Positions 1 to 64,000 are shown, counted from the stretch's first letter. The stretch: DNA of 64,000 nucleotides from Eubacteriales bacterium (GCA_045605175.1 JAZUPL010000095.1:5509-69508), one strand, 5' to 3'. The notes: generated by a model from the sequence alone, not told the origin. Numbers and translations: made by a program.

Positions 1-1
1 G

Positions 2-118
2 GGGCTTCGCTTTATGGGTGTTGGCTCGCCCAACGTGGTGATGCAGGTGAGCAAGGGGGAGGACGTTTGTATTTTGGCGGCTAATATTCTCTCGGAGTTT
101 ATAAACGCGCTTGACTGA
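2..118 (+). CDS. 3' end of a CDS that begins upstream of the window (product not identifiable)
   Basis: Frame is open from the window edge (...GVGSPNVVMQVSKGEDVCILAANILSEFINALD) and ends at TGA 116-118, 11 nt before the next start. Only about 38 codons are visible. Confidence 0.3.
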   Translation, partial: GLRFMGVGSPNVVMQVSKGEDVCILAANILSEFINALD

Positions 119-129
119 AAGGATTTGTA

Positions 130-1386
130 ATGAAAAAAGAAAATGAAAAAAGAGGCAATACGGGAGAAAAGAAACGCCCCAACCTGCTGCTTTTGATAGT
201 GGCTATATCTCTTGCGGTGCTATTGGTGTTTGGCATAGTGCTCGGAGGTGTATTGATAGCCCGCGAGGTGGCTTCGGTTGCCTCTTTCAAAGGGGTTTAT
301 ATAGATGAGGGAGTTGCCTGCTTTTTGGCGTCAACCTTCAAATATCAGTATCTTGTAGCCCTTGGCGAGGATGCCTTTGACGGTGAACTCTTCTGGCAAA
401 AAGAGATAGAGGAGGGCAAGACCTACGGAGATATGCTCAAAGAAGAGTGCGAAAATTATATTCGCGGTATTGCTGTTGGCTCGTATCTATATAATATGGT
501 GAAGAGCCTGTCTGCCACCGAGAGAGAGTATCTTGATACAAACACCCGCGAGGTGCTTGAATACAGGGCGAATTCGAGTGTGGCTGAGTTTAACAGGATG
601 AGCGCCGAAATGGGATTTGACTACGACGACTTCCGCGTGGGAACAGAACTTATATACAAGGCGGTTGCGGCGAAAAACGCCCTATACGGTACCAACGGCA
701 GCGAACTAAAAAACGGTGGCTACTTTGGTGATACAAATCTCTATTTCGATACATTTTCCCGTGTTGGAATGTTGATAATAAGGACGGAGGAGGACTTCGT
801 TATTGAAAACGGCGAGGTTGTCCGTGATTCCTACGGACAGTACAAGACCTATATGCTCTCTTCCGACGAGAGGGAGGAAAGAGAGGGGGATATTTCCGAA
901 ATTCGCAGGCTTATCGAGGGTGCATATAAGGACCAGGATGAGCAAATTAGTTCTATATATTTCTCCGAAATGTTGGAAAAGTACAACTCCTATGACGATT
1001 TTAGGGAGTGCGGCTATTACTTTAGCAATATGTCCGAATACACCGCAGGCTTTGCCCTGGAGGTAAACGAGCAAAACGGCTTTGAGGACGGTGTCGGCGA
1101 CGCGGTAGTAAAATTAAGTATGTCGCTTAACCCCGAGGAATATGGCGAGGTAGAGTATTCGGGTGGGGTAATCTTCCTATATAAGATGTCCCTTGACCCC
1201 TTTGCCTATCTTAACCCCGACTACGAGGTGTTCTTCACCGACTTTTATCCCGATGCGGCAAACTACCTGTTTATGAAGAGTCTTGACGAGTATTCTCCGC
1301 TTGTAAATGTCAAGGACTCCTACTATGAAATAGATGTACTCACCCTGCCATACAACAGTCAGTTTGTAATTAAGGGTACTGCATAA
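130..1386 (+). CDS. Membrane-anchored extracytoplasmic protein, possibly a PrsA/SurA-N-like foldase (function uncertain)
   Basis: 418-aa ORF with a basic N-terminus and one TM helix (LLLLIVAISLAVLLVFGIVLGGVLI). The following region resembles SurA-N/PrsA chaperone N-domains. No clear parvulin catalytic motif was recognised. Confidence 0.6.
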   Translation: MKKENEKRGNTGEKKRPNLLLLIVAISLAVLLVFGIVLGGVLIAREVASVASFKGVYIDEGVACFLASTFKYQYLVALGEDAFDGELFWQKEIEEGKTYGDMLKEECENYIRGIAVGSYLYNMVKSLSATEREYLDTNTREVLEYRANSSVAEFNRMSAEMGFDYDDFRVGTELIYKAVAAKNALYGTNGSELKNGGYFGDTNLYFDTFSRVGMLIIRTEEDFVIENGEVVRDSYGQYKTYMLSSDEREEREGDISEIRRLIEGAYKDQDEQISSIYFSEMLEKYNSYDDFRECGYYFSNMSEYTAGFALEVNEQNGFEDGVGDAVVKLSMSLNPEEYGEVEYSGGVIFLYKMSLDPFAYLNPDYEVFFTDFYPDAANYLFMKSLDEYSPLVNVKDSYYEIDVLTLPYNSQFVIKGTA

Positions 1387-1407
1387 TTTAACACGCCTGG
1401 CGCTTGG

Positions 1408-1500
1408 TTACACAATGTAAACAATTGTTATAATTATGATGTCGCCTGTGTGGGAGTGCTAAAAATAAAACTTTGAAAGGTATAGGAAATAAACCTATAC
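1408..1500 (+). promoter_or_regulatory. copA upstream region with a TATAAT box and three dyad symmetries (candidate operator sites)
   Basis: TTACAcaaTGTAA (1408-1420) and ACAATTGT (1421-1428) directly abut TATAAT (1429-1434). GTATAGG-N7-CCTATAC (1480-1500) lies 20 nt before the copA ATG. Confidence 0.35.
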
Positions 1501-1519
1501 TGTGTTTGAGGTCTACTGA

Positions 1520-3985
1520 ATGAGCAAAAAACAAGAAAAATTTATAGTTACGGGAATGAGTTGTGCCGCCTGCTCAGCGAGGGTTGAGAGGACGGTTGGC
1601 AACCTCCCCGGCGTCTCTTCCTGCTCGGTTAATCTCTTGACAGGGGATATGCTCGTCGAGGGGTCTGTTACCCGTGATGAGGTTGTTAGTGCCGTAAGGT
1701 CTATCGGCTATGATGTAAAAGAGCAAAAGGGCGAACAAGGCAGAGAAACACCCGACCGTGAGAGTGGGGCAATTCTTGCTCGGCTTGTTGCATCTGCAAT
1801 AATTCTCCTGCCACTTATGTATCTGTCTATGGGCGGAATGTTGGGGCTTCCCACACCATCTTTGTTAATAGATAATCCTATTATTGTGGCACTTTTGCAA
1901 ATGCTTCTATGTGCAGTTGTGCTCGTTATCAATCAAAAATTCTTCATAAGAGGTTTTTGGGGTGCAATAAGGCTTGCGCCTAATATGGATACACTGGTTT
2001 CGCTTGGCTCGGCGGTGTCCTTTGCGTACAGCGTGTATATTGTCTTTTTGATGGCTTTTGACAACTCTCACGGAGGTCATTATCTACACGAGTTGTATTT
2101 TGAGTCGGCGGCAATGATTTTGGTGCTTATCACCCTTGGCAAACTGCTTGAATCGAGGGCAAAGGGACGCACCACCGACGCAATACAAAGTCTTATGAGC
2201 CTGTCGGCAAAGACGGTGACGGTGATTCGCGAGGGCGAAGAGATTGAAATTCCCCGTGAGGGGCTACGCGTGGGCGATGTCTTCATAGTAAAACCGGGAG
2301 AGAGAATAGCCACCGATGGTGTGGTAATTAGCGGTGAGAGTGCGGTGGACGAATCTGCTATAACAGGCGAGAGCCTACCTGCCGATAAGACAGTGGGAAG
2401 CACCGTGACAGGAGGTACGCTAAACTCGTCGGGCAGACTTCTTTGCAGGGCGACAAAGGTGGGCGAGGAAACCGTACTTGCCGAGATAATAAAAATGGTA
2501 AAGGACGCCTCTGCTACCAAAGCACCTATCGCAAGACTTGCCGACAGGGTGTCGGGAGTGTTTGTCCCCGTGGTGCTCGGTATATCGCTTTTTACACTTT
2601 TTGGCTGGCTTGTTGCAGGTGGCGGGGTAGGGAATGCTATATCCCACGCAATAACAGTCCTCGTAATTAGTTGCCCTTGTGCCTTGGGACTTGCCACTCC
2701 CGTTGCTATTATGGTGGGTACAGGTGTTGGTGCAAGGCGAGGAATACTATATAAAAACGCCACAGCCCTTGAGGAATGTGGCAGGGTAGATACGGTTATT
2801 CTCGATAAGACGGGCACTATAACCAAGGGTGAGCCTGTGCTTACCGACGTTGTAGTAAGTGACGGCGTGGATGAGGAAGAACTCTCGTTGGTTGCCCTCT
2901 CGCTTGAGAGGTTTAGCGAGCACCCCGTGGCAAAGGCGGTGGTCGCAGGTCTTGGTGATAAAAAGGCTTATGAGGTTGAGGACTTTGAGGCCTTGGCGGG
3001 CAGGGGCGTGTATGGAAAAATAGACGGAGAACCCTGTTTTGGAGCAAGTATTGAATATGCAAAAACGCAAATAATTGTTGACAAAACGACCGAGAGCGTT
3101 TGTGGCAGACTCTCTGATGAGGGAAAGACACCTTTGGTATTTTCAAGGGGAGGCAAACTGCTCGGTGTGCTCGGTGTTGCCGATGTGGTAAAGCAGGACG
3201 CCAAAGAGGGAGTGGACAGACTTCGCTCGCTTGGCCTTTCGGTGGTGATGCTCACGGGGGACAACGAGAGAGTCGCAAGGCAAATTGCCACCGAGGTTGG
3301 TATAGACGAGGTGATAGCAGGAGTTTTGCCAAGTGGCAAGGAGTCGGTAGTCCGTGGGCGAATGGAAAACGGCAGAGTCTGTATGGTGGGTGACGGTATA
3401 AACGATGCCCCCGCTCTAACACGGGCGAGTGTCGGTATTGCTATCGGTCGAGGCACCGATGTGGCTATTGATTCGGCTGGTGTAGTTTTGATGGGTAAAG
3501 GGCTTTCTGATGTTGCAACCGCTATTGAACTTGGTAGGGCTACTCTTCGGAATATAAAGCAAAATCTATTCTGGGCATTCCTATATAATATGATAGGCAT
3601 TCCGCTTGCAATAGGACTCTTTGGGCTTACGCTTAACCCGATGTTTGGCGCAGCGGCTATGAGCCTGTCGAGCGTGTGTGTCGTGCTTAACGCACTTAGG
3701 CTAAATCTTTTCAAGCCAAGAAAACACATAGAAACGAATATTGGTCAAACAGAAATACAAATTCAAGAAAACGAGGAAAAAGAAATGACGAGGGTAATCA
3801 ATGTTGAGGGAATGATGTGTCCGCACTGCGAAGCGAGGGTAAAGGCTACGGTTGAGGCTATCGAGGGTGTCAAAGAGGCGTTCGCTTCACACAAGGACGG
3901 TACCGTTACCGTTACTCTTGATAAAGAAGTCGAGGCAGGCGTAATAGAGTCGGCTATCACTGCCCAAGGCTACAAGGCGCTTTGA
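1520..3985 (+). CDS. copA: Copper-translocating P1B-type ATPase with N- and C-terminal HMA metal-binding domains
   Basis: N-terminal GMSCAACSARVE, transmembrane CPC (VISCPCALGLATP), DKTGTIT phosphorylation site, GDGINDAP hinge, and a second HMA domain at the C-terminus (GMMCPHCEARVK). Confidence 0.95.
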   Translation: MSKKQEKFIVTGMSCAACSARVERTVGNLPGVSSCSVNLLTGDMLVEGSVTRDEVVSAVRSIGYDVKEQKGEQGRETPDRESGAILARLVASAIILLPLMYLSMGGMLGLPTPSLLIDNPIIVALLQMLLCAVVLVINQKFFIRGFWGAIRLAPNMDTLVSLGSAVSFAYSVYIVFLMAFDNSHGGHYLHELYFESAAMILVLITLGKLLESRAKGRTTDAIQSLMSLSAKTVTVIREGEEIEIPREGLRVGDVFIVKPGERIATDGVVISGESAVDESAITGESLPADKTVGSTVTGGTLNSSGRLLCRATKVGEETVLAEIIKMVKDASATKAPIARLADRVSGVFVPVVLGISLFTLFGWLVAGGGVGNAISHAITVLVISCPCALGLATPVAIMVGTGVGARRGILYKNATALEECGRVDTVILDKTGTITKGEPVLTDVVVSDGVDEEELSLVALSLERFSEHPVAKAVVAGLGDKKAYEVEDFEALAGRGVYGKIDGEPCFGASIEYAKTQIIVDKTTESVCGRLSDEGKTPLVFSRGGKLLGVLGVADVVKQDAKEGVDRLRSLGLSVVMLTGDNERVARQIATEVGIDEVIAGVLPSGKESVVRGRMENGRVCMVGDGINDAPALTRASVGIAIGRGTDVAIDSAGVVLMGKGLSDVATAIELGRATLRNIKQNLFWAFLYNMIGIPLAIGLFGLTLNPMFGAAAMSLSSVCVVLNALRLNLFKPRKHIETNIGQTEIQIQENEEKEMTRVINVEGMMCPHCEARVKATVEAIEGVKEAFASHKDGTVTVTLDKEVEAGVIESAITAQGYKAL

Positions 3986-4101
3986 CTTTAGTCAGATAAT
4001 CCTGATGCAACAGGGGGCTTTGTTTTAGACAGTCAACCAAAGAAAGAGGGTTTCTGGCTAAAAAATACAGAGAGCAAAGCGCCTTTAGAAAACATAAAAA
4101 A

Positions 4102-4135
4102 ACGAGCGAATACAAACGTATTCGCTCGTTTTTTG
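4102..4135. terminator. Intrinsic terminator between convergent copA and the lipoprotein gene
   Basis: 12-bp stem ACGAGCGAATAC/GTATTCGCTCGT with an A-tract before and TTTTTT after it. Confidence 0.65.
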
Positions 4136-4198
4136 CCCCATATCAAAGGAGCAGATAAAGGCATATAAGGGGCAAGCCCCTGTGAAGTCATAATAAAA

Positions 4199-4852
4199 TC
4201 AATACTTTTCTATATAATCTGCGAAATTACCCCAGGTGTAGTGCTGGGTGTAGGTTGAGTAGGCTTCCGACTCTATCTTGATGTCAATGTCATCGGTGCC
4301 TGTAAGCATATTGTTACCGCATACGATATCCACACCCGGTGCCATCTCGGCAACTATATAAAGGTCGATATCTGTGCCGGCAAACGCGCCGTTGGAGAGG
4401 TTGAGAGGATAGGAGGTCTTGCCTATTACAAACGCCTCAAGGTTGGTGGAAGCCTTAAAAGCCTCGGTAGCAATGTTGGTAACACCCTCGGGTACAAAGA
4501 GGACGGATTGCTTTTTTCCCTCGTCGGTGAGTCCTGTGATGCTCTTTACATCCCCCTCGGTTTCGTAGGTGAAATACTCTACATTCCCCATAATAGGCGC
4601 TATAAAATCACCAGGTGTGAGGTCGGATTTGTTAATAGTGGCACCGTCCACGGTGTAAATTCCCTCCGACTCGGTGAATGTAGTGGAGGTGGCAGAGCCG
4701 TCCTTAACGACTATGACTCCGTCCTCGGTGAAAAAATAGCCCACGCCACCCGAGGTGAAATAGCCTTCAATATCCTCTTCAGGCGCTCCACACGAAACGA
4801 GCGAAATAAGAACGAGCGAAATAAAAAGCAAAAGCGACAGTATTTTCTTCAT
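4199..4852 (-). CDS. Lipoprotein with a short BspA-type LRR segment
   Basis: Signal peptide plus lipobox LVSC|G. The C-terminal part contains VPEGVTNIATEAFKASTNLEAFVIG, typical of LRR_5/BspA repeats. Confidence 0.75.
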   Translation of the reverse strand: MKKILSLLLFISLVLISLVSCGAPEEDIEGYFTSGGVGYFFTEDGVIVVKDGSATSTTFTESEGIYTVDGATINKSDLTPGDFIAPIMGNVEYFTYETEGDVKSITGLTDEGKKQSVLFVPEGVTNIATEAFKASTNLEAFVIGKTSYPLNLSNGAFAGTDIDLYIVAEMAPGVDIVCGNNMLTGTDDIDIKIESEAYSTYTQHYTWGNFADYIEKY

Positions 4853-4987
4853 ATTAACCTCCTTAAATATTCTTTACAATCTTATTATACAATAAAGTCG
4901 GCGGTAATGTCAAACGTCAAACTGTACGATTTTTTTGTTGCACTTTGCATAAAGGTAAGCGTTGGGGTCTTGTTGCGTTTTTCTGTG

Positions 4988-6349
4988 TCAGGCATTTTTT
5001 TGTCTTCTGTTTTTGTAGAATAAAAAGCCTATAAGCATAATAAGAGTAAACACCCCGAGGTAATATAGCGTTTCTAATCGGTAGGCGAGCGCCGCACAGT
5101 AAAGCATAAACAGGGAGGAAAGTGTAGCAAGCATAGGCAGGACAAATCGCTTTATCGGGGAGAGATTTTTCCCACGAAAGGGCAGTGTGAGAAAGATAGG
5201 AACAAGGGCAGAATACAGGGTGATAATAGGCAGTTCATCATGCTCAAAAGAGAGCCATTCGGGCAACAGCCGCCACACAAAGCCGAACTCCCATTGAAAT
5301 AGCCAAATGGTGGATACAACAAGACCGAAAAGCGAGGAGTTGACAGGCACTCCGCTTGTGTCATCGACTCGGGAAAACAGTGCAGGCGACGGTCCTCGCC
5401 CTCTCTCTGCCAGGGCGAAAATGCCGCGAGAGCAGGCGAGGGAAAGTCCGACGGTCGTACCAATACAGGATATGGCTACAAAAAGGTAGAAAAATCGACC
5501 GAGAGCAGCATTGTTGAATAGCAGGGTTGTGAAGGCGGATAACGATAGTCCGTTGCCCGATGCGAGTATCTCTTCTCGCGAGAGGACGCCACCGATGCCA
5601 AGAATATAGGATAGATATACTCCAATAACCAAAAGCAGTCCGAATACGAGGGCAAGGGGAAGGTTTCGCCTTGCATTTTTTATCTCTTTCGCCACGGCGC
5701 TGACCGCTATCCATCCCTCGTAGGCAAAGGCAAAGGCTACAATACCTCCTATCACCCCACTGCCCGAAATACTCGACACGCCCCCTCCTGAAAAATGTCC
5801 GATAAGGTTGCCCGAGAACACTCCTATAAGCGAACCTACTATGCCAAGCAGCAGCAAGGGGACGAGTTTTATTCCCGTCGTTGCAACACCAAGCGAGGCG
5901 GCAGAGCGAGGAGCAAGCGAGTTAAGTGCAAAGGCAAAAATTAACACGCCCCCGCTTATAAGCAGTTCTGCACCCGTCTGTTTGATGCCGAAAAGTTCGG
6001 TAATATAGGTTCCGCTTATCCTTGCCAGTGCAGAGGTCATAGTGGGATAAAATACGGTGCTGACAAACCACCCGAGCAAATATGCGTATCGTGGGCCTAT
6101 TGCCACCTCGGCAACCCTCACAAGACCATCGCCCAAGGGATACACCTCGCCGAGAGAGGCAAAGGTCAGGGCAACTATCAAAACTATTATACCGACAGCC
6201 CCCACAGAGAGCAAAGCACCTAAAAGATTGCCGTCCGCTTCCATGAAAAGTTTGGGGGCTTTGAAGAAAATTCCCGAGCCTATAACCACTCCCACGACCA
6301 TGCAAAAAGCCTGAAAAAGACCGTATTTTTCCTTTATTTTACCGTCCAT
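4988..6349 (-). CDS. APC-family amino acid permease
   Basis: 453 aa with about 12 hydrophobic segments. The N-terminal GVVIGSGIF motif is typical of the APC superfamily. Confidence 0.85.
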   Translation of the reverse strand: MDGKIKEKYGLFQAFCMVVGVVIGSGIFFKAPKLFMEADGNLLGALLSVGAVGIIVLIVALTFASLGEVYPLGDGLVRVAEVAIGPRYAYLLGWFVSTVFYPTMTSALARISGTYITELFGIKQTGAELLISGGVLIFAFALNSLAPRSAASLGVATTGIKLVPLLLLGIVGSLIGVFSGNLIGHFSGGGVSSISGSGVIGGIVAFAFAYEGWIAVSAVAKEIKNARRNLPLALVFGLLLVIGVYLSYILGIGGVLSREEILASGNGLSLSAFTTLLFNNAALGRFFYLFVAISCIGTTVGLSLACSRGIFALAERGRGPSPALFSRVDDTSGVPVNSSLFGLVVSTIWLFQWEFGFVWRLLPEWLSFEHDELPIITLYSALVPIFLTLPFRGKNLSPIKRFVLPMLATLSSLFMLYCAALAYRLETLYYLGVFTLIMLIGFLFYKNRRQKNA

Positions 6350-6469
6350 AATATTCCCATTTTCTTTTTTTGCTTATCTTTCCTTTTTGTTCTTAAAATT
6401 ATACCCAAATAGGATGCTGTAAAAAAAGAAAAAGCGATACTTGTTGATAGTAAAAAAGTAAATATTTAT

Positions 6470-7435
6470 TTACATTTTCTCGGCATTATTTGTTTTTCTT
6501 AGTGCAAGGGGAGTCAAACCGTAATGCTCACGGAATATACGGTGGAAGTAGGATTGGTTATCGTAGCCGACAGAGCCTATAATTTCGCCTATGGAGAGGT
6601 CGGTTTCGAGGAGCATTTGCTTGGCCTTTTTAAGCCTTACCTCTACGACGAGTTCTTTGAAACTTTTGCCAAAGGTGGCTTTTATAAGTTTTGAAAGGTA
6701 CGGCTCGGTGAGAAAGAGTTTTTCCGCTAAAGCGACAAGACTTGCACTAAGGTAGTTTTCTTCTATGTAGGAGAGAATTGTCAGATTTCGCTTTTCCGCC
6801 TTGCCACGAGGAATACTTCCCCCTTGAAGGCTCGCTCCCCTTTGCTTTGACAGGCAGGAGAGCAACAGGGCAACCGTTGCCTCCATTATAGCCCTGTCAC
6901 CGTCAGGCTCGGTTAGTTCGATAAGTAGGTTTTCTATCAGATTTTGCGTCCTGTGCCTACCGCCCGAGGCAAAGTGTAGGTACATCGGCTCGCCCCCGCT
7001 CCGTCCGTTTTCGTGGAAGAATGGGGAGAATATGGTACGGCTCATCTTGGGCATGAGAGAGGCAATAAATCCGTCCGACATAATTATGTTTACGCCTATG
7101 TCGCTCTCTTTTGCCTTCTCGACCGAGTGGGAAATGTGCTTGTTCATCAGGAGAATATCCCCCTCGCAAAGACGTATTCTCTCGCCCTGTACGATGTGGA
7201 AAATTTCGCCTGAGAGGACTATCATCATCTCTACATAGTTGTGCCTGTGCAGAGGAAAGTCGGTAAAACGTGTGTGCGTTCTTACGCTTATTCCGCCCGC
7301 GCCGTGTAGGCGTGCCTCATTTACAACGAAATCCTCGCTTCTTGAATATATGCTTTTGTCAAGCACCTCGCCGCTTAATATACGGCTTTCCTCTCGGCTC
7401 ATTATCGCGAGTTTTTCTATTAACTCCTGTTTCAT
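6470..7435 (-). CDS. AraC-family transcriptional regulator (cupin sensor + HTH), likely rhamnose regulator
   Basis: The C-terminus is AraC HTH-like (IGSVGYDNQSYFHRIFREHYGLTP) and the N-terminus is cupin-like (HRHNYVEMMIVLSGE). It is divergent from rhaBA. Start chosen at ATG 7435, preceded by AGGAGGAG. Confidence 0.85.
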   Translation of the reverse strand: MKQELIEKLAIMSREESRILSGEVLDKSIYSRSEDFVVNEARLHGAGGISVRTHTRFTDFPLHRHNYVEMMIVLSGEIFHIVQGERIRLCEGDILLMNKHISHSVEKAKESDIGVNIIMSDGFIASLMPKMSRTIFSPFFHENGRSGGEPMYLHFASGGRHRTQNLIENLLIELTEPDGDRAIMEATVALLLSCLSKQRGASLQGGSIPRGKAEKRNLTILSYIEENYLSASLVALAEKLFLTEPYLSKLIKATFGKSFKELVVEVRLKKAKQMLLETDLSIGEIIGSVGYDNQSYFHRIFREHYGLTPLALRKTNNAEKM

Positions 7436-7651
7436 AATACCGCTCCTCCTGCAACCATAAATACCAGAGAACATTTTTGTTCTAATTTTAACATATTTAG
7501 CCGTGGAGGTCAACAGAAAATATTAAATTCGGACGGTTTTTAGCATAATTTTAGTTCTTGTTAGATATATAAATATATGTTATTATTAAAATAGTTAAAT
7601 GCAATCAGTTAAATCTTTATAAACCAAAATGAACGAAAGGAGTGGGAGGAT

Positions 7652-8965
7652 ATGAAATATTATCTTGCCATTGACATTGGTGCATCCAGCGGAAGACATA
7701 TAGTCGGTTGGATGGACGGCGGTATTCTTAAAACCGAGGAGATTTATCGTTTCCCCAACGGTATGGATACGGTGGACGGTCACTTGGTCTGGGACACCGA
7801 CAGACTTTTCTGTGAGGTAAAGACCGGCATTGGCGAAGCATTTAAGAAATTCCCAAAGATTGAGAGTTTGTCTATTGACACCTGGGGAGTGGACTATGTG
7901 CTTATGCGGGGCGACGAGGAGGTAAAGCCCACATATGCCTATCGTGATGCGAGAATGGAGGAGTCTATTCCGAAAGTTCACGAGTTGATTCCCTTCCCGG
8001 TTTTGTATAGCCGTACGGGAATAATGTTCAACAAGTTCAACAGTATATATCAACTCTACCGTGATAAGATGGACGGCCGTCTTGATGGTGTTACCGACTG
8101 GCTTATGATACCCGAATATCTTATGTATAAACTTACGGGCAACAAGGTAAAGGAGTTTACAAACGCAACCACCGCAGGACTTATTAACGCAGACACCTTG
8201 GAATTTGACGATTACATTTTCGCCACACTCGGACTTCCCGAGGCGCTTAAAGCGAAAGTGTATCAGCCCGGCACCACCGTGGGCAGACTTCTTCCTGAAA
8301 TACAAAAAGAGGTTGGCGGCGACCTTGAGGTCGTGCTCTGCGCCACCCACGACACGGGAAGCGCTGTTGAGGCTATCGAGATGCAGACTGACGCTCCCTA
8401 CGTTTCCTCCGGCACATGGTCCTTGCTTGGTGTAAAAACGCCACGCGCTATCACCGACGACAAGTCCAGACTATCGGGCTATTCCAACGAGGGCGGTGTG
8501 GGCTATAACCGTTATCAAAAGAACATTACGGGAATGTGGATTATCCAGAGCCTTCGCCGTGAGCTTTGCCCCGACCTTGGTTGGGACGAGATTGTCGCGT
8601 TGGCAAAGGCGAGCAGTTATACCGAGGTCTTTGACGTAAACGATGACGCTTTTATGGCTCCCCTTAGCATGAAGGAGGCTATTGCTGAGTACCAGAGGGC
8701 AAGCGGCAAGCCTGTTCCCGTCAGTGCAGGCGACCTTTTCAATGCAGCATACGTTAGTCTGGCTTACGGCTACAAGGTGGCTATTGAAGACCTGGAATGT
8801 AACACGGGTAGGACTTATACCGAACTTTACATAGTCGGTGGCGGAGCAAAGAACGCATACCTCAACTCGCTTACCGAAACCTATACAGGCAAAAAGGTAG
8901 TGGCGCTGCCTATCGAGGCTACCGCTATCGGAAATATGATGATTCAAATTAAAAGGAGTATATAA
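7652..8965 (+). CDS. rhaB: Rhamnulokinase (FGGY carbohydrate kinase family)
   Basis: N-terminal AIDIGASSGRHIVG motif and overall FGGY pattern. It lies immediately upstream of rhaA with a 2-nt gap. Confidence 0.85.
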   Translation: MKYYLAIDIGASSGRHIVGWMDGGILKTEEIYRFPNGMDTVDGHLVWDTDRLFCEVKTGIGEAFKKFPKIESLSIDTWGVDYVLMRGDEEVKPTYAYRDARMEESIPKVHELIPFPVLYSRTGIMFNKFNSIYQLYRDKMDGRLDGVTDWLMIPEYLMYKLTGNKVKEFTNATTAGLINADTLEFDDYIFATLGLPEALKAKVYQPGTTVGRLLPEIQKEVGGDLEVVLCATHDTGSAVEAIEMQTDAPYVSSGTWSLLGVKTPRAITDDKSRLSGYSNEGGVGYNRYQKNITGMWIIQSLRRELCPDLGWDEIVALAKASSYTEVFDVNDDAFMAPLSMKEAIAEYQRASGKPVPVSAGDLFNAAYVSLAYGYKVAIEDLECNTGRTYTELYIVGGGAKNAYLNSLTETYTGKKVVALPIEATAIGNMMIQIKRSI

Positions 8966-8967
8966 TT

Positions 8968-10215
8968 ATGAGCAAGAATTACGAATCCGCAAAGGTTGAA
9001 TACGCAAAGTATGGCGTAGATACCGAACAGGCTATCGCAAAACTTATGAGTGTTCCCGTGTCGGTGCACTGCTGGCAGGGTGACGACGTAGTGGGCTTTG
9101 ACAGCAAGGCTGCGCTCTCCGGCGGTATCCAGACCACCGGTAACTATCCCGGCAAGGCTACCACTCCCGAAGAACTTATGCAGGATATGGACAAGGCGTT
9201 CTCGCTTGTTCCCGGCGCAAAGAAGTTGAACCTTCATGCTTGCTATGCCATTATCCCCGAAAACGAGCAGGTTGGCAGAGATGCTATTGAGCCTCGCCAT
9301 TTCGCACCTTGGGTTGCTTTTGCAAAGGAGCGCGGTATTGGTATCGACTTCAACCCCACCTTCTTCTCTCACCCTATGGTAAAGGACGGTCTTACCCTTT
9401 CTTCCCCCGACGAGGTAACTCGTAAGTATTGGGTAAAGCACGGTCAGGCTTGCCTTAAAATTGCCGAGTATTTTGCAAAGGAAACAGGCGTTCCCTGTGT
9501 TATGAATATCTGGATTCCCGATGGTTACAAGGATATTCCTGCAGACAGACTTTCTCCCAGAGCGAGATTTAAGAAGTCGCTTGACGAAATTCTTGACACC
9601 CCCTATGACAAGAGCAAGGTTTATGTCACCCTTGAGTCTAAGGTGTTCGGTATCGGTCTTGAGTCCTACACGGTAGGCTCGGCAGAGTTCTGCCTCTCCT
9701 ACTCGGATTACAAGGGCATCACCCCCTTGATGGACAACGGTCACTACCACCCCACCGAGGTTGTTTCGGATAAGATTTCCTCGCTTCTTCTCTTCAACGA
9801 GAAAATTGCTCTGCACGTTACCCGTGCCGTTCGTTGGGACTCCGACCACGTTGTTATCTTCGATGACGAAACCAAGGAAATTGCTAAGGAAATTGTTAGA
9901 AACAACGCTCTTGACAGAGTGTTTATCGCTCTTGACTACTTTGATGCCTCTATCAACCGTGTTGCCGCTTGGGTAATCGGTATGAGAAATATGCAAAAGG
10001 CGCTTCTTAACGCGCTTCTTCTTCCCTCGGAAAAACTTGCTGAATATCAGGCACAGTCCGACTTCACCAAGGTCCTCGCGGTTACCGAGGAGTTCAAGAC
10101 TCTGCCCTTCGGCGAGATTTGGGATGAGTATTGTCAAAGATGTGGCTCGCCCGTAGGTATGGACTGGATAAAGGACGTTGAAATCTACGAGGCAGAGGTT
10201 CTCTCCCAAAGATAA
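8968..10215 (+). CDS. rhaA: L-rhamnose isomerase
   Basis: 415 aa. The N-terminus (YAKYGVDTEQAIAKLMSVPVSVHCWQGDDVVGFD) is characteristic of RhaA. Confidence 0.92.
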   Translation: MSKNYESAKVEYAKYGVDTEQAIAKLMSVPVSVHCWQGDDVVGFDSKAALSGGIQTTGNYPGKATTPEELMQDMDKAFSLVPGAKKLNLHACYAIIPENEQVGRDAIEPRHFAPWVAFAKERGIGIDFNPTFFSHPMVKDGLTLSSPDEVTRKYWVKHGQACLKIAEYFAKETGVPCVMNIWIPDGYKDIPADRLSPRARFKKSLDEILDTPYDKSKVYVTLESKVFGIGLESYTVGSAEFCLSYSDYKGITPLMDNGHYHPTEVVSDKISSLLLFNEKIALHVTRAVRWDSDHVVIFDDETKEIAKEIVRNNALDRVFIALDYFDASINRVAAWVIGMRNMQKALLNALLLPSEKLAEYQAQSDFTKVLAVTEEFKTLPFGEIWDEYCQRCGSPVGMDWIKDVEIYEAEVLSQR

Positions 10216-10244
10216 TTTTGTATGCTATAAAAAACAACCTAAAA

Positions 10245-10272
10245 AGGTCACGGCTATGTCGTGACCTTTTTC
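10245..10272 (+). terminator. Intrinsic terminator after rhaA
   Basis: Stem AGGTCACG/CGTGACCT followed by a T-tract. Confidence 0.7.
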
Positions 10273-10474
10273 TCTTGCCGAGTTTGACGAAAATAAACGG
10301 CCACGCCAAAAATCTTTGATTATCCCTTTTACAATAGAGCGCCATAGACACAGGTTGACTGTCCTTCGTGGTGTTGTATTACAGGTTTAGCCCTCATTTA
10401 AGTTTGAATTTCGGGTAAAAAATAAAAAAAGAGCAGGACAAAATAAAAAAAATGATAAAATATTATAAAAGGTA

Positions 10475-10503
10475 TTGCATTTTTGCTTTCTTTATGGTAA
10501 AAT
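10475..10503 (+). promoter_or_regulatory. Sigma-A-type promoter for secG
   Basis: TTGCAT (10475-10480), 17-nt spacer, TGgTAAAAT extended -10 (hexamer 10498-10503). Confidence 0.5.
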
Positions 10504-10566
10504 ATCCGTACGATTTATAAGTATGCCTAAATTGGCGTGCGTTTTTATAGTGAAAGGAATATTATA

Positions 10567-10866
10567 ATGGAATTCGTTCTTTTGGCAGTGTTGCTGCTTG
10601 CTGCTATTTTTATTATAGTTGCTGTTATTTTCCAGAAGTCCAGTGACGAGGGTCTTTCCGGTGCTATCGCAGGCGGAAACGAGACCTATTACGGTAAGGA
10701 AAAGTCCGGTGGCAGAGATAAGATGTGGTTCAAGTGGACTCTTATTGCTTCTATCGTATTTGCAGTAGCGGTTATCGTTGCTTATGTTATTCAGCCCGAT
10801 TACACCTACGGCTTTGATATCGACTATTGGCAGAGCCTTAGCAGTTACTCCGAACTCTTCAAATAA
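10567..10866 (+). CDS. secG: Preprotein translocase subunit SecG
   Basis: Small two-TM protein with the Gly-rich loop LSGAIAGG between helices. It sits directly upstream of rnr, as in Firmicutes. Start chosen at ATG 10567. Confidence 0.72.
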   Translation: MEFVLLAVLLLAAIFIIVAVIFQKSSDEGLSGAIAGGNETYYGKEKSGGRDKMWFKWTLIASIVFAVAVIVAYVIQPDYTYGFDIDYWQSLSSYSELFK

Positions 10867-10873
10867 GATCAAA

Positions 10874-10899
10874 ACCGAAGGCCACTCCTTCGGTTTTTC
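10874..10899 (+). terminator. Intrinsic terminator after secG
   Basis: Stem ACCGAAGG/CCTTCGGT followed by TTTTT. Confidence 0.7.
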
Positions 10900-11012
10900 T
10901 TTTTGTGTTTTTGACATAATAGCGCGCGTGTGAGGAAAACTTATGCTAAGGACGGTTTGGTTTTTGGGTTAAAGCAAGACTGCCTGATAATTCTATATAA
11001 AGAAAAAGAATA

Positions 11013-13049
11013 ATGAAAAGAAGTAAAAGAACAAACAAAAGTTTAAGAAAATTTATTACTCGTGACCGTATTCGCTCACGGGACGGACTCTACCGCGGAC
11101 AAACTAAATCTATTGGCGAATGGCAGACGGCAAGGGGCGAGTTCTGTGGCTCTCGCTCGGGCTTTGGCTTTGTCAAGGCCGAGGGGGTAGAGGAGGATAT
11201 ATTTATTGGCGAAGATAAGACACTCGGTGCTATTCACGGCGACGAGGTGGAGGTTCGCTACCGTGAGTACACGGGACGCTCTGGAGAGAAAAAGACCGAG
11301 GGGCGTGTCACGAAAATAATGGGCGCAAAAGAGAGGACGATAATAGGTACGCTTTGCTACGAACCGTCCTACAAGCGTGGCAGACGCAGAATGCCCGCCT
11401 ATTGGTATGTGGTGGCAGACGATGCCCGTATCGGAATAAGACCTGTGGTCGAGGACCCTCTTGACGGATGCGAGGGCGACAAAGTGCTGGTACTCTTAAA
11501 ACATAACGGAAACCCTATGTTTCCCGAGTGCAGAATAGTTGCAAACTTCGGCGATTCTATGTCCAAGGAGGCAAACTACGATGCGGTGCTCGTCGAGTGC
11601 GGCATACCTGTTGAGTTTTCAGAAAATGAACTCGCCGAGGCAGAGCGTGTGGCAAAAAGAGAGGTTAGCACCGAGGGTAGAGTGGACTTTACAAAGGACA
11701 CCGTATTTACCATTGACGGCGAGGGCGCAAAGGACCTTGACGATGCAGTGAGCATTAGAAAATGTGACACGGGGTGGCGTTTATACGTCCATATTGCCGA
11801 CGTTAGCAGTTACGTGGGCGAAAAAACCGCCCTCGACAGGGCGGTAATGTCCAGGGGCACAAGCGTATATTTTACCGACAAGGTTGTACCTATGCTTCCC
11901 CAGTCCCTATCAAACGGTGCGTGCTCATTAAATGCGGGCGAGCCTAAATATACCCTTACTGCTATAATGACTTTGAGCGCCGAGGGCGAAATACTCAAAA
12001 CCGAGGTTGTAAAGTCGGTGATTTGCAGCAAGGTACGTGGAGTCTATTCCGAGGTTAATTCGCTCTTTTCTAAAACCGCAAGCAAGGAAATAAGAGAAAA
12101 ATACAAACCCGTATCCTATGCCCTTTCTAATATGTATAAACTATACGAGGTGCTTGCCAAAAAATCGGCAAAGCGTGGCGCTATGGATTTAGACATCCCC
12201 GAGGCAGAGATAATTCTTGACGGGGACGGAAATCCTGTCGATATACAAAAGCGAGAGCGGGGCATTGGCGAGAGAATGATAGAGCAGTTTATGCTTACCG
12301 CCAACGAGGGGGTTGCAAGACTCCTTACCGAAAAGGGAATACCCTGTGTATATAGAGTCCACGCGTCACCGACGGTAGAGCGCATGGTTGATTTAGTCGG
12401 GTATCTATACAACCTCGGTCTTGACACGAGAGGGATAGACTGCGAGAATGTCACCACAGGACAACTTTCTTCCATACTTGAAGAGGCAGAGGAAAAGGGG
12501 CTTGGCTATCCTGTTTCCTATTCGGTGCTTCGCTCTATGGCAAAGGCGGAGTATTCCGAGGTTCTTTCCTCTCATTTTGGTCTTGGACTTAAAACCTATT
12601 GCCATTTCACCTCGCCCATAAGACGCCTCTCCGACCTTGCAACTCACCGAATTATACACAAGGTGCTTTTTGAGGGGCGCGCGGCAAAGTCTATGTCGGG
12701 CTATGCAAAGAGGGCGGCGAGGGCGGCAACCGAGTGCGAACTTCGAGCCCTTACCGCAGAGCGAAAAATTACCGATCTTTACAAGGTGATATATATGTCG
12801 GAGCATGTCGGTGAGGAGTTTGATGCTACGGTTACTTCTATAACCTCCTTCGGTATGTTTGTCGAGCCCGAGAACACCTGCGAGGGGCTTATCCCCATTT
12901 CCGAGATGCCGGGGTATTTCATCTTTGACGAGAAGAACCTGACTATGCGAGATGGTAGTGAAATATACCACCTTGGCGACTCTGTCAGGGTGCGTCTTGA
13001 GGAGGCGGATATTACTCGTCTGAAACTTCGCTACGCGCTTTTGCTTTGA
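11013..13049 (+). CDS. rnr: Ribonuclease R (RNB exoribonuclease with C-terminal S1 domain)
   Basis: RNB catalytic motif GAKDLDDAVS and a C-terminal S1-like segment (FDATVTSITSFGMFVEPE). 678 aa. Confidence 0.9.
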   Translation: MKRSKRTNKSLRKFITRDRIRSRDGLYRGQTKSIGEWQTARGEFCGSRSGFGFVKAEGVEEDIFIGEDKTLGAIHGDEVEVRYREYTGRSGEKKTEGRVTKIMGAKERTIIGTLCYEPSYKRGRRRMPAYWYVVADDARIGIRPVVEDPLDGCEGDKVLVLLKHNGNPMFPECRIVANFGDSMSKEANYDAVLVECGIPVEFSENELAEAERVAKREVSTEGRVDFTKDTVFTIDGEGAKDLDDAVSIRKCDTGWRLYVHIADVSSYVGEKTALDRAVMSRGTSVYFTDKVVPMLPQSLSNGACSLNAGEPKYTLTAIMTLSAEGEILKTEVVKSVICSKVRGVYSEVNSLFSKTASKEIREKYKPVSYALSNMYKLYEVLAKKSAKRGAMDLDIPEAEIILDGDGNPVDIQKRERGIGERMIEQFMLTANEGVARLLTEKGIPCVYRVHASPTVERMVDLVGYLYNLGLDTRGIDCENVTTGQLSSILEEAEEKGLGYPVSYSVLRSMAKAEYSEVLSSHFGLGLKTYCHFTSPIRRLSDLATHRIIHKVLFEGRAAKSMSGYAKRAARAATECELRALTAERKITDLYKVIYMSEHVGEEFDATVTSITSFGMFVEPENTCEGLIPISEMPGYFIFDEKNLTMRDGSEIYHLGDSVRVRLEEADITRLKLRYALLL

Positions 13050-13136
13050 TTATTGCCGTTGTTGAAAATAGATAGTCAAAACGGATAAATATTGTTTTGT
13101 TTTTAGGAAAACCCTTGTAATAAATATAAAAATTCA

Positions 13137-14042
13137 ATGATAAAACGGATTTTTTTGAGGCGAAAATATAACCTTTTGCTACAAGAGCCGTTAATATGGA
13201 AGACTAATATGAATTATCAAGTAAAAAATTACACCCTCGGTGCGATTTTCTTTGTGGTGCTGTTGTCTGCGGCATCGACCTTTGGGGGGATAGTCGGTGA
13301 GATTATTTACTATCTCGCTTTTCTCCTACCTCTGTTGTGGTGCGTATTTTGTGCAAGGAAAGCACAGGCAGAGCGAGAGCGTGTAAAGGGGGTGGCAGAG
13401 CCGCCAAGACATTTATTCTCGCTTACAAAAGAAGGGTGGATAACCACCATACTTCTTTCTATGCCTGTGGTTGCAATAGTGCTTTTGCTCTCTTATTTGA
13501 CATCGCTTTTGCTTTCGCTCTTCGGTGTGGAGGCGCCGAGTGTTGCCGACGCACCTATTCTTGTTATGTTTCTCGAACACGCAGTAGTACCATCGATTCT
13601 TGAGGAGTTGCTTTTTAGGTTTGCGCCACTTTTGTTGCTTGCACCCTATTCTCGTCGGGGCTGCATAATCATTTCAGCGGTTTATTTTGCCCTGATACAT
13701 TGTAACCTTTTCCAGATTCCCTACGCACTTATAGCAGGGGCGATATTTATTATAGTAGATCTCGCATTTGATAGTGTTTTGCCATCTCTATTTTTGCACT
13801 TTATCAATAACGTGGCGTCGGTAATAATGTTAAAATATTGTGCTACCGGTACACCGTTTGTGGTTTATCTTGTTACTATAACTGTGTTGTCCCTAATTTT
13901 TATCGCAATCCTACTGTTCAGAAGAAAAAGGATTATTTCGAATTTCGCCTTGGCTTTTGAAAAAGGCGAGGCATTTACCACAATATCCCCCGTGACACTT
14001 GCTATACTTACTATTGGAATTGCGTTATTTAATCTCTTTTAG
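13137..14042 (+). CDS. CPBP-family intramembrane glutamic endopeptidase (CAAX protease-like)
   Basis: Polytopic membrane protein carrying EELLFRFAP, FALIHC and HFINN motifs. The start could instead be ATG 13209. Confidence 0.8.
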   Translation: MIKRIFLRRKYNLLLQEPLIWKTNMNYQVKNYTLGAIFFVVLLSAASTFGGIVGEIIYYLAFLLPLLWCVFCARKAQAERERVKGVAEPPRHLFSLTKEGWITTILLSMPVVAIVLLLSYLTSLLLSLFGVEAPSVADAPILVMFLEHAVVPSILEELLFRFAPLLLLAPYSRRGCIIISAVYFALIHCNLFQIPYALIAGAIFIIVDLAFDSVLPSLFLHFINNVASVIMLKYCATGTPFVVYLVTITVLSLIFIAILLFRRKRIISNFALAFEKGEAFTTISPVTLAILTIGIALFNLF

Positions 14043-14056
14043 GAGTGGTTTTGAAA

Positions 14057-14629
14057 ATGGAGAATGATAAATTTGATAAAGACGAGGGCTTCTGTAATGA
14101 GGAAATTCTGCCTGACACACCTGATGCTACAAAAGCATTAGAAACCCTCGAACAAGCCTATTCCGATACCCACGAACTTGACGAGGACGAAAGATATATG
14201 AAAGAGGCTCTTGCGTTAGCAAGGCAGGCGGAAGCAATTGATGAGGTGCCTGTCGGGGCGGTTGTAGTTAAGGACGGGGAGATAATTGCATCTGCTTTTA
14301 ATACAAGGGAGCATACAAAATGCGCAACCCACCACGCAGAAATTCTCGCAATAGAGGGGGCGTGTAAAAAAATGGGCGGTTGGAGGCTTATAGGTGCAAC
14401 GCTTTATGTGACAATGGAGCCATGTGCTATGTGTGCCGGCGCGATAATAAATGCAAGGCTCCCCCGTGTGGTTTTCGGCGCGAGGGACAGACGGTTTGGC
14501 GCTTTTGGCTCTCTTTTGGACCTTGCCACCTTGCCTCTGAATCACACGCCCGAAATTCGCCCTGATGTGCTTGGGGAGGAGTGCAAGGAGATGTTGTCCT
14601 CTTATTTTAAGAAAAAACGCAGTAAGTGA
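14057..14629 (+). CDS. tadA: tRNA adenosine(34) deaminase
   Basis: CDA zinc motifs HAEILAIE and PCAMCAGA, with an acidic N-terminal extension of about 50 aa. AGGAG lies 11 nt upstream of ATG 14057. Confidence 0.88.
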   Translation: MENDKFDKDEGFCNEEILPDTPDATKALETLEQAYSDTHELDEDERYMKEALALARQAEAIDEVPVGAVVVKDGEIIASAFNTREHTKCATHHAEILAIEGACKKMGGWRLIGATLYVTMEPCAMCAGAIINARLPRVVFGARDRRFGAFGSLLDLATLPLNHTPEIRPDVLGEECKEMLSSYFKKKRSK

Positions 14630-14760
14630 CACCCTGTGTCGGGCTTTTCTGTTGAAATTGTTATAGTCTTTTACAAATCTGCAAACAAATATTTACATAA
14701 ATGCGTTGACTTTTGTTATGTCGGGTTGACGCATTTATTTTTCGCACTAAAATATTTATA

Positions 14761-14789
14761 TTGACAACATATCTGTTGTGTGTTAAAAT
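14761..14789 (+). promoter_or_regulatory. Near-consensus sigma-A promoter immediately upstream of rimM
   Basis: TTGACA (14761-14766), 17-nt spacer, TGtTAAAAT (hexamer 14784-14789). The rimM ATG starts 7 nt after the -10. Confidence 0.55.
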
Positions 14790-14795
14790 GGGGAT

Positions 14796-15317
14796 ATGAA
14801 AAAAGAATATCTTGAATGCGGCCGTGTCGTAAATGCACACGGTGTGCGCGGAGTATTAAAGGTTGAGTCCTGGTGCGATAGCCCAAAGGTGCTCGCCTCA
14901 AGGAAGAGGGTTTTTCTTGCCGAGAAGGACGGCGGGTTTAGAGAGATTAGAATCCTTACCTCTTCTGTGAGCGGTGCGCTCGTGCTTTTGTCACTTGAGG
15001 GAATAGAAACTCGTGAGGATGCAGTAGCGATGAAAAACACTCTGCTTTATCTTCATAGAGATGATATACCCCTGAAAAAGGGAGAGATGCTTATTGCCGA
15101 TATGATAGGTCTTTCGGTTATTGATGCAAATTCTGGCAAGGTCTATGGCGAAATTGCAAACGTGACAGATGCCCCACGAGGCAAACTCTATTATATCAAA
15201 ACTCAGGAGGGGGAGGTTATTTATCCCTCAGGAGAGCAGTTTATCAAGGAGATAGTACCCGACGAGGGAATGTATATTACCCCTATTGCGGGTTTTTTTG
15301 ACGAAGATGAGATTTGA
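14796..15317 (+). CDS. rimM: 16S rRNA processing protein RimM
   Basis: N-terminal GRVVNAHGVRGVLKVESW motif. 173 aa. Overlaps the trmD start. Confidence 0.88.
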   Translation: MKKEYLECGRVVNAHGVRGVLKVESWCDSPKVLASRKRVFLAEKDGGFREIRILTSSVSGALVLLSLEGIETREDAVAMKNTLLYLHRDDIPLKKGEMLIADMIGLSVIDANSGKVYGEIANVTDAPRGKLYYIKTQEGEVIYPSGEQFIKEIVPDEGMYITPIAGFFDEDEI

Positions 15318-16059
15318 CGTTCTTACCCTCTTTCCCGATATGGTAAGAGGTGTGCTTGACGAGAGCATAATAGGTAGAGCGCAGGAGGGTGGAATAGTAT
15401 GTATAAATTGCCACAACATCCGTGACTACTCTACAAACAAGCATCGCAAAACAGATGACACGCCCTATGGCGGCGGTAAGGGTATGGTCATGACCTGTCA
15501 GCCTATTGTTGACTGTTATCGCAGGGTGCGTGCCGAACTGCCGGAGGGGGAATCGGTGCGAGTTATTTATATGTCACCAAAGGGCAGAATATTTAACCAT
15601 CAAATCGCAAGAGAACTTTCGGAATATGATAATTTAATTTTCCTCTGTGGGCACTATGAAGGGGTAGATCAGAGGGCTATCGATCTTATCGTTGACGAGG
15701 AAATATCCATAGGCGATTATGTGTTGACCGGTGGCGAAATCCCTGCCTGTATCGTTATAGATGCGGTTAGCAGGCTTAAAGATGGAGTTCTCGCTGAGAG
15801 TGTGTGCTACGAGGACGAGTCTATTGCCTCGGGCATTTTAGAATACCCTCAATACACCAAGCCCCGTGTTTTTGAGGGGCTTGAAGTGCCACAAGTCTTG
15901 ATAGGCGGTGACCACGCAAAGATAGATAGGTGGAGGCTTGAACAGGCGGTTAATTTAACACGGGTGCGTCGTCCCGACCTATTGGCGCAACATCCCGAAT
16001 ATGAACAGATGCTCGAACCAAAACCATCTCGCAGAAGAAAAAAGAAAACAGAACAATAG
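15307..16059 (+). CDS. trmD: tRNA (guanine37-N1)-methyltransferase
   Basis: MRFDVLTLFPDM N-terminus and the YGGGKGMVM motif. ATG 15307 overlaps the rimM 3' end by 11 nt. Confidence 0.92.
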   Translation: MRFDVLTLFPDMVRGVLDESIIGRAQEGGIVCINCHNIRDYSTNKHRKTDDTPYGGGKGMVMTCQPIVDCYRRVRAELPEGESVRVIYMSPKGRIFNHQIARELSEYDNLIFLCGHYEGVDQRAIDLIVDEEISIGDYVLTGGEIPACIVIDAVSRLKDGVLAESVCYEDESIASGILEYPQYTKPRVFEGLEVPQVLIGGDHAKIDRWRLEQAVNLTRVRRPDLLAQHPEYEQMLEPKPSRRRKKKTEQ

Positions 16060-16105
16060 TAAATGACAACATATATTTACAATTTTATGAGAAGGGAGAA
16101 TGCCA

Positions 16106-17896
16106 ATGAATAAGGAAAGCCTATCTTGTCTTTTAAACGGATACGAAACCGTCAAAGACACCGGAACCGAGCGGTTTTATTGCAAGAGCATTTGTGGCTC
16201 ACCTAACAAACGCAGCAGGAGCCGTACCGCCAGACGAGTTGATAAAATGGTTGATGCTTTTGCCGATCTGATGTCCTACTCGTCCACGAGAATGTATGGT
16301 ATGTTCTGCGTTGGTTTTGGTCTTCTTTCTCTGCTTTTGCATTTCATCAAGGAATATTCAACCGATTTTGAAGTGCCGCTTTACGTTCTTTTGCTTGGTA
16401 CCTTTATTTCCATTTTGGGAGTTATCTTCCTTGTTTTTGATAAGCCTCTTTCCATAGCGTTTCAGGAGTTTAGGCTCACCGATTTTATTCTTTATGAGTT
16501 TTTCTGCATAAAAAGAATGCCTAAGAAGGATGATGTTAAGACTATACCTCCTTTCGTTGGTTTAGCAGTGGGTATCCTTCTTGCTGTAATCGGTATTTTT
16601 ATCCCTTATTACTTTGTAATAGTTACACTTGTAGCGGTGGCATTTTTTATGCTTACGATGCTCTCTACCGAGTTTGGATACTTTGCCACCATCCTCGCTA
16701 TGCCGTATCTTAGTTATATTCCTTACTCGGATGTAGTTTTTGCTCTGCTTACTCTTATAACATTGCTATCGTTTGTGCGAAAGGTTTTTATGGGAAAGCG
16801 TGTCTATGCCTTTGAGCAGTATGACCTGTTCATAGGGCTGTTTCTTATAATTGCCTTTGTATCGGGAATAATTGTAAACGGACAAGACTCGTTTTTGTCT
16901 TCGTTATTCCTTGCTGTTATGTCTTCGGGGTACGCCCTTTCGTCCTCGCTTATAACCAACCGCAGGCTTGCCGATTGTATGATGAATTCTATCATAGTTT
17001 CCTCTCTGCCTGTTACAGTAATATCCATTGTTCAGGGAATAAGCGGGCTTACCAGAGGTGAGTTTGGCGGCGTAAGCGGTAGTTTTTCAAACTCGGGCGA
17101 CCTGGCTGTATTCTTGATAGTTTCAGCAATTTTTACGCTTTACTACATTCATGTTATGAAGAATGCGGGCATGAAACTTTTGTATTCTGCCTTTTTGTTG
17201 CTTATGATTGTCGCGCTGGTATTTGTCGGCGAAATATGGGTGCTTGTAACAGGGTTACTTGCGCTTTTAGCATACGGTGCTACAAAATTGCAGAAGTTCA
17301 GCGGAATTGCTCTTGTCAGCATTTGTGCTTTACCGAGCCTTTTGATTTTCCTGCCTTTGTCATTTGTCAGTCGAATTTCTAACCTTCCTGTTATATCCTT
17401 ATTGCACCTTGAAGAATATGCAATAAGATGGCAAAACTCGCTCTCAATGATGCTTAACAACATTTTCGTTGGGATAGGCATAGGCCCTGGCTGTTTTTCA
17501 CAAAGTATAGAGAATTACGATGTGGGTGCAACATATACGGATAGTGGAAGTTTCTTCCTTGGGATAGGTCTTGAACTTGGCGTGTTTGCTCTGGTGGTAT
17601 TCTTGATTCTGTTTATTATCAGGCTTCGACATAGGTCCCGCTATGCCGCTTTTTTGAAGAGGTCGCAGGTTCGTGAGTTGTCCAAATTCTCGGCGGTGGC
17701 GCTGGTGGCTTTGATAGTGTATGGCGCTTTTAACTATCTGTGGGGGAACGCAACCGAAATATATCTGTTTTGGTGTGTTTTCGGTGTATCGAGTGCCGGT
17801 CTTCGCATTTCAAGACAAAATTATGATGATTACGTAAGTTATTACAGCGACGGAAGAAGTGACGATTCCTCGGCATTGGACGTGGAACTTGAATAA
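16106..17896 (+). CDS. Polytopic membrane protein, O-antigen-ligase/Wzy-like topology (function uncertain)
   Basis: About 595 aa with ten or more hydrophobic helices and a basic cytoplasmic N-terminus. GGGAG lies 7 nt upstream of ATG 16106 (in frame with ATG 16100). Confidence 0.65.
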   Translation: MNKESLSCLLNGYETVKDTGTERFYCKSICGSPNKRSRSRTARRVDKMVDAFADLMSYSSTRMYGMFCVGFGLLSLLLHFIKEYSTDFEVPLYVLLLGTFISILGVIFLVFDKPLSIAFQEFRLTDFILYEFFCIKRMPKKDDVKTIPPFVGLAVGILLAVIGIFIPYYFVIVTLVAVAFFMLTMLSTEFGYFATILAMPYLSYIPYSDVVFALLTLITLLSFVRKVFMGKRVYAFEQYDLFIGLFLIIAFVSGIIVNGQDSFLSSLFLAVMSSGYALSSSLITNRRLADCMMNSIIVSSLPVTVISIVQGISGLTRGEFGGVSGSFSNSGDLAVFLIVSAIFTLYYIHVMKNAGMKLLYSAFLLLMIVALVFVGEIWVLVTGLLALLAYGATKLQKFSGIALVSICALPSLLIFLPLSFVSRISNLPVISLLHLEEYAIRWQNSLSMMLNNIFVGIGIGPGCFSQSIENYDVGATYTDSGSFFLGIGLELGVFALVVFLILFIIRLRHRSRYAAFLKRSQVRELSKFSAVALVALIVYGAFNYLWGNATEIYLFWCVFGVSSAGLRISRQNYDDYVSYYSDGRSDDSSALDVELE

Positions 17897-17966
17897 GATT
17901 TAGGCATATTGCATTAAAAAAACATTAAAATATGTAAAAAATCTACTGATATTTTTTAAAAAACTA

Positions 17967-17995
17967 TTGATTTTTCAAGAACTATTTGTTATACT
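17967..17995 (+). promoter_or_regulatory. Sigma-A-type promoter for ptsH
   Basis: TTGATT (17967-17972), 17-nt spacer, TGtTATACT (hexamer 17990-17995). Confidence 0.5.
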
Positions 17996-18027
17996 ATTTA
18001 ATACATAAGCCCCGAAGGAGATATTAT

Positions 18028-18294
18028 ATGATAACTCGCAATATTACAATAAAGAATAGTGTTGGTCTGCACGCAAGACCTGCAACCTTCTTCATTCAGA
18101 AGGCAAACTCCTACAAGTGCTCTATTTGGGTAGAGAAAGAGGATTGCCGTGTAAATGCGAAGAGCCTGCTCGGAGTGTTGTCGCTTGGTATTACACAGAA
18201 CACCAATATTACCATTATCGCAGACGGTAATGATGAGGCGGATGCTATCGAGGGACTCGTTACACTCATCGACGGTGGTTTCGCTGAAGTATAA
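18028..18294 (+). CDS. ptsH: HPr phosphocarrier protein
   Basis: Active-site His context GLHARPA and regulatory Ser context KSLLGVLSLG. 88 aa from ATG 18028, which is preceded by GGAG. Confidence 0.85.
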   Translation: MITRNITIKNSVGLHARPATFFIQKANSYKCSIWVEKEDCRVNAKSLLGVLSLGITQNTNITIIADGNDEADAIEGLVTLIDGGFAEV

Positions 18295-18311
18295 TTACAT
18301 AAACTCTTTTC

Positions 18312-18341
18312 GAGCCTGATTCGTTTTGAATCAGGCTCTTT
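18312..18341 (+). terminator. Stem-loop terminator after ptsH
   Basis: 11-bp stem GAGCCTGATTC/GAATCAGGCTC followed by TTT. Confidence 0.6.
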
Positions 18342-18359
18342 GTCAAGAGAGGAGAAAAA

Positions 18360-20198
18360 ATGACAGTAATTGAGAGGCTGCGTGACAAGGCCAACTCGCT
18401 CCCCGCCTGTCCCGGTGTCTATATAATGAAAAATGCCGAAGGTGAGGTTATCTACGTCGGCAAGTCGAAAAAATTGAAAAACAGAGTAACCTCTTATTTT
18501 GTCGGTACGCCTTCAGGCTACAAAACTGCAAAAATGGTATCCTCTGTCAGGGATTTTGATTATATAGTGTGTGACACCGAGATAGAGGCCCTGTCGCTTG
18601 AAAATGTTCTAATAAAAAAGTATTCACCGAAATATAATATAAAACTCAAGGACGCAAAGTCCTACCCTTACATCAAGGTGTCGAGGGACGAGTACCCACG
18701 ATTTAGTGTGACGAGAGAGCGTAAAAGTGACAAGAGCAGGTATTATGGTCCTTATCGTGGAGCATCCGACGCCTACACCGCACTTGAAACCGTGCTTAAG
18801 ATTTTCGGTCTGCCCACCTGCAAGCGGGTATTTCCAAGAGATATAGGCAAGGATAGGCCATGTATATATCGAGATATGGGCAGGTGTATAGCCCCCTGTG
18901 CCGGCGGAGTTGACAGGGAGGAGTATCTTCGCCTTGTCAGGTGTGCCGAGTGGGTGCTGGACGGAAACGTAAAGGGGACTGTTGAGAGTCTTACCGCGCA
19001 AATGGAGTTGGCGTCCGAGAATATGGAGTTTGAGCGCGCAATAATGCTCCGTGACAGCATTCGCGCGATAGAGCGCCTGTCCGAAAAACAAAAGGTTGTC
19101 GCAGACGCAAAGGTAAACAGGGACGTGTTTGCCATATACACCTCCCCCCTCGAGAGCGTTTTAGCAGTATTGACAGTAAGAGATGGCTTGCTGGTTAAGA
19201 AAAACGAGTTTATCCTCTCGCTCGCGGAACTAACAAGTGGCGAGGACGCGCTATCCCTCATAGCCGATTATTACGACACGGGTGGGGGCATACCCCGTGA
19301 AGTAATGCTTGATTTTGAACTATCCGAGGAGGATGTCCAACTTCTCTCTGAATATCTTTCCCTGCTTGCTTCGAGGAAGGTTGCCGTTCGTATTCCCTCG
19401 CGAGGGGAGGGCAGGGCTCTTTGCGATATGGCGCTTGAAAACGCAAAGGAGGCGGCAAGACAACATCGTCTTGATGTGGATAGAGAGGACAAGAACATAG
19501 TTCGTCTGTCAGAACTTCTGGGGCTATCCGAAGCGCCAAAAAGAATAGAGGCCTATGATATTTCTAACATAGGCGACGAGAGTATAACCGCCTCTATGGT
19601 GGTGTGGCAGGACGGTAAAATGAAGAAGAGCGACTACCGCTCCTTTACTATAAAGACCACGAAGGGCAGGGACGACTACGCCTCGATGCGCGAGGTTCTT
19701 TCTCGCAGACTTGCTCATATCGGCGACGGAAGCCCCTCTTTGGGTGAGAGGCCTGACGTTATTCTGCTTGACGGTGGCATAGGACACGTGCATGCGGTAA
19801 GAGAAATCCTTGAAGAAATGGAACTGCAAATTCCGCTTTTCGGTATGGTTAAGGACGAGTTTCACAAGACACGCGCCATAACCGACGGAGATAGCGAAAT
19901 ATCCATAGCAAGAGAAATGGGTGTGTACACAATTGTTTACAATATCCAAGAGGAAGCGCACCGCTTTGCAGTAAAACACACTATGGCAAAGAAGTCGAAA
20001 AGCCTGACACGTTCTACTCTTGAAAACATAGAGGGAATAGGCCCGGCCAAGGCGAAAGCATTACTTTCCTCGATGCCACTTGGAAAAATCAAGACCGCGT
20101 CGGTAAAGGAACTTTCGGCTATAAAAGGAATTTCGGCAAAGGACGCCGAGAATATTCGTGCCTATTTCGACACAGCAAAACAAAAAGGAAAAAAATAA
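18360..20198 (+). CDS. uvrC: Excinuclease ABC subunit C
   Basis: GIY-YIG N-terminus (PGVYIMKNAEGEVIYVGKSKKLKNRVTSYF). 612 aa. C-terminal HhH-like region. Confidence 0.93.
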   Translation: MTVIERLRDKANSLPACPGVYIMKNAEGEVIYVGKSKKLKNRVTSYFVGTPSGYKTAKMVSSVRDFDYIVCDTEIEALSLENVLIKKYSPKYNIKLKDAKSYPYIKVSRDEYPRFSVTRERKSDKSRYYGPYRGASDAYTALETVLKIFGLPTCKRVFPRDIGKDRPCIYRDMGRCIAPCAGGVDREEYLRLVRCAEWVLDGNVKGTVESLTAQMELASENMEFERAIMLRDSIRAIERLSEKQKVVADAKVNRDVFAIYTSPLESVLAVLTVRDGLLVKKNEFILSLAELTSGEDALSLIADYYDTGGGIPREVMLDFELSEEDVQLLSEYLSLLASRKVAVRIPSRGEGRALCDMALENAKEAARQHRLDVDREDKNIVRLSELLGLSEAPKRIEAYDISNIGDESITASMVVWQDGKMKKSDYRSFTIKTTKGRDDYASMREVLSRRLAHIGDGSPSLGERPDVILLDGGIGHVHAVREILEEMELQIPLFGMVKDEFHKTRAITDGDSEISIAREMGVYTIVYNIQEEAHRFAVKHTMAKKSKSLTRSTLENIEGIGPAKAKALLSSMPLGKIKTASVKELSAIKGISAKDAENIRAYFDTAKQKGKK

Positions 20199-20208
20199 AG
20201 GAGTAATT

Positions 20209-20772
20209 ATGCTCAGAATTATAACAGGAAGCCTAAAGGGGAAAAAATTGTACTCGCTTGAGGGTGAGGCGACCAGACCTACCTCGGACAGGATTAAAGG
20301 GGCGATGTTTTCCTCTATTCAATTTGATATAGAAAACAGGCGTGTGCTTGACCTTTTTGCAGGTACGGGACAACTTGGACTTGAGGCGCTCTCGCGCGGA
20401 GCATATAGCGTGACCTTCGTGGATATGGAGCGAGATGCTATGGACGTGGTGAAGAAAAACGCCACCCTCTGCGGTGTGTTTGATAAGTGCAGGTATTCGG
20501 TTGCCGATTGGCGTAATTATATAAGAAAAGCATCGGGCAGGGATAGGTTTGACCTTGTTTTTATTGATCCTCCTTATGCTATGAAGTGTTGCGCTGACGC
20601 TGTGTTGAGGTTAAAGGATTCCGGACTTCTTCTTCCCGGCGCTATTCTGGTTATCGAAAGCGGCGAGGAGCAGGTGGACTTTACAGGAGAGGGCTTCTCC
20701 TCTTTTGAGGTTATCAAATCCACCTCTTACGGCAAAAAGACAGCGGTAAACATCCTCCTTTACAGAGGTTGA
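20209..20772 (+). CDS. rsmD: 16S rRNA (guanine966-N2)-methyltransferase
   Basis: SAM motif DLFAGTGQLGLEALSRGA and the DPPY motif. ATG 20209 is preceded by AAGGAG. Confidence 0.88.
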   Translation: MLRIITGSLKGKKLYSLEGEATRPTSDRIKGAMFSSIQFDIENRRVLDLFAGTGQLGLEALSRGAYSVTFVDMERDAMDVVKKNATLCGVFDKCRYSVADWRNYIRKASGRDRFDLVFIDPPYAMKCCADAVLRLKDSGLLLPGAILVIESGEEQVDFTGEGFSSFEVIKSTSYGKKTAVNILLYRG

Positions 20773-20824
20773 CAAAAGGAAAAACGTCAATTAAACGGAA
20801 AAAGTTTTTGATTAGGAAAAAGTT

Positions 20825-21409
20825 ATGTGGGATTTTGGTTTCTTTATGCAGTCTGCTCTGCTTGGACTTGGACTTGCTATGGACGCTTTTTCGGTGTCAC
20901 TGGCTAACGGACTAAATGAAAATAAAATGAAAATGCACAGAATGTGCCTCGTAGCAGGTGTGTTTGCATTCTTTCAGTTTGCTATGCCTATGATAGGCTG
21001 GGTTTGCGTGCATACTCTTGTGTCGGTATTCTCTGCCCTTGAAGAGGTAATTCCCTGGATAGCACTTGCGCTCCTCGGCTTTATAGGTGGAAAGATGCTC
21101 TACGAGGGCATCAAGGGTGGCGAGGACGAAGAACCTGCGGCGGTAGGCTTCGCTGCGCTGCTTGCGCAGGGGGTCGCAACCTCTATTGATGCTTTGTCGG
21201 TAGGTTTTACTATTGCAAATCACGACCTTATGCACGCTCTTGCTTGTTGCTTGGTTATTGCGGTGGTAACATTCGTTCTTTGTATGGGAGGACTCGCCCT
21301 CGGAAAACGTTTTGGCACAAAACTTGCAGGCAAGGCAGGAATACTCGGAGGAGTTATTCTTATACTTATCGGCCTTGAAATATTTATCACGGGCGTTTTC
21401 GGACTTTGA
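20825..21409 (+). CDS. mntP: Manganese efflux pump MntP
   Basis: Six-TM protein with the LGLAMDAFSVSLANG motif and its internal repeat SIDALSVGF. Confidence 0.85.
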   Translation: MWDFGFFMQSALLGLGLAMDAFSVSLANGLNENKMKMHRMCLVAGVFAFFQFAMPMIGWVCVHTLVSVFSALEEVIPWIALALLGFIGGKMLYEGIKGGEDEEPAAVGFAALLAQGVATSIDALSVGFTIANHDLMHALACCLVIAVVTFVLCMGGLALGKRFGTKLAGKAGILGGVILILIGLEIFITGVFGL

Positions 21410-21482
21410 TGAAATTTATTCCAAGCATTGACAAAAGAAATATTTTAATATATAATATACTGTTGTATAATTTGGAGAATTT

Positions 21483-21968
21483 ATGAGCGTTATTTTGCCC
21501 GGCAGTTATGACCCTGTAACGGTTGGTCACCTTGATATTATTAAGAGGGTGGCAGAGCGAGAGGCTGAGGTCTATGTCGTTGTTTTTATCAACGAAACAA
21601 AAAAATATAGGTTTTCTCTTGCCGACAGAGTGAAGATGCTTTTGCTCGCCACCGAGGGGCTTGACAATGTTATGGTTTCCTACTCGCTCGGACGGGTTGT
21701 GGACTATATGCGAGAGCACGATATTGACAGGATAGTCAAGGGTTACCGTGACGAAAAGGACCTTGAATGGGAGAGATATCAGGCGGAATATAATATGCTC
21801 CACGGCGGTTACGAAACCGAGATGGTAGAGTGCTCCCCAGATATGAAAAACATAAGTTCGACTCTCGTCAGGGATAGACTTGCTCTCGGTGAGGATATTG
21901 ACGGGCTTGTTCCCGATGCTGTGCGTGACTATATAAATGAGATAATAAAAACCGAAAGGACTAAATAA
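21483..21968 (+). CDS. coaD: Phosphopantetheine adenylyltransferase
   Basis: PGSYDPVTVGHLDII nucleotidyltransferase motif. 161 aa. Confidence 0.92.
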   Translation: MSVILPGSYDPVTVGHLDIIKRVAEREAEVYVVVFINETKKYRFSLADRVKMLLLATEGLDNVMVSYSLGRVVDYMREHDIDRIVKGYRDEKDLEWERYQAEYNMLHGGYETEMVECSPDMKNISSTLVRDRLALGEDIDGLVPDAVRDYINEIIKTERTK

Positions 21969-21970
21969 AA

Positions 21971-22993
21971 ATGAAGGCAAGAATTGAAGAGTTGAGGTCT
22001 CGCTTCCAGACAGCACTTGGCGCTTGTGCTACGGCGGAAGAACTTGAGACTTTGAGAATAGAGTTCCTTGGCAAAAAGGGGCATATAGCCGACCTAATGA
22101 AGGGGCTTCGCGACGTGGAGGACAAGAAGACGGCAGGTCAACTTATCAACACGCTCAAAACCGAGGTTGAAACGGCTATCACCGAGGCAATAGAGGCGCT
22201 TAAAAAAGCAGAGATAGAGGCTCTTGTAAGAAATGCGAAGAAATACAATCCCACCCTCGTTATGGAGCGTGAGTTTGGCTCTTACCACCCCATAACCCTC
22301 GCAACCCGTGAGGTCGAGGAGGTATTTACAAGCATGGGCTTTACTATCGAGAACTTCTTCGAAATTGTTGACGATTATCAGTGCTTTGTGGCACTCAATA
22401 TACCCAAGCACCACCCCGCAAGAGATATGCAGGATACATATTATCTTGAAAACGGTCAGTTGCTTAAGACTCATACTTCTGCGGCACAAAACGCTATTAT
22501 GAAGAAGTACGGCGCACCGCTTCGCGCAATTTTCCCCGGCAGATGCTTTAGAAACGAGTCCACCGACGCCTGCCACGAAAACACCTTCTTCCAGATGGAG
22601 GGTATGATGATAGACGAAAATATCTCTATCTCAAACCTTATCTACTTTATGAAGACTATGCTCTCCGAGGTGTTCAAGAGGGACGTAAAGGTCAGACTTC
22701 GTCCCGGCTTCTTCCCCTTCGTCGAGCCCGGATTTGAACTTGACATAAACTGCGAGATTTGCGGCGGTGACGGTTGTCCCTCCTGCAAAAACTCCGGTTG
22801 GCTTGAACTCTGTCCCTGCGGAATGATTCACCCCCGAGTTTTGGAAGAGGGCGGTATCGACACCGAGAAGTACACCGGCTTTGCCTTTGGTCTTGGACTT
22901 ACCCGTCTTGCTATGATGAAGTACGGAGTCAAGGATATTCGTGATTTCAACAGTGGTAGCCTTAAGGCTCTCGGACAGTTCAAGTCCCTGTAA
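21971..22993 (+). CDS. pheS: Phenylalanine--tRNA ligase alpha subunit
   Basis: Class II aaRS motifs including FFPFVEPG. 340 aa. Followed by pheT. Confidence 0.95.
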   Translation: MKARIEELRSRFQTALGACATAEELETLRIEFLGKKGHIADLMKGLRDVEDKKTAGQLINTLKTEVETAITEAIEALKKAEIEALVRNAKKYNPTLVMEREFGSYHPITLATREVEEVFTSMGFTIENFFEIVDDYQCFVALNIPKHHPARDMQDTYYLENGQLLKTHTSAAQNAIMKKYGAPLRAIFPGRCFRNESTDACHENTFFQMEGMMIDENISISNLIYFMKTMLSEVFKRDVKVRLRPGFFPFVEPGFELDINCEICGGDGCPSCKNSGWLELCPCGMIHPRVLEEGGIDTEKYTGFAFGLGLTRLAMMKYGVKDIRDFNSGSLKALGQFKSL

Positions 22994-23016
22994 ATGCGAA
23001 AGAGAGGAATAAAAAT

Positions 23017-25389
23017 ATGTTTTTATCGATGAACTGGATAGGAGATTTCGTTGACCTGTCCGGCCTTGACAAAAAGGCTCTGATACACAACTTCACACTC
23101 TCCACCGCCGAGGTTGAGGACATTATCGTCAAGGGTGAGGACACCTACGGCGTTGTCGTTGCAAAAATAGTTACGGTGGAAAATCACCCGAATTCGAAGA
23201 AACTTCACCTCTTAAAAGTTGACACGGGTAGCGAGGTTCTTGATATTGTCTGTGGTGCGCCCAACGTTAGAGAGGGCATGAAGGTTGCCCTTGCAACAAA
23301 CGGTGGTGCAGTTGCAGGACACGCAATTTCGGTTGCTACCGTCGGTGGCTACACCTCCTACGGTATGTGTTGCTCGGAGGCAGAACTTGGTATAAGTGAC
23401 GACAACTCCGGCATCTGGGAAATTACCGACGATATCCCCCTTGGCACTGATATCAAGAGCGTTTATGCTATTGATGACATCATCTTCGAGGTGGATAACA
23501 AGTCGCTCACCAACCGCCCCGACCTCTGGAGTCACTATGGTATCGCCCGTGAGTTTGCTACCATAACAGGCAGGGAACTTAAAGTGCCCGCGACTATAAA
23601 CGTTGATGAATATTCGAGCCTGCCCGGTGTGGCGGTCGAGGTCAAGGCGACCGACCTTGTTTACAGATATTCGGCTATCAAGGTGGAGAACATCACTCGC
23701 AAAATCTCACCTGTAAATATGCGCATCCGTCTTTATTATTGTGGCTCTCGCGCTATCAACTTCCTTGCCGACCTCACTAACTACGTGATGCTCGAACTTG
23801 GACAGCCTATGCACGCCTTTGATAACAGACGTGTTGACCGCATTGAGGTGCAGACCTTTGCCGATGAAAGAATCTTTACCACCCTTGACGGTGTGGAGAG
23901 AAAAATAGACCAAAATATGCTGATGATTACCTCGGGTGATGAGCCTGTGGCAATTGCAGGTGTTATGGGCGGTGATGCCTCCAAGATAGAGGATGACACC
24001 ACCTCGCTTCTGCTTGAATCGGCTACCTTTGACGGTGTAAGCGTTAGAAAGACCACCACAAGACTTGGTCTTCGTACCGATGCTTCTATGAGATACGAGA
24101 AGATGCTCGATCCCGAACTTTGCCGTCTTGCAACCGAGAGACTTCTCGCCCTGCTTGCAAAATTTGACAAGGGTGCAAAGGTTATCTCTTCCTTCACCGA
24201 CTGCTATGTTAGAAAATATCCCACTATCACGCTTTCCTTCGACAGAAAGTACGTAGATCGTTACACGGGTATCTACATTCCCACCGAGAAGATAGTCACC
24301 ACTCTTCGCGGACTTGGCTTTGCTGTGACGGTTGAGGGGGACGAGTTTACAGTTACTGTTCCCTCGTGGAGAGCGACCAAGGACGTCACTATAAAGGCGG
24401 ATATTATTGAGGAAATCACCCGTATCTACGGTTATGACAACTTCGATATATGCACATCTATGTCGGCACTTGCTCCTGTACGCCGTGAGGTGCTGAAGAG
24501 CGACGAGGACAGAATGAAGGATTTGCTCGTAAAGAGTTACCGTATGCACGAGGTTCACTCCTACATCTGGTCGGATAGCGACAAGAATGCCGACCTCGGT
24601 ATATCCACCCCCGAAAACGTCAGAGTTCTCAATGCACAGACTCCCGCACATCAGTATCTTCGTGTGTCGATGATACCCACTCTTCTTTCCTTTGTAAAGG
24701 AGAACAGAGGCTACCGTGACGAGTTTGCTATATTTGAGATAGGTCACACCGTCGAGGGACTCCGTGAGGACGGTACCTGCAATGAGCAGAATAAACTTGG
24801 CGCAGTTATCTACTCCAAGACCGCAGGCGAGGAAAACCTCTTCCTCCGTATGCGTGACGTAGTAAACGAGTTGTGCGCGGATATTCTTCACCTGCCCGCA
24901 GAGTATGTGGCTTGTACCAATGCTTCGGATTATATGCACCCTGTTAACAGTTTTGATATTCTCGTTTCGGGCGAAAAGGTGGGCTATATCGCAGCACCTC
25001 ACCCCGTAGTGCTTGCAAATGTGGACAAGAAATGTGCGGTTGCATTCTTCGAGATTTCCACCGAGAAGTTCGCCTCGGTAAAGGCGAGGGCAAACAAGTA
25101 TCGCGAGCCCTCCAAATTCCCCGCAATAGACATCGATATGACCTTTGTTGCCGACATTTCCTCGGTAGTTCTTGACGAGGTTAAGAAGATTGCAAGTGAG
25201 AAGGCACAGGGCCTCCTTCAGGACGTAAAGATGAAGGACGTCTATACCGACAGCGAGGGCGTTACCGCACTTACTCTTCGCTTCTCCTTCGTATCTTACG
25301 AGAGAACACTCTCAAAGCAGGAACTTCAGCCAGCCACCGATGCCATTGTTGAGGCGCTTGGTGGAATAAACCTCACACTTAAAGTTTGA
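23017..25389 (+). CDS. pheT: Phenylalanine--tRNA ligase beta subunit
   Basis: 790 aa with an N-terminal tRNA-binding OB domain (VVVAKIVTVENHPNSKKLHLLKVD) and B3/4 and B5 regions. Confidence 0.95.
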   Translation: MFLSMNWIGDFVDLSGLDKKALIHNFTLSTAEVEDIIVKGEDTYGVVVAKIVTVENHPNSKKLHLLKVDTGSEVLDIVCGAPNVREGMKVALATNGGAVAGHAISVATVGGYTSYGMCCSEAELGISDDNSGIWEITDDIPLGTDIKSVYAIDDIIFEVDNKSLTNRPDLWSHYGIAREFATITGRELKVPATINVDEYSSLPGVAVEVKATDLVYRYSAIKVENITRKISPVNMRIRLYYCGSRAINFLADLTNYVMLELGQPMHAFDNRRVDRIEVQTFADERIFTTLDGVERKIDQNMLMITSGDEPVAIAGVMGGDASKIEDDTTSLLLESATFDGVSVRKTTTRLGLRTDASMRYEKMLDPELCRLATERLLALLAKFDKGAKVISSFTDCYVRKYPTITLSFDRKYVDRYTGIYIPTEKIVTTLRGLGFAVTVEGDEFTVTVPSWRATKDVTIKADIIEEITRIYGYDNFDICTSMSALAPVRREVLKSDEDRMKDLLVKSYRMHEVHSYIWSDSDKNADLGISTPENVRVLNAQTPAHQYLRVSMIPTLLSFVKENRGYRDEFAIFEIGHTVEGLREDGTCNEQNKLGAVIYSKTAGEENLFLRMRDVVNELCADILHLPAEYVACTNASDYMHPVNSFDILVSGEKVGYIAAPHPVVLANVDKKCAVAFFEISTEKFASVKARANKYREPSKFPAIDIDMTFVADISSVVLDEVKKIASEKAQGLLQDVKMKDVYTDSEGVTALTLRFSFVSYERTLSKQELQPATDAIVEALGGINLTLKV

Positions 25390-25423
25390 TAAGCAAACGA
25401 AATTCTAATTAAAACAAAGAAAA

Positions 25424-25452
25424 ACCGACCGAAATTACTCGGTCGGTTTTTC
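25424..25452. terminator. Bidirectional intrinsic terminator between pheT and the SpoU-family gene
   Basis: Stem ACCGACCGA/TCGGTCGGT flanked by an A-tract and a T-tract. Confidence 0.7.
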
Positions 25453-25549
25453 TTATATATCGGTAAAAGTACATACGGGGATAGAAGATAAATGTGTAAA
25501 AATCGATACATACCCCTATGTATTTGAGAAAATGTAAACAAATATTTAC

Positions 25550-26386
25550 TTAATGCGTCAATACCCAAAAGGCAACCGCACCTGCTGCCGCGACGTTTAG
25601 CGAGTCAACTCCGTGGGACATCGGTATTTTGGCGGTGTAGTCAGAGGAGGCTATGGTGCTATCCGAAAGGCCGTCACCCTCCGTGCCGAGGATTATTGCA
25701 AGTTTTTCCTCGCTTCGAAGCCCCTCGTCGTCGATGCTCACCGAGTTGTCTGTAAGCGCCATTGCAACAGTCTTGAAGCCGAGCGAGTGAAGTTGCTCGA
25801 TGCCCTTTTTTGGCCAGTCGGCTTTGCTCTCTCCTATTTTAGCAAAGGGGACTGTAAACACCGTACCCATACTTACCCTTACCGCCCTACGGCACAGGGG
25901 GTCGCAACAGGTGGGGGTAATAAGCACTGCATCTATGCCAAGAGCCGAGGCAGAGCGGAAAATAGCGCCTATATTGGTTGAGTCGGCTATCTCTTCAAGC
26001 ACTGCCACTCTTTTTGCGTTTTTGCAGAGTTCTTCCACTGTTTTTGGCTTTGGGCGTTTCATTGCACAGAGAGCGCCCCTTGTTAGTTCAAAGCCTGTCA
26101 TTTTGGTTAGCACCTCTTTTGGTGCAACGAACACGGGAACGTAGTAGTCCAGGGCAGTGAGCCTCTCAATTACCCCCTCTACCGCACCGCCGAGCAACCT
26201 CTCGTCGGTAAGAAGCGACACGGGTACGCATCCTGAGTCCATTGCCACCTCGATTACGGTGGGGCTCTCTGCGATAAATATGCCCTTCTGCGGCTCTAAT
26301 CTGTTGCGAAGTTGGGCACCCGTCAGGCGAACATAGACGTCAAGCCTTTCGTCATTATAGTCGGTTATGTAGATTATTTCGGTCAT
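25550..26386 (-). CDS. TrmH/SpoU-family RNA 2'-O-methyltransferase
   Basis: C-terminal SPOUT motifs (LGTEGDGLS, MSHGVDSLNVAAAGAVAFW) and an N-terminal substrate-binding domain. Confidence 0.85.
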   Translation of the reverse strand: MTEIIYITDYNDERLDVYVRLTGAQLRNRLEPQKGIFIAESPTVIEVAMDSGCVPVSLLTDERLLGGAVEGVIERLTALDYYVPVFVAPKEVLTKMTGFELTRGALCAMKRPKPKTVEELCKNAKRVAVLEEIADSTNIGAIFRSASALGIDAVLITPTCCDPLCRRAVRVSMGTVFTVPFAKIGESKADWPKKGIEQLHSLGFKTVAMALTDNSVSIDDEGLRSEEKLAIILGTEGDGLSDSTIASSDYTAKIPMSHGVDSLNVAAAGAVAFWVLTH

Positions 26387-26492
26387 TTTAACTTGTTTCT
26401 TTCTTAATTAGTTGGTTTGGGTTTGCTTTGTTCGGTGATTTGCTTGGCGTGATTTGCGCACATGATTTGTGGGTTGCTCTTTGAGTAAATGC

Positions 26493-27362
26493 TTATTTCC
26501 TCGGACGATTTTCTTCAATTTTGCGAGCCATTTCACGGGCAACCGCCGCCGAAAGTCGGCATACCTCGGGATATACTGTCCTCGGCATATTTTTGTAAAC
26601 GTCATCGGCTTCAAGCGTGAAGTCGCCACGGTAGTCTATCTCGCCGAGCGCCTTGCAAATTTCGTCCCAGTTAAGCCTTGAAAGGCCGGGGATAGTGTGC
26701 AGGTCACGGATGTAGTCCACGTCGTGGGCGTGAATAGAGCCGAGTCTGTCCTTGCCGAGCAGACGAATAGAATTCTCGGGCTCTCTGCCACAGAGGGCGA
26801 CGTGACCGAGGTCAAGACACAGGGTAAAGGCTTCTCCGTCGTCAAGCGTGTCAAAATATCTTATATGCTCATATGGGTCTGCGCATACGTCGTCAACAAT
26901 GCGGTGGTGTATGGGGTGAGTCTGCCACATATTCTCTATCGCTATCTTGACGCCGTATTCTTTGGCGTAGGGTGCAAGTGAACGGTAGAACTCCATATTC
27001 ATCTTGAAATGCTCTTCCTCGTGGCCGTAATAACGTGGTATCTGTATCGGGTGAATTACAATATTTCGCGCCCCGATAAGCGAGGCAAACTCGATGCAAC
27101 TCGACAACAGGGGTCGGGTATTCTTTGTATAAAACTCTACGCCACCGCCAAAGGGAGCGTGCATTTGGTTGAAGACGATACCCCTCATGTTTGCCATCTC
27201 GCGTATGCTCTTTGCATATTCTCGCCAGTTTTCTTCCTTTATTCTTTCCGAGGAATACATGGTAAAGTCGAGGGCAGGGAAACCCACCTCGCGAAATAAA
27301 TCGAGCGCCGCCTCCTCGCCAAGGGCAGGGAAAAGCACCTCTGTCTGTGTAGAAAATAGCAT
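26493..27362 (-). CDS. Sugar phosphate isomerase/epimerase (xylose-isomerase-like TIM barrel)
   Basis: AP-endonuclease-2/TIM-barrel pattern (IVIHP, AIENM, LDLGH). ATG 27362 is preceded by AAGGAGG. Confidence 0.8.
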   Translation of the reverse strand: MLFSTQTEVLFPALGEEAALDLFREVGFPALDFTMYSSERIKEENWREYAKSIREMANMRGIVFNQMHAPFGGGVEFYTKNTRPLLSSCIEFASLIGARNIVIHPIQIPRYYGHEEEHFKMNMEFYRSLAPYAKEYGVKIAIENMWQTHPIHHRIVDDVCADPYEHIRYFDTLDDGEAFTLCLDLGHVALCGREPENSIRLLGKDRLGSIHAHDVDYIRDLHTIPGLSRLNWDEICKALGEIDYRGDFTLEADDVYKNMPRTVYPEVCRLSAAVAREMARKIEENRPRK

Positions 27363-27524
27363 ATTTGCCTCCTTATTTTTACATAAATATCTTATCATTT
27401 AGTAATGACAAAGTCAATATAGCAAAGGAAAAACGGCATAGTAAAGGTTAAAGAAATCGCTGTTAATCTAACATAGAGGTCAAAATCCACTGACAAAAGG
27501 ATGAAAGCAAGAAAAAGCATACAG

Positions 27525-27566
27525 TGTGACTAAATCACAGAAAATGTGAGAAAATATTGCTATAAT
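27525..27566 (+). promoter_or_regulatory. trxA promoter: TGTGA-N5-TCACA palindrome plus extended -10
   Basis: TGTGActaaaTCACA (27525-27539), 21 nt, then TGcTATAAT (hexamer 27561-27566). The palindrome centre is about 41 nt upstream of the inferred TSS. Confidence 0.6.
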
Positions 27567-27610
27567 GATGACAAAGAGCAAGAGAATGCTCGTTGAAAGG
27601 AGAAATAAAA

Positions 27611-27919
27611 ATGTCAGTACGTATAATAAACAATAGCAATTTTGAAGAGGTTATTTCCTTGGGCAAGCCGGTGCTTGTGGACTTCTATGCCGATTGGTGC
27701 GGGCCTTGCCGTATGCTCTCGCCCATAGTGGAAGAGATTGCCAGAGAGCGCGAGGATATAATTGTAGGCAAGGTAAACGTGGATAACGAGGAAGAATTGG
27801 CGCGTCGCTTCAATATCTACTCAATCCCCTCGCTCATAGTCTTTAAGGGCGGCGAGCCTGTAAGACAGGCAAACGGAGCAAGACCAAAGGCAGATATTCT
27901 GGCTCTTATAGATGGTTAA
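27611..27919 (+). CDS. trxA: Thioredoxin
   Basis: WCGPC active site. 102 aa. GGAG lies upstream of ATG 27611. Confidence 0.92.
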   Translation: MSVRIINNSNFEEVISLGKPVLVDFYADWCGPCRMLSPIVEEIAREREDIIVGKVNVDNEEELARRFNIYSIPSLIVFKGGEPVRQANGARPKADILALIDG

Positions 27920-27984
27920 ACCGGCTGAGTTAAAGCGAAAAACACGATGCAAAAAACACCAATAAAACCACAGAACAAAAACAC

Positions 27985-28022
27985 CAAAAAAATCACGGGG
28001 CAGGCATAAGTGCCACCCCGTG
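27985..28022 (-). terminator. Intrinsic terminator of the Crp/Fnr gene
   Basis: Stem CACGGGG...CCCCGTG (27994-28022) with an inner GGCA/TGCC pairing, followed on the minus strand by a T-rich tract. Confidence 0.65.
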
Positions 28023-28096
28023 TAGTGTTATTACGTAAAGAATAATTTGCATTGCATTTGTATGAAAGGCTCCCTCCCGGAGGGAGGCTTAAGACC

Positions 28097-28774
28097 TCAC
28101 ATCGCAAGTCTGCGTAGGCCTGCCTTGTCAAGAATATGTACTCCCTCGGTGCGTGAGGTAGAAACCAAGCCCTCGGTGGAGAAGTATTTTAACATTCTCG
28201 ACACCACCTCACGGGCAGAGCCCATATATTTGGCTATCTGTTCCTGGGTGAGTTTGATTTTATCACTGCCCGTCTTTGCCATCTCGTCAAGGAGAAATAT
28301 GGCAAGGCGCTTGTCCATACTCATAAAGAGTATCTGTTGCATAACCCACATAATGTCAGAGAAACGGGAAAGGGCGGTTTCCATTGTGAATATTTTTACC
28401 TCGCTGTACCTGTTGGACAGGTCCTCGTAAGCGCAACCGCCAACCACCAGGCACTCGCTGTTTTCCTCAGCATCTACATAGACGTCAAAGGTCACACTGC
28501 TAAGCACACAAGAGGCAGAGAAAATACACATTTCCCCGGGAAACAGACGGTAGAGGGTAATCTCCTTGCCGTCCTCGGAGAGAATATAAAGTCTTAAACT
28601 TCCCCTGTTGATAAGGATAACTCCCGTACATTCGTTGCCGTCGTGAATATTCGTCCCTTTGGGGAATGTCATATCAAAGGAGGAACGGAGAAAGGTCTCT
28701 CTGTCCCTATCGCTTATTTTATCCCAAAAGGGGAAGGTCTTTTTGAACAATTCCCGCTTTTCTTGTTCGTTCAT
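28097..28774 (-). CDS. Crp/Fnr-family transcriptional regulator
   Basis: N-terminal cNMP-binding-like beta-roll and a C-terminal HTH with recognition helix SAREVVSRMLK (R-E-x-x-x-R, as in CRP). No FNR-type N-terminal Cys cluster. Confidence 0.88.
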   Translation of the reverse strand: MNEQEKRELFKKTFPFWDKISDRDRETFLRSSFDMTFPKGTNIHDGNECTGVILINRGSLRLYILSEDGKEITLYRLFPGEMCIFSASCVLSSVTFDVYVDAEENSECLVVGGCAYEDLSNRYSEVKIFTMETALSRFSDIMWVMQQILFMSMDKRLAIFLLDEMAKTGSDKIKLTQEQIAKYMGSAREVVSRMLKYFSTEGLVSTSRTEGVHILDKAGLRRLAM

Positions 28775-28854
28775 TTTGTTATCCTCTTTTTCTTCTTTTA
28801 GTAAATAAATTTTTCATTTTTTAAGAAAATAGCAGTATCCAATGCTTTATAGTA

Positions 28855-28883
28855 ATTATAACTCTTGCTTTTTGTAAAGTCAA
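28855..28883 (-). promoter_or_regulatory. Sigma-A-type promoter for the Crp/Fnr gene
   Basis: On the minus strand: TTGACT (28883-28878), 17-nt spacer, TATAAT (28860-28855). Confidence 0.45.
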
Positions 28884-28901
28884 GAAAAGTTTAGTAATAA
28901 T

Positions 28902-28943
28902 TGTGACCTTGTCACAGACAACTCGAATTATTAGTGCTATAAA
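28902..28943 (+). promoter_or_regulatory. trxB promoter: TGTGA-N5-TCACA palindrome plus extended -10
   Basis: TGTGAccttgTCACA (28902-28916), 21 nt, then TGcTATAAA (hexamer 28938-28943). Confidence 0.6.
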
Positions 28944-28967
28944 AAAACCATAAAACGGAGGAACATT

Positions 28968-29897
28968 ATGGACAACCAAAAGAAAATATATGACACGATA
29001 ATAATAGGCGGTGGGCCTGCGGGTTATACGGCGGCGCTCTATGCCGCTCGGGCGGGGCTTGACGTACTCGTGCTTGAAAGAATGAGTGTTGGCGGGCAGA
29101 TGGCTCTTACCGACACCATAGACAACTACCCCGGATTTGACGAGGGGATAGACGGTTTTGCTCTTGCAGAGAAAATGCAGAGAGGGGCGCACAGGTTTGG
29201 CGCGGTCAGTGAGTATAATTCGGTGAACTCGGTTTCGCTCCTGGGCGAGGTAAAGGTGTTATCCACCGATATGGGCGAAAGGCTCGCTCGCACCGTGATT
29301 ATAGCAGGCGGAGCCCGTCCTCGCAGGCTTGGTCTTCCCGGTGAGGAAGAATACACGGGCAGGGGAGTGCATTATTGCGCCCATTGTGACGGCAGGTTTT
29401 ACAAGAACAGGACGGTTGCTGTGGTGGGCGGTGGCAACTCTGCGGTGTCGGATGCGCTTTACCTGTCAAGGCTCTGTAAAAAGGTCTATCTGATTCATCG
29501 CCGTGACACCCTTCGTGCCTCGAAGGTTTACCACTCCTCGCTACTTGGGGCAGAAAATATTGAGATGCTTCTCGGCTACGAGGTATCCTCGCTTAAAGCG
29601 GGCGAGCGCCTTTCGGGCATCGAGATAGCCTCGGTGAGTGATGGCGCAGTTCGTAGCCTTGATATAGACGCCCTCTTTATAAGTATCGGAAGAGAGCCTG
29701 AAAGCGAGATGTATCGCGATATTCTTGACCTTGACGAAAGCGGCTATATCATAGCCGACGAAAGCACAAAAACCTCGGTTCCCGGTGTGTTTGCCGCGGG
29801 GGATATCCGTACCAAACCCCTGCGCCAGATAGTAACGGCGGCGTCCGACGGTGCAGTGGCAGGCGAGGCTGTTGAAATTTTTTTACAGAAAATGTGA
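28968..29897 (+). CDS. trxB: Thioredoxin-disulfide reductase
   Basis: GGGPAG FAD motif, redox-active CAHCDG, GGGNSA NAD(P)H motif and a C-terminal GD motif. Confidence 0.92.
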   Translation: MDNQKKIYDTIIIGGGPAGYTAALYAARAGLDVLVLERMSVGGQMALTDTIDNYPGFDEGIDGFALAEKMQRGAHRFGAVSEYNSVNSVSLLGEVKVLSTDMGERLARTVIIAGGARPRRLGLPGEEEYTGRGVHYCAHCDGRFYKNRTVAVVGGGNSAVSDALYLSRLCKKVYLIHRRDTLRASKVYHSSLLGAENIEMLLGYEVSSLKAGERLSGIEIASVSDGAVRSLDIDALFISIGREPESEMYRDILDLDESGYIIADESTKTSVPGVFAAGDIRTKPLRQIVTAASDGAVAGEAVEIFLQKM

Positions 29898-29934
29898 TAA
29901 AGTCACATACAAAAAGAAAAAGATGTGCTATAAT
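29893..29934 (+). promoter_or_regulatory. dfx promoter: TGTGA-N5-TCACA palindrome plus extended -10, overlapping the trxB stop codon
   Basis: TGTGAtaaagTCACA (29893-29907; the trxB TGA is 29895-29897), 21 nt, then TGcTATAAT (hexamer 29929-29934). Confidence 0.6.
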
Positions 29935-29999
29935 GATATCAGAAAACGGCGAGAGCCGAAGCAAAAAACAACAAAAACAATAAATAGGAGAATTTTACA

Positions 30000-30380
30000 A
30001 TGAAAGAAACAAAGTTTTATATCTGTGAGAAGTGTGGCAATTTGGTAGGCGTTATCAATGCATCGGGTGTACCGATGAAGTGCTGTGGTCAGAACATGAC
30101 CGCCCTCGTTCCCGGTGTGGTAGAGGCAAGCCACGAAAAGCATATCCCCGTAGTCGAAATAGACGGCGATAGAGTAAAGGTTTCGGTAGGCTCGGTTATT
30201 CACCCCATGTCAGAGGAGCACAGCATTCTCTGGATTTATCTTGAAACCGACAAGGGCGGCCATAGATATTCGCTTAACCCCGATGACGCTCCCGTGGCAG
30301 AGTTCATTCTCGGTGACGAGAAACCCCTCGCCGTATATGCGTATTGCAACCTTCACGGCCTGTGGAAAGCAGAAATTTAA
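30000..30380 (+). CDS. dfx: Desulfoferrodoxin (2Fe superoxide reductase)
   Basis: 126 aa. Centre I cysteines are at positions 9, 12, 28 and 29 (CEKC...CC). The C-terminal SOR domain has His ligands. Confidence 0.9.
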   Translation: MKETKFYICEKCGNLVGVINASGVPMKCCGQNMTALVPGVVEASHEKHIPVVEIDGDRVKVSVGSVIHPMSEEHSILWIYLETDKGGHRYSLNPDDAPVAEFILGDEKPLAVYAYCNLHGLWKAEI

Positions 30381-30432
30381 GGTATAATTTACTTTGAAAC
30401 CATAACAATACATACTAAAAAGGAGAAGTGAA

Positions 30433-30942
30433 ATGGAAACACGCGTTCGTGATTTATTGAATCAGCAAATCAACAAGGAGTTTTACTCCGCATATCTTTA
30501 TCTTGAATTTTCCAACTATTTTGAAAGAGTAGGCCTTGACGGCTTTGCAAACTGGTACCTTATTCAGGCGCAGGAGGAAAGGGATCACGCGATGCTCTTC
30601 TACCGCTATTTGCAAAACGAGAGCCAAACGGTAACTCTTGAGGCAATAGAAAAGCCCGAAAAGGAAATAAACACCCATATGGACGTTCTCCAGGCAGGAC
30701 TTGAGCACGAGAAGTACGTAACCTCGCTTATAAACGATATTTATGCTGCGGCGTACGACGTTCGCGACTTCCGTACCATGCAATTCCTCGACTGGTTTGT
30801 AAAGGAACAGGGCGAAGAGGAAACCAACGCAAACGACCTTATTACCAAGATGGAGCTGTTCGGCTCCGATCCCAAGAGCCTCTATATGCTCAACCAGGAA
30901 CTTTTGGCGAGAGTATATACAGCCCCCTCGCTCGTATTGTAA
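30433..30942 (+). CDS. ftn: Non-haem ferritin
   Basis: 169 aa. Ferroxidase-centre pattern (EFYSAYLYLEF...QAQEERDHA). Confidence 0.9.
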   Translation: METRVRDLLNQQINKEFYSAYLYLEFSNYFERVGLDGFANWYLIQAQEERDHAMLFYRYLQNESQTVTLEAIEKPEKEINTHMDVLQAGLEHEKYVTSLINDIYAAAYDVRDFRTMQFLDWFVKEQGEEETNANDLITKMELFGSDPKSLYMLNQELLARVYTAPSLVL

Positions 30943-31013
30943 TCGCAAAAACTCAACACGGGTAAGGGTTAAAGCCCCTAAAAGTCAAGCGCAAGGCTTG
31001 AAAAACCCGAACC

Positions 31014-31042
31014 AAAAATCCCCCACAAAATGGGGGATTTTT
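31014..31042 (+). terminator. Intrinsic terminator after ferritin
   Basis: Stem AAATCCCCCA/TGGGGGATTT followed by a T-tract. Confidence 0.75.
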
Positions 31043-31235
31043 CATATTTTGCAAACAAAAGCATTCATTTTGCAAGCATCTTTCTCTGTTGATAATCTCG
31101 AAGAAACATATCACTTTGGCACTAAAACATAATAATACTTGAAAAAATGGGATTTTTGTGATATAATAACTGTATCAAAATATTTTGGAATTTTTTTTGC
31201 CAAATCGAGCGAGTAAAACAAGGAAAGAGGAATAT

Positions 31236-31952
31236 ATGAGATATTTAACATCAGAGGAAACAGACGGCCTTTGCCGCTTCTTGGTCGAGGATTGTGACGA
31301 GGCGACAGGCATTGAAATCCATGTCGGCAGAGATTATAGACTCGGCTACGAAGAGCCTTACAGAATAGATAGATATTCGCTAAACGACCTTTCCTCGGGA
31401 GATTTTATCTCTGTGGAGGATGCGACACTCATCGCTCTGGTGGGGGACAGGCTTTACTACAAAAACAAGTGGGGAAACGTCTATTCCACGAGTACAGAAT
31501 ACACCTATAAAGGGGTTGATAGATCGACGGGAGATTACCTTTATATACGGGCTATGGTTACATATAGGACGGACATTGTCACCCTGCCAAAGGAGGAAAT
31601 TATCCCCCTTGACCGTTTTCTTGTGCGTGGCAACGAGAGGGTTGTCGGCGTAAAACTTATTCGGGGCTGCCGCGGTATAGGAGGCTCAAACACCTCGGGA
31701 TTTAGTGGATTTGAGGATGGAGAGAGAATATATACTGCCGAGCAACTTGACGGGCGGGATATTATATATGTCGAGGGAGTCGAAATGTGCGCTCTTATAA
31801 ATGACGTGCTTTATTTCAGATATACCAAACGAAATGGCGAAAAAAACATATTCACCCTTAATTACAGAGAGCGGGAATATAACGCCATAGGCGACGGCAT
31901 AGCCTACGATACGGTAAGCGCAACAAAGGTAGTGCTTATGTTGAAGGCATAA
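31236..31952 (+). CDS. Hypothetical protein built from two tandem homologous halves of about 110 aa
   Basis: ATG 31236 is preceded by GGAAAGAGG. The halves align: L[TP]xEE..L.RFLV ... D[FI]I[SY]VE[DG]...AL..D.LY[YF]. No family recognised. Confidence 0.7.
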   Translation: MRYLTSEETDGLCRFLVEDCDEATGIEIHVGRDYRLGYEEPYRIDRYSLNDLSSGDFISVEDATLIALVGDRLYYKNKWGNVYSTSTEYTYKGVDRSTGDYLYIRAMVTYRTDIVTLPKEEIIPLDRFLVRGNERVVGVKLIRGCRGIGGSNTSGFSGFEDGERIYTAEQLDGRDIIYVEGVEMCALINDVLYFRYTKRNGEKNIFTLNYREREYNAIGDGIAYDTVSATKVVLMLKA

Positions 31953-32062
31953 GGGTTTTGCGAACAACTTTACTTATTTCAAGCGTATTATGACAAAATT
32001 TGCTTGTATTTAGAAAATTTAGTGATACAATAAAACAAAGATTACTCGAATGGGGGTAAAAT

Positions 32063-33418
32063 ATGAAAATAGTAATTATCGGTCTTGGCACTATTGGAAA
32101 GACCATACTCAAAAATTTGTCGCATATGGGGCACAATGTTACGATTATCGATGAGGATAAGGATAAGGTCGAGTCGCTTATTGAAAAATACGACGTTTCG
32201 GGCGTAGTTGGAAATGGCGCTTGCCTTGACATACAGAAGGAAGCAGGTGTTAGGGACGCAAAACTCGTTATTGCCCTGACTAACAGCGACGAGATGAACG
32301 TGTTTGCCTGCCTTGTTGCGAAAAAGATTGGCGTTAAAAATACTATTGCCCGTGTTAGAAATCCCGATTACAGAAAACAGATAATGGAGATGAAGGACGA
32401 ACTCGGAATTTCCATGATAGTAAATCCTGAGCAGGATACCGCTGCTGAAATTTTCAACCTGATAAACCTGCCATCTATCGCACAGGTGGAGAATTTCGCA
32501 GAGGGAAAGGTGTTGCTTGTCGAGATTATAGCAGAGAGAGATTGTACTCTTGTCGGCGAGAGCCTTATATCAATCGGTAAAAAACTGAAAAACAAGGTGC
32601 TTATCTGCGCGGTAGAAAGAGGAGGGGAAATCACTATCCCAAGCGGAAATTTCGTTATCGGAATAGGCGACCATATTCATCTTACCGCCGATGCAAAATC
32701 CCTGCGCGACTTTTTAGCAGAGGTAAATCTTATCAAATCCCCGCTTAAAAACATTATGATTGTGGGAGGAAGCAAGGTAGGATATTATCTTGCCGACGCA
32801 CTCTCGAAGAAAAAATGCAAGGTAAAACTTATTGAGAGTGATAGAGCCACAGCCGAAGAATTGGCGGATGCCCTACCCCGTGTTACGGTAATTTACGGAA
32901 ACGGCACAAGACACGACCTGCTTATCGAGGAGGGAATTGAGGCGATGGACGCCTTCGTTGCTCTTACCGATATAGATGAAGAAAACATGGTCGTTTCGAT
33001 GTTTGCCAATAAAATGCAGGTAAGAAAGACCATTACTCAAATTAAGAGCGACGACTTAAGCGGTATGCTCGACGAACTTGGGATTCATAACAATGTATCG
33101 CCTAAGAATATCGTGGCAGACAGAATTATAAGTTATATCCGTGCTATGGCAAATTCTCGCGGAAGTAACGTGCTTACACTTTATAGATTGGTAAATGATC
33201 AGGTTGAGGCACTCGAATTCCACGCCAAGAAGCAGGCACGCATATACGACAAACCCCTCAAGGATCTTAAACTCAAGGATAATTGCCTTGTTGCCTGTAT
33301 CATTCGTGAAAACGAGGTTATTATCCCCGGTGGTAATGACTGTATTAAACTCGGAGATAACGTGATAGTCGTCACCACACACAAGAACTTTGATGATTTG
33401 ACGGATATTCTCGTATAA
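32063..33418 (+). CDS. trkA: Trk potassium uptake system, NAD-binding subunit (two RCK domains)
   Basis: Two Rossmann GxGxxG motifs (IIGLGTIGK, IVGGSKVGY). 451 aa. Followed by trkH. Confidence 0.9.
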   Translation: MKIVIIGLGTIGKTILKNLSHMGHNVTIIDEDKDKVESLIEKYDVSGVVGNGACLDIQKEAGVRDAKLVIALTNSDEMNVFACLVAKKIGVKNTIARVRNPDYRKQIMEMKDELGISMIVNPEQDTAAEIFNLINLPSIAQVENFAEGKVLLVEIIAERDCTLVGESLISIGKKLKNKVLICAVERGGEITIPSGNFVIGIGDHIHLTADAKSLRDFLAEVNLIKSPLKNIMIVGGSKVGYYLADALSKKKCKVKLIESDRATAEELADALPRVTVIYGNGTRHDLLIEEGIEAMDAFVALTDIDEENMVVSMFANKMQVRKTITQIKSDDLSGMLDELGIHNNVSPKNIVADRIISYIRAMANSRGSNVLTLYRLVNDQVEALEFHAKKQARIYDKPLKDLKLKDNCLVACIIRENEVIIPGGNDCIKLGDNVIVVTTHKNFDDLTDILV

Positions 33419-33430
33419 GGCGGAGAAAAA

Positions 33431-34972
33431 ATGAATTATAGAAAACTCGGAAAAATACTCGGCAAGATTATGCTGCTTGAAGCCGTATTGATGATAGCAC
33501 CACTTGTCGTTGCCTTTATATATAAAGAGGGGTTAAGAAATGTTCTTGCATTCTTAATACCTATCCTTTTGTTAATTGGACTGGGCGTGCTTCTGCAACG
33601 TCCGAAAATCGAAAGAGATACCCTGTATCAAAAGGAAGGCTTTGCACTAACCGCACTCGTGTGGATTGTTATGACGCTTTTTGGGGCGATACCGTTCGTG
33701 ATAAACGGTGAAATACCAAACTACGTTGATGCATGGTTTGAAATCATGTCGGGCTTTACGACGACGGGAGCAAGCATTGTTACCGATATCACCGCACTTT
33801 CCCATTCCTCGTTATTTTGGAGAAGTTTCTCGCATTGGATAGGCGGTATGGGAATACTCGTGTTCGTTTTGATATTTATTCCCGAGAGCGACGACGGCTC
33901 GTCGATGCATCTTCTTCGTGCAGAAAGCCCTGGGCCTGTGGTGGGTAAAATAGTTTCAAAGATGAAGGTAACGACGAGAATACTTTACCTTATCTATCTT
34001 GGAATGACGGTGCTTGAATTTATCATTTTAATGTTTGACAAGCCTATTGCGGGATATGAGAACGAGCAAGTATTCTTTAGTCTTCTTGCGAGTTTTGGCT
34101 GTGCCGGCACCGGTGGATTTGGCTTTATCCCCGGCAGTATGGAACTATTCAACCCCTTCTCGCAGTATGTAATGGCGATATTCCTAATATTCTTTGGAAT
34201 CAATTTCAGTTTATACTATCTGATACTCATAGGAAATGTTAAAGCGGTGCTCAAAAGCGAGGAGTTCAAGACATATTTTGCTATCATCGGTGCAGCAGTT
34301 TTGTTTGTGTTTATTAGCCTTGTATGGCGGTTTGATTCATTCCCGCAGGAGTACACTTTGGAGGAGGCTTTTAGGCACTCGTTGTTCCAAGTAGCATCAC
34401 TAATGACAACGGCAGGCTTTACTACCACCGACTTTAATGTCTGGCCTATGCTTGCCACCACAACCCTCGTCGTCGTTATGTTTATCGGAGGTATGGCAGG
34501 CTCGACGGCGGGAGGCATGAAACTCTCAAGAATTATTATGGCGATAAAGGGCGTATTTATAAACGTGAGAAAACTAATAAATCCCCGATACGTACCAAAA
34601 GCAAAGTTTGAGGGCAAGAGCCTTGAAGAAAAGACTATCAACAATGTATTTGCGTTTATAACGTTGTATTTCTTCATACTGATAGCGGCGGTATTTTTGC
34701 TGTCCTTTGATCCAATAAACGGAGAGGTTATTGCAGTCACCTCTGACGCAGGTACTTATGAGGTAGAGCACGGATTCTTCTCTAATTTCTCGGCGGCTCT
34801 TGCCTGTATATCCAATATAGGGCCGGGATTTGAGGCAGTAGGCCCGTATGCTTGTTATGCAGGATTTAGTGCATTCTCCAAGATTATTCTGACGATCATA
34901 ATGATGCTCGGCAGACTTGAAATTCTGCCCGTGTTGATTTTGTTTAGCCCCAAAACCTGGAAAAAAACCTGA
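33431..34972 (+). CDS. trkH: Trk/Ktr-type potassium transporter membrane subunit
   Basis: 513-aa polytopic protein with repeated selectivity-filter-like TTTG/TTAGF segments. Confidence 0.9.
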   Translation: MNYRKLGKILGKIMLLEAVLMIAPLVVAFIYKEGLRNVLAFLIPILLLIGLGVLLQRPKIERDTLYQKEGFALTALVWIVMTLFGAIPFVINGEIPNYVDAWFEIMSGFTTTGASIVTDITALSHSSLFWRSFSHWIGGMGILVFVLIFIPESDDGSSMHLLRAESPGPVVGKIVSKMKVTTRILYLIYLGMTVLEFIILMFDKPIAGYENEQVFFSLLASFGCAGTGGFGFIPGSMELFNPFSQYVMAIFLIFFGINFSLYYLILIGNVKAVLKSEEFKTYFAIIGAAVLFVFISLVWRFDSFPQEYTLEEAFRHSLFQVASLMTTAGFTTTDFNVWPMLATTTLVVVMFIGGMAGSTAGGMKLSRIIMAIKGVFINVRKLINPRYVPKAKFEGKSLEEKTINNVFAFITLYFFILIAAVFLLSFDPINGEVIAVTSDAGTYEVEHGFFSNFSAALACISNIGPGFEAVGPYACYAGFSAFSKIILTIIMMLGRLEILPVLILFSPKTWKKT

Positions 34973-35068
34973 TAGTTAAAAGACAAGGGCATAACAGTCC
35001 AAGAGATATAGTTTTAAGCGATTTGATTGACTTTCGGAGGAAAAAAACGAAGGGTTTAGGAGTGAAAA

Positions 35069-35341
35069 ATGGAACTGCTTGGTGAGATATTGTTTGAGAT
35101 ATATGGGGAACTGATGTTTCTTATTATACCCGAAAAGCGGCTTGACAAGAAGTATGTCATTATTACCAAGATTATTGCCGTCTTGGTTTTCATAGGGGTT
35201 ATAGCCCTTGCCTTTTGGGGTATTGCTCTTATATCGGACAACAACCCGATAGGAATTCTTCCTCTTTCGATAGCGGTGGTTATCTCTTTGGCACAAATTA
35301 TTGCAGGAATAGTGCTATACAAAAAGCACCATCTAAAATAG
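35069..35341 (+). CDS. Small two-TM membrane protein (hypothetical)
   Basis: 90-aa ORF with two hydrophobic helices, followed by a terminator. No family recognised. Confidence 0.5.
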   Translation: MELLGEILFEIYGELMFLIIPEKRLDKKYVIITKIIAVLVFIGVIALAFWGIALISDNNPIGILPLSIAVVISLAQIIAGIVLYKKHHLK

Positions 35342-35354
35342 AATAAAAGCACAG

Positions 35355-35391
35355 CAGGGGCGAAAGGCTAAAATATCTCGCTCCTGTTTTT
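35355..35391 (+). terminator. Intrinsic terminator
   Basis: 9-bp stem CAGGGGCGA/TCGCTCCTG (one G-U pair) followed by TTTTT. Confidence 0.6.
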
Positions 35392-35438
35392 ATTATTCAA
35401 TTCTAAGGTAGAGAGGCGTCTGGTATTAACCGTCACAA

Positions 35439-35507
35439 ACCGATAAGACACGGATAAAGACCGAATAGACGAAAAAAGAGATTTTTTTGCATTTTGCTTG
35501 CTATAAT
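35439..35507 (+). promoter_or_regulatory. Candidate LytTR-dependent promoter of the ABC/LytTR operon
   Basis: Direct repeats ACCGATAAGAC (35439-35449) and ACCGAATAGAC (35460-35470) with a 21-nt period. There is a poor -35 and then TGcTATAAT (hexamer 35502-35507). Confidence 0.4.
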
Positions 35508-35537
35508 AAAGCCGTAAAACAAACGGAGGAAATACAA

Positions 35538-36266
35538 ATGCAAGCAATTAAAACCACCTCACTTGTAAAACGCTATAAAAATCTCACAGCCGTAGATAAT
35601 TTTAATTTAGAAATTGAAAGAGGCGAATTATTCTCTCTGCTTGGTGTAAATGGGGCAGGGAAAACTACAACTATTAAAATGCTTTCTTGCCTGACAAGCC
35701 CCGACGGAGGAGATGCCACGGTAGGTGGGTATAGTATTATAAGTGAGCCTAAAATGGTAAAACGGCTAATTGGCGTATCACCGCAGGAAACGGCAGTTGC
35801 GCCTGGACTTTCGGTAAGAGAAAATCTTGAACTGATGACGGGGATTTACGGCTTTTCAAGGGAAAGGGCAGAGGAAAAAATAAAAGAACTTTCCGAGGCT
35901 TTCGCCTTGGGGAGTGTGATGAATACAAAGGCAGGAAAACTCTCAGGCGGATACGGGCGGCGTGTCAGTATTGCGATGGCTTTGATAGGCGAGCCGCAAA
36001 TTCTGTTTTTAGATGAACCTACCCTCGGTCTTGACGTTATTGCAAGGCAGGAACTTTGGGAAACTATAAATTCGTTAAAGGGTAGGGTGACGATTATCCT
36101 GACTACGCACTATATGGAAGAAGCAGAGGCTCTTTCCGATCGTGTAGGTATTATGAAGGATGGAAAACTTCTCGTGTCGGGAACGGTAGAGGAACTTAAA
36201 TCATTGGCAGGGAAAGAGGATTTTGAAGACGCGTTCATTTCTATCGTGAAGGAGGGTGCGATATGA
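35538..36266 (+). CDS. ABC transporter ATP-binding protein
   Basis: Walker A GVNGAGKTT, signature LSGGYGRRV, Walker B LFLDEPT. Confidence 0.9.
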   Translation: MQAIKTTSLVKRYKNLTAVDNFNLEIERGELFSLLGVNGAGKTTTIKMLSCLTSPDGGDATVGGYSIISEPKMVKRLIGVSPQETAVAPGLSVRENLELMTGIYGFSRERAEEKIKELSEAFALGSVMNTKAGKLSGGYGRRVSIAMALIGEPQILFLDEPTLGLDVIARQELWETINSLKGRVTIILTTHYMEEAEALSDRVGIMKDGKLLVSGTVEELKSLAGKEDFEDAFISIVKEGAI

Positions 36267-36994
36267 GAATGATGACTTTTGCAAAAAGGTGTATGAAAGA
36301 GATTTTGCGTGATCCTATAAACATTGGTTTTGGTTTAGGCTTCCCATTGGTTTTACTGTTGCTTTTGAGCGCCTTGCAGGCAAATATTCCCGTGAGTCTG
36401 TTTGAAATAAACACCTTGACTCCTGGTATTACCGTGTTTGGCTTATCCTTTATGACACTGTTTTCGGCGACGCTTGTAGCCAAAGACCGTGAGAGTGCTT
36501 TTTTACAAAGACTCTATACCACGCCCCTTACGGGATTTGATTTTATAATGGGATATATTCTTCCCCTTGTGCCTATCGCTCTTGCACAGGTGACGGTCTG
36601 CTATCTGGTTGCTATCCCCTTGGGTTTGAATGTCGGTGTGAATATCATTTATGCCGTTATTGGTATAATTCCTATGGCGATATTCAACATTTCTCTTGGG
36701 CTTTTGTGTGGAAGTCTTTTGGGCGTTAAGCAGGTTGGGGGAATTTGCGGAGCGTTGCTTACCAATCTGTCTGCTTGGCTTTCGGGAGTCTGGTTTGACT
36801 TAAATCTGGTGGGCGGTTTCTTTGAAAAAACAGCCAACCTTTTGCCCTTTGTTCATGCGGTGGAGTTTGAAAAGGCATTGTTTAACCTTGATTTTGCCTC
36901 GGCATGGGAGCATATTCTACCGATAATTATTTACGCCGTGGTTACGGTGGTGTTTGCCGTATTCTGCTTTTACAGACAAATGAAAAAACAGTAA
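36263..36994 (+). CDS. ABC-2-type transporter permease
   Basis: 243-aa six-TM protein. Its start overlaps the ATPase stop by 4 nt. Confidence 0.8.
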   Translation: MRMMTFAKRCMKEILRDPINIGFGLGFPLVLLLLLSALQANIPVSLFEINTLTPGITVFGLSFMTLFSATLVAKDRESAFLQRLYTTPLTGFDFIMGYILPLVPIALAQVTVCYLVAIPLGLNVGVNIIYAVIGIIPMAIFNISLGLLCGSLLGVKQVGGICGALLTNLSAWLSGVWFDLNLVGGFFEKTANLLPFVHAVEFEKALFNLDFASAWEHILPIIIYAVVTVVFAVFCFYRQMKKQ

Positions 36995-37003
36995 GGATAA
37001 AAA

Positions 37004-37447
37004 ATGAAGTACAAACTTATTATTGACAAGGACGCCGAGGAGGAAATAATAGCGGTTGTCCACGCGCCTTCCTCTCTGACACAAAAGATAGAAGACCTCG
37101 TGTGCAGTTTTTCCGGTACGGAGTATATTGTGGGATACCGAGAGGAAGAAATGCGAAAACTCTTCTTCTCGGAAATAGAGTGCATTACCATTATTGATAG
37201 AAGGGTAATTGCCATTGACGAAAAGGGCTCTCGCTATTTGCTCAAGGACAGGCTTCGCGATTTGGAGGAGATTTTGCCCTCCTATTTTATCCGAATAAAC
37301 AAATCCACCCTCGCCAACGAGAGCAGCATTCTGCGTTTTGACGCCGTGTTTAGCGGTGGTGTAGATGCGATTTTTAAGTGTGGCTATCGGGAATATGTTT
37401 CAAGACGGCGCTTTGCAGAAATCAGAAGGAGGTATGAGGGAATATGA
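37004..37447 (+). CDS. Stand-alone LytTR-domain DNA-binding protein (no receiver domain)
   Basis: C-terminal LytTR pattern (YFIRINKSTLANESSILRF). 147 aa. Confidence 0.8.
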   Translation: MKYKLIIDKDAEEEIIAVVHAPSSLTQKIEDLVCSFSGTEYIVGYREEEMRKLFFSEIECITIIDRRVIAIDEKGSRYLLKDRLRDLEEILPSYFIRINKSTLANESSILRFDAVFSGGVDAIFKCGYREYVSRRRFAEIRRRYEGI

Positions 37448-37878
37448 AAAGGTTTATTTGCGATTTTCTTCGTCGCGGTCTTGTCGCCTGCGGCTTTGGG
37501 CCTGTTATATTGGCGGTGGTTTATCTGGTTTTGTATTATACCGGCGTGGTGCAGACGGTTAGTGTAATAGAGGTATGCGTAGGGATTTTTTCCCTGACCG
37601 TTCTCGCCTTTGTTGCCGGGGGATTAAACGCCATATATCAAATAGAGAGGCTACCCCTTATGCTGTCGATTTTTATTCACGGTGTGGTATTATATTTCTG
37701 TTATCTCGCGACCTATATAGTAAACGGTTGGTTAGAGTGGGGAGTAATACCTATCATAGTTTTTTCGGCAATTTTTGTGGTTGGGTATATTGTAATTTGG
37801 GTTATCGTCTATTCAATAGTAAAAAGGAATACCGAAAAACTCAACGAAGCCTTTAACAAAAAAAGACAAAGTTCATAA
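37444..37878 (+). CDS. Four-TM membrane protein (DUF3021-like), partner of the LytTR protein
   Basis: Overlaps the LytTR stop by 4 nt. 144 aa with four hydrophobic helices. Confidence 0.75.
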   Translation: MKRFICDFLRRGLVACGFGPVILAVVYLVLYYTGVVQTVSVIEVCVGIFSLTVLAFVAGGLNAIYQIERLPLMLSIFIHGVVLYFCYLATYIVNGWLEWGVIPIIVFSAIFVVGYIVIWVIVYSIVKRNTEKLNEAFNKKRQSS

Positions 37879-37887
37879 GCAAATAAG

Positions 37888-37919
37888 CAAAGCCCTCGCT
37901 CAAAAGAGCGAGGGCTTTG
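37888..37919. terminator. Stem-loop between convergent genes
   Basis: 14-bp perfect stem CAAAGCCCTCGCTC/GAGCGAGGGCTTTG with an AAAA loop. Confidence 0.6.
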
Positions 37920-37973
37920 TCCTGCCTAAGTCCTTACACCGAGAGAATGATCGAATGCAACCATATTAGTGCT

Positions 37974-38147
37974 TTAATTTTTATCCCCGCATAAACTCTC
38001 TCGTGCCGCAATGGTGGCAAGCGTGTCGCCAATCTGTACGAAAATGCTTGCAAGCAGGGCGATTTCGTCGAGCGAGAGGTTGCAGGCAAGGGCGTTGGAA
38101 AGTGCAGTTATCGCCCCCGTCAGTTCAAGAGATTTCTTCAAGTTCAT
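37974..38147 (-). CDS. Small hypothetical protein (57 aa; not in the ORF track because it is under 60 aa)
   Basis: My translation: MNLKKSLELTGAITALSNALACNLSLDEIALLASIFVQIGDTLATIAARESLCGDKN. The helical Ala/Leu-rich pattern resembles small clostridial proteins. No obvious SD. Confidence 0.4.
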   Translation of the reverse strand: MNLKKSLELTGAITALSNALACNLSLDEIALLASIFVQIGDTLATIAARESLCGDKN

Positions 38148-38310
38148 CGCATAATGGAATATTTATAAGGTAATTTTTTATATCAGGATATATACGGAGT
38201 ATGTGGCTGAGTAATTCCTTCATATAAACTTCGTGGCTGATTTCTAAAACAGCCTTTTCATATTGGTAGCCACGGTTTAGGGAGTGCTCGTTTTCGTTGC
38301 CTTTAGTCAT
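38125..38310 (-). CDS. Small hypothetical protein (61 aa)
   Basis: GGAG lies 7 nt upstream of ATG 38310. Overlaps the next small ORF by 23 nt in a different frame. Confidence 0.3.
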   Translation of the reverse strand: MTKGNENEHSLNRGYQYEKAVLEISHEVYMKELLSHILRIYPDIKNYLINIPLCDELEEIS

Positions 38311-38352
38311 GTTTTTCTCCTGTGGCGGCTTTTGTATCAGTATATGCCTTGA

Positions 38353-39030
38353 CTATTCGTTTGGATATAGCGTAAGTTTATCCTCTTCGGCACGATAGAC
38401 ACCGAGAAAAATCTCGCAGACATCTCTATACCCCTGTTCTTTTAACCGTTTGGTAAGCCAGTTTTCATCACGCCCAATACGAGAAAGATTTTCCCCCATC
38501 ACTCGTCCGTCCATAATAACCTCGGTGCCAATGTGTGTCTCTTTTGCCACAATCATTAAGTCATCGGGAGTTGCGGGGCGACTTTGCGTCCTTGGCAGGA
38601 TAGACAGTTTGCCGTTGTGCTCAAATATAGCCGTTTGTATCTCCTCAAGGTCAAAATACCCCTGCTCTCGACAGAGCAGCATGAATTCGGAAAGATCGAG
38701 TTTTGCCTGCCTTAAATTTTTTCGGTAGAGTTTGCCCCCATTCATTAAAATGGTCGGAGTTCCGTTGATATATTTTCTCGTTTTAGGGATTTTGTGGGCT
38801 AAAAGATTTAACACGGCCCCCGTCAAACCGTAAATTATAAGTGCCACCAAGGGCTTATAGGGCTGTTCAAGTTCGATTGCCAACTCTGCACCTATTGAGC
38901 CTATTGTAATTCCCGACACATAGTCGAAAAAGTCAAGTTGTGCCACCTGCTTGTGTCCCATAAGTTTGGTAATGATAAACAGAGCCACAACAGATAATAT
39001 TGACGTCAATATGACCTTGAAAAAATCCAT
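38353..39030 (-). CDS. YetF/DUF421-family membrane protein
   Basis: N-terminal TM helices plus the QLDFFDYVSGITIGS motif typical of DUF421. 225 aa. Confidence 0.8.
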   Translation of the reverse strand: MDFFKVILTSILSVVALFIITKLMGHKQVAQLDFFDYVSGITIGSIGAELAIELEQPYKPLVALIIYGLTGAVLNLLAHKIPKTRKYINGTPTILMNGGKLYRKNLRQAKLDLSEFMLLCREQGYFDLEEIQTAIFEHNGKLSILPRTQSRPATPDDLMIVAKETHIGTEVIMDGRVMGENLSRIGRDENWLTKRLKEQGYRDVCEIFLGVYRAEEDKLTLYPNE

Positions 39031-39119
39031 TTTACCCCCAATTTTTGTTTGTAAATATTACCATAGCATGCAGCAAAACGCAAGGGAAAGCATAAAAACT
39101 ATTACAGTGTCTTTATTAG

Positions 39120-40772
39120 TCAACTAATTAGTTCGAGCAATTGTTCGATATTCTTTTTCCCAAAGGAGATAGTCTTATCATTTATTACAATACACGGCAC
39201 GCTCATGACGTTGTAGCGTTTCTTTATTTCTTCAAAGTGGTGCAGGTCGTAAATCTCGGCACTGACGTTTTGGTTTATAGAAGCCACCTTTTGTGCCGCT
39301 ACCACCGTGTCGGGGCACATCGTGCAGGACAGGGATACAAGCACCTTGATGTCTGTGGGATTATCAATTGCTTCAATTTTCTTTTTCGTTTCTTGGTCTA
39401 TGGTTTGTCCCGTGCCTGTTGCGTTGTAAATACCTAATACGAAGGAGGTAAATTCGTGCCCACCGGGTACACCGTGAAAGGCAAGTCCGGTTTCGGTGCC
39501 GTCGGTGTGACATATCTTTACACAGGGTGCAAAATCGGAGGAGGCGTTATCGTCTGCGACTTCCACGATGAGTTTGTCGGTTAAGAGGGCGAGTTCTTGC
39601 ATATACTCTCGAAGTTCCCCCGACACCTCTCGTTTGTCAAGGTAAAGCCTTAATATTGCGCTCCCACTCATTCGCTCAAACAGGGTGCGAAGTTGTGCTT
39701 TCATATCGGCGCTCAACAGTTCTCCTGTTTCGCTTTGACTATCGGCGTTAATTCTTTCTGTTTTTTCTTGATGTTCCTTTGCTTTTGGGGGTGTTGCCGA
39801 AATTCCCGTTCTTCGCTGTATAGTTGCAACATACTTTTCAAGTTCGGTGGCGGCGAGAGCACCGTCGCCGGTAGCCGTCACCACTTGGCGAAGGGGCTTG
39901 ATACAAACGTCGCCTGCTGCATATACGCCGTCGATATTCGTTCTCTGTTCCGAGTCGGTGACGATATATCCCTGCTCGTTAAGATCCACAAGCCCTCTTA
40001 CAATTTCTGTATCGGGAGCGTAACCGACAAAGACGAATACACCGAAGTTGTCACCGTTTTGCGCACGGTATTCGGTAATCCTTTCGGTTTTTGTATTTTT
40101 ATAGCGAATATAGTTAAGTCCACCGTCTCCTGATACTTCCTCAACAACCGTGTTCCTAAGAATACTTATCTTTTCGTGTTTCATTGCCGGCTCTGCAACT
40201 GCTGCCGCACAGGTAAAGTCATCGTCACGCATTAAAATAGTGACGTGGCGTGCGAATTTTGTAAGAAAAACGCTTTCCTCTGCCGCCGCATATCCACCAC
40301 CAACGACGAACACCTCTTTGCCTGTAAAAAATTCGCCATCGCAGGTAGCACAATAAGCCACGCCCCGACCTTTGTGTTCTTCTTCGCCCTTAAAGCCTAC
40401 TGTTCTTGGGTGTGCTCCCGTAGCGAGCAGAATACCAAGACAGTAATAATCACCCTTATCCGTCTTTACCGTTTTTATATCCCCACCCGTGTCAAGTTCT
40501 TTCGCCTCGGCAAGCAAAAACTCTGCACCAAAGGCGTCGGCTTGCAGTCTTATAGTTTCGGTCAGTTCCTTTCCGCTTACCTTTCTTAAGCCGGGGTAAT
40601 TTACCACCTCGTCTGTGATGGTAATTTGTCCGCCGAACGCCTCTTTTTCAAGTACCAGCACCCTGTATTTTGCTCGTGCAAGGTAGAGCGAAGCGGTAAG
40701 TCCTGCCGGGCCTCCTCCTATAATTATTACGTCATAGAGTCTTTCTTGATCATACTTTTTAGCATTTTCCAT
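39120..40772 (-). CDS. AhpF-like peroxiredoxin reductase with permuted domain order (TrxR module first, AhpF-NTD-like double Trx fold last)
   Basis: The N-terminus has GGGPAG, CATCDG, GGGYAA and AAGDV. After a low-complexity linker, the C-terminal ~200 aa carry GHEFTSFVLGI and CTMCPD, motifs of the AhpF N-terminal domain. The start overlaps the ahpC stop (TGATG). Confidence 0.88.
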   Translation of the reverse strand: MENAKKYDQERLYDVIIIGGGPAGLTASLYLARAKYRVLVLEKEAFGGQITITDEVVNYPGLRKVSGKELTETIRLQADAFGAEFLLAEAKELDTGGDIKTVKTDKGDYYCLGILLATGAHPRTVGFKGEEEHKGRGVAYCATCDGEFFTGKEVFVVGGGYAAAEESVFLTKFARHVTILMRDDDFTCAAAVAEPAMKHEKISILRNTVVEEVSGDGGLNYIRYKNTKTERITEYRAQNGDNFGVFVFVGYAPDTEIVRGLVDLNEQGYIVTDSEQRTNIDGVYAAGDVCIKPLRQVVTATGDGALAATELEKYVATIQRRTGISATPPKAKEHQEKTERINADSQSETGELLSADMKAQLRTLFERMSGSAILRLYLDKREVSGELREYMQELALLTDKLIVEVADDNASSDFAPCVKICHTDGTETGLAFHGVPGGHEFTSFVLGIYNATGTGQTIDQETKKKIEAIDNPTDIKVLVSLSCTMCPDTVVAAQKVASINQNVSAEIYDLHHFEEIKKRYNVMSVPCIVINDKTISFGKKNIEQLLELIS

Positions 40773-41335
40773 CAGAGTTGTCCTACAAGGTCAAGGCTGG
40801 GCTTAAGCGTTTCTTGGCCTGGCTTCCAGTTTGCAGGGCAGACCTGATCTCCGTGAGCGTGAACGAATTGACAAGCCTGAACTCTGCGGAACAGTTCCTC
40901 GGCGTTTCTTCCTACGTTTCCTGCCGTTACCTCGTAGCCTACGATTTTTCCCTCGGGGTTAATGATAAATGTTCCACGCTCGGCAAGACCGTCGGATTCT
41001 ATCAAAACTCCAAAGTCCCGTGAAATTGCGTGGGTAGGATCGGCAAGCATAGGATAATTAATCTTTTTGATTCTCTCGGAGGCGTCGTGCCACGCCTTGT
41101 GTACGAAGTGGGTGTCGGTAGATACCGAGTAAATTTCACAGCCTACGCCTTTGAACTGTTCGTATTTCTCCGCGAGGTCCTCAAGTTCTGTGGGACATAC
41201 GAAGGTAAAATCCGCAGGATAGAAGAAAAATACGCTCCACTTTCCGAGGATATCGTCCTTAGATACCTGTTTGAAAGTGTTTTCGTGGAAAGCCTGTGCC
41301 TTGAAGTTTGAAATTTCTTTGTTAATCATTGACAT
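40772..41335 (-). CDS. ahpC: Typical 2-Cys peroxiredoxin (alkyl hydroperoxide reductase C)
   Basis: FFFYPADFTFVCPTE peroxidatic Cys motif and resolving Cys in HGDQVCPANW. Start chosen at ATG 41335 (MSMINKE), 9 nt after GGAG. Confidence 0.93.
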   Translation of the reverse strand: MSMINKEISNFKAQAFHENTFKQVSKDDILGKWSVFFFYPADFTFVCPTELEDLAEKYEQFKGVGCEIYSVSTDTHFVHKAWHDASERIKKINYPMLADPTHAISRDFGVLIESDGLAERGTFIINPEGKIVGYEVTAGNVGRNAEELFRRVQACQFVHAHGDQVCPANWKPGQETLKPSLDLVGQL

Positions 41336-41464
41336 AAACATAATCTCCTTTTCTCTTTAAGAGGTCATCCTCTTTTCAAGACAAATTATGCCCGATTTAG
41401 GCGTAAATAATTCAGCAGAAAATGGGTATAATACCGAATGCAAACAGCATTTTAGGAGTCGATT

Positions 41465-42886
41465 ATGGAACAAACAAATTCAAAACCTTATCTTTCGGGT
41501 TTTATCCCTTATGCATTTGCGGCTTTCATGATAGGTATAATCGGCGGGTTTACAACCGTACTTGGCCCTGCGTTCGTTAAGGATTTGGGTTTGGCGTATA
41601 ATAATACGACTTGGACCGCCCTTGCGATGTTTATATCTACCGCCACATTTGCCCCTATCCTTGGAAAGCTTGGCGATGTAATGGGCAGGCGTGTAACCCT
41701 TCTTCTTGGAATTATGATATTTATTTTGGGAAATATTATGACGGCAATAGCACCGTCACTGTGGTTTATGCTTGCGGCGAGATTTGTCGTCGGTATAGGA
41801 AGTGCGGCGGTTGCCCCTGTGGTTATTGCATATATAATCAGTGAGTTTCCGCCTGATAAGGTTTCGGGGGGATTTTCGCTTTATATGCTTATTTCAAGTG
41901 CGGCGGTTATCTTTGGCCCAACGCTTGGCGGTCTTATTATAGAACGGTGGGGTTGGCGATTTATGATGTGGATATGCGTTTTAATTTCTGCTCTTATATT
42001 CTTGGTTTGCCTGATAACTAACAAAGAAAGAAACTATAAGAAAAAAGCCCTATCCGATTTTGATGGACTTGGTAGCGTGTTCGTTGTGATATTTTTCAGT
42101 CTAATTCTTTGCGTCCCCTCCTTCGGTCAGAATTTCGGCTGGACTTCGGTGGCATTTTTATCGGTTTTGATATGTGCCGCTTTATCGCTTGTTATACTGG
42201 TATTGGTCGAAAAACGAGCCAAAACACCGCTTTTACAAGGGGATTTTATGATTCGACGCTCGTTTATTCTCTCGGTCTTGGCACTTTTTCTCACCCAGGG
42301 GCTTATGCAGGCAAATATGACTAATATAATTGTTTTCGTAAACTATACTCAACCCGAAAACACGGTTATATCGGGATATGCTATCTCGATTATGTACCTT
42401 GGAATGTCGCTTGGCTCGATTATTTTAGGGCCTCTTGCCGACAAATTTGAGCCAAAACATATTTTGACGGTTTCCTTTGTCGTCACGGCTGTCGGTTGTG
42501 CTTTGATGCTCCTGTTTTCGCCTGCTACCTCGGTCCTGTTGCTTGCCTTGTCGCTCGGTATTCTCGGCTTTGGACTTGGGGCAAATGCTACTATCTTTAT
42601 GAGGGTTGTCCTCTCGGGAATTTCTGCTAAAAAGGCGGGAACGGCAACCGGAACCTACGGACTGTTTCGAGATCTTGCCGCCCCCTTTGGCGTTGCGGTT
42701 TTCGTTCCTTTGTTTACTAATCGCATAACGACGGGTATTTCAGCGGGGCTTGACGAGGTCACCGCGGCACTAAATTCTATAAAAATGCTGGCAACGGCAG
42801 AAATTATATGTATTGCAGTCGGAATAATAGCGGTTTTATTATTGCCGAAAATTCATAATAGAGAGGAAGTTGTATATGAAACTTAA
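41465..42886 (+). CDS. MFS transporter (14-TM drug:H+ antiporter-like)
   Basis: 473 aa with MFS motif A-like GKLGDVMGRR and about 14 hydrophobic segments. Confidence 0.88.
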   Translation: MEQTNSKPYLSGFIPYAFAAFMIGIIGGFTTVLGPAFVKDLGLAYNNTTWTALAMFISTATFAPILGKLGDVMGRRVTLLLGIMIFILGNIMTAIAPSLWFMLAARFVVGIGSAAVAPVVIAYIISEFPPDKVSGGFSLYMLISSAAVIFGPTLGGLIIERWGWRFMMWICVLISALIFLVCLITNKERNYKKKALSDFDGLGSVFVVIFFSLILCVPSFGQNFGWTSVAFLSVLICAALSLVILVLVEKRAKTPLLQGDFMIRRSFILSVLALFLTQGLMQANMTNIIVFVNYTQPENTVISGYAISIMYLGMSLGSIILGPLADKFEPKHILTVSFVVTAVGCALMLLFSPATSVLLLALSLGILGFGLGANATIFMRVVLSGISAKKAGTATGTYGLFRDLAAPFGVAVFVPLFTNRITTGISAGLDEVTAALNSIKMLATAEIICIAVGIIAVLLLPKIHNREEVVYET

Positions 42887-43667
42887 GGATAAGGTGATAA
42901 TAGTCACTGCCTCAACGAGAGGAATAGGGCTTGCTATCAGCGAAGAATGTGCCAAAGAGGGCGCTAAGGTTTATATGGCGGCAAGAAATCTTGAAAGAGC
43001 AGAGAGCGAAGCGAAAAGGCTAACCGAGTCAGGATATTCGGTAAAATGCGTGTATAACGATGCAAGTGTTGCCGAGTCCTACGCAACAATGGCAGAGGCG
43101 GTGGCGAAAGATGCGGGGCGAATAGACGTACTTGTAAACAACTTTGGCACCTCAAATCCAAAGCGTGACTTGGATATTTGGAGCACCGATGCCGATGTTT
43201 TTATAGATACGGTTACGGTGAATTTAAGAAGCGTGTTTATGGCAAGCAAAGAGGTTTACAAATATATGAGTGGGAGGGGCAGTATAATAAACATCTCCTC
43301 GGTCGGCGGAATAGTTCCCGACATTTCGCAAATCGCCTACGGCACTTCAAAGGCGGCTATAAACTATCTGACAAAATTGATAGCGGTACACGGGGCAAAA
43401 GAGGGTATTCGGTGTAATGCTGTGCTCCCCGGAATGACGGCAACCGATGCCGTTATGGAAAATTTAAGCGACGGTTTTAAGGAGTTTTTCTTAAAACACA
43501 TTCCCCTTGGGCGAATGGGACTTCCCGAGGAAATTGCTGCCGCCGTAGTATATTTTGCAAGCGATGACTCCGCCTATACCACAGGACAAATTTTAACCGT
43601 TTCGGGCGGTTTTGGTCTTGCAACCCCCTTGTACAGAGATCTAAAGGACAAGACTGGCAGAAGATGA
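42876..43667 (+). CDS. Short-chain dehydrogenase/reductase (SDR)
   Basis: TASTRGIGLAI cofactor motif and YGTSKAA catalytic motif. ATG 42876 overlaps the MFS gene end by 11 nt. Confidence 0.88.
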   Translation: MKLKDKVIIVTASTRGIGLAISEECAKEGAKVYMAARNLERAESEAKRLTESGYSVKCVYNDASVAESYATMAEAVAKDAGRIDVLVNNFGTSNPKRDLDIWSTDADVFIDTVTVNLRSVFMASKEVYKYMSGRGSIINISSVGGIVPDISQIAYGTSKAAINYLTKLIAVHGAKEGIRCNAVLPGMTATDAVMENLSDGFKEFFLKHIPLGRMGLPEEIAAAVVYFASDDSAYTTGQILTVSGGFGLATPLYRDLKDKTGRR

Positions 43668-43706
43668 TATTAGCAACCGAAATACACTTATAACAAAGTA
43701 TAAACG

Positions 43707-43738
43707 AGAGGGCTGACGGTGTGTACCGTCAGCCCTCT
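43707..43738. terminator. Strong stem-loop after the SDR gene
   Basis: 14-bp perfect stem AGAGGGCTGACGGT/ACCGTCAGCCCTCT with loop GTGT. The T-rich flank is only on the minus-strand side. Confidence 0.6.
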
Positions 43739-43985
43739 AAAATTGCGGTTCAGAAAGCAAACAAAAAGGCTTTGAGAAACCTTCACAAAGCCTTCTATAT
43801 CTCTTGACAGATGACGCTCAGGACGAGCAACCTACCGATGTTGGTCTGACGCTAACCATTGACGATGCCGTGCGTAAAACAAGCAAGGGCTGTTGACCTA
43901 AAACACATCGAATAAAGTTATGTTTTAGCCTCCGACGGGGAAGGGGTTTATGGAGGATTTTTCAAAAAAGTGTTGTTATCCGCTT

Positions 43986-44114
43986 TAATTTCCACCCGGA
44001 CCATCTTTACGCTCACGGGTATCGGTAACCTCTATTTTGCCTTTAATATCACCGGGTTTGGTAAGAGGCTTTTTTGGCTCTTGTGATTTTTTCATATTCT
44101 TGTTTTTTGCCATA
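43986..44114 (-). CDS. Small basic hypothetical protein (42 aa; not in the ORF track)
   Basis: My translation: MAKNKNMKKSQEPKKPLTKPGDIKGKIEVTDTRERKDGPGGN. GGAG lies 8 nt upstream of ATG 44114, which is 17 nt downstream of the preceding gene's stop. Confidence 0.35.
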
Positions 44115-44131
44115 TCAAATGCTCCTTTCTT

Positions 44132-46090
44132 CTATTCAGTGTTTGCATTTTCCGACAATTCATTCAAGTCGTTTGTTGGTGGCAGACAACTATGCCCTCG
44201 ACACAGGTAATAGGTGGTCTTGCCCTTTTTGAGAGGGTACTCTTTTGTGGGCTGCGACAGAAGTATAACGATAGCATCGGGCGGAAATAGAAGTGGCAAA
44301 CTGCTTTTTTGGGTTTGTTCATTGAGCACGACGGTTATTTTCATCGGTGGCTTGGTGTGTTCCAAAAGCGACCTCAAAAACATTGCGTGGTTCATAGGGT
44401 ATAGTGCGGCGGTTTGAGAAAGAAAGTCAATCTGCCTCCTCGCTTCCTTTTCGTATATATCCTCATTCGTCAGAAGCGAAAGGCGAACAAGGTTATAAGA
44501 CATCAGCGAGTTGCCACTTGGGATAGCACCGTCATAGGTTTCTTTCGGACGCAGGATCAATTCCTGATGAGATATGCCGTACAAATAAAATCCCCCCGTA
44601 TTGCCGCCAAAATCCGATATAACCTTGTTGCATAAACGTTTTGCTCTATTCAAATATTCGCTTTCAAGCGTGGCACGGTACAGCGACATTTGAGCAAAAA
44701 TATACGAAGAATAATCATCGAGAAAGCCCTCCACACCCCGTTTTTCCATATGGAAACTGACGTATAGCGTTTCGCTCTCGCACAAATGCCTTTGTATAAA
44801 GCGATCGGCGTCCACAGCGGCACGAAGATACATTTCCTTCCTGCTGACAAGATACAACTCGCACATCGCGGCTATCATTAGACTATTCCACGAAGTCAGT
44901 ATTTTCTCGTCGCGATGGAGTTTAGTTCGCTTTTTTCGGTAATTGGCAAGTGCCGAAAGAAAAGGCTCGAAGGTCTTATCGTAAGGAGAACTTTTTAGCA
45001 GGTTTGGAATACTTTTACCCTCAAAATTGCCTATATCCGTGATGTCGAAGTGACGATTGAAGCGCGCTCCGTCCTCTTGCCCAAGTATCCCGACTATCTC
45101 GTCTGGGGTGAACAGATAGTATTTTCCCTCCTCCCCCTCACTGTCGGCATCCTGCGAACTGTAAAAGCCCCCACCGTCCGAGGTCATTTCGCCCAGAATA
45201 TAGTTCGCCGTTTTTTCTGCTATATCAAGATATATCCCCTTTTTCGTCACCGTATAAGCCTTGCAATACGCAAGTATTAAGAGTGCGTTGTCGTACAGCA
45301 TTTTTTCGAAATGGGGAACGAGGAACTTTTTATCGGTGGAATAGCGACAGAAACCAAAACCGACGTGGTCGAACATACCACCACGGTACATTTGCAAGAG
45401 GGTTTGCTCTGCCATACTTAGGCACGTGGCGGTTTTGTAATGCTCGTAATAATCAAGCAAAAACAGAAGATTGTGCGGTGTCGGAAATTTTGGTGCTCGT
45501 CCGAAGCCGCCGTGCTTTTTATCATAATTTCTCTCATACTGCGATACCGCCAAACGAGCAAGATCTGTATCAACCGCTTTTGTAAATTTTTGCGACCTAT
45601 TCAAATGCTTGATTATCTCGTCGGACTGTCGCATCAACAAATCACGGTCTAAAATCCATTTTTCGTGTATGGTGAGCAGCAACTCTCGAAAGCCTATCAT
45701 ACCACCACGGGAGGTCTTGGGGAAATAGGTTCCTGCAAAAAACGGCTTCTGGTCTGCACTCATAAAAATACTTGTAGGCCAGCCACCCCCTCCGGTAAAG
45801 GCTTGACAGACCGTCATATAGACGCTGTCAATATCGGGGCGCTCCTCCTTGTCAACCTTGATGGATACAAAATATTTGTTTAATATTCCTGCGATTTCTT
45901 CATCTTCAAAACTCTCGTGGGCGAGCACGTGACACCAATGGCACGCACTGTATCCAATACTTAAAAAGACAGGCTTGTCCTCCCTCGACGCGCGTTCAAA
46001 CGCTTCCTCACACCAAGGATACCAGTCAACAGGATTGTCTTTATGCTGAAGCAAATAGGGGCTTGTTTCATTTGCTAAACGATTGCTCAT
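44132..46090 (-). CDS. Thioredoxin-domain protein of the DUF255/YyaL family (Trx fold + six-hairpin glycosidase-like domain)
   Basis: N-terminus [17 protein letters not shown]...[14 protein letters not shown] is typical of DUF255. 652 aa. Confidence 0.88.
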
Positions 46091-46153
46091 ATCTTTACCT
46101 CCGTTATCACTTTTATTTTTAACATTGGTCGAAAATAATTTACTATCAAATTA

Positions 46154-46182
46154 TTGACAAATTTATGTATATGTGTTAAAAT
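46154..46182 (+). promoter_or_regulatory. Near-consensus sigma-A promoter for the surface-protein genes
   Basis: TTGACA (46154-46159), 17-nt spacer, TGtTAAAAT (hexamer 46177-46182). It shares the string TGTGTTAAAAT with the rimM promoter. Confidence 0.5.
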
Positions 46183-46258
46183 AAACTTTACCCTTAATTA
46201 AAATATATATTTTATTGCTTTTTAATAGATTTAGGAAGCAGGAGCATAGGAGGCAGGT

Positions 46259-47965
46259 ATGATAAAAAATACAGCAAAACGGTTGGTGGCACTTATTTTG
46301 GCTTTGATTGCCGTTTTTGTTTTGGTGTCGTGTGGTAAATGTGAGCACGATTATAAGGACGGGATTTGCACCCTGTGTGGTGAAGATGACCATGATTATG
46401 TGAAGCCCTGTAACCATACATACTCTCTCGGCGTTTGCACTTCTTGCGGCTCTTTTTGCAAGCACAGTTTTGCTAACGGTGCGTGTGCAATCTGTGGTTT
46501 TGTCTGCACACACAGTTATGCTAACGGTGCGTGCATAACCTGCGGTATATCTTGCACTCACAATTACGTTGATAGCGTTTGTACTATTTGCGGTATTGAC
46601 TGCGCGCATATATACAACGAGGGAATTTGCGGGAATTGCGGTGCAGAGGACCCTGATTATATACCTGCCGACGGCGGTGAATCTCTTTATAATGAAATCG
46701 TTGAGAAATATAAATATCTCGTTCTCTACAAGTATATGAACGAGGAACTCCCCCAAAAGGGTGACAACGCTCCCTTTTACATTGACGCACTTTACGAGGT
46801 CGTTGGCCAGTTTGACCCCACCAAGAACCTCGGATATGCTTTCAAGGATATTGACGGCGACGGGTATGTCGAACTCTTTTTAACCGAGAATTCAAATCGC
46901 ATATATGCTATGTTTACCATTCTTGACAAGTCGCCTAATCTCGTTTCAACCTTCCAGCAAGGAATGGGTTATCTTGGCCCCTCTGGAACGGTTTTCTTCA
47001 ACTCTAAGAAATTCGATTTAGAAGGTGGGCAGATCTACCTCGGAAACCATATAACTCGCCTTGTCAAGGGAGAACTTGTTGGCATAGCATACGGTTGGGA
47101 GGATTCTGACGAGGATTATGGAACGCAGAATGACGAGGTTTACTTTATAGTAACCGAAGACGGTACAAAAAATGTGCTTTCTTATGAAGAATATAAAGAG
47201 TTCCGCAGTGCTTATCAATATTTCTGGGAATACCCGACTCGACTGACAAAACTTAACCATTTGCAGTTTAAGTCTGCTCTTACCGACGTCAATTTGACCG
47301 ATATAGTTGCAGATTTTTCCACCTACGAGGCTATCATCAAGACCTTTGCCCTTATGCATTCCGAGGTGGCGGGCGGTAAATACGTCAGAAGCAAATGGGT
47401 GGGCGGCGAATACGATAACGGAATGGTATTTGAAAGTTATGAGGATTTCGTTATTTACAACAAACTGCTTTCCGCCTGCGTTCTCGTTCAGAATAACCAG
47501 AGTGCCAAATTCGGCTATGCCAGAGCAGATATTAACGGTGACGGAGTTGAAGAACTCATTCTTCTTGAAAGCAAGTATCACGTTCTTGCGATTTTTACCG
47601 AAGTTGACGGCAAGGTAGAACTTGTTGATTCCTATACCGATACAAGGTCGGCGTTTATTGACGGAGAGGGTAATATCCACGTTTGCAAAAAGACGGTGCC
47701 CGGCGGTAGCGAGGATTATGAATACTTCGTTTACGAAATAGAGGGCGGAAAAGCGGTTGCCAAGATAGCAATTGCTCAAAAGACCAATTATGACGGCACA
47801 CAGACTTTTTATTACAGGATAAACGGAACGACTTATGAGGAAATAGAGAAGTCGGAATTTGACGAACTATATACTCAATACGCCGGTGATATAGCAGAGG
47901 AGTCCTTCAGTTCTTATACCAAAAATAAGTCAGGACTCACCTTCGTTTTGGCAACTGCCGATTGA
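46259..47965 (+). CDS. Lipoprotein with an N-terminal Cys/His mini-repeat array and DxDGDG calcium-loop-like motifs
   Basis: Lipobox LVSC|G. Six C-x-H-x-[YF]-x2-G-x-C-x2-CG units. Later come DIDGDGYVELF and DINGDGVEELILL (FG-GAP/EF-hand-like). Confidence 0.8.
   Translation: MIKNTAKRLVALILALIAVFVLVSCGKCEHDYKDGICTLCGEDDHDYVKPCNHTYSLGVCTSCGSFCKHSFANGACAICGFVCTHSYANGACITCGISCTHNYVDSVCTICGIDCAHIYNEGICGNCGAEDPDYIPADGGESLYNEIVEKYKYLVLYKYMNEELPQKGDNAPFYIDALYEVVGQFDPTKNLGYAFKDIDGDGYVELFLTENSNRIYAMFTILDKSPNLVSTFQQGMGYLGPSGTVFFNSKKFDLEGGQIYLGNHITRLVKGELVGIAYGWEDSDEDYGTQNDEVYFIVTEDGTKNVLSYEEYKEFRSAYQYFWEYPTRLTKLNHLQFKSALTDVNLTDIVADFSTYEAIIKTFALMHSEVAGGKYVRSKWVGGEYDNGMVFESYEDFVIYNKLLSACVLVQNNQSAKFGYARADINGDGVEELILLESKYHVLAIFTEVDGKVELVDSYTDTRSAFIDGEGNIHVCKKTVPGGSEDYEYFVYEIEGGKAVAKIAIAQKTNYDGTQTFYYRINGTTYEEIEKSEFDELYTQYAGDIAEESFSSYTKNKSGLTFVLATAD
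46340..46660 (+). repeat. Six tandem coding repeats of about 48 nt (16 aa, Cys3His)
   Basis: CEHDYKDGICTLCG / CNHTYSLGVCTSCG / CKHSFANGACAICG / CTHSYANGACITCG / CTHNYVDSVCTICG / CAHIYNEGICGNCG. Adjacent units are also similar at DNA level (gctaacggtgcgtg occurs twice). Confidence 0.85.
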
Positions 47966-48090
47966 GCGTATAAAAGACTTATAAAAAGCGAAAATGAGCG
48001 GAGAAGTACATAAAATCTATGAATGTTTCCATAGCAAACGAATCTAGAGATAAAAACAGAGAATATAAGGCGGAATAAGAGGTAAGTGAA

Positions 48091-51000
48091 ATGAGCAAGA
48101 AAAAGATTATTACTATCGCGTCGATAATCGTTGCGGCGGCGATTTTGCTTACCGTGGCGGTGATTATAGCGGTGGTCGCCTTCAAAGACGGAAATGACGT
48201 ACCGGATACCCCCGAATATACGGGCGATTGGTCGGAATGTGGTGTTTATTACAGCACCGGAGGCAAGCCCTGCGAGTTGACGCTTAACAAGGGTGGCTCT
48301 TTCACTCTCGTCTATGACACAGAGGCGGCGTCGGGAAATTATTTTCTTACAGATTCCACATTGACGCTTGATTTTAGCGTAGATGGTGTTGACAACCTTA
48401 TTGCAAAATATGAGAGCAACGTAATAACCATGACCTATAAGGGTGCTTCTATGCGTATGCTCAAAAAGGTGAATTATACCGTTCGGTTTGAAACCGACGG
48501 AGCCGAAGAGATACCACCCATAACGGTTATGAACGGAAAAACCGTCACTAAGCCCTCCGACCCCACCAAGGAAAATTATCTTTTCGTGGGTTGGTATAGT
48601 GATAGCGAGTACACGAAGCCCTTTACCTTTTCCTCCGATGTTATAACCTCGGATATAACCCTATATGCAAGGTGGGTAGAGGCGAGAGAAGAGAGCGAAT
48701 ACACTATTCTGTTTGATATAGGATACGACGGTGCGGAGGAACTTGAACCGAGGACAACCCTGGGTGGCAGGCTTTTCGAATTAGGTGAACTTGAGAGGGA
48801 TAACTTCGAGTTTGGCGGTTGGTGGATAAGCACGGAGGGAGATAGGACGAAACTCTCTTACAAATGGACCGAGGATACGGTATTTACCCGTGACACAACC
48901 CTCTTTGCCATATGGCGTGAAAAGGGGGATACAAAACTTGAATATCCTTCCTTGACTGCCAATAATAACGGTGTTTTCTGGAGTGCCGTTTCGGGCGCAC
49001 GCTCATACGATGTGACCTTGCTTGACGAAAGCGGAACGGTTGTTTTTTCAAGAAGTGTTAGCACCGGACGCGTTGACATTCCTTTTTCGGATTATGCCCC
49101 CGGAATATATCGCATCAGTGTCGTAGCCAATGCAAATACAGGGACACAGGATAATTCCGAATCGCACTATGTTTTCGTCAATAAAGGACTTGACAAGGTG
49201 GGTGGTCTTTTCGTATCCGGAGGCTCAACTCTTGTTTTTAGCGGAGTTGAAAATGCGGAAAAATATCTAATAACCGTGGTATGCGGAAACGAAGAGCATT
49301 GTCATATCGATTTTGATAACGGGGAGTCTAAAACCTTCAGTTTTGCAAACTGCCCGATGGCTAAAGACGGAATAAAATTCGTTGTAAAAGCGGTTGCAGA
49401 GGGCTTCCTTACTTCGGTGTCCGACGAATTCGTTTTCAAAAGAGAACTTGCTTCGGTTGACGGCTTAAATTGGAATGAACAGACGGGAATTGTAGGTTGG
49501 AATGCTGTTGAAAATGCCGAAACTTATATAGTTTCTCTTTCCTGCACAAACCCTCTACATAATCATTCAACATTTAATAAAGTCACGCAAACCGAGCTTG
49601 ATATTAAAGAGTGTTCCTTTGATGAAAGTGGAATAACAATAAGCGTATATCCTGTTGCAGAGGGGTACAATTCGCCCGAGCCTACCGAAATAAAAATAGA
49701 AAAATCTCACCTTAAAACTCCCGATGGGATTACGGTGGTTGGGACTGTGGTCGGCTGGACTGCCGATACGAATGCAAGCAAATATGAAATCTCGGTAAAC
49801 GGGACAATTTACGAGGCAAACTCAAATAGTTTTGACCTTTCGAATGTTTTGACCTTTAACGAGGGTGACCTTTACGAAATAAAACTTCGCGCAATAGGTG
49901 AGGCAAACTCGCTCTGGTCGAATCCCGTAATATGCTATTATTATGCTCTGGGAGGAGAACTTGAGTATAAAAACGGTATGCTCTCTTGGAATCAGGTTAT
50001 CGGTGCCGACTTCTACGAATTGCAGATAAACGACAAGGAGATAAAGGAAATTCGGGGAGCAAACTATGCGAATATCGATTTTGACAGGGCGGGGGAGAAT
50101 AGGATAAAACTTCGCTTTGCGTGTGGTGAGTATCGCTCGGATTGGGTTTCTCTTTCTGTCGAGGCGTATCCTGTTATTTTTGACACTCTCGGCGGCAGTG
50201 CTGTTGCCGTGCAGTATAAAGCCGTAGGGGATGAGGTTTCACTCCCTAATTCTACGAAAATCGGATATAACTTTATCAGTTGGTATAACGTACCGGGAGG
50301 CCCAAGCGTAAACGGCAAGGAGATAGTAGGCAAGGTAATTAAGATAACAGGTGCTACTACTCTTTATGCTCATTATCGCCCCGAAAAATATGAAATAACG
50401 TATAATTACGGTATCGGTGGAACAGGTCTTGGAGTAAAAGACGTCGTTGAATATGAAAGAGATTATACTCTTGAGATTCCCACCGCCTTCGATATAACCG
50501 TTTCCTTTGGTGGTTGGTTTAGCGCCCCCTATGGACGAGGAACTCAATATACCGACGGCTCGGGAAAAAGCCTTAACCCCTGGACAAGTGCCGAGGGAAA
50601 AGAGGTTTATGCTTTCTGGATAGATGAAACGCTTGTTTTTTCTCCCGTCAAGGTTGGCGGAAAGGACGCCTATTCTGTTTCGGCAGGCCCGAAAATCTCT
50701 CTTGTTACCGAGGTGACTATTCCTTCGTATCATAACGGACTTCCCGTGGCTATGATTGAGGGCAATGCCTTTTCGGGTAGTAAGACTCTCAAAAAGGTAA
50801 ATATCCCATCGTCGGTAGAGGTCATATCAAATCTTGATCCGTTTTCGAATTGCGATTCACTAACCGAGATAAATATATATATGGTTGAGGGCTTCTCCTC
50901 TTCACGCTATAAATCCGAGGACGGAGTTCTTTTTGAAAATGCGTCCGACGGTGCAGTGCTTCTTTGTATGCCCGACGGCAGAGAGGGAGGATATATAATT

Positions 51001-54000
51001 CCCGACTGGGCTTCGGTAATAGGAGAGGGTGCATTTGCGGATTCTTCTATTGACTCGGTTATGATTTCAGACGGCGTTGTTAAGATAGCAAGCGACGCCT
51101 TCAAAAACTGTGATAATCTTCTCTCGGTAAACTTCGAGGTGCCAAAAGCGGAAGAGAGCAAACAACTTGTTATAGGAAAAAGAGCCTTTGCAGGTTGCTC
51201 GGCACTTCGCTCGGTTGTTCTCCCTGCACGTTTAGAGTCCATTGAACTGTCGAAGTATTATATAGGTGCAGAAGGCAAATTTACCGTAAGCCCTGATTAT
51301 GCCTTTGTGGACTGTCTTTCACTTGAATCAATAGGCGTTGCAGAAGGCTCTTCCTCATACAGCGTCGTTGACGGAATGATATACTCTTATGATAAGAGGC
51401 AAATTCTCTATTGCCCGCCCGCAAAAGGTGGTGAGATTTCTATTTCGCAAGGCACCCAGTCAATAGCCGCCGGTGCTTTCATCGACTGCGTAGATATTAC
51501 GGGAATTTTCATTCCAAACACCGTTACTTATATTGGCGAATATGCTTTCTACGGGCTTGATTTGACAAAGGTCACCTTTGGTGGAAAGGGATTTAGTTCT
51601 GTCACCGTAGGTAACAATTCCTTTGCAGAGTGCAAAAGGCTCCAAGAGGTTGTTGTCGAAGCGGGAAGCCAGATTTCGGTTATAGGCGAGAGGGCGTTTT
51701 CGGGTTGTAAGGGTCTTTTGAACTTTACAATTTCTTCGTCTGTTACTTCGATAAGGGACAATGCCTTTGAAAACTGTATAAATCTCGGCACAGTAACATT
51801 CGACGGTGGGAAAAAGCCACTTGAATTTGGTAGTAGCGTATTTTATAACTGTACTGCACTTACTAAGGTAAAGATTCCTGCAAACGTTTCGGTAATACCC
51901 GGAATATTTAACGGTTGTTCCTCTCTTCACGATATTGAGATTGATGAGGCAAACTCATACTTTGCAAGCCTTGGCGGTATTGTGTTCAACAAGGATATGA
52001 CCGAGATAGTTTACTATCCACAGGGCAGGGGAGGGACTTATTCCATTCCCGAAACGGTTACCGTTATTGCACCCGGAGTCTTTTATGGAAACAAATCTAT
52101 TGAGCAACTTATTATTCCCAATACCGTTTCCTATATAGGCGAGGGAGCATTTAAGAATACAAAAATAGGCAAAATTTTATTCGCAGGCGATACTTTTGCA
52201 GATGAACTTGTTATCGGCAGGTCGGCATTCGAGGGAGCCTATTTTGAGGGCTATGATTTTGCCTTGCCTTCGCATACCAAGCATATAGAGGATTACGCCT
52301 TTTCGGGTATTTTCTATAAAAAAATCGTCTTAAACGAAGGTCTTGAAAGCATAGGCAACTACGCCTTTTATTACCCCAGCAACGATAACGGTGAGGTTCT
52401 CGTTATTCCGTCAAGCGTTGTTTCCATAGGAGAATACTGCTTCTCCGGTGAGAGCGATAATTATTCCTATTTCGTTGCACATCGCTTTGTAAATGTGAGA
52501 TTTACAGAGGAAAATTCAAAACTAATCAAAATATCCGACTATGCGTTTTATAAGAATACAAGGCTTACCTCGCTAATACTTCCCGATACGGTGAGGATTA
52601 TTGGAAACTATGCCTTTTACGAGTGTGCAGGTCTTACCGAAATATCCCTCTCGGAGTCGCTTGAAAGCATAGGTGCTTTCGCCTTTGCGGCGTCGGCAAA
52701 TACCTATAAGGTGCCGATAAGCACCCTGACTCTTCCTAAGCAACTTACTTCAATAGGTGCTCGTGCATTTGAGAATTGTCAACTGCTTACCGAGGTTATT
52801 TTCTTGGCAGATGCCAACTCGCCCGACCTTGTTGTTGGCTCGTCATATCAAAGAAGATATGAGAGTGACGGGGTTGAAATGTTTGCAATAGAGCGTGGCG
52901 GTGTCTTTGCATCCTGCACAAGACTTCTTAAGGTCGAACTTTCACCAAACATAGTAACACTTAGTGATAGCTGCTTCCAAAATTCGGGAGATACGGGATT
53001 TGAGGTTATCGTTCCTGATAATTCAAGGCTCGCAACCATAGGTGCGTACTGCTTCTATAAGTCGAGGCTTGTGAGTTTTAAGATTCCCGCAAGTGTACGC
53101 AACCTTGAGCCGATAGAGGAGTTTGGAACGCTTTATAATCGCCTTGGAATAGGCGAGTATGCCTTTGCGGCGTCGGCAGGTAAACTCACCGAAATAGTTT
53201 TCTTAAAAGACTCAAATGCTTATGCACTGACTATTGGTTACGGAGCCTTTGAGAATCAGTCTAATCTTACGTCGATAGAACTTCCCGCAAGGCTTTCGCA
53301 ATACAAAGGTGCAAACGGAGAGGTGATAGCACCTCTTGCAAATGGAGCACTTGTATTTTATGGAGCAAAATCCCTCTCGACAATTACCGCCGAGGAGGGC
53401 TGCGCGTATGTAGTGGACGGTGGCGTTCTTTATACCGCGGATATGAAGGAATTAGTCTTTTGCCCTGTTTCTTATAGTGGCGAGATTTACGTTCCTGCTT
53501 CGGTAACTAAGATACACGACTACGCCCTTTGTGGTTGTACGGGGGTTTCTGCCGTTACATTTATTGGCAAGAGTGGACTTACCCGAATTGGCAACTATGC
53601 CTTTTTCGGTTGCTCGGCTATTAAAAAACTTGAGATTCCGGGTAATGTTATTTCGCTTGGCGAAGGGGCGCTTTGCCATGCTACCTCTCTTGAGAGTTTG
53701 ACATTGCCGAAAATTCTTAAAAACTTTGATATATCGGTGCTTGACGGTTGCTCGGCACTGAAAAACATTCTCGTTGAAGGAGGAAACTCTGCTTTCTCCT
53801 CGGATAGTGGCGTTTTATATAATAGCGACCAAACCGTGCTTATTCTTTATCCCGCAGGGCGTACCGATAAGCAATATACCGTGAAAGACAGCGTCCTTTC
53901 AATAGGAAAGAGAGCCTTCTATGGCAATTCTGCTATCGAGCAGGTTATCCTCCCTGTCGGGCTGCGTGAGATAAACGCGTCGGCTTTTGAAAAATGTTCT

Positions 54001-56394
54001 GCTCTGGAAAGCATAGTAATTCCTTACAGCGTAGAGATTATAGGCGAAAACGCATTTGCCTTTACCTTTGGACTTGAAAATTTGAGTTTTGCTAAGGGTG
54101 GAGTCACAAAACTTGTTATAGCCGACGGAGCCTTCCGTGAATCTGGGGTTTCCTATCTTGAACTTCCCTCTCGCATTTCTTCCATAGGGCAGGAGGCGTT
54201 TGTTGGCTCGAAACTTTCCTCGCTCTCATTTGAGAATAGCGATTTCTCCTGTCTTGAAGAAATAGGAAGTTATGCTTTCTCTAATACTCTGCTCGTTAAT
54301 GTGCAACTGCCAAGCGGAGTGTTAACTGTTGGTGAGGGGGCGTTCTCTGAAACTGCAAAACTCGATAAGGTCATCTTTGGCGAGGGGCTTGTGGAGATTG
54401 GAGCCGAGGCGTTTGAAAACTCTTCCCTTAAGGAGATTTATTTGCCGGCAAGTCTTAGGGTTCTTGGACATTCTTCGTTCCGCGGTTGTAAATATCTTGT
54501 AAGCGTTTCCTTTGCCCAAGGCTCACAACTCGGGGCGATAGAGGAGGGAACCTTCTCTGGTTGTACTTCTCTTGAGAGAATAACCGTACCCACATTTGTT
54601 AAGGAAATAGGTGGAGAAAAGGAAAACGGAGCCTTCTATAACTGCGTGAAACTTCAATTCGTTGATTTTGAGAGCAACGATAACTGCATAACAATAGGTG
54701 ATTATGCCTTTTACGGATGCGAGGCACTCTCTTCCTTTGAGATTCCTATGTCGGTAGGAACGCTTGGAAATTACGCATTTGCAAAATGCGCATCTCTTTT
54801 GGAAATTGTTATCAATAGGGCAACCGTCCAACTTGGACAAGGTCTTTTTGAGGATTGTACTTCGCTTAAAGAGGTTGAACTTAATACCGGAGCAACAGGT
54901 CTTTCCGAGGATATGTTTAAGAACTGCGTTAGCCTTACATATCTCGCTATTCCTGCTTCGATTTCGGAGATTTCGGACGGATGCTTTATCGGCTCTTCTA
55001 TTGAGAGATTTGATACAGCAAAGGAGAATAAAAACCTCGTTTCGGTTAGCGGTATTCTATACAACGCTTCGAAAACCGCAATAGTTGCTTTCCCACCAAA
55101 ACTCAATATAAAGACTCTCGTTATCCCGAAAGAAGTCGCACAGATTAAGAGCAACAACTTCAAGGGCTGTACGAGTATCAAGGAGGTTATATTCGAAGAG
55201 GGTGGAAGTATTCCTCTTTCTATCGATAGTCATGCTTTTGAAGGTTGCTATGAGATAAGAAAAGTCCAACTTCCGCAAAGGCTTGTTTCGATAGGCGGTT
55301 ATGCCTTCAGGGATTGTTCTGCACTAACCTCTGTAACCATTCCGAAAAACGTAGTTAGTATTGGAGATTATGCATTTAGCGGCTGCTCTAAACTCTACGA
55401 GGTATATAACGAATCTGCCATAGAGGATATAGGCAAAAAAGGCTCGCTCAACTATATAAATAACAACTATTATGTCAACGCAAAGGTGAATATCTATACA
55501 CCCACCGAGGGTGCGTCGGTGCTCGTGCGTGAGGGAGAGTTTATCTTTACTACCGTAAATGGTGTAAAAAGACTTATCGGGTACGAGGGCGATAGCAGTG
55601 TTATAGTTCTTCCTGAGGGAAGTTATGCCCTTGCCGATTATCTTTTCTATAAAAACTGTTCTATCACTAAGGTGGTTATACCCGCAACGGTCAAGGTGTC
55701 CGGTAGTTTTTTGTTTAGCGGTTGCGAAAGTCTTGAATGCATTTTTGTTTCGGGGGCGGATATACCGACCTCCTGGTCAGATAACTGGAACAACGGAAAG
55801 GCGGTATTCGGGGGATATACCGGAGAGGATATTACCTATACCTTTGTAACAGACGGCGAGCAGGTTAATCCCATCACAACCTCTGATAAAATAAAACTGC
55901 CCACGGCGGTTTATGAAAATCACATATTTATGGGTTGGTATGACAATTCCGAGTTTTCGGGCAACCCATACTATGGGGACTATTACAGTTCTCTCAAAAC
56001 CGAACTTTATGCGAGATTCATAACCGAAGAAGAGTATATTGAAGAATACCTGAGAGGTCAGTCTATGGAATATGCTTATAGCATAGAAAGTGGCGAAACC
56101 TATGAGGTTGAAATCAAAAACAAGGGTGCTCAAAACTACTTTGTGCTTACCGTGCTTGACGGTGAGATGTGGAATATTTCTACTCCATCGGGAATGGGAT
56201 TCCATAAGATCTGGATTTACGATGCAAACGGAAAGGAACTTTATTCCTATTTTACGGGACCTTCAAGCGACCTAAGTCACGATATTAACCACGATTATAC
56301 TTTTGAAGAGGGTGGAACCTACTATATTGGAGTAGGGTATAAGTATTCCACCAAAGAGTCGGGAACCTTTGAGGTTACCTTTACAAAAATTTGA
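48091..56394 (+). CDS. Giant (2767 aa) membrane-anchored surface protein: Flg_new repeats, FN3-like modules, ~1700-aa BspA-type LRR array, C-terminal PPC-like domain
   Basis: Single uninterrupted ORF with an N-terminal signal-anchor helix. Flg_new motifs (YLFVGWYSD...ITLYARW) lie at about 48472-48915, 50167-50619 and 55831-56019. Five W-x2-V-x-[GN]-A-x2-Y modules and LRR_5 units (IPxSVxxIGxxAFxxCxxL) follow. The C-terminus has a PPC-like pattern (GGTYYIGVGY...GTFEVTF). No LPXTG motif. Confidence 0.9.
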   Translation: MSKKKIITIASIIVAAAILLTVAVIIAVVAFKDGNDVPDTPEYTGDWSECGVYYSTGGKPCELTLNKGGSFTLVYDTEAASGNYFLTDSTLTLDFSVDGVDNLIAKYESNVITMTYKGASMRMLKKVNYTVRFETDGAEEIPPITVMNGKTVTKPSDPTKENYLFVGWYSDSEYTKPFTFSSDVITSDITLYARWVEAREESEYTILFDIGYDGAEELEPRTTLGGRLFELGELERDNFEFGGWWISTEGDRTKLSYKWTEDTVFTRDTTLFAIWREKGDTKLEYPSLTANNNGVFWSAVSGARSYDVTLLDESGTVVFSRSVSTGRVDIPFSDYAPGIYRISVVANANTGTQDNSESHYVFVNKGLDKVGGLFVSGGSTLVFSGVENAEKYLITVVCGNEEHCHIDFDNGESKTFSFANCPMAKDGIKFVVKAVAEGFLTSVSDEFVFKRELASVDGLNWNEQTGIVGWNAVENAETYIVSLSCTNPLHNHSTFNKVTQTELDIKECSFDESGITISVYPVAEGYNSPEPTEIKIEKSHLKTPDGITVVGTVVGWTADTNASKYEISVNGTIYEANSNSFDLSNVLTFNEGDLYEIKLRAIGEANSLWSNPVICYYYALGGELEYKNGMLSWNQVIGADFYELQINDKEIKEIRGANYANIDFDRAGENRIKLRFACGEYRSDWVSLSVEAYPVIFDTLGGSAVAVQYKAVGDEVSLPNSTKIGYNFISWYNVPGGPSVNGKEIVGKVIKITGATTLYAHYRPEKYEITYNYGIGGTGLGVKDVVEYERDYTLEIPTAFDITVSFGGWFSAPYGRGTQYTDGSGKSLNPWTSAEGKEVYAFWIDETLVFSPVKVGGKDAYSVSAGPKISLVTEVTIPSYHNGLPVAMIEGNAFSGSKTLKKVNIPSSVEVISNLDPFSNCDSLTEINIYMVEGFSSSRYKSEDGVLFENASDGAVLLCMPDGREGGYIIPDWASVIGEGAFADSSIDSVMISDGVVKIASDAFKNCDNLLSVNFEVPKAEESKQLVIGKRAFAGCSALRSVVLPARLESIELSKYYIGAEGKFTVSPDYAFVDCLSLESIGVAEGSSSYSVVDGMIYSYDKRQILYCPPAKGGEISISQGTQSIAAGAFIDCVDITGIFIPNTVTYIGEYAFYGLDLTKVTFGGKGFSSVTVGNNSFAECKRLQEVVVEAGSQISVIGERAFSGCKGLLNFTISSSVTSIRDNAFENCINLGTVTFDGGKKPLEFGSSVFYNCTALTKVKIPANVSVIPGIFNGCSSLHDIEIDEANSYFASLGGIVFNKDMTEIVYYPQGRGGTYSIPETVTVIAPGVFYGNKSIEQLIIPNTVSYIGEGAFKNTKIGKILFAGDTFADELVIGRSAFEGAYFEGYDFALPSHTKHIEDYAFSGIFYKKIVLNEGLESIGNYAFYYPSNDNGEVLVIPSSVVSIGEYCFSGESDNYSYFVAHRFVNVRFTEENSKLIKISDYAFYKNTRLTSLILPDTVRIIGNYAFYECAGLTEISLSESLESIGAFAFAASANTYKVPISTLTLPKQLTSIGARAFENCQLLTEVIFLADANSPDLVVGSSYQRRYESDGVEMFAIERGGVFASCTRLLKVELSPNIVTLSDSCFQNSGDTGFEVIVPDNSRLATIGAYCFYKSRLVSFKIPASVRNLEPIEEFGTLYNRLGIGEYAFAASAGKLTEIVFLKDSNAYALTIGYGAFENQSNLTSIELPARLSQYKGANGEVIAPLANGALVFYGAKSLSTITAEEGCAYVVDGGVLYTADMKELVFCPVSYSGEIYVPASVTKIHDYALCGCTGVSAVTFIGKSGLTRIGNYAFFGCSAIKKLEIPGNVISLGEGALCHATSLESLTLPKILKNFDISVLDGCSALKNILVEGGNSAFSSDSGVLYNSDQTVLILYPAGRTDKQYTVKDSVLSIGKRAFYGNSAIEQVILPVGLREINASAFEKCSALESIVIPYSVEIIGENAFAFTFGLENLSFAKGGVTKLVIADGAFRESGVSYLELPSRISSIGQEAFVGSKLSSLSFENSDFSCLEEIGSYAFSNTLLVNVQLPSGVLTVGEGAFSETAKLDKVIFGEGLVEIGAEAFENSSLKEIYLPASLRVLGHSSFRGCKYLVSVSFAQGSQLGAIEEGTFSGCTSLERITVPTFVKEIGGEKENGAFYNCVKLQFVDFESNDNCITIGDYAFYGCEALSSFEIPMSVGTLGNYAFAKCASLLEIVINRATVQLGQGLFEDCTSLKEVELNTGATGLSEDMFKNCVSLTYLAIPASISEISDGCFIGSSIERFDTAKENKNLVSVSGILYNASKTAIVAFPPKLNIKTLVIPKEVAQIKSNNFKGCTSIKEVIFEEGGSIPLSIDSHAFEGCYEIRKVQLPQRLVSIGGYAFRDCSALTSVTIPKNVVSIGDYAFSGCSKLYEVYNESAIEDIGKKGSLNYINNNYYVNAKVNIYTPTEGASVLVREGEFIFTTVNGVKRLIGYEGDSSVIVLPEGSYALADYLFYKNCSITKVVIPATVKVSGSFLFSGCESLECIFVSGADIPTSWSDNWNNGKAVFGGYTGEDITYTFVTDGEQVNPITTSDKIKLPTAVYENHIFMGWYDNSEFSGNPYYGDYYSSLKTELYARFITEEEYIEEYLRGQSMEYAYSIESGETYEVEIKNKGAQNYFVLTVLDGEMWNISTPSGMGFHKIWIYDANGKELYSYFTGPSSDLSHDINHDYTFEEGGTYYIGVGYKYSTKESGTFEVTFTKI
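48937..50166 (+). repeat. Five tandem FN3-like modules (about 80 aa each, coding)
   Basis: Recurrent signatures: VFWSAVSGARSYDV, VFSGVENAEKYLI, VGWNAVENAETYIV, VGWTADTNASKYEI, LSWNQVIGADFYEL. Boundaries are approximate. Confidence 0.6.
50713..55760 (+). repeat. BspA-type leucine-rich repeat (LRR_5) array inside the giant gene
   Basis: Dozens of degenerate units of about 23-25 aa with I/V-P-x-S/T-V-x-x-I-G-x-x-A-F-x-x-C. Exact short DNA recurrences occur, e.g. gcctttgcggcgtcggca at 52681 and 53161. Boundaries are approximate. Confidence 0.8.
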
Positions 56395-56606
56395 TAGGGA
56401 AGAATATTCCCTAACCTTAAAAAAGGGCTACCGTGTTTGTCTTGCCGACATTTCACGGTAGTCCGAGAGGTTAAATGATGTCAAAGCGCCCCTTCCAAGC
56501 ATTATTTGGGGCGCTGCGACAGATTTAACTTAATACATTAAAAAGCAATTCACTTAACTTAAATTTGAAAATTCATTGGAAAAACCAATTTTTAAGGAAT
56601 ATATAG

Positions 56607-57635
56607 ATGAACATTAAAGAAATCTTTGGCAAGCATTATGAGCGACTTTTGGTCGAGGGAATACTTAAATCGACTTTAATCGGTGCTACCATAGCCCTTT
56701 TAATAAATACCGTATTTGCCTTTCTCTATTGGATGCTTTCTTTTGGAAGCAGTTGGCTTGGTGCGGTAATAGGTATTCCTTTGGGAATAGCCGTAGGAAT
56801 ACTGTTGTATTTTTTGAGATACAGGCTAACCGAGCAGTCGGTCGCTCGCAGAATAGACAGATGCGGTCTTGATGAAAGAATGATAACGATGGTAGAACTT
56901 AGCGGTGACCCATCGAGCATAGCACAGATTCAGCGAGCAGATGCCAGGGACAGTTTACATGCTCTTTCGGAAAAAACGGTTAAAATTAGTATTTCCCCTT
57001 TTCTTATCGCTGTTGCGTCGGTGATTCTTGCCCTCTCTATCCTGTTCACTACTCTTGCACTTTTGGCAAGTGGTGGGAAGATACCGTATGGCAAAGATAT
57101 GCTTCTTCAAGGGGCGGACGGAAAATTTGAGGTCGTCTATATGACAGACGGTGGCGGAAAAATCCGTGGAGAGAGCAGTCAGAGTGTTGGCTTTGGCGAG
57201 TCCACCGATTTTGTACGTGCGGTGGCAGATGACGGATGGATGTTTGTATTCTGGGATGACGGAGAGAAAAGCCCGGAGCGAAGGGAAGAGGGCGTTTCGT
57301 CAAACATGGTTATAAAAGCCGTATTCAAAAAAATAGACAATAGCGACTCGGACGAGGATGATAGCGATTCAGCAGATGATCTTCCCTCTGGAAGCGTAAA
57401 CGAGGAATCGGGAGGCGGAGATTCCGACCAGACCGGAGGAGAAAATATTAAAAACGACGGTGAGGGCAACGGCGGTGGAAAATGGCAGGATAGAAACCAG
57501 TTTATCGACGGTGCCACGTATTATAGAGATTACTTGGAATTTTATTATCAGTACGCGATGGGAGTTTTCGATTCACAAACCGATATTCCCCCCGAAATAA
57601 TAGAATTTTTTGAAACCTACTTCAGCGGAATTTAA
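56607..57635 (+). CDS. Membrane protein: three TM helices, one Flg_new-like domain, Asp/Ser/Gly-rich acidic tract and Tyr-rich C-terminus
   Basis: 342 aa. Cytoplasmic loop VARRIDRCGLDERMITMVELSGD between TM2 and TM3. Extracytoplasmic DDGWMFVFWDDGE, then DNSDSDEDDSDSADD...GGGDSDQTGGEN. Confidence 0.8.
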   Translation: MNIKEIFGKHYERLLVEGILKSTLIGATIALLINTVFAFLYWMLSFGSSWLGAVIGIPLGIAVGILLYFLRYRLTEQSVARRIDRCGLDERMITMVELSGDPSSIAQIQRADARDSLHALSEKTVKISISPFLIAVASVILALSILFTTLALLASGGKIPYGKDMLLQGADGKFEVVYMTDGGGKIRGESSQSVGFGESTDFVRAVADDGWMFVFWDDGEKSPERREEGVSSNMVIKAVFKKIDNSDSDEDDSDSADDLPSGSVNEESGGGDSDQTGGENIKNDGEGNGGGKWQDRNQFIDGATYYRDYLEFYYQYAMGVFDSQTDIPPEIIEFFETYFSGI

Positions 57636-57679
57636 TCCGAAAAATGCACTTTGAGCATTAAAAAGGCAGGAATAATATA

Positions 57680-59581
57680 ATGAATTGGTTAGCACCCATA
57701 GGCTTTTTGGGTTTGTTGAGTTTGCTTGTGCTTATCTTGATTTACATAATCAAGCCTAATTATCAGAACAAGCGAATATCATCAACCTATATATGGCGGT
57801 TGAGTTTTAAATATAAAAAGCAAAGAATTCCTATAAGTAAAATACAGAATCTTCTCATATTTTTGTGTCAGGTTGTCATACTGGCACTTCTTGGAACTCT
57901 ACTTGCAGGCCCGGTTGTAGAAACCTTTAGCGGCGGCGATGAGAATGAGGCGGTTATAATAGTAGATGCCTCGGCAGGAATGAGGATTCAGGACTCGGGA
58001 AAGACGAGATTTGAGCGTGCCGTTACCGAAGCGAGAAAAAAAGCACAGAGCACCTTTGAAAAAGGCTCTGCGGTAAGTTTTATTATAGCGGCAGATTCTG
58101 CGGAATACCTCTTCTTAAGGGTAGGCCCTGAGGGCAAAGACGAGGCGCTTGAAAAGATTGATGCTCTCTATCTTGAGGCAAAGGAAAAATGCTCTTTTGC
58201 GTCAATTGATGTGAGCGACTCTGTAACCTTGGCAGAATCGGTCCTTGAGCAAAATTCCGAGGCAGAGGTTTATTTTTACACGGCTACTGATTACACCTAT
58301 CCCAATGGAGTAAATGTTGTGAAAATAGCCTCCAAAAACGAATGGAACGCAGCCATACTTGGCTGTAATGCAGAACTTGATAATGATAACCATTATCGAA
58401 TAAAGATAGATGCAGCGTGTTACGGAAAAACCGATTTTATAACCGTATATTGCAAGATTTACGGTGTAAACGGTGATTCGAGTAATGTCGTTTCTCTTGA
58501 AAAGGGCGAGTTTTTTGATCCGTCAGCAGAAGAGAAGGAAATTGTTTTCACCTCCGACGATATATCGTCAGGCGCAATTTATTCCTATGATTATATTGAA
58601 ACGTATGTCGGCGTTAGGGATTCCTTTGCAGATGATAATTCCTTCTTCCTTTACGGTGGTACAAAAAGAGTTATAAAAATTCAGTATGCGAGTTCCTCTC
58701 CTAACAACTTTTTCGAGAGTGTAATAAGAACGCTTAGGCAAAGCACTAAAGAGATATGGGACGTTCAGTTTACTCTGCTTAAAGCAGACGAGCCCTTTGC
58801 GACAGAGGGATTTGATATTTATATTTTCGAGCATAAAATGCCACAGACTATCCCGACAGACGGAGTAGTTCTGCTTGTTGATCCGACTTCGGCACCCGTA
58901 GATTCGGGATTGCAGATAGGCTCTTCATATATAATAGATAGCAGTTCTGTACTTTCAGGTGGTAAGGAGCACGAACTTACCAAGTATATCACACCTAATA
59001 GAATCACCATAGCAAAATATAACGACATCATATTGAGCGAGGGCTATGAGGAGTTGATGCTTTATAACGGCAGACCTGTTATGCTTGTTAAGGATACCCC
59101 TAAGGCAAAGGTTTTGGTTTGGGCATTTGATTTGAATTATTCAAACCTTATAGCCCTGCCCGATTTCCCCACGCTTGTTTACAATATGTTTAACCACTTT
59201 GTTTTTGAAACCTTCTCTGGATATTCTTTTGAGGTTGGAGAGACTATTGAACTTAACGGAAGAGGCGAAACACTTAGCGTCAGCGGCGACCAATACGAAT
59301 ATACCTTTGAGGACTGCAAGGGAGAGTTTACACCAACACGCCCAGGCACCTATACGGTAATTCAAGGTTCGGCAGGCGGAGAAGAACTTTCCGAGGAGAG
59401 GTTCTTTGTCGCTATTCCTGCAGGCGAGAGCGACACCGAGAAAACCGTGGATTCCTTACCATTTGTAAAGGTAACAGACACGCGCAGCAGGGAATATGAG
59501 GATCTTTTGCTTTATTTTGCAATAGCACTTTGTGTGTTTATGTTTGCAGAATGGATTCTCGAAATCAAGAAAAATTATTGA
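57680..59581 (+). CDS. BatA-like protein: N-terminal double-TM anchor, degenerate vWA domain, C-terminal TM helix
   Basis: N-terminus MNWLAPIGFLGLLSLLVLILIYIIKP plus a second helix (pattern of the Bat 'aerotolerance' N-terminal double-TM domain). VIIVDASAGM has a MIDAS-like DxSxS with the last Ser lost. C-terminal helix LLLYFAIALCVFMFAEWIL. Confidence 0.8.
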   Translation: MNWLAPIGFLGLLSLLVLILIYIIKPNYQNKRISSTYIWRLSFKYKKQRIPISKIQNLLIFLCQVVILALLGTLLAGPVVETFSGGDENEAVIIVDASAGMRIQDSGKTRFERAVTEARKKAQSTFEKGSAVSFIIAADSAEYLFLRVGPEGKDEALEKIDALYLEAKEKCSFASIDVSDSVTLAESVLEQNSEAEVYFYTATDYTYPNGVNVVKIASKNEWNAAILGCNAELDNDNHYRIKIDAACYGKTDFITVYCKIYGVNGDSSNVVSLEKGEFFDPSAEEKEIVFTSDDISSGAIYSYDYIETYVGVRDSFADDNSFFLYGGTKRVIKIQYASSSPNNFFESVIRTLRQSTKEIWDVQFTLLKADEPFATEGFDIYIFEHKMPQTIPTDGVVLLVDPTSAPVDSGLQIGSSYIIDSSSVLSGGKEHELTKYITPNRITIAKYNDIILSEGYEELMLYNGRPVMLVKDTPKAKVLVWAFDLNYSNLIALPDFPTLVYNMFNHFVFETFSGYSFEVGETIELNGRGETLSVSGDQYEYTFEDCKGEFTPTRPGTYTVIQGSAGGEELSEERFFVAIPAGESDTEKTVDSLPFVKVTDTRSREYEDLLLYFAIALCVFMFAEWILEIKKNY

Positions 59582-59591
59582 GGGGATAGAT

Positions 59592-62300
59592 ATGTCAAAT
59601 TTTAGAATAACTTATAACTACCCCTGGCTGCTTTTGCTTATAATTCCTGCTGTTCTTCTTGCGCTGATTCCTTATTTTCGCTTGGAAAAAAGATATCGCT
59701 TCACAAGAAACAGGGTTATTTCAATAACGCTTCATATAATTTCTATGGTGCTTGTCATTAACCTGCTTGCGGGGCTTGGATTCTCTTACGAAGTGCCTAA
59801 CGAAGAGAACGAGGTCATACTTCTTGTTGACGTTTCAGACAGTACGGAAAAGGAGAGCGATAGCAAGGACGACTTTGTGAGGTCGGTTATTGATATATGT
59901 GGCGAGGGCTGTAAAATAGGAGTTGTAAAATTCGGACACGGCGTCAACTATGCCGTAAAACTTACCGACGATAAGGAAAGTGCTTTTGAAAACTACCTTA
60001 CCTCGGAAAATCCGAGTGGCTCGGCAACGGCGCTTGCAGATGCTCTGAAATTTACTGCATCCTTGTTCACCAACAAAAAGACTTCTAAGATAGTTGTCGT
60101 TTCGGACGGGCTTGAAACCGACGGAGATGCGCTCGTTTCTCTCAATGAGATACTTTCCGAGGGAACGGTTGTTGATTCGGCTATTATAGAAAAGGAGCAG
60201 GTGGAGGATATCCAGATAGTTTCTGCCGTGGTTGAAAACTCGGATATCGTGATAGGCGAAAATTTCGTCATTGATCTGACTGTAAAGAGCAACTCCACAG
60301 AAAGCGAGGAGGCTGCCGTCCTTCGCCTTTACGACAACGGAAAACTTTACGGAGAAACTATTGTAGGAATAAAAAACGGTGATAACGAGATACCTGTATC
60401 TCTTAGTTTGTCCGAGAGGGGAATGCACGAACTTTCTTTCGAGTTGATAACCGATTATGAGTTGTTTGGCGAGCCTCTTGCAGATTCGGTCGGACAGAAT
60501 AACCGTTATTACACTTATGTAAATCTTGAAACCTTTGAAAACATCCTTCTTATAGAAAGATATGAAAACGAGGCGGAAGAACTAAAAAATCTTTTAGCCC
60601 AAACCAAAAATCTGACCGATATAAGCGTACAAGAGGATATTTTAGATTTTCCAAAAAGCATTTCGGATATGGCAAAATACGAACAGATAGTGCTTGTCAA
60701 TATCGCTTATTCGGATATGCCTTTGGGATTTGAAGCACTTTTGAATAGGTATGTATATGAACTTGGAGGAGGTCTTTTCACGGTTGGAGGAAGAAATGAT
60801 TATGACCAAAACGGCAACCTTATTCCCCATGCGTATAACAGGAAGGACCTTGAAAATTCCGAGTACTTAAAATATATGCTTCCTGTAAATGCGGAGGACT
60901 ATACTCCTCCTATTGCGGTGATGCTCGTTGTTGATACCTCGCTTTCAATGAAAAGCACAGGCAAACTCACCGCGGCCATAGACGGAGCCAAGGCGTGCCT
61001 TGATGCACTTCACGACAGAGATTTTTGTGGAATTGTATCCTTTAGCAGTGCTTCGAGCGAAAGGCTTAGCGTCCTACCCGTGTCGCAAAGAGATACTATC
61101 TCTGAGGCTATTAAAAGGTTGGAAGACGATGCCGGTGGCGGAACAATATTCTCTGATGCCATTATGAAGGCGGGGCGCGCTCTCTCGGTAATAAATAATG
61201 TTGAGAGAAAGCATATTATTTTGATAACCGACGGTCTGCCCGGCGATTCCTTCGATGACTATAAGGGGTATATTGATGATAACGTCGAGGACGGAATAAC
61301 CATGTCGGTGCTTACTTTGGGCATTGACGATGCCAAAAAAGAGGCCGAGATGCAAAAAACGGCAACTGCCGCAGGTGGAAAGTTCTATAACGTCAATAGC
61401 ATAGGCTCTATTTCAAACACGATGTATAAAGATCTTACAGAGGAAGCAATACCGGAGATTGAGTACGGAGAGGATTTCAACCTTAAAATTAAGGACAGAA
61501 GCCCTATTTTATCGGGGATAATCCCCCAGGCAATTCCTCCCCTTTGTGGATATTACGGCACGGTTGCCAAGAAGGACGCCACCGTTCCTCTTATGGGAGA
61601 GTACGTTCCTATATACGCCACCCACAAATACGGTAAAGGCACGGTTGGAAGTTTTATGTGCGACCTCGGTGGTGAATGGTCCTCGACCTTTATGGCAAAT
61701 CCTGTCGGCAAGGCGTTGATAGAGAACATCGTAGAGAGTATATTCCCCTCCCAAGATGTCCGTGCGGACGATATAAAATTCGAGATGAAGTCGGATAACT
61801 ATTTGCACTGGATTAATATTCACACAGGGCTACAAGATGAACTTGTTGAAGTTAGGGTGGCGCCCGTGAGTTCTCATCTTCAGCATTTGCACGGCGAGAT
61901 AGAGGTTAATAGCGCAGAGAGTAACAGGAGATTTACCTTCTCGATAATCGAGCCGGGACTTTATGAGATAAAGATAATTCTGTCCGACAAAGAGGGAAAT
62001 GTAAAGTCCGATATTACGACATATAAAGTATTTTCTTATTCCGAAGAATACGATAGTTTTGCGGACGAACCCAATAGGGGCGAGGCTCTTATGTCCGAAC
62101 TTGCCGATGCGAGTGGAGGTAGGCAGATTCTCGATCCCGCCAACGTTTTTGCAAGTCTTTCCGAAACATTAGAGTGTAGGTATGATCCAAGAGTAATATT
62201 GATAATTACCGCAATAGTTCTGTTCCTTCTTGATATTGCGGTTCGCAAATTTAAGTTCAAGTGGCTCCACGAAATCATAGGGGAGCAAAAAAATAATTAG
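59592..62300 (+). CDS. Double-vWA membrane protein (N-terminal double-TM anchor, vWA, GATase1-like middle domain, second vWA, C-terminal TM)
   Basis: ATG 59592 is preceded by GAGGGG, 10 nt after the previous stop. Intact MIDAS motifs LLVDVSDS and LVVDTSLSM, with GGGT and ITDG. C-terminal helix VILIITAIVLFLLDIAV. Confidence 0.85.
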   Translation: MSNFRITYNYPWLLLLIIPAVLLALIPYFRLEKRYRFTRNRVISITLHIISMVLVINLLAGLGFSYEVPNEENEVILLVDVSDSTEKESDSKDDFVRSVIDICGEGCKIGVVKFGHGVNYAVKLTDDKESAFENYLTSENPSGSATALADALKFTASLFTNKKTSKIVVVSDGLETDGDALVSLNEILSEGTVVDSAIIEKEQVEDIQIVSAVVENSDIVIGENFVIDLTVKSNSTESEEAAVLRLYDNGKLYGETIVGIKNGDNEIPVSLSLSERGMHELSFELITDYELFGEPLADSVGQNNRYYTYVNLETFENILLIERYENEAEELKNLLAQTKNLTDISVQEDILDFPKSISDMAKYEQIVLVNIAYSDMPLGFEALLNRYVYELGGGLFTVGGRNDYDQNGNLIPHAYNRKDLENSEYLKYMLPVNAEDYTPPIAVMLVVDTSLSMKSTGKLTAAIDGAKACLDALHDRDFCGIVSFSSASSERLSVLPVSQRDTISEAIKRLEDDAGGGTIFSDAIMKAGRALSVINNVERKHIILITDGLPGDSFDDYKGYIDDNVEDGITMSVLTLGIDDAKKEAEMQKTATAAGGKFYNVNSIGSISNTMYKDLTEEAIPEIEYGEDFNLKIKDRSPILSGIIPQAIPPLCGYYGTVAKKDATVPLMGEYVPIYATHKYGKGTVGSFMCDLGGEWSSTFMANPVGKALIENIVESIFPSQDVRADDIKFEMKSDNYLHWINIHTGLQDELVEVRVAPVSSHLQHLHGEIEVNSAESNRRFTFSIIEPGLYEIKIILSDKEGNVKSDITTYKVFSYSEEYDSFADEPNRGEALMSELADASGGRQILDPANVFASLSETLECRYDPRVILIITAIVLFLLDIAVRKFKFKWLHEIIGEQKNN

Positions 62301-62384
62301 AATTGAAGTGTGACCTGCCTATCGAATAATCTTTTGACGATAATGGCACACTATGCAATTTTGCAAAACCGAAAGGAGAAGTAG

Positions 62385-64000
62385 ATGAAGATAATTCGTT
62401 TACTTACACTTTGTTTAATAAGTTTAAGCCTTTTGCTTTTTACTGCTTGCTCTACCGAGGGTGAACTTTCAGAGCCAAGCGGAGTGACGGTTGATTATGA
62501 AATCCTGACTCTTAAATGGGGCGAGGTCGCCGGAGCGAAAACCTACACGGTGCGTATTGAAACCGAGGGACAGGCTCCCATGGAAACAGAAATAAGCAAA
62601 AACTATTACTCGCTTGAAACTCTTTCGCCGGGATTATACGACATATCTGTCAGGGCAAATGGCAATAAGGTCGTCGATTCACGCTTCTCGGAGTCGATAA
62701 GTTTTGAAAGAGAAGTCGAATGCGGTCTTGAATTTAATATGATTGCAGGCGGATATGAGGTGTCAGGCAAGGGGCAGGCAACGGGTAAAGTGGAAATACC
62801 TGCAACTTATAGGAAAAAGGATGTAATAGCCATTGGGGAAAATGCTTTCTTTAACGCAAGCGATATTAGCGAAATAAAACTTCCCGAAAGCATAAAATCC
62901 ATAGGAGCATTTGCCTTTGCCGGTTGTTCCTATCTTGAAAAAATAAATATTCCCAAGGGCCTTAATTATCTTGGGGAGAGTGCCTTTTCGGGTTGTCGCT
63001 CGGTGGGAGGAGAACTTTCTCTGCCTGACAGCCTTACAGAAATTCCAAAGGGGGCGTTTGCGTACTGTTCTTCGCTTGAGTCGGTTCGATTTGGAGAAAA
63101 ACTTTCATATATCGGAGATAACGCATTCACCGACTGCTCGCATATTAAAGCCCTTGCATTCCCCGAAACCTTGAGGGAGATTGGCGGCTTTGCGTTTGCT
63201 GCGTGTGCCGACGTACCCGAAATAAACTTTAGAGAGGGACTTTTAGAGATAGGAGAATTTGCTTTTTCCAAGGCACTTTCTCTTACTTCTGTATCGCTTC
63301 CTGATAGCCTTAAATATATAGGAAAGGGTGCTTTTTATCTTAACTCGGCTCTTGAGTCTGTGACTCTTGGCTCTGGGGTGGAAGAACTTGGTGATTCGGC
63401 ATTTCTTGACACGGCGATTTATAAAAACTCACCGACGAATGAAATATATGTCGGAAATTGGTTTATAGGTCTTTTGGACGCCTCAGCCCCCACGATAAAT
63501 ATAATCGAAGGAACGGTGGGAATAGCGAACAGTGCATTATATGCCAATCAAAACCTGACGGCGGTGGAACTGCCGAACAGTGTCAAGTACATAGGTGTTC
63601 ACGCCTTTGCGGCAAGCAATATAGTCAGCATAGTGACGGGAAGCGGTGTCAAAAGGATAGCGGATGAGGCATTTTTGTACTGTGAAAAACTGATAGACGT
63701 AGCACTTGGCTCTTATGACTTCACCGAGCAGGAAATCAAGGATAGTTCGCTTTTGAGCATAGGTAATTACGCTTTTATGAATTGCCCGCAGTTGCAGAGA
63801 ATAACTATTCCCTCGTCGGTTATAGATATTGGAGCCTACGCCTTTCGCAATACGGATATCTTCAAAAGTTCTATGACGGGGGCTGTATATGCCGATAATT
63901 GGATAGTCGATTTTAACGATACGATAACCGAAGAACTTGTGGTGGATAAGGGTACGGTTGGAATTGCTCGTTACGCATTTTATAACTGTCAGCAACTCAA
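62385..64000 (+). CDS. Lipoprotein with one FN3-like module and a BspA-type LRR array (3' end beyond the window)
   Basis: Not in the ORF track because it has no stop in the window. I translated 538 codons from ATG 62385 without meeting a stop. AAAGGAG lies upstream. Signal peptide plus FTAC|S lipobox. LKWGEVAGAKTYTV module, then IPxxLxxIGxxAFxxC units. Confidence 0.8.
   Translation, partial: MKIIRLLTLCLISLSLLLFTACSTEGELSEPSGVTVDYEILTLKWGEVAGAKTYTVRIETEGQAPMETEISKNYYSLETLSPGLYDISVRANGNKVVDSRFSESISFEREVECGLEFNMIAGGYEVSGKGQATGKVEIPATYRKKDVIAIGENAFFNASDISEIKLPESIKSIGAFAFAGCSYLEKINIPKGLNYLGESAFSGCRSVGGELSLPDSLTEIPKGAFAYCSSLESVRFGEKLSYIGDNAFTDCSHIKALAFPETLREIGGFAFAACADVPEINFREGLLEIGEFAFSKALSLTSVSLPDSLKYIGKGAFYLNSALESVTLGSGVEELGDSAFLDTAIYKNSPTNEIYVGNWFIGLLDASAPTINIIEGTVGIANSALYANQNLTAVELPNSVKYIGVHAFAASNIVSIVTGSGVKRIADEAFLYCEKLIDVALGSYDFTEQEIKDSSLLSIGNYAFMNCPQLQRITIPSSVIDIGAYAFRNTDIFKSSMTGAVYADNWIVDFNDTITEELVVDKGTVGIARYAFYNCQQL

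Follow-up and report, generated by a model that had tools for sequence, protein, structure and literature searches.

Bat-like VWA proteins in a gut Clostridia gene cluster that lacks moxR and DUF58

BatA_N (TIGR02226 'two_anch') and GATase1_like (PF07090/DUF1355) membrane proteins follow MoxR-DUF58 genes in Planctomycetes, Verrucomicrobia and Bacteroidetes. Bifidobacteria with the PFNA cluster are gut-dwelling and Gram-positive. According to the accessible text of PMC8430577, this cluster (pkb2, fn3, aaa-atp, duf58, tgm) places an MRP-type MoxR and a DUF58 gene beside a large surface adhesin, and its authors propose that the MoxR aids adhesin folding or deployment. In the NorQ/NorD system, as described in the accessible parts of PMC9976466, PMC13036017 and PMC12067857, a MoxR ATPase and a soluble VWA partner work on a membrane client, nitric oxide reductase, and Thermus thermophilus has a natural client cluster without the chaperone genes norQD. 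The Bat operon of the B. fragilis type continues downstream with the TPR protein BatC, BatD and the SH3/TPR protein BatE, and Borrelia BB0173 has a three-TM topology, established experimentally, with its VWA domain facing outward (PMC5700661).

Here we analyzed a 64,000-nucleotide stretch of DNA from an Eubacteriales bacterium, an uncultured gut member of the Clostridia (the window), in which all the features given below lie on the plus strand. Two of its genes encode a BatA-like protein of 633 aa (57680..59581) and a BatB-like double-VWA protein of 902 aa (59592..62300). In the 633-aa protein, the Pfam domain BatA_N (PF07584) scored 37.9 bits over residues 1 to 78 (cut-off 25.9); VWA_2 reached 22.2 bits, under its cut-off of 27, and TIGR02226 reached 16.2 bits (cut-off 23.05). 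The VWA domain lies at about residues 88 to 215, a fold for which the AF2 model (pLDDT 85.6) and Foldseek matches to VWA domains (CMG2, TFIIH p44) give support. Its MIDAS is the variant DASAG (residues 96 to 100, nt 57965-57979), with the third MIDAS Ser replaced by Gly. Past the VWA domain, the model shows two beta-sandwiches flanking a class-I-GATase-like alpha/beta domain (about residues 320 to 510, a range taken from the model's secondary-structure pattern). The best Foldseek matches in the PDB were 3soz and 2gk3 (TM-score 0.51 on the target), along with a ThuA-like protein, all of which we take to have the class-I-GATase-like fold; a profile search of the protein with GATase1_like (PF07090) gave no match. 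By its model, a class-I-GATase-like fold occurs in the smaller protein too.

The 902-aa ORF starts with ATG, with GAGGGG located 7 nt upstream, and an alternative GTG start at 59532 would give 922 aa instead. Pfam scores were 95.7 bits for VWA_2 over two stretches, 66.6 for VWA and 46.1 for VWA_CoxE. A TM hairpin (residues 13 to 60) with the basic loop EKRYRFTRNR (five K/R) precedes VWA1 (residues 70 to 203; MIDAS DVSDS at residues 80 to 84, nt 59829-59843), and VWA2 spans residues 442 to 609 (MIDAS DTSLS at residues 448 to 452, nt 60933-60947). The Pfam BatA domain found no match in this protein; its N-terminal module aligned to residues 38 to 247 of the 633-aa protein (hhalign probability 94.5%, E = 7e-8). 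The larger protein had been described with a GATase1-like middle domain; the domain is present, with a marginal 27.4 bits (cut-off 27; profile positions 159 to 231 of 247), but it lies at residues 633 to 703 (nt 61488-61700), following the second VWA domain. The BatA/BatB-type assignment that the earlier note had made for both ORFs is confirmed at their placed coordinates; the three motifs DASAG, DVSDS and DTSLS are present, as is a predicted C-terminal TM helix in each protein.

Charge and hydropathy place the TM helices of the 633-aa protein at residues 6 to 24, 58 to 76 and 609 to 627, and the C-terminal helix of the 902-aa protein at residues 868 to 886. Such a third helix is normal for BatA-type proteins and is present in Borrelia BB0173 (PMC5700661). 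In both proteins the domain starts after the TM hairpins are acidic and the inter-helix loops are basic; the loop of the 633-aa protein (residues 25 to 57) carries nine K/R and no D/E and is predicted to be cytoplasmic. Only a short basic loop and a short tail of each protein are predicted to reach into the cytoplasm, while the VWA/MIDAS, GATase-like and beta-sandwich domains of the two would lie outside the membrane, tethered at both ends.

The cluster around these genes likely begins with a putative lipoprotein gene (46259..47965, 568 aa, lipobox LVSC at the N-terminus), whose weak FG-GAP matches lie under the Pfam cut-off and whose homologue stands 5' of the giant LRR gene in L001, L007, L008, L010 and L012; the best sigma-70-like site of the region is at 46154-46182. 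Next comes a giant surface protein with BspA-type LRRs (48091..56394, 2767 aa; LRR_5 760 bits over 15 stretches, Flg_new over three), which carries one N-terminal TM segment (residues 12 to 30, preceded by KKK), a signal-anchor helix, and whose gene is syntenic in almost all related loci among the best 80 of 251 matches. The intergenic region behind it (56395..56606) folds into three hairpins (MFE -72.2 kcal/mol, z = -8.1 versus shuffles) and had no match in Rfam. Strong hairpins of nonhomologous sequence occupy the same position in every related locus, and the element is probably a terminator or a transcript-stabilizing structure ahead of the p342 transcription unit. The p342 gene (56607..57635) encodes a 342-aa protein that has three TM helices and a loop on the cytoplasmic side. 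Outside the membrane it carries an InlB-B-repeat-like domain, and it further contains an acidic linker and a conserved domain at the C-terminus; Flg_new_2 scored 22.3 bits in the window, slightly under the cut-off that the L004 protein passes at 25.2 bits. This gene is syntenic in 64 loci among the best 80 of 251 matches and precedes moxR in complete clusters. The 8.3-kb LRR gene had been named as the upstream neighbor of the Bat-like pair, but the immediate neighbor is p342. The span given in the earlier note takes in the p342 gene by its start coordinate, and its text passes over that gene. Downstream, as had been stated, lies the gene of a BspA-type LRR lipoprotein (62385..64000, cut by the window end; LRR_5 259.9 bits), syntenic with relatives and with the N-terminus MKIIRLLTLCLISLSLLLFTAC and the lipobox LFTAC. 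In relatives this protein has about 916 to 928 aa and is followed by a Big_3 lipoprotein of about 1050 to 1090 aa.

Across the 64-kb window, MoxR-type Walker A and B motifs (G.PG.GK[ST], DE[ILVM]NR) were found in no frame, tblastn searches with MoxR and DUF58 from a sister locus gave no matches, and Pfam scans of the other large ORFs returned only housekeeping genes, in agreement with the claim that both genes are missing in cis. To place this absence, we compared 80 related loci, the best 80 of 251 matches, of which 67 were informative, being non-redundant and having 2.3 kb or more of upstream DNA. The cluster of gut Clostridia runs in the order giant BspA-type LRR protein, p342, MoxR, DUF58, BatA-like protein, double-VWA protein, LRR lipoprotein and Big_3 protein. 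In 56/67 loci moxR and DUF58 lie directly 5' of the BatA-like gene, with the gene order of the window otherwise kept; both are absent from 10/67, and MoxR alone from 1/67. The observation of Bat-like proteins without a cis moxR stands, but their homologues nearly always have the pair co-located, so that one of the findings which the earlier note had named as speaking against it largely applies. Since the pair is co-located in 56/67 loci in the same order, the window represents a derived state and not a separate, free-standing kind of Bat system.

L001-L003 (about 69% identity) lack both genes, and L004-L006 (about 52% identity) have the same order with MoxR and DUF58 between p342 and BatA. The MoxR of the latter group scored 208 bits for AAA_3, with AAA_lid_2, Walker A GVPGVGKT and Walker B DEINR; its DUF58 scored 106 bits and carries DCSAS. 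Both proteins are predicted to be soluble and cytoplasmic, and the DUF58 protein is VWA-like and carries a DxSxS motif of its own. In a neighbor-joining tree, the window, L001, L008-L012 and L027 form a MoxR-less clade (clade A) that is sister to a MoxR-linked clade. L007, with its truncated BatA, was left out of the tree, shares the gene order and junction, and was counted among the nine species-level loci. In all nine clade-A loci, a spacer of 30 to 50 nt with AAGG[TC]AGG separates the p342 stop from the BatA ATG; in the window it is a 44-nt spacer (57636..57679) with the ribosome binding site AAGGCAGGA, at the position where sister clusters hold moxR (about 1.08 kb) and DUF58 (0.9 kb). In clade-B loci, moxR and DUF58 occupy the junction position and the DUF58 stop overlaps the BatA start.

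We conclude with high confidence that moxR and DUF58, and no other genes, were deleted from a canonical MoxR-DUF58-BatA-VWA cluster in the clade ancestor; the window pair stands alone because one lineage lost these two genes and kept the rest under selection. The deletion placed the BatA-like gene right behind p342 under a short ribosome binding site spacer. The nine loci that share the loss are only 60 to 73% identical in the BatA-like protein, so the loss is old. A further independent loss of both genes occurred in L041 by the same tree, and independent partial losses removed only MoxR in L081 and only DUF58 in L024. About 20 kb of the 84.5-kb source contig lies outside the window, and the pair might have been dropped by misassembly or sit elsewhere on that contig. 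This is very improbable, however, because at least nine assemblies, produced independently in different studies, show the same junction, the 57 kb upstream contains no MoxR or DUF58, and within 10 kb downstream syntenic relatives hold LRR and Big_3 genes only, which also makes a pair just past the window end unlikely.

A cluster deprived of its engine could be decaying into pseudogenes. In this direction point the L007 BatA-like gene, which has an in-frame TAA at codon 471 in a genome that also has a complete second cluster, and the slightly larger outgroup p-distances of the MoxR-less clade relative to its sister (0.585 vs 0.528 for BatA, 0.556 vs 0.512 for double-VWA). However, full-length p342, BatA and double-VWA ORFs persist in 8/9 clade-A species-level loci, including the window, although synonymous sites are saturated (pS 0.73 to 0.76); pN does not exceed that of MoxR-linked clusters (0.20 vs 0.23 to 0.26), and both MIDAS motifs of the 902-aa protein read DxSxS in 9/9 clade-A loci. 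Judged from these substitution patterns, the remaining cluster genes are intact and under purifying selection, and decay is largely refuted, with hardly any weight left to it. The hinted tie between the degenerate MIDAS of the 633-aa protein and the missing ATPase did not hold either, as G, N or D stands at that position in 12/56 MoxR-linked loci and the MoxR-less L012 keeps DASAS.

How the pair works without a cis ATPase is the question on which our functional reading bears. We suggest that the 633-aa and 902-aa proteins would form a metal-dependent extracytoplasmic scaffold. What it would hold or organize is either the acidic linker of p342 or the LRR/Big_3 surface proteins encoded in the same cluster, the tie between VWA and LRR proteins resting on conserved gene order. 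As a rule, Clostridia lack both an outer membrane and a periplasm. From the cytoplasm, MoxR-DUF58 would act on the membrane proteins through their conserved cytoplasmic loops and, in the window lineage, a putative trans pair would come from a paralogous complete cluster, as related metagenome-assembled genomes (MAGs) suggest. Among the best 80 of 251 matches, seven representative genomes, all MAGs, have a MoxR-less cluster, and two of them have a complete second one: JAZSHN01 (L007 and L021) and SVTB01 (L009 and L049). GC content is 0.47 for L009 and 0.51 for L049, and a shared MAG bin is not proof of one genome. Measured across clades from one reference locus, identity was 81% for MoxR, 69% for DUF58 and 42 to 43% for BatA and double-VWA, and MoxR evolves about twofold more slowly than its membrane partners. 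The second clusters in 2/7 genomes and the slow MoxR together lead us to favor supply in trans, at roughly even odds, and the partial losses in L081 and L024 point to redundancy of MoxR and DUF58.

The main rival holds that the translocated BatA-like and double-VWA proteins work without MoxR-DUF58, the pair being a dispensable accessory, e.g., an assembly or quality-control aid, that was never replaced. With the VWA domains predicted outside the membrane, as in the BB0173 topology (PMC5700661), a cytoplasmic ATPase could not touch them. The loss is ancient and stable with selection not relaxed, it recurred for both genes in L041 and for one gene each in L081 and L024, and 5/7 of the related MAGs have no second cluster among the matches listed (best 80 of 251). 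In Francisella, moxR inactivation reportedly left Bat protein levels unchanged (accessible part of PMC3557215), and cNOR clusters without norQD, in the accessible part of PMC12067857, are a precedent for clients lacking a MoxR/VWA chaperone. On the other hand, no other genes of the cluster come close to moxR and DUF58 in conservation, and the two are retained in 56/67 loci among the best 80 of 251 matches, which argues that the pair matters, and two MoxR-less genomes do have a complete second cluster. Moreover, the segments facing the cytoplasm are equally conserved with or without a cis ATPase: per-region conservation is equal between clades (0.75 in MoxR-less and 0.76 in MoxR-linked loci for the BatA cytoplasmic loop), and the p342 loop motif RRxDRxGLxERxITMxEL is kept in both. 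Basic-loop conservation could stem from membrane-insertion constraints instead of docking of a cytoplasmic partner. We regard ATPase-independent function as possible but rather unlikely. Both sister clades occur together in only one MAG among the best 80 of 251 matches, and they may be paralogues or orthologues of different species groups. For the whole account that we prefer, namely deletion, scaffold, action on the loops and putative supply in trans, we estimate a probability of about 0.55.

More tentatively, the cluster may represent a gut Clostridia apparatus not described before. A cytoplasmic MoxR-DUF58 engine and extracytoplasmic VWA scaffolds anchored at both ends would deploy giant BspA-type LRR adhesins, and the system would be modular in that one slowly evolving ATPase pair serves several fast-evolving paralogous clusters. 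If so, lineages could drop the ATPase genes from one cluster harmlessly, and the window would illustrate a naturally occurring "spoke without hub".

Compared with the Bat clusters (Bacteroides aerotolerance, Borrelia bb0170-bb0176, Leptospira batABD), the 633-aa protein shares the BatA_N double-TM module and a predicted C-terminal third TM helix, with a VWA domain between them that is supported by the model and has a variant MIDAS, and the ancestral Clostridia cluster shares MoxR and DUF58 directly upstream, both of which are missing from the window. BatC (TPR), BatD and BatE (SH3/TPR) were not found in Pfam scans of the cluster in the window and its relatives, where the neighbors carry only LRR_5, Flg_new, Flg_new_2, Big_3 and weak FG-GAP domains. 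At two to three times the length of BB0173 (341 aa), the two proteins have added GATase-like and beta-sandwich domains, and here the host is a member of the Clostridia and the cluster is wrapped in genes for giant BspA-type LRR, Big_3 and Flg_new surface proteins. The type found in Planctomycetes, Verrucomicrobia and Bacteroidetes, offered here as a lead, has the same grammar of double-TM, VWA and class-I-GATase-like domains after MoxR-DUF58, but it belongs to other phyla, the surrounding LRR genes differ, and TIGR02226 scores only 16.2 bits in the 633-aa protein. In the PFNA cluster, as far as the accessible text of PMC8430577 describes it, a kinase and a transglutaminase-like membrane protein take the place of BatA/VWA proteins as partners, the adhesin is of the FN3 type instead of the LRR type, and no ATPase-less variant is described. 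NorQ/NorD, judged from the accessible parts of its reports, serves a metalloenzyme that needs iron insertion, whereas the Clostridia cluster is without a metal-cofactor enzyme and its candidate clients are membrane proteins of a structural or adhesive kind. In the sister clusters, MoxR and DUF58, the latter with DCSAS, nonetheless follow the NorQ/NorD logic.

The plus-strand genes of interest form a co-directional run that spans 46.2 kb to the window end: a 568-aa putative lipoprotein (46259-47965), a 2767-aa giant BspA-type LRR protein (48091-56394; Pfam LRR_5, 760 bits, and three Flg_new matches), the 342-aa membrane protein p342 (56607-57635), a 633-aa BatA-like protein (57680-59581), a 902-aa double-VWA protein (59592-62300) and, from 62385, a BspA-type LRR lipoprotein cut by the window end. 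The earlier note had described Bat-like VWA proteins at 56607-62300, followed by an LRR lipoprotein, and this observation was confirmed with small corrections, such as the p342 gene, which lies within these coordinates and had not been described. Pfam supports the domain calls, with BatA_N in the 633-aa protein well above its cut-off (37.9 bits versus 25.9), a sub-threshold VWA_2 in the same protein (22.2 bits), and two VWA domains in the 902-aa protein (VWA_2, 95.7 bits), the first of which also matched VWA_CoxE and showed faint DUF58-like similarity; GATase1_like in the 902-aa protein is marginal (27.4 bits versus 27, residues 633 to 703). The motifs DASAG, DVSDS and DTSLS are present as reported, and profile-profile comparison showed that the N-terminal modules of the two proteins are homologous (probability 94.5%).

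The AlphaFold2 model for the 633-aa protein drew on 91 homologues (pLDDT 85.6) and has two alpha/beta domains, the first of VWA type, together with a TM hairpin, beta-sandwiches and a C-terminal helix. Its top PDB matches were 3soz, 2gk3 and a ThuA-like protein, which we take to share the class-I-GATase-like fold, together with VWA domains (CMG2, TFIIH p44) and glycosidase beta-sandwiches. A sequence search for relatives with solved structures returned nothing meaningful, and NCBIfam profiles gave sub-threshold matches only. Besides three TM helices and a cytoplasmic loop with the conserved motif RRxDRxGLxERxITMxEL, p342 carries an InlB-B-repeat-like domain, a linker rich in D/E/S and, at its C-terminus, 40 residues that are highly conserved. 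It is an invariable part of the cluster and, in complete clusters, directly precedes moxR.

Between the giant LRR gene and p342, a 212-nt spacer (56395-56606) forms three strong hairpins (-72.2 kcal/mol, z = -8.1), and strong GC-rich hairpins occur at this spacer in every related locus without sequence homology. A palindrome, CATTGG-N5-CCAAT (56574-56589), shortly precedes the p342 ribosome-binding site; it is common to the window and three relatives (L008, L009, L011) and could be an operator. No credible Rfam match was found in the spacer or the whole window, which also holds no tRNA, and a promoter/terminator consensus scan was uninformative apart from one good promoter-like site at 46154-46182. 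In Firmicutes a T-box leader is usual upstream of pheS-pheT; neither a T-box nor any other Rfam family matched the ~560-nt region upstream of these genes in the window (21410-21970), even with E <= 1.

The claim that no moxR or DUF58 gene accompanies the two VWA proteins in cis was borne out by three approaches: all frames of the 64-kb window are free of MoxR-type Walker A and B motifs, tblastn with the MoxR and DUF58 proteins of a sister locus found no match in it, and Pfam scans showed its remaining large ORFs to be ordinary chromosomal genes (pheST, uvrC, trmD, RNase R, rhamnose genes, trkAH, a copper ATPase, thioredoxin reductases and an ABC transporter). Two plus-strand ORFs, 130-1386 (418 aa) and 16100-17896 (598 aa), had no Pfam match at E <= 1e-5. 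Nor is there a moxR or DUF58 remnant at the p342-BatA junction, where just 44 nt of spacer separate the two genes and tblastn was empty.

A protein search returned 906 relatives, all of them metagenome sequences from uncultured Clostridia, Oscillospiraceae or Ruminococcaceae, and the best GTDB representative match to the window protein is 71% identical. Relatives at about 69% identity share the window's gene order and likewise lack MoxR and DUF58, while those at about 52% identity have an identical order plus a MoxR (350 to 360 aa, AAA_3 and AAA_lid_2) and a DUF58 protein (299 aa), placed precisely between p342 and the BatA-like gene. Scanning species-representative genomes, in which all carriers are uncultured MAGs, we mapped by tblastn synteny the 80 loci listed among 251 matches, and nearly all of them show the full cluster order, which runs from the giant LRR gene through p342, MoxR, DUF58, the BatA-like gene, the double-VWA gene and the LRR lipoprotein to a Big_3 protein. 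Among the 67 non-redundant loci from this set with at least 2.3 kb of upstream sequence, both genes are present in 56, neither in 10, and MoxR alone is missing in 1.

In a neighbor-joining tree, the MoxR-less window, L001, L008 to L012 and L027 form one clade, sister to a MoxR-linked clade; L007 was left out because of its truncated BatA, and its gene order and junction match those of the MoxR-less clade. Throughout the window's clade, 30 to 50 nt carrying AAGG[TC]AGG separate the p342 stop from the BatA ATG, whereas complete clusters have a DUF58 stop that overlaps with the start of BatA. Both genes were lost independently in L041 (9845-9965), MoxR was lost independently with DUF58 kept in L081 (8992-9938), and DUF58 was lost independently with MoxR kept in L024 (1-633). 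The grouping of the MoxR-less loci in one clade, their uniform junction and the complete order in relatives therefore establish a real, old and precise deletion. An assembly artefact is highly improbable as the source of the missing pair, because the same junction recurs in every member of the clade; a near miss is equally improbable. The interpretation in the earlier note stands insofar as the absence in cis is real, but the missing genes reflect neither an artefact nor a separate class of Bat proteins: the neighborhood comparison found the pair usually co-located, and the window locus descends from a conserved MoxR-DUF58-BatA/VWA surface-protein cluster, of which it is a variant without the ATPase.

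Members of the window's clade normally have DASAG as the variant MIDAS of the BatA-like protein. Its origin as a consequence of MoxR loss was rejected, since G, N or D occupies that position in 12 of the 56 MoxR-linked loci, L006 has ESGAG despite a MoxR in cis, and L012, without MoxR, has DASAS; DASAG is no signature of the deletion.

The genes that remain have been maintained. Synonymous sites are saturated within the MoxR-less clade (pS ~0.73-0.76), region-by-region conservation equals that of the MoxR-linked clade, and both MIDAS motifs of the 902-aa protein read DxSxS in all nine loci of the window's lineage. That the cluster is a decaying remnant might be argued from L007 (10001-11902; MAG JAZSHN01), whose BatA-like gene carries an in-frame TAA at codon 471, but the other 8 of 9 species-level loci retain full-length ORFs despite the synonymous saturation, and pN is 0.20 versus 0.23 to 0.26 in the MoxR-linked sister clade, so we give decay very little credence. 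Relaxed selection after the loss was likewise rejected, pN not being raised and regional and p342 loop conservation being equal. The BatA distance to outgroups is slightly greater in the MoxR-less clade (0.585 versus 0.528), which is a modest acceleration and not decay.

Hydropathy and charge place TM3 after a large outside domain in both VWA proteins, in agreement with the earlier proposal of a C-terminal TM helix and anchoring at both ends. The inter-helix loops (residues 25 to 57 of the 633-aa protein, with 9 K/R and no D/E; EKRYRFTRNR in the 902-aa protein) and the short C-terminal tails are predicted to be cytoplasmic, and the TM2-TM3 domains, of 532 and 801 residues, respectively, are predicted to lie outside. 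This topology matches that of Borrelia BB0173, for which experiments showed three TM helices with the VWA domain facing outward (PMC5700661). In the sister clusters neither MoxR nor DUF58 has a TM segment, and the DUF58 of L004 (9105-10004) has an intact DxSxS motif (DCSAS, residues 88 to 92), so that DUF58 looks like a soluble VWA-type partner of MoxR; thus, the lost unit is a predicted soluble, cytoplasmic AAA+/VWA-like pair. Such a pair would reach the membrane proteins only via their short cytoplasmic segments. These segments rank with the best-conserved stretches of the proteins, equally so with or without a cis ATPase, as seen in the BatA_N loop (identity 0.75 versus 0.76 within the two clades) and the p342 loop motif.

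How the membrane proteins work without the neighboring pair may be explained by supply in trans from a paralogous complete cluster, to which we assign a probability of about 0.5. The MAG JAZSHN01 holds both the MoxR-less L007 and the complete L021, and SVTB01 holds the MoxR-less L009 and the complete L049, although MAGs are incomplete and bins can be mixed; CAAFEO01 has two complete clusters, and therefore multi-copy genomes exist. Across distant clades, measured from one reference locus, MoxR is 81% and DUF58 69% identical, against 42% for BatA, 43% for the double-VWA protein and 38% for p342, so the ATPase pair of another cluster could plausibly serve the fast-diverging membrane proteins. 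The membrane VWA proteins might instead function independently of the ATPase, as the lack of a second cluster in 5 of the 7 representative genomes of the MoxR-less clade, among the 80 of 251 matches listed, would allow; we hold this only tentatively, given that JAZSHN01 and SVTB01 each pair a MoxR-less with a complete cluster. Beyond the question of trans supply, the MoxR-less clade offers a natural test of the cis need for the ATPase module, in which membrane VWA proteins persisted long under selection without neighboring ATPase and DUF58 genes. Either the pair is shareable between clusters or it is dispensable for extracytoplasmic proteins, and both outcomes would constrain models of MoxR action on Bat-type proteins.

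In nitric oxide reductase systems, cNOR clusters without norQD provide a precedent for client clusters missing their MoxR/VWA chaperone genes (PMC12067857). Bat proteins have no settled function in the literature, and bat deletion in Leptospira biflexa left oxidative stress tolerance unchanged, against the original aerotolerance proposal (PMC3557215). Genes for giant BspA-type LRR, Big_3 and Flg_new surface proteins consistently surround the module in gut Clostridia, and these surroundings point to a putative role in cell-surface adhesin display rather than in oxygen tolerance. The likeness to Bat systems lies in the BatA/BatB-like N-terminal module and the topology of the two VWA proteins. 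However, Pfam scans found none of the TPR, BatD and SH3/TPR genes of the canonical Bat operon in the Clostridia cluster. Its proteins, which include GATase-like and beta-sandwich domains, are also much larger, and it sits among LRR, Big_3 and Flg_new surface-protein genes. Among Gram-positive gut bacteria, the nearest functional analogy is the bifidobacterial PFNA cluster, in which MoxR and DUF58 stand beside a large FN3 adhesin (PMC8430577).
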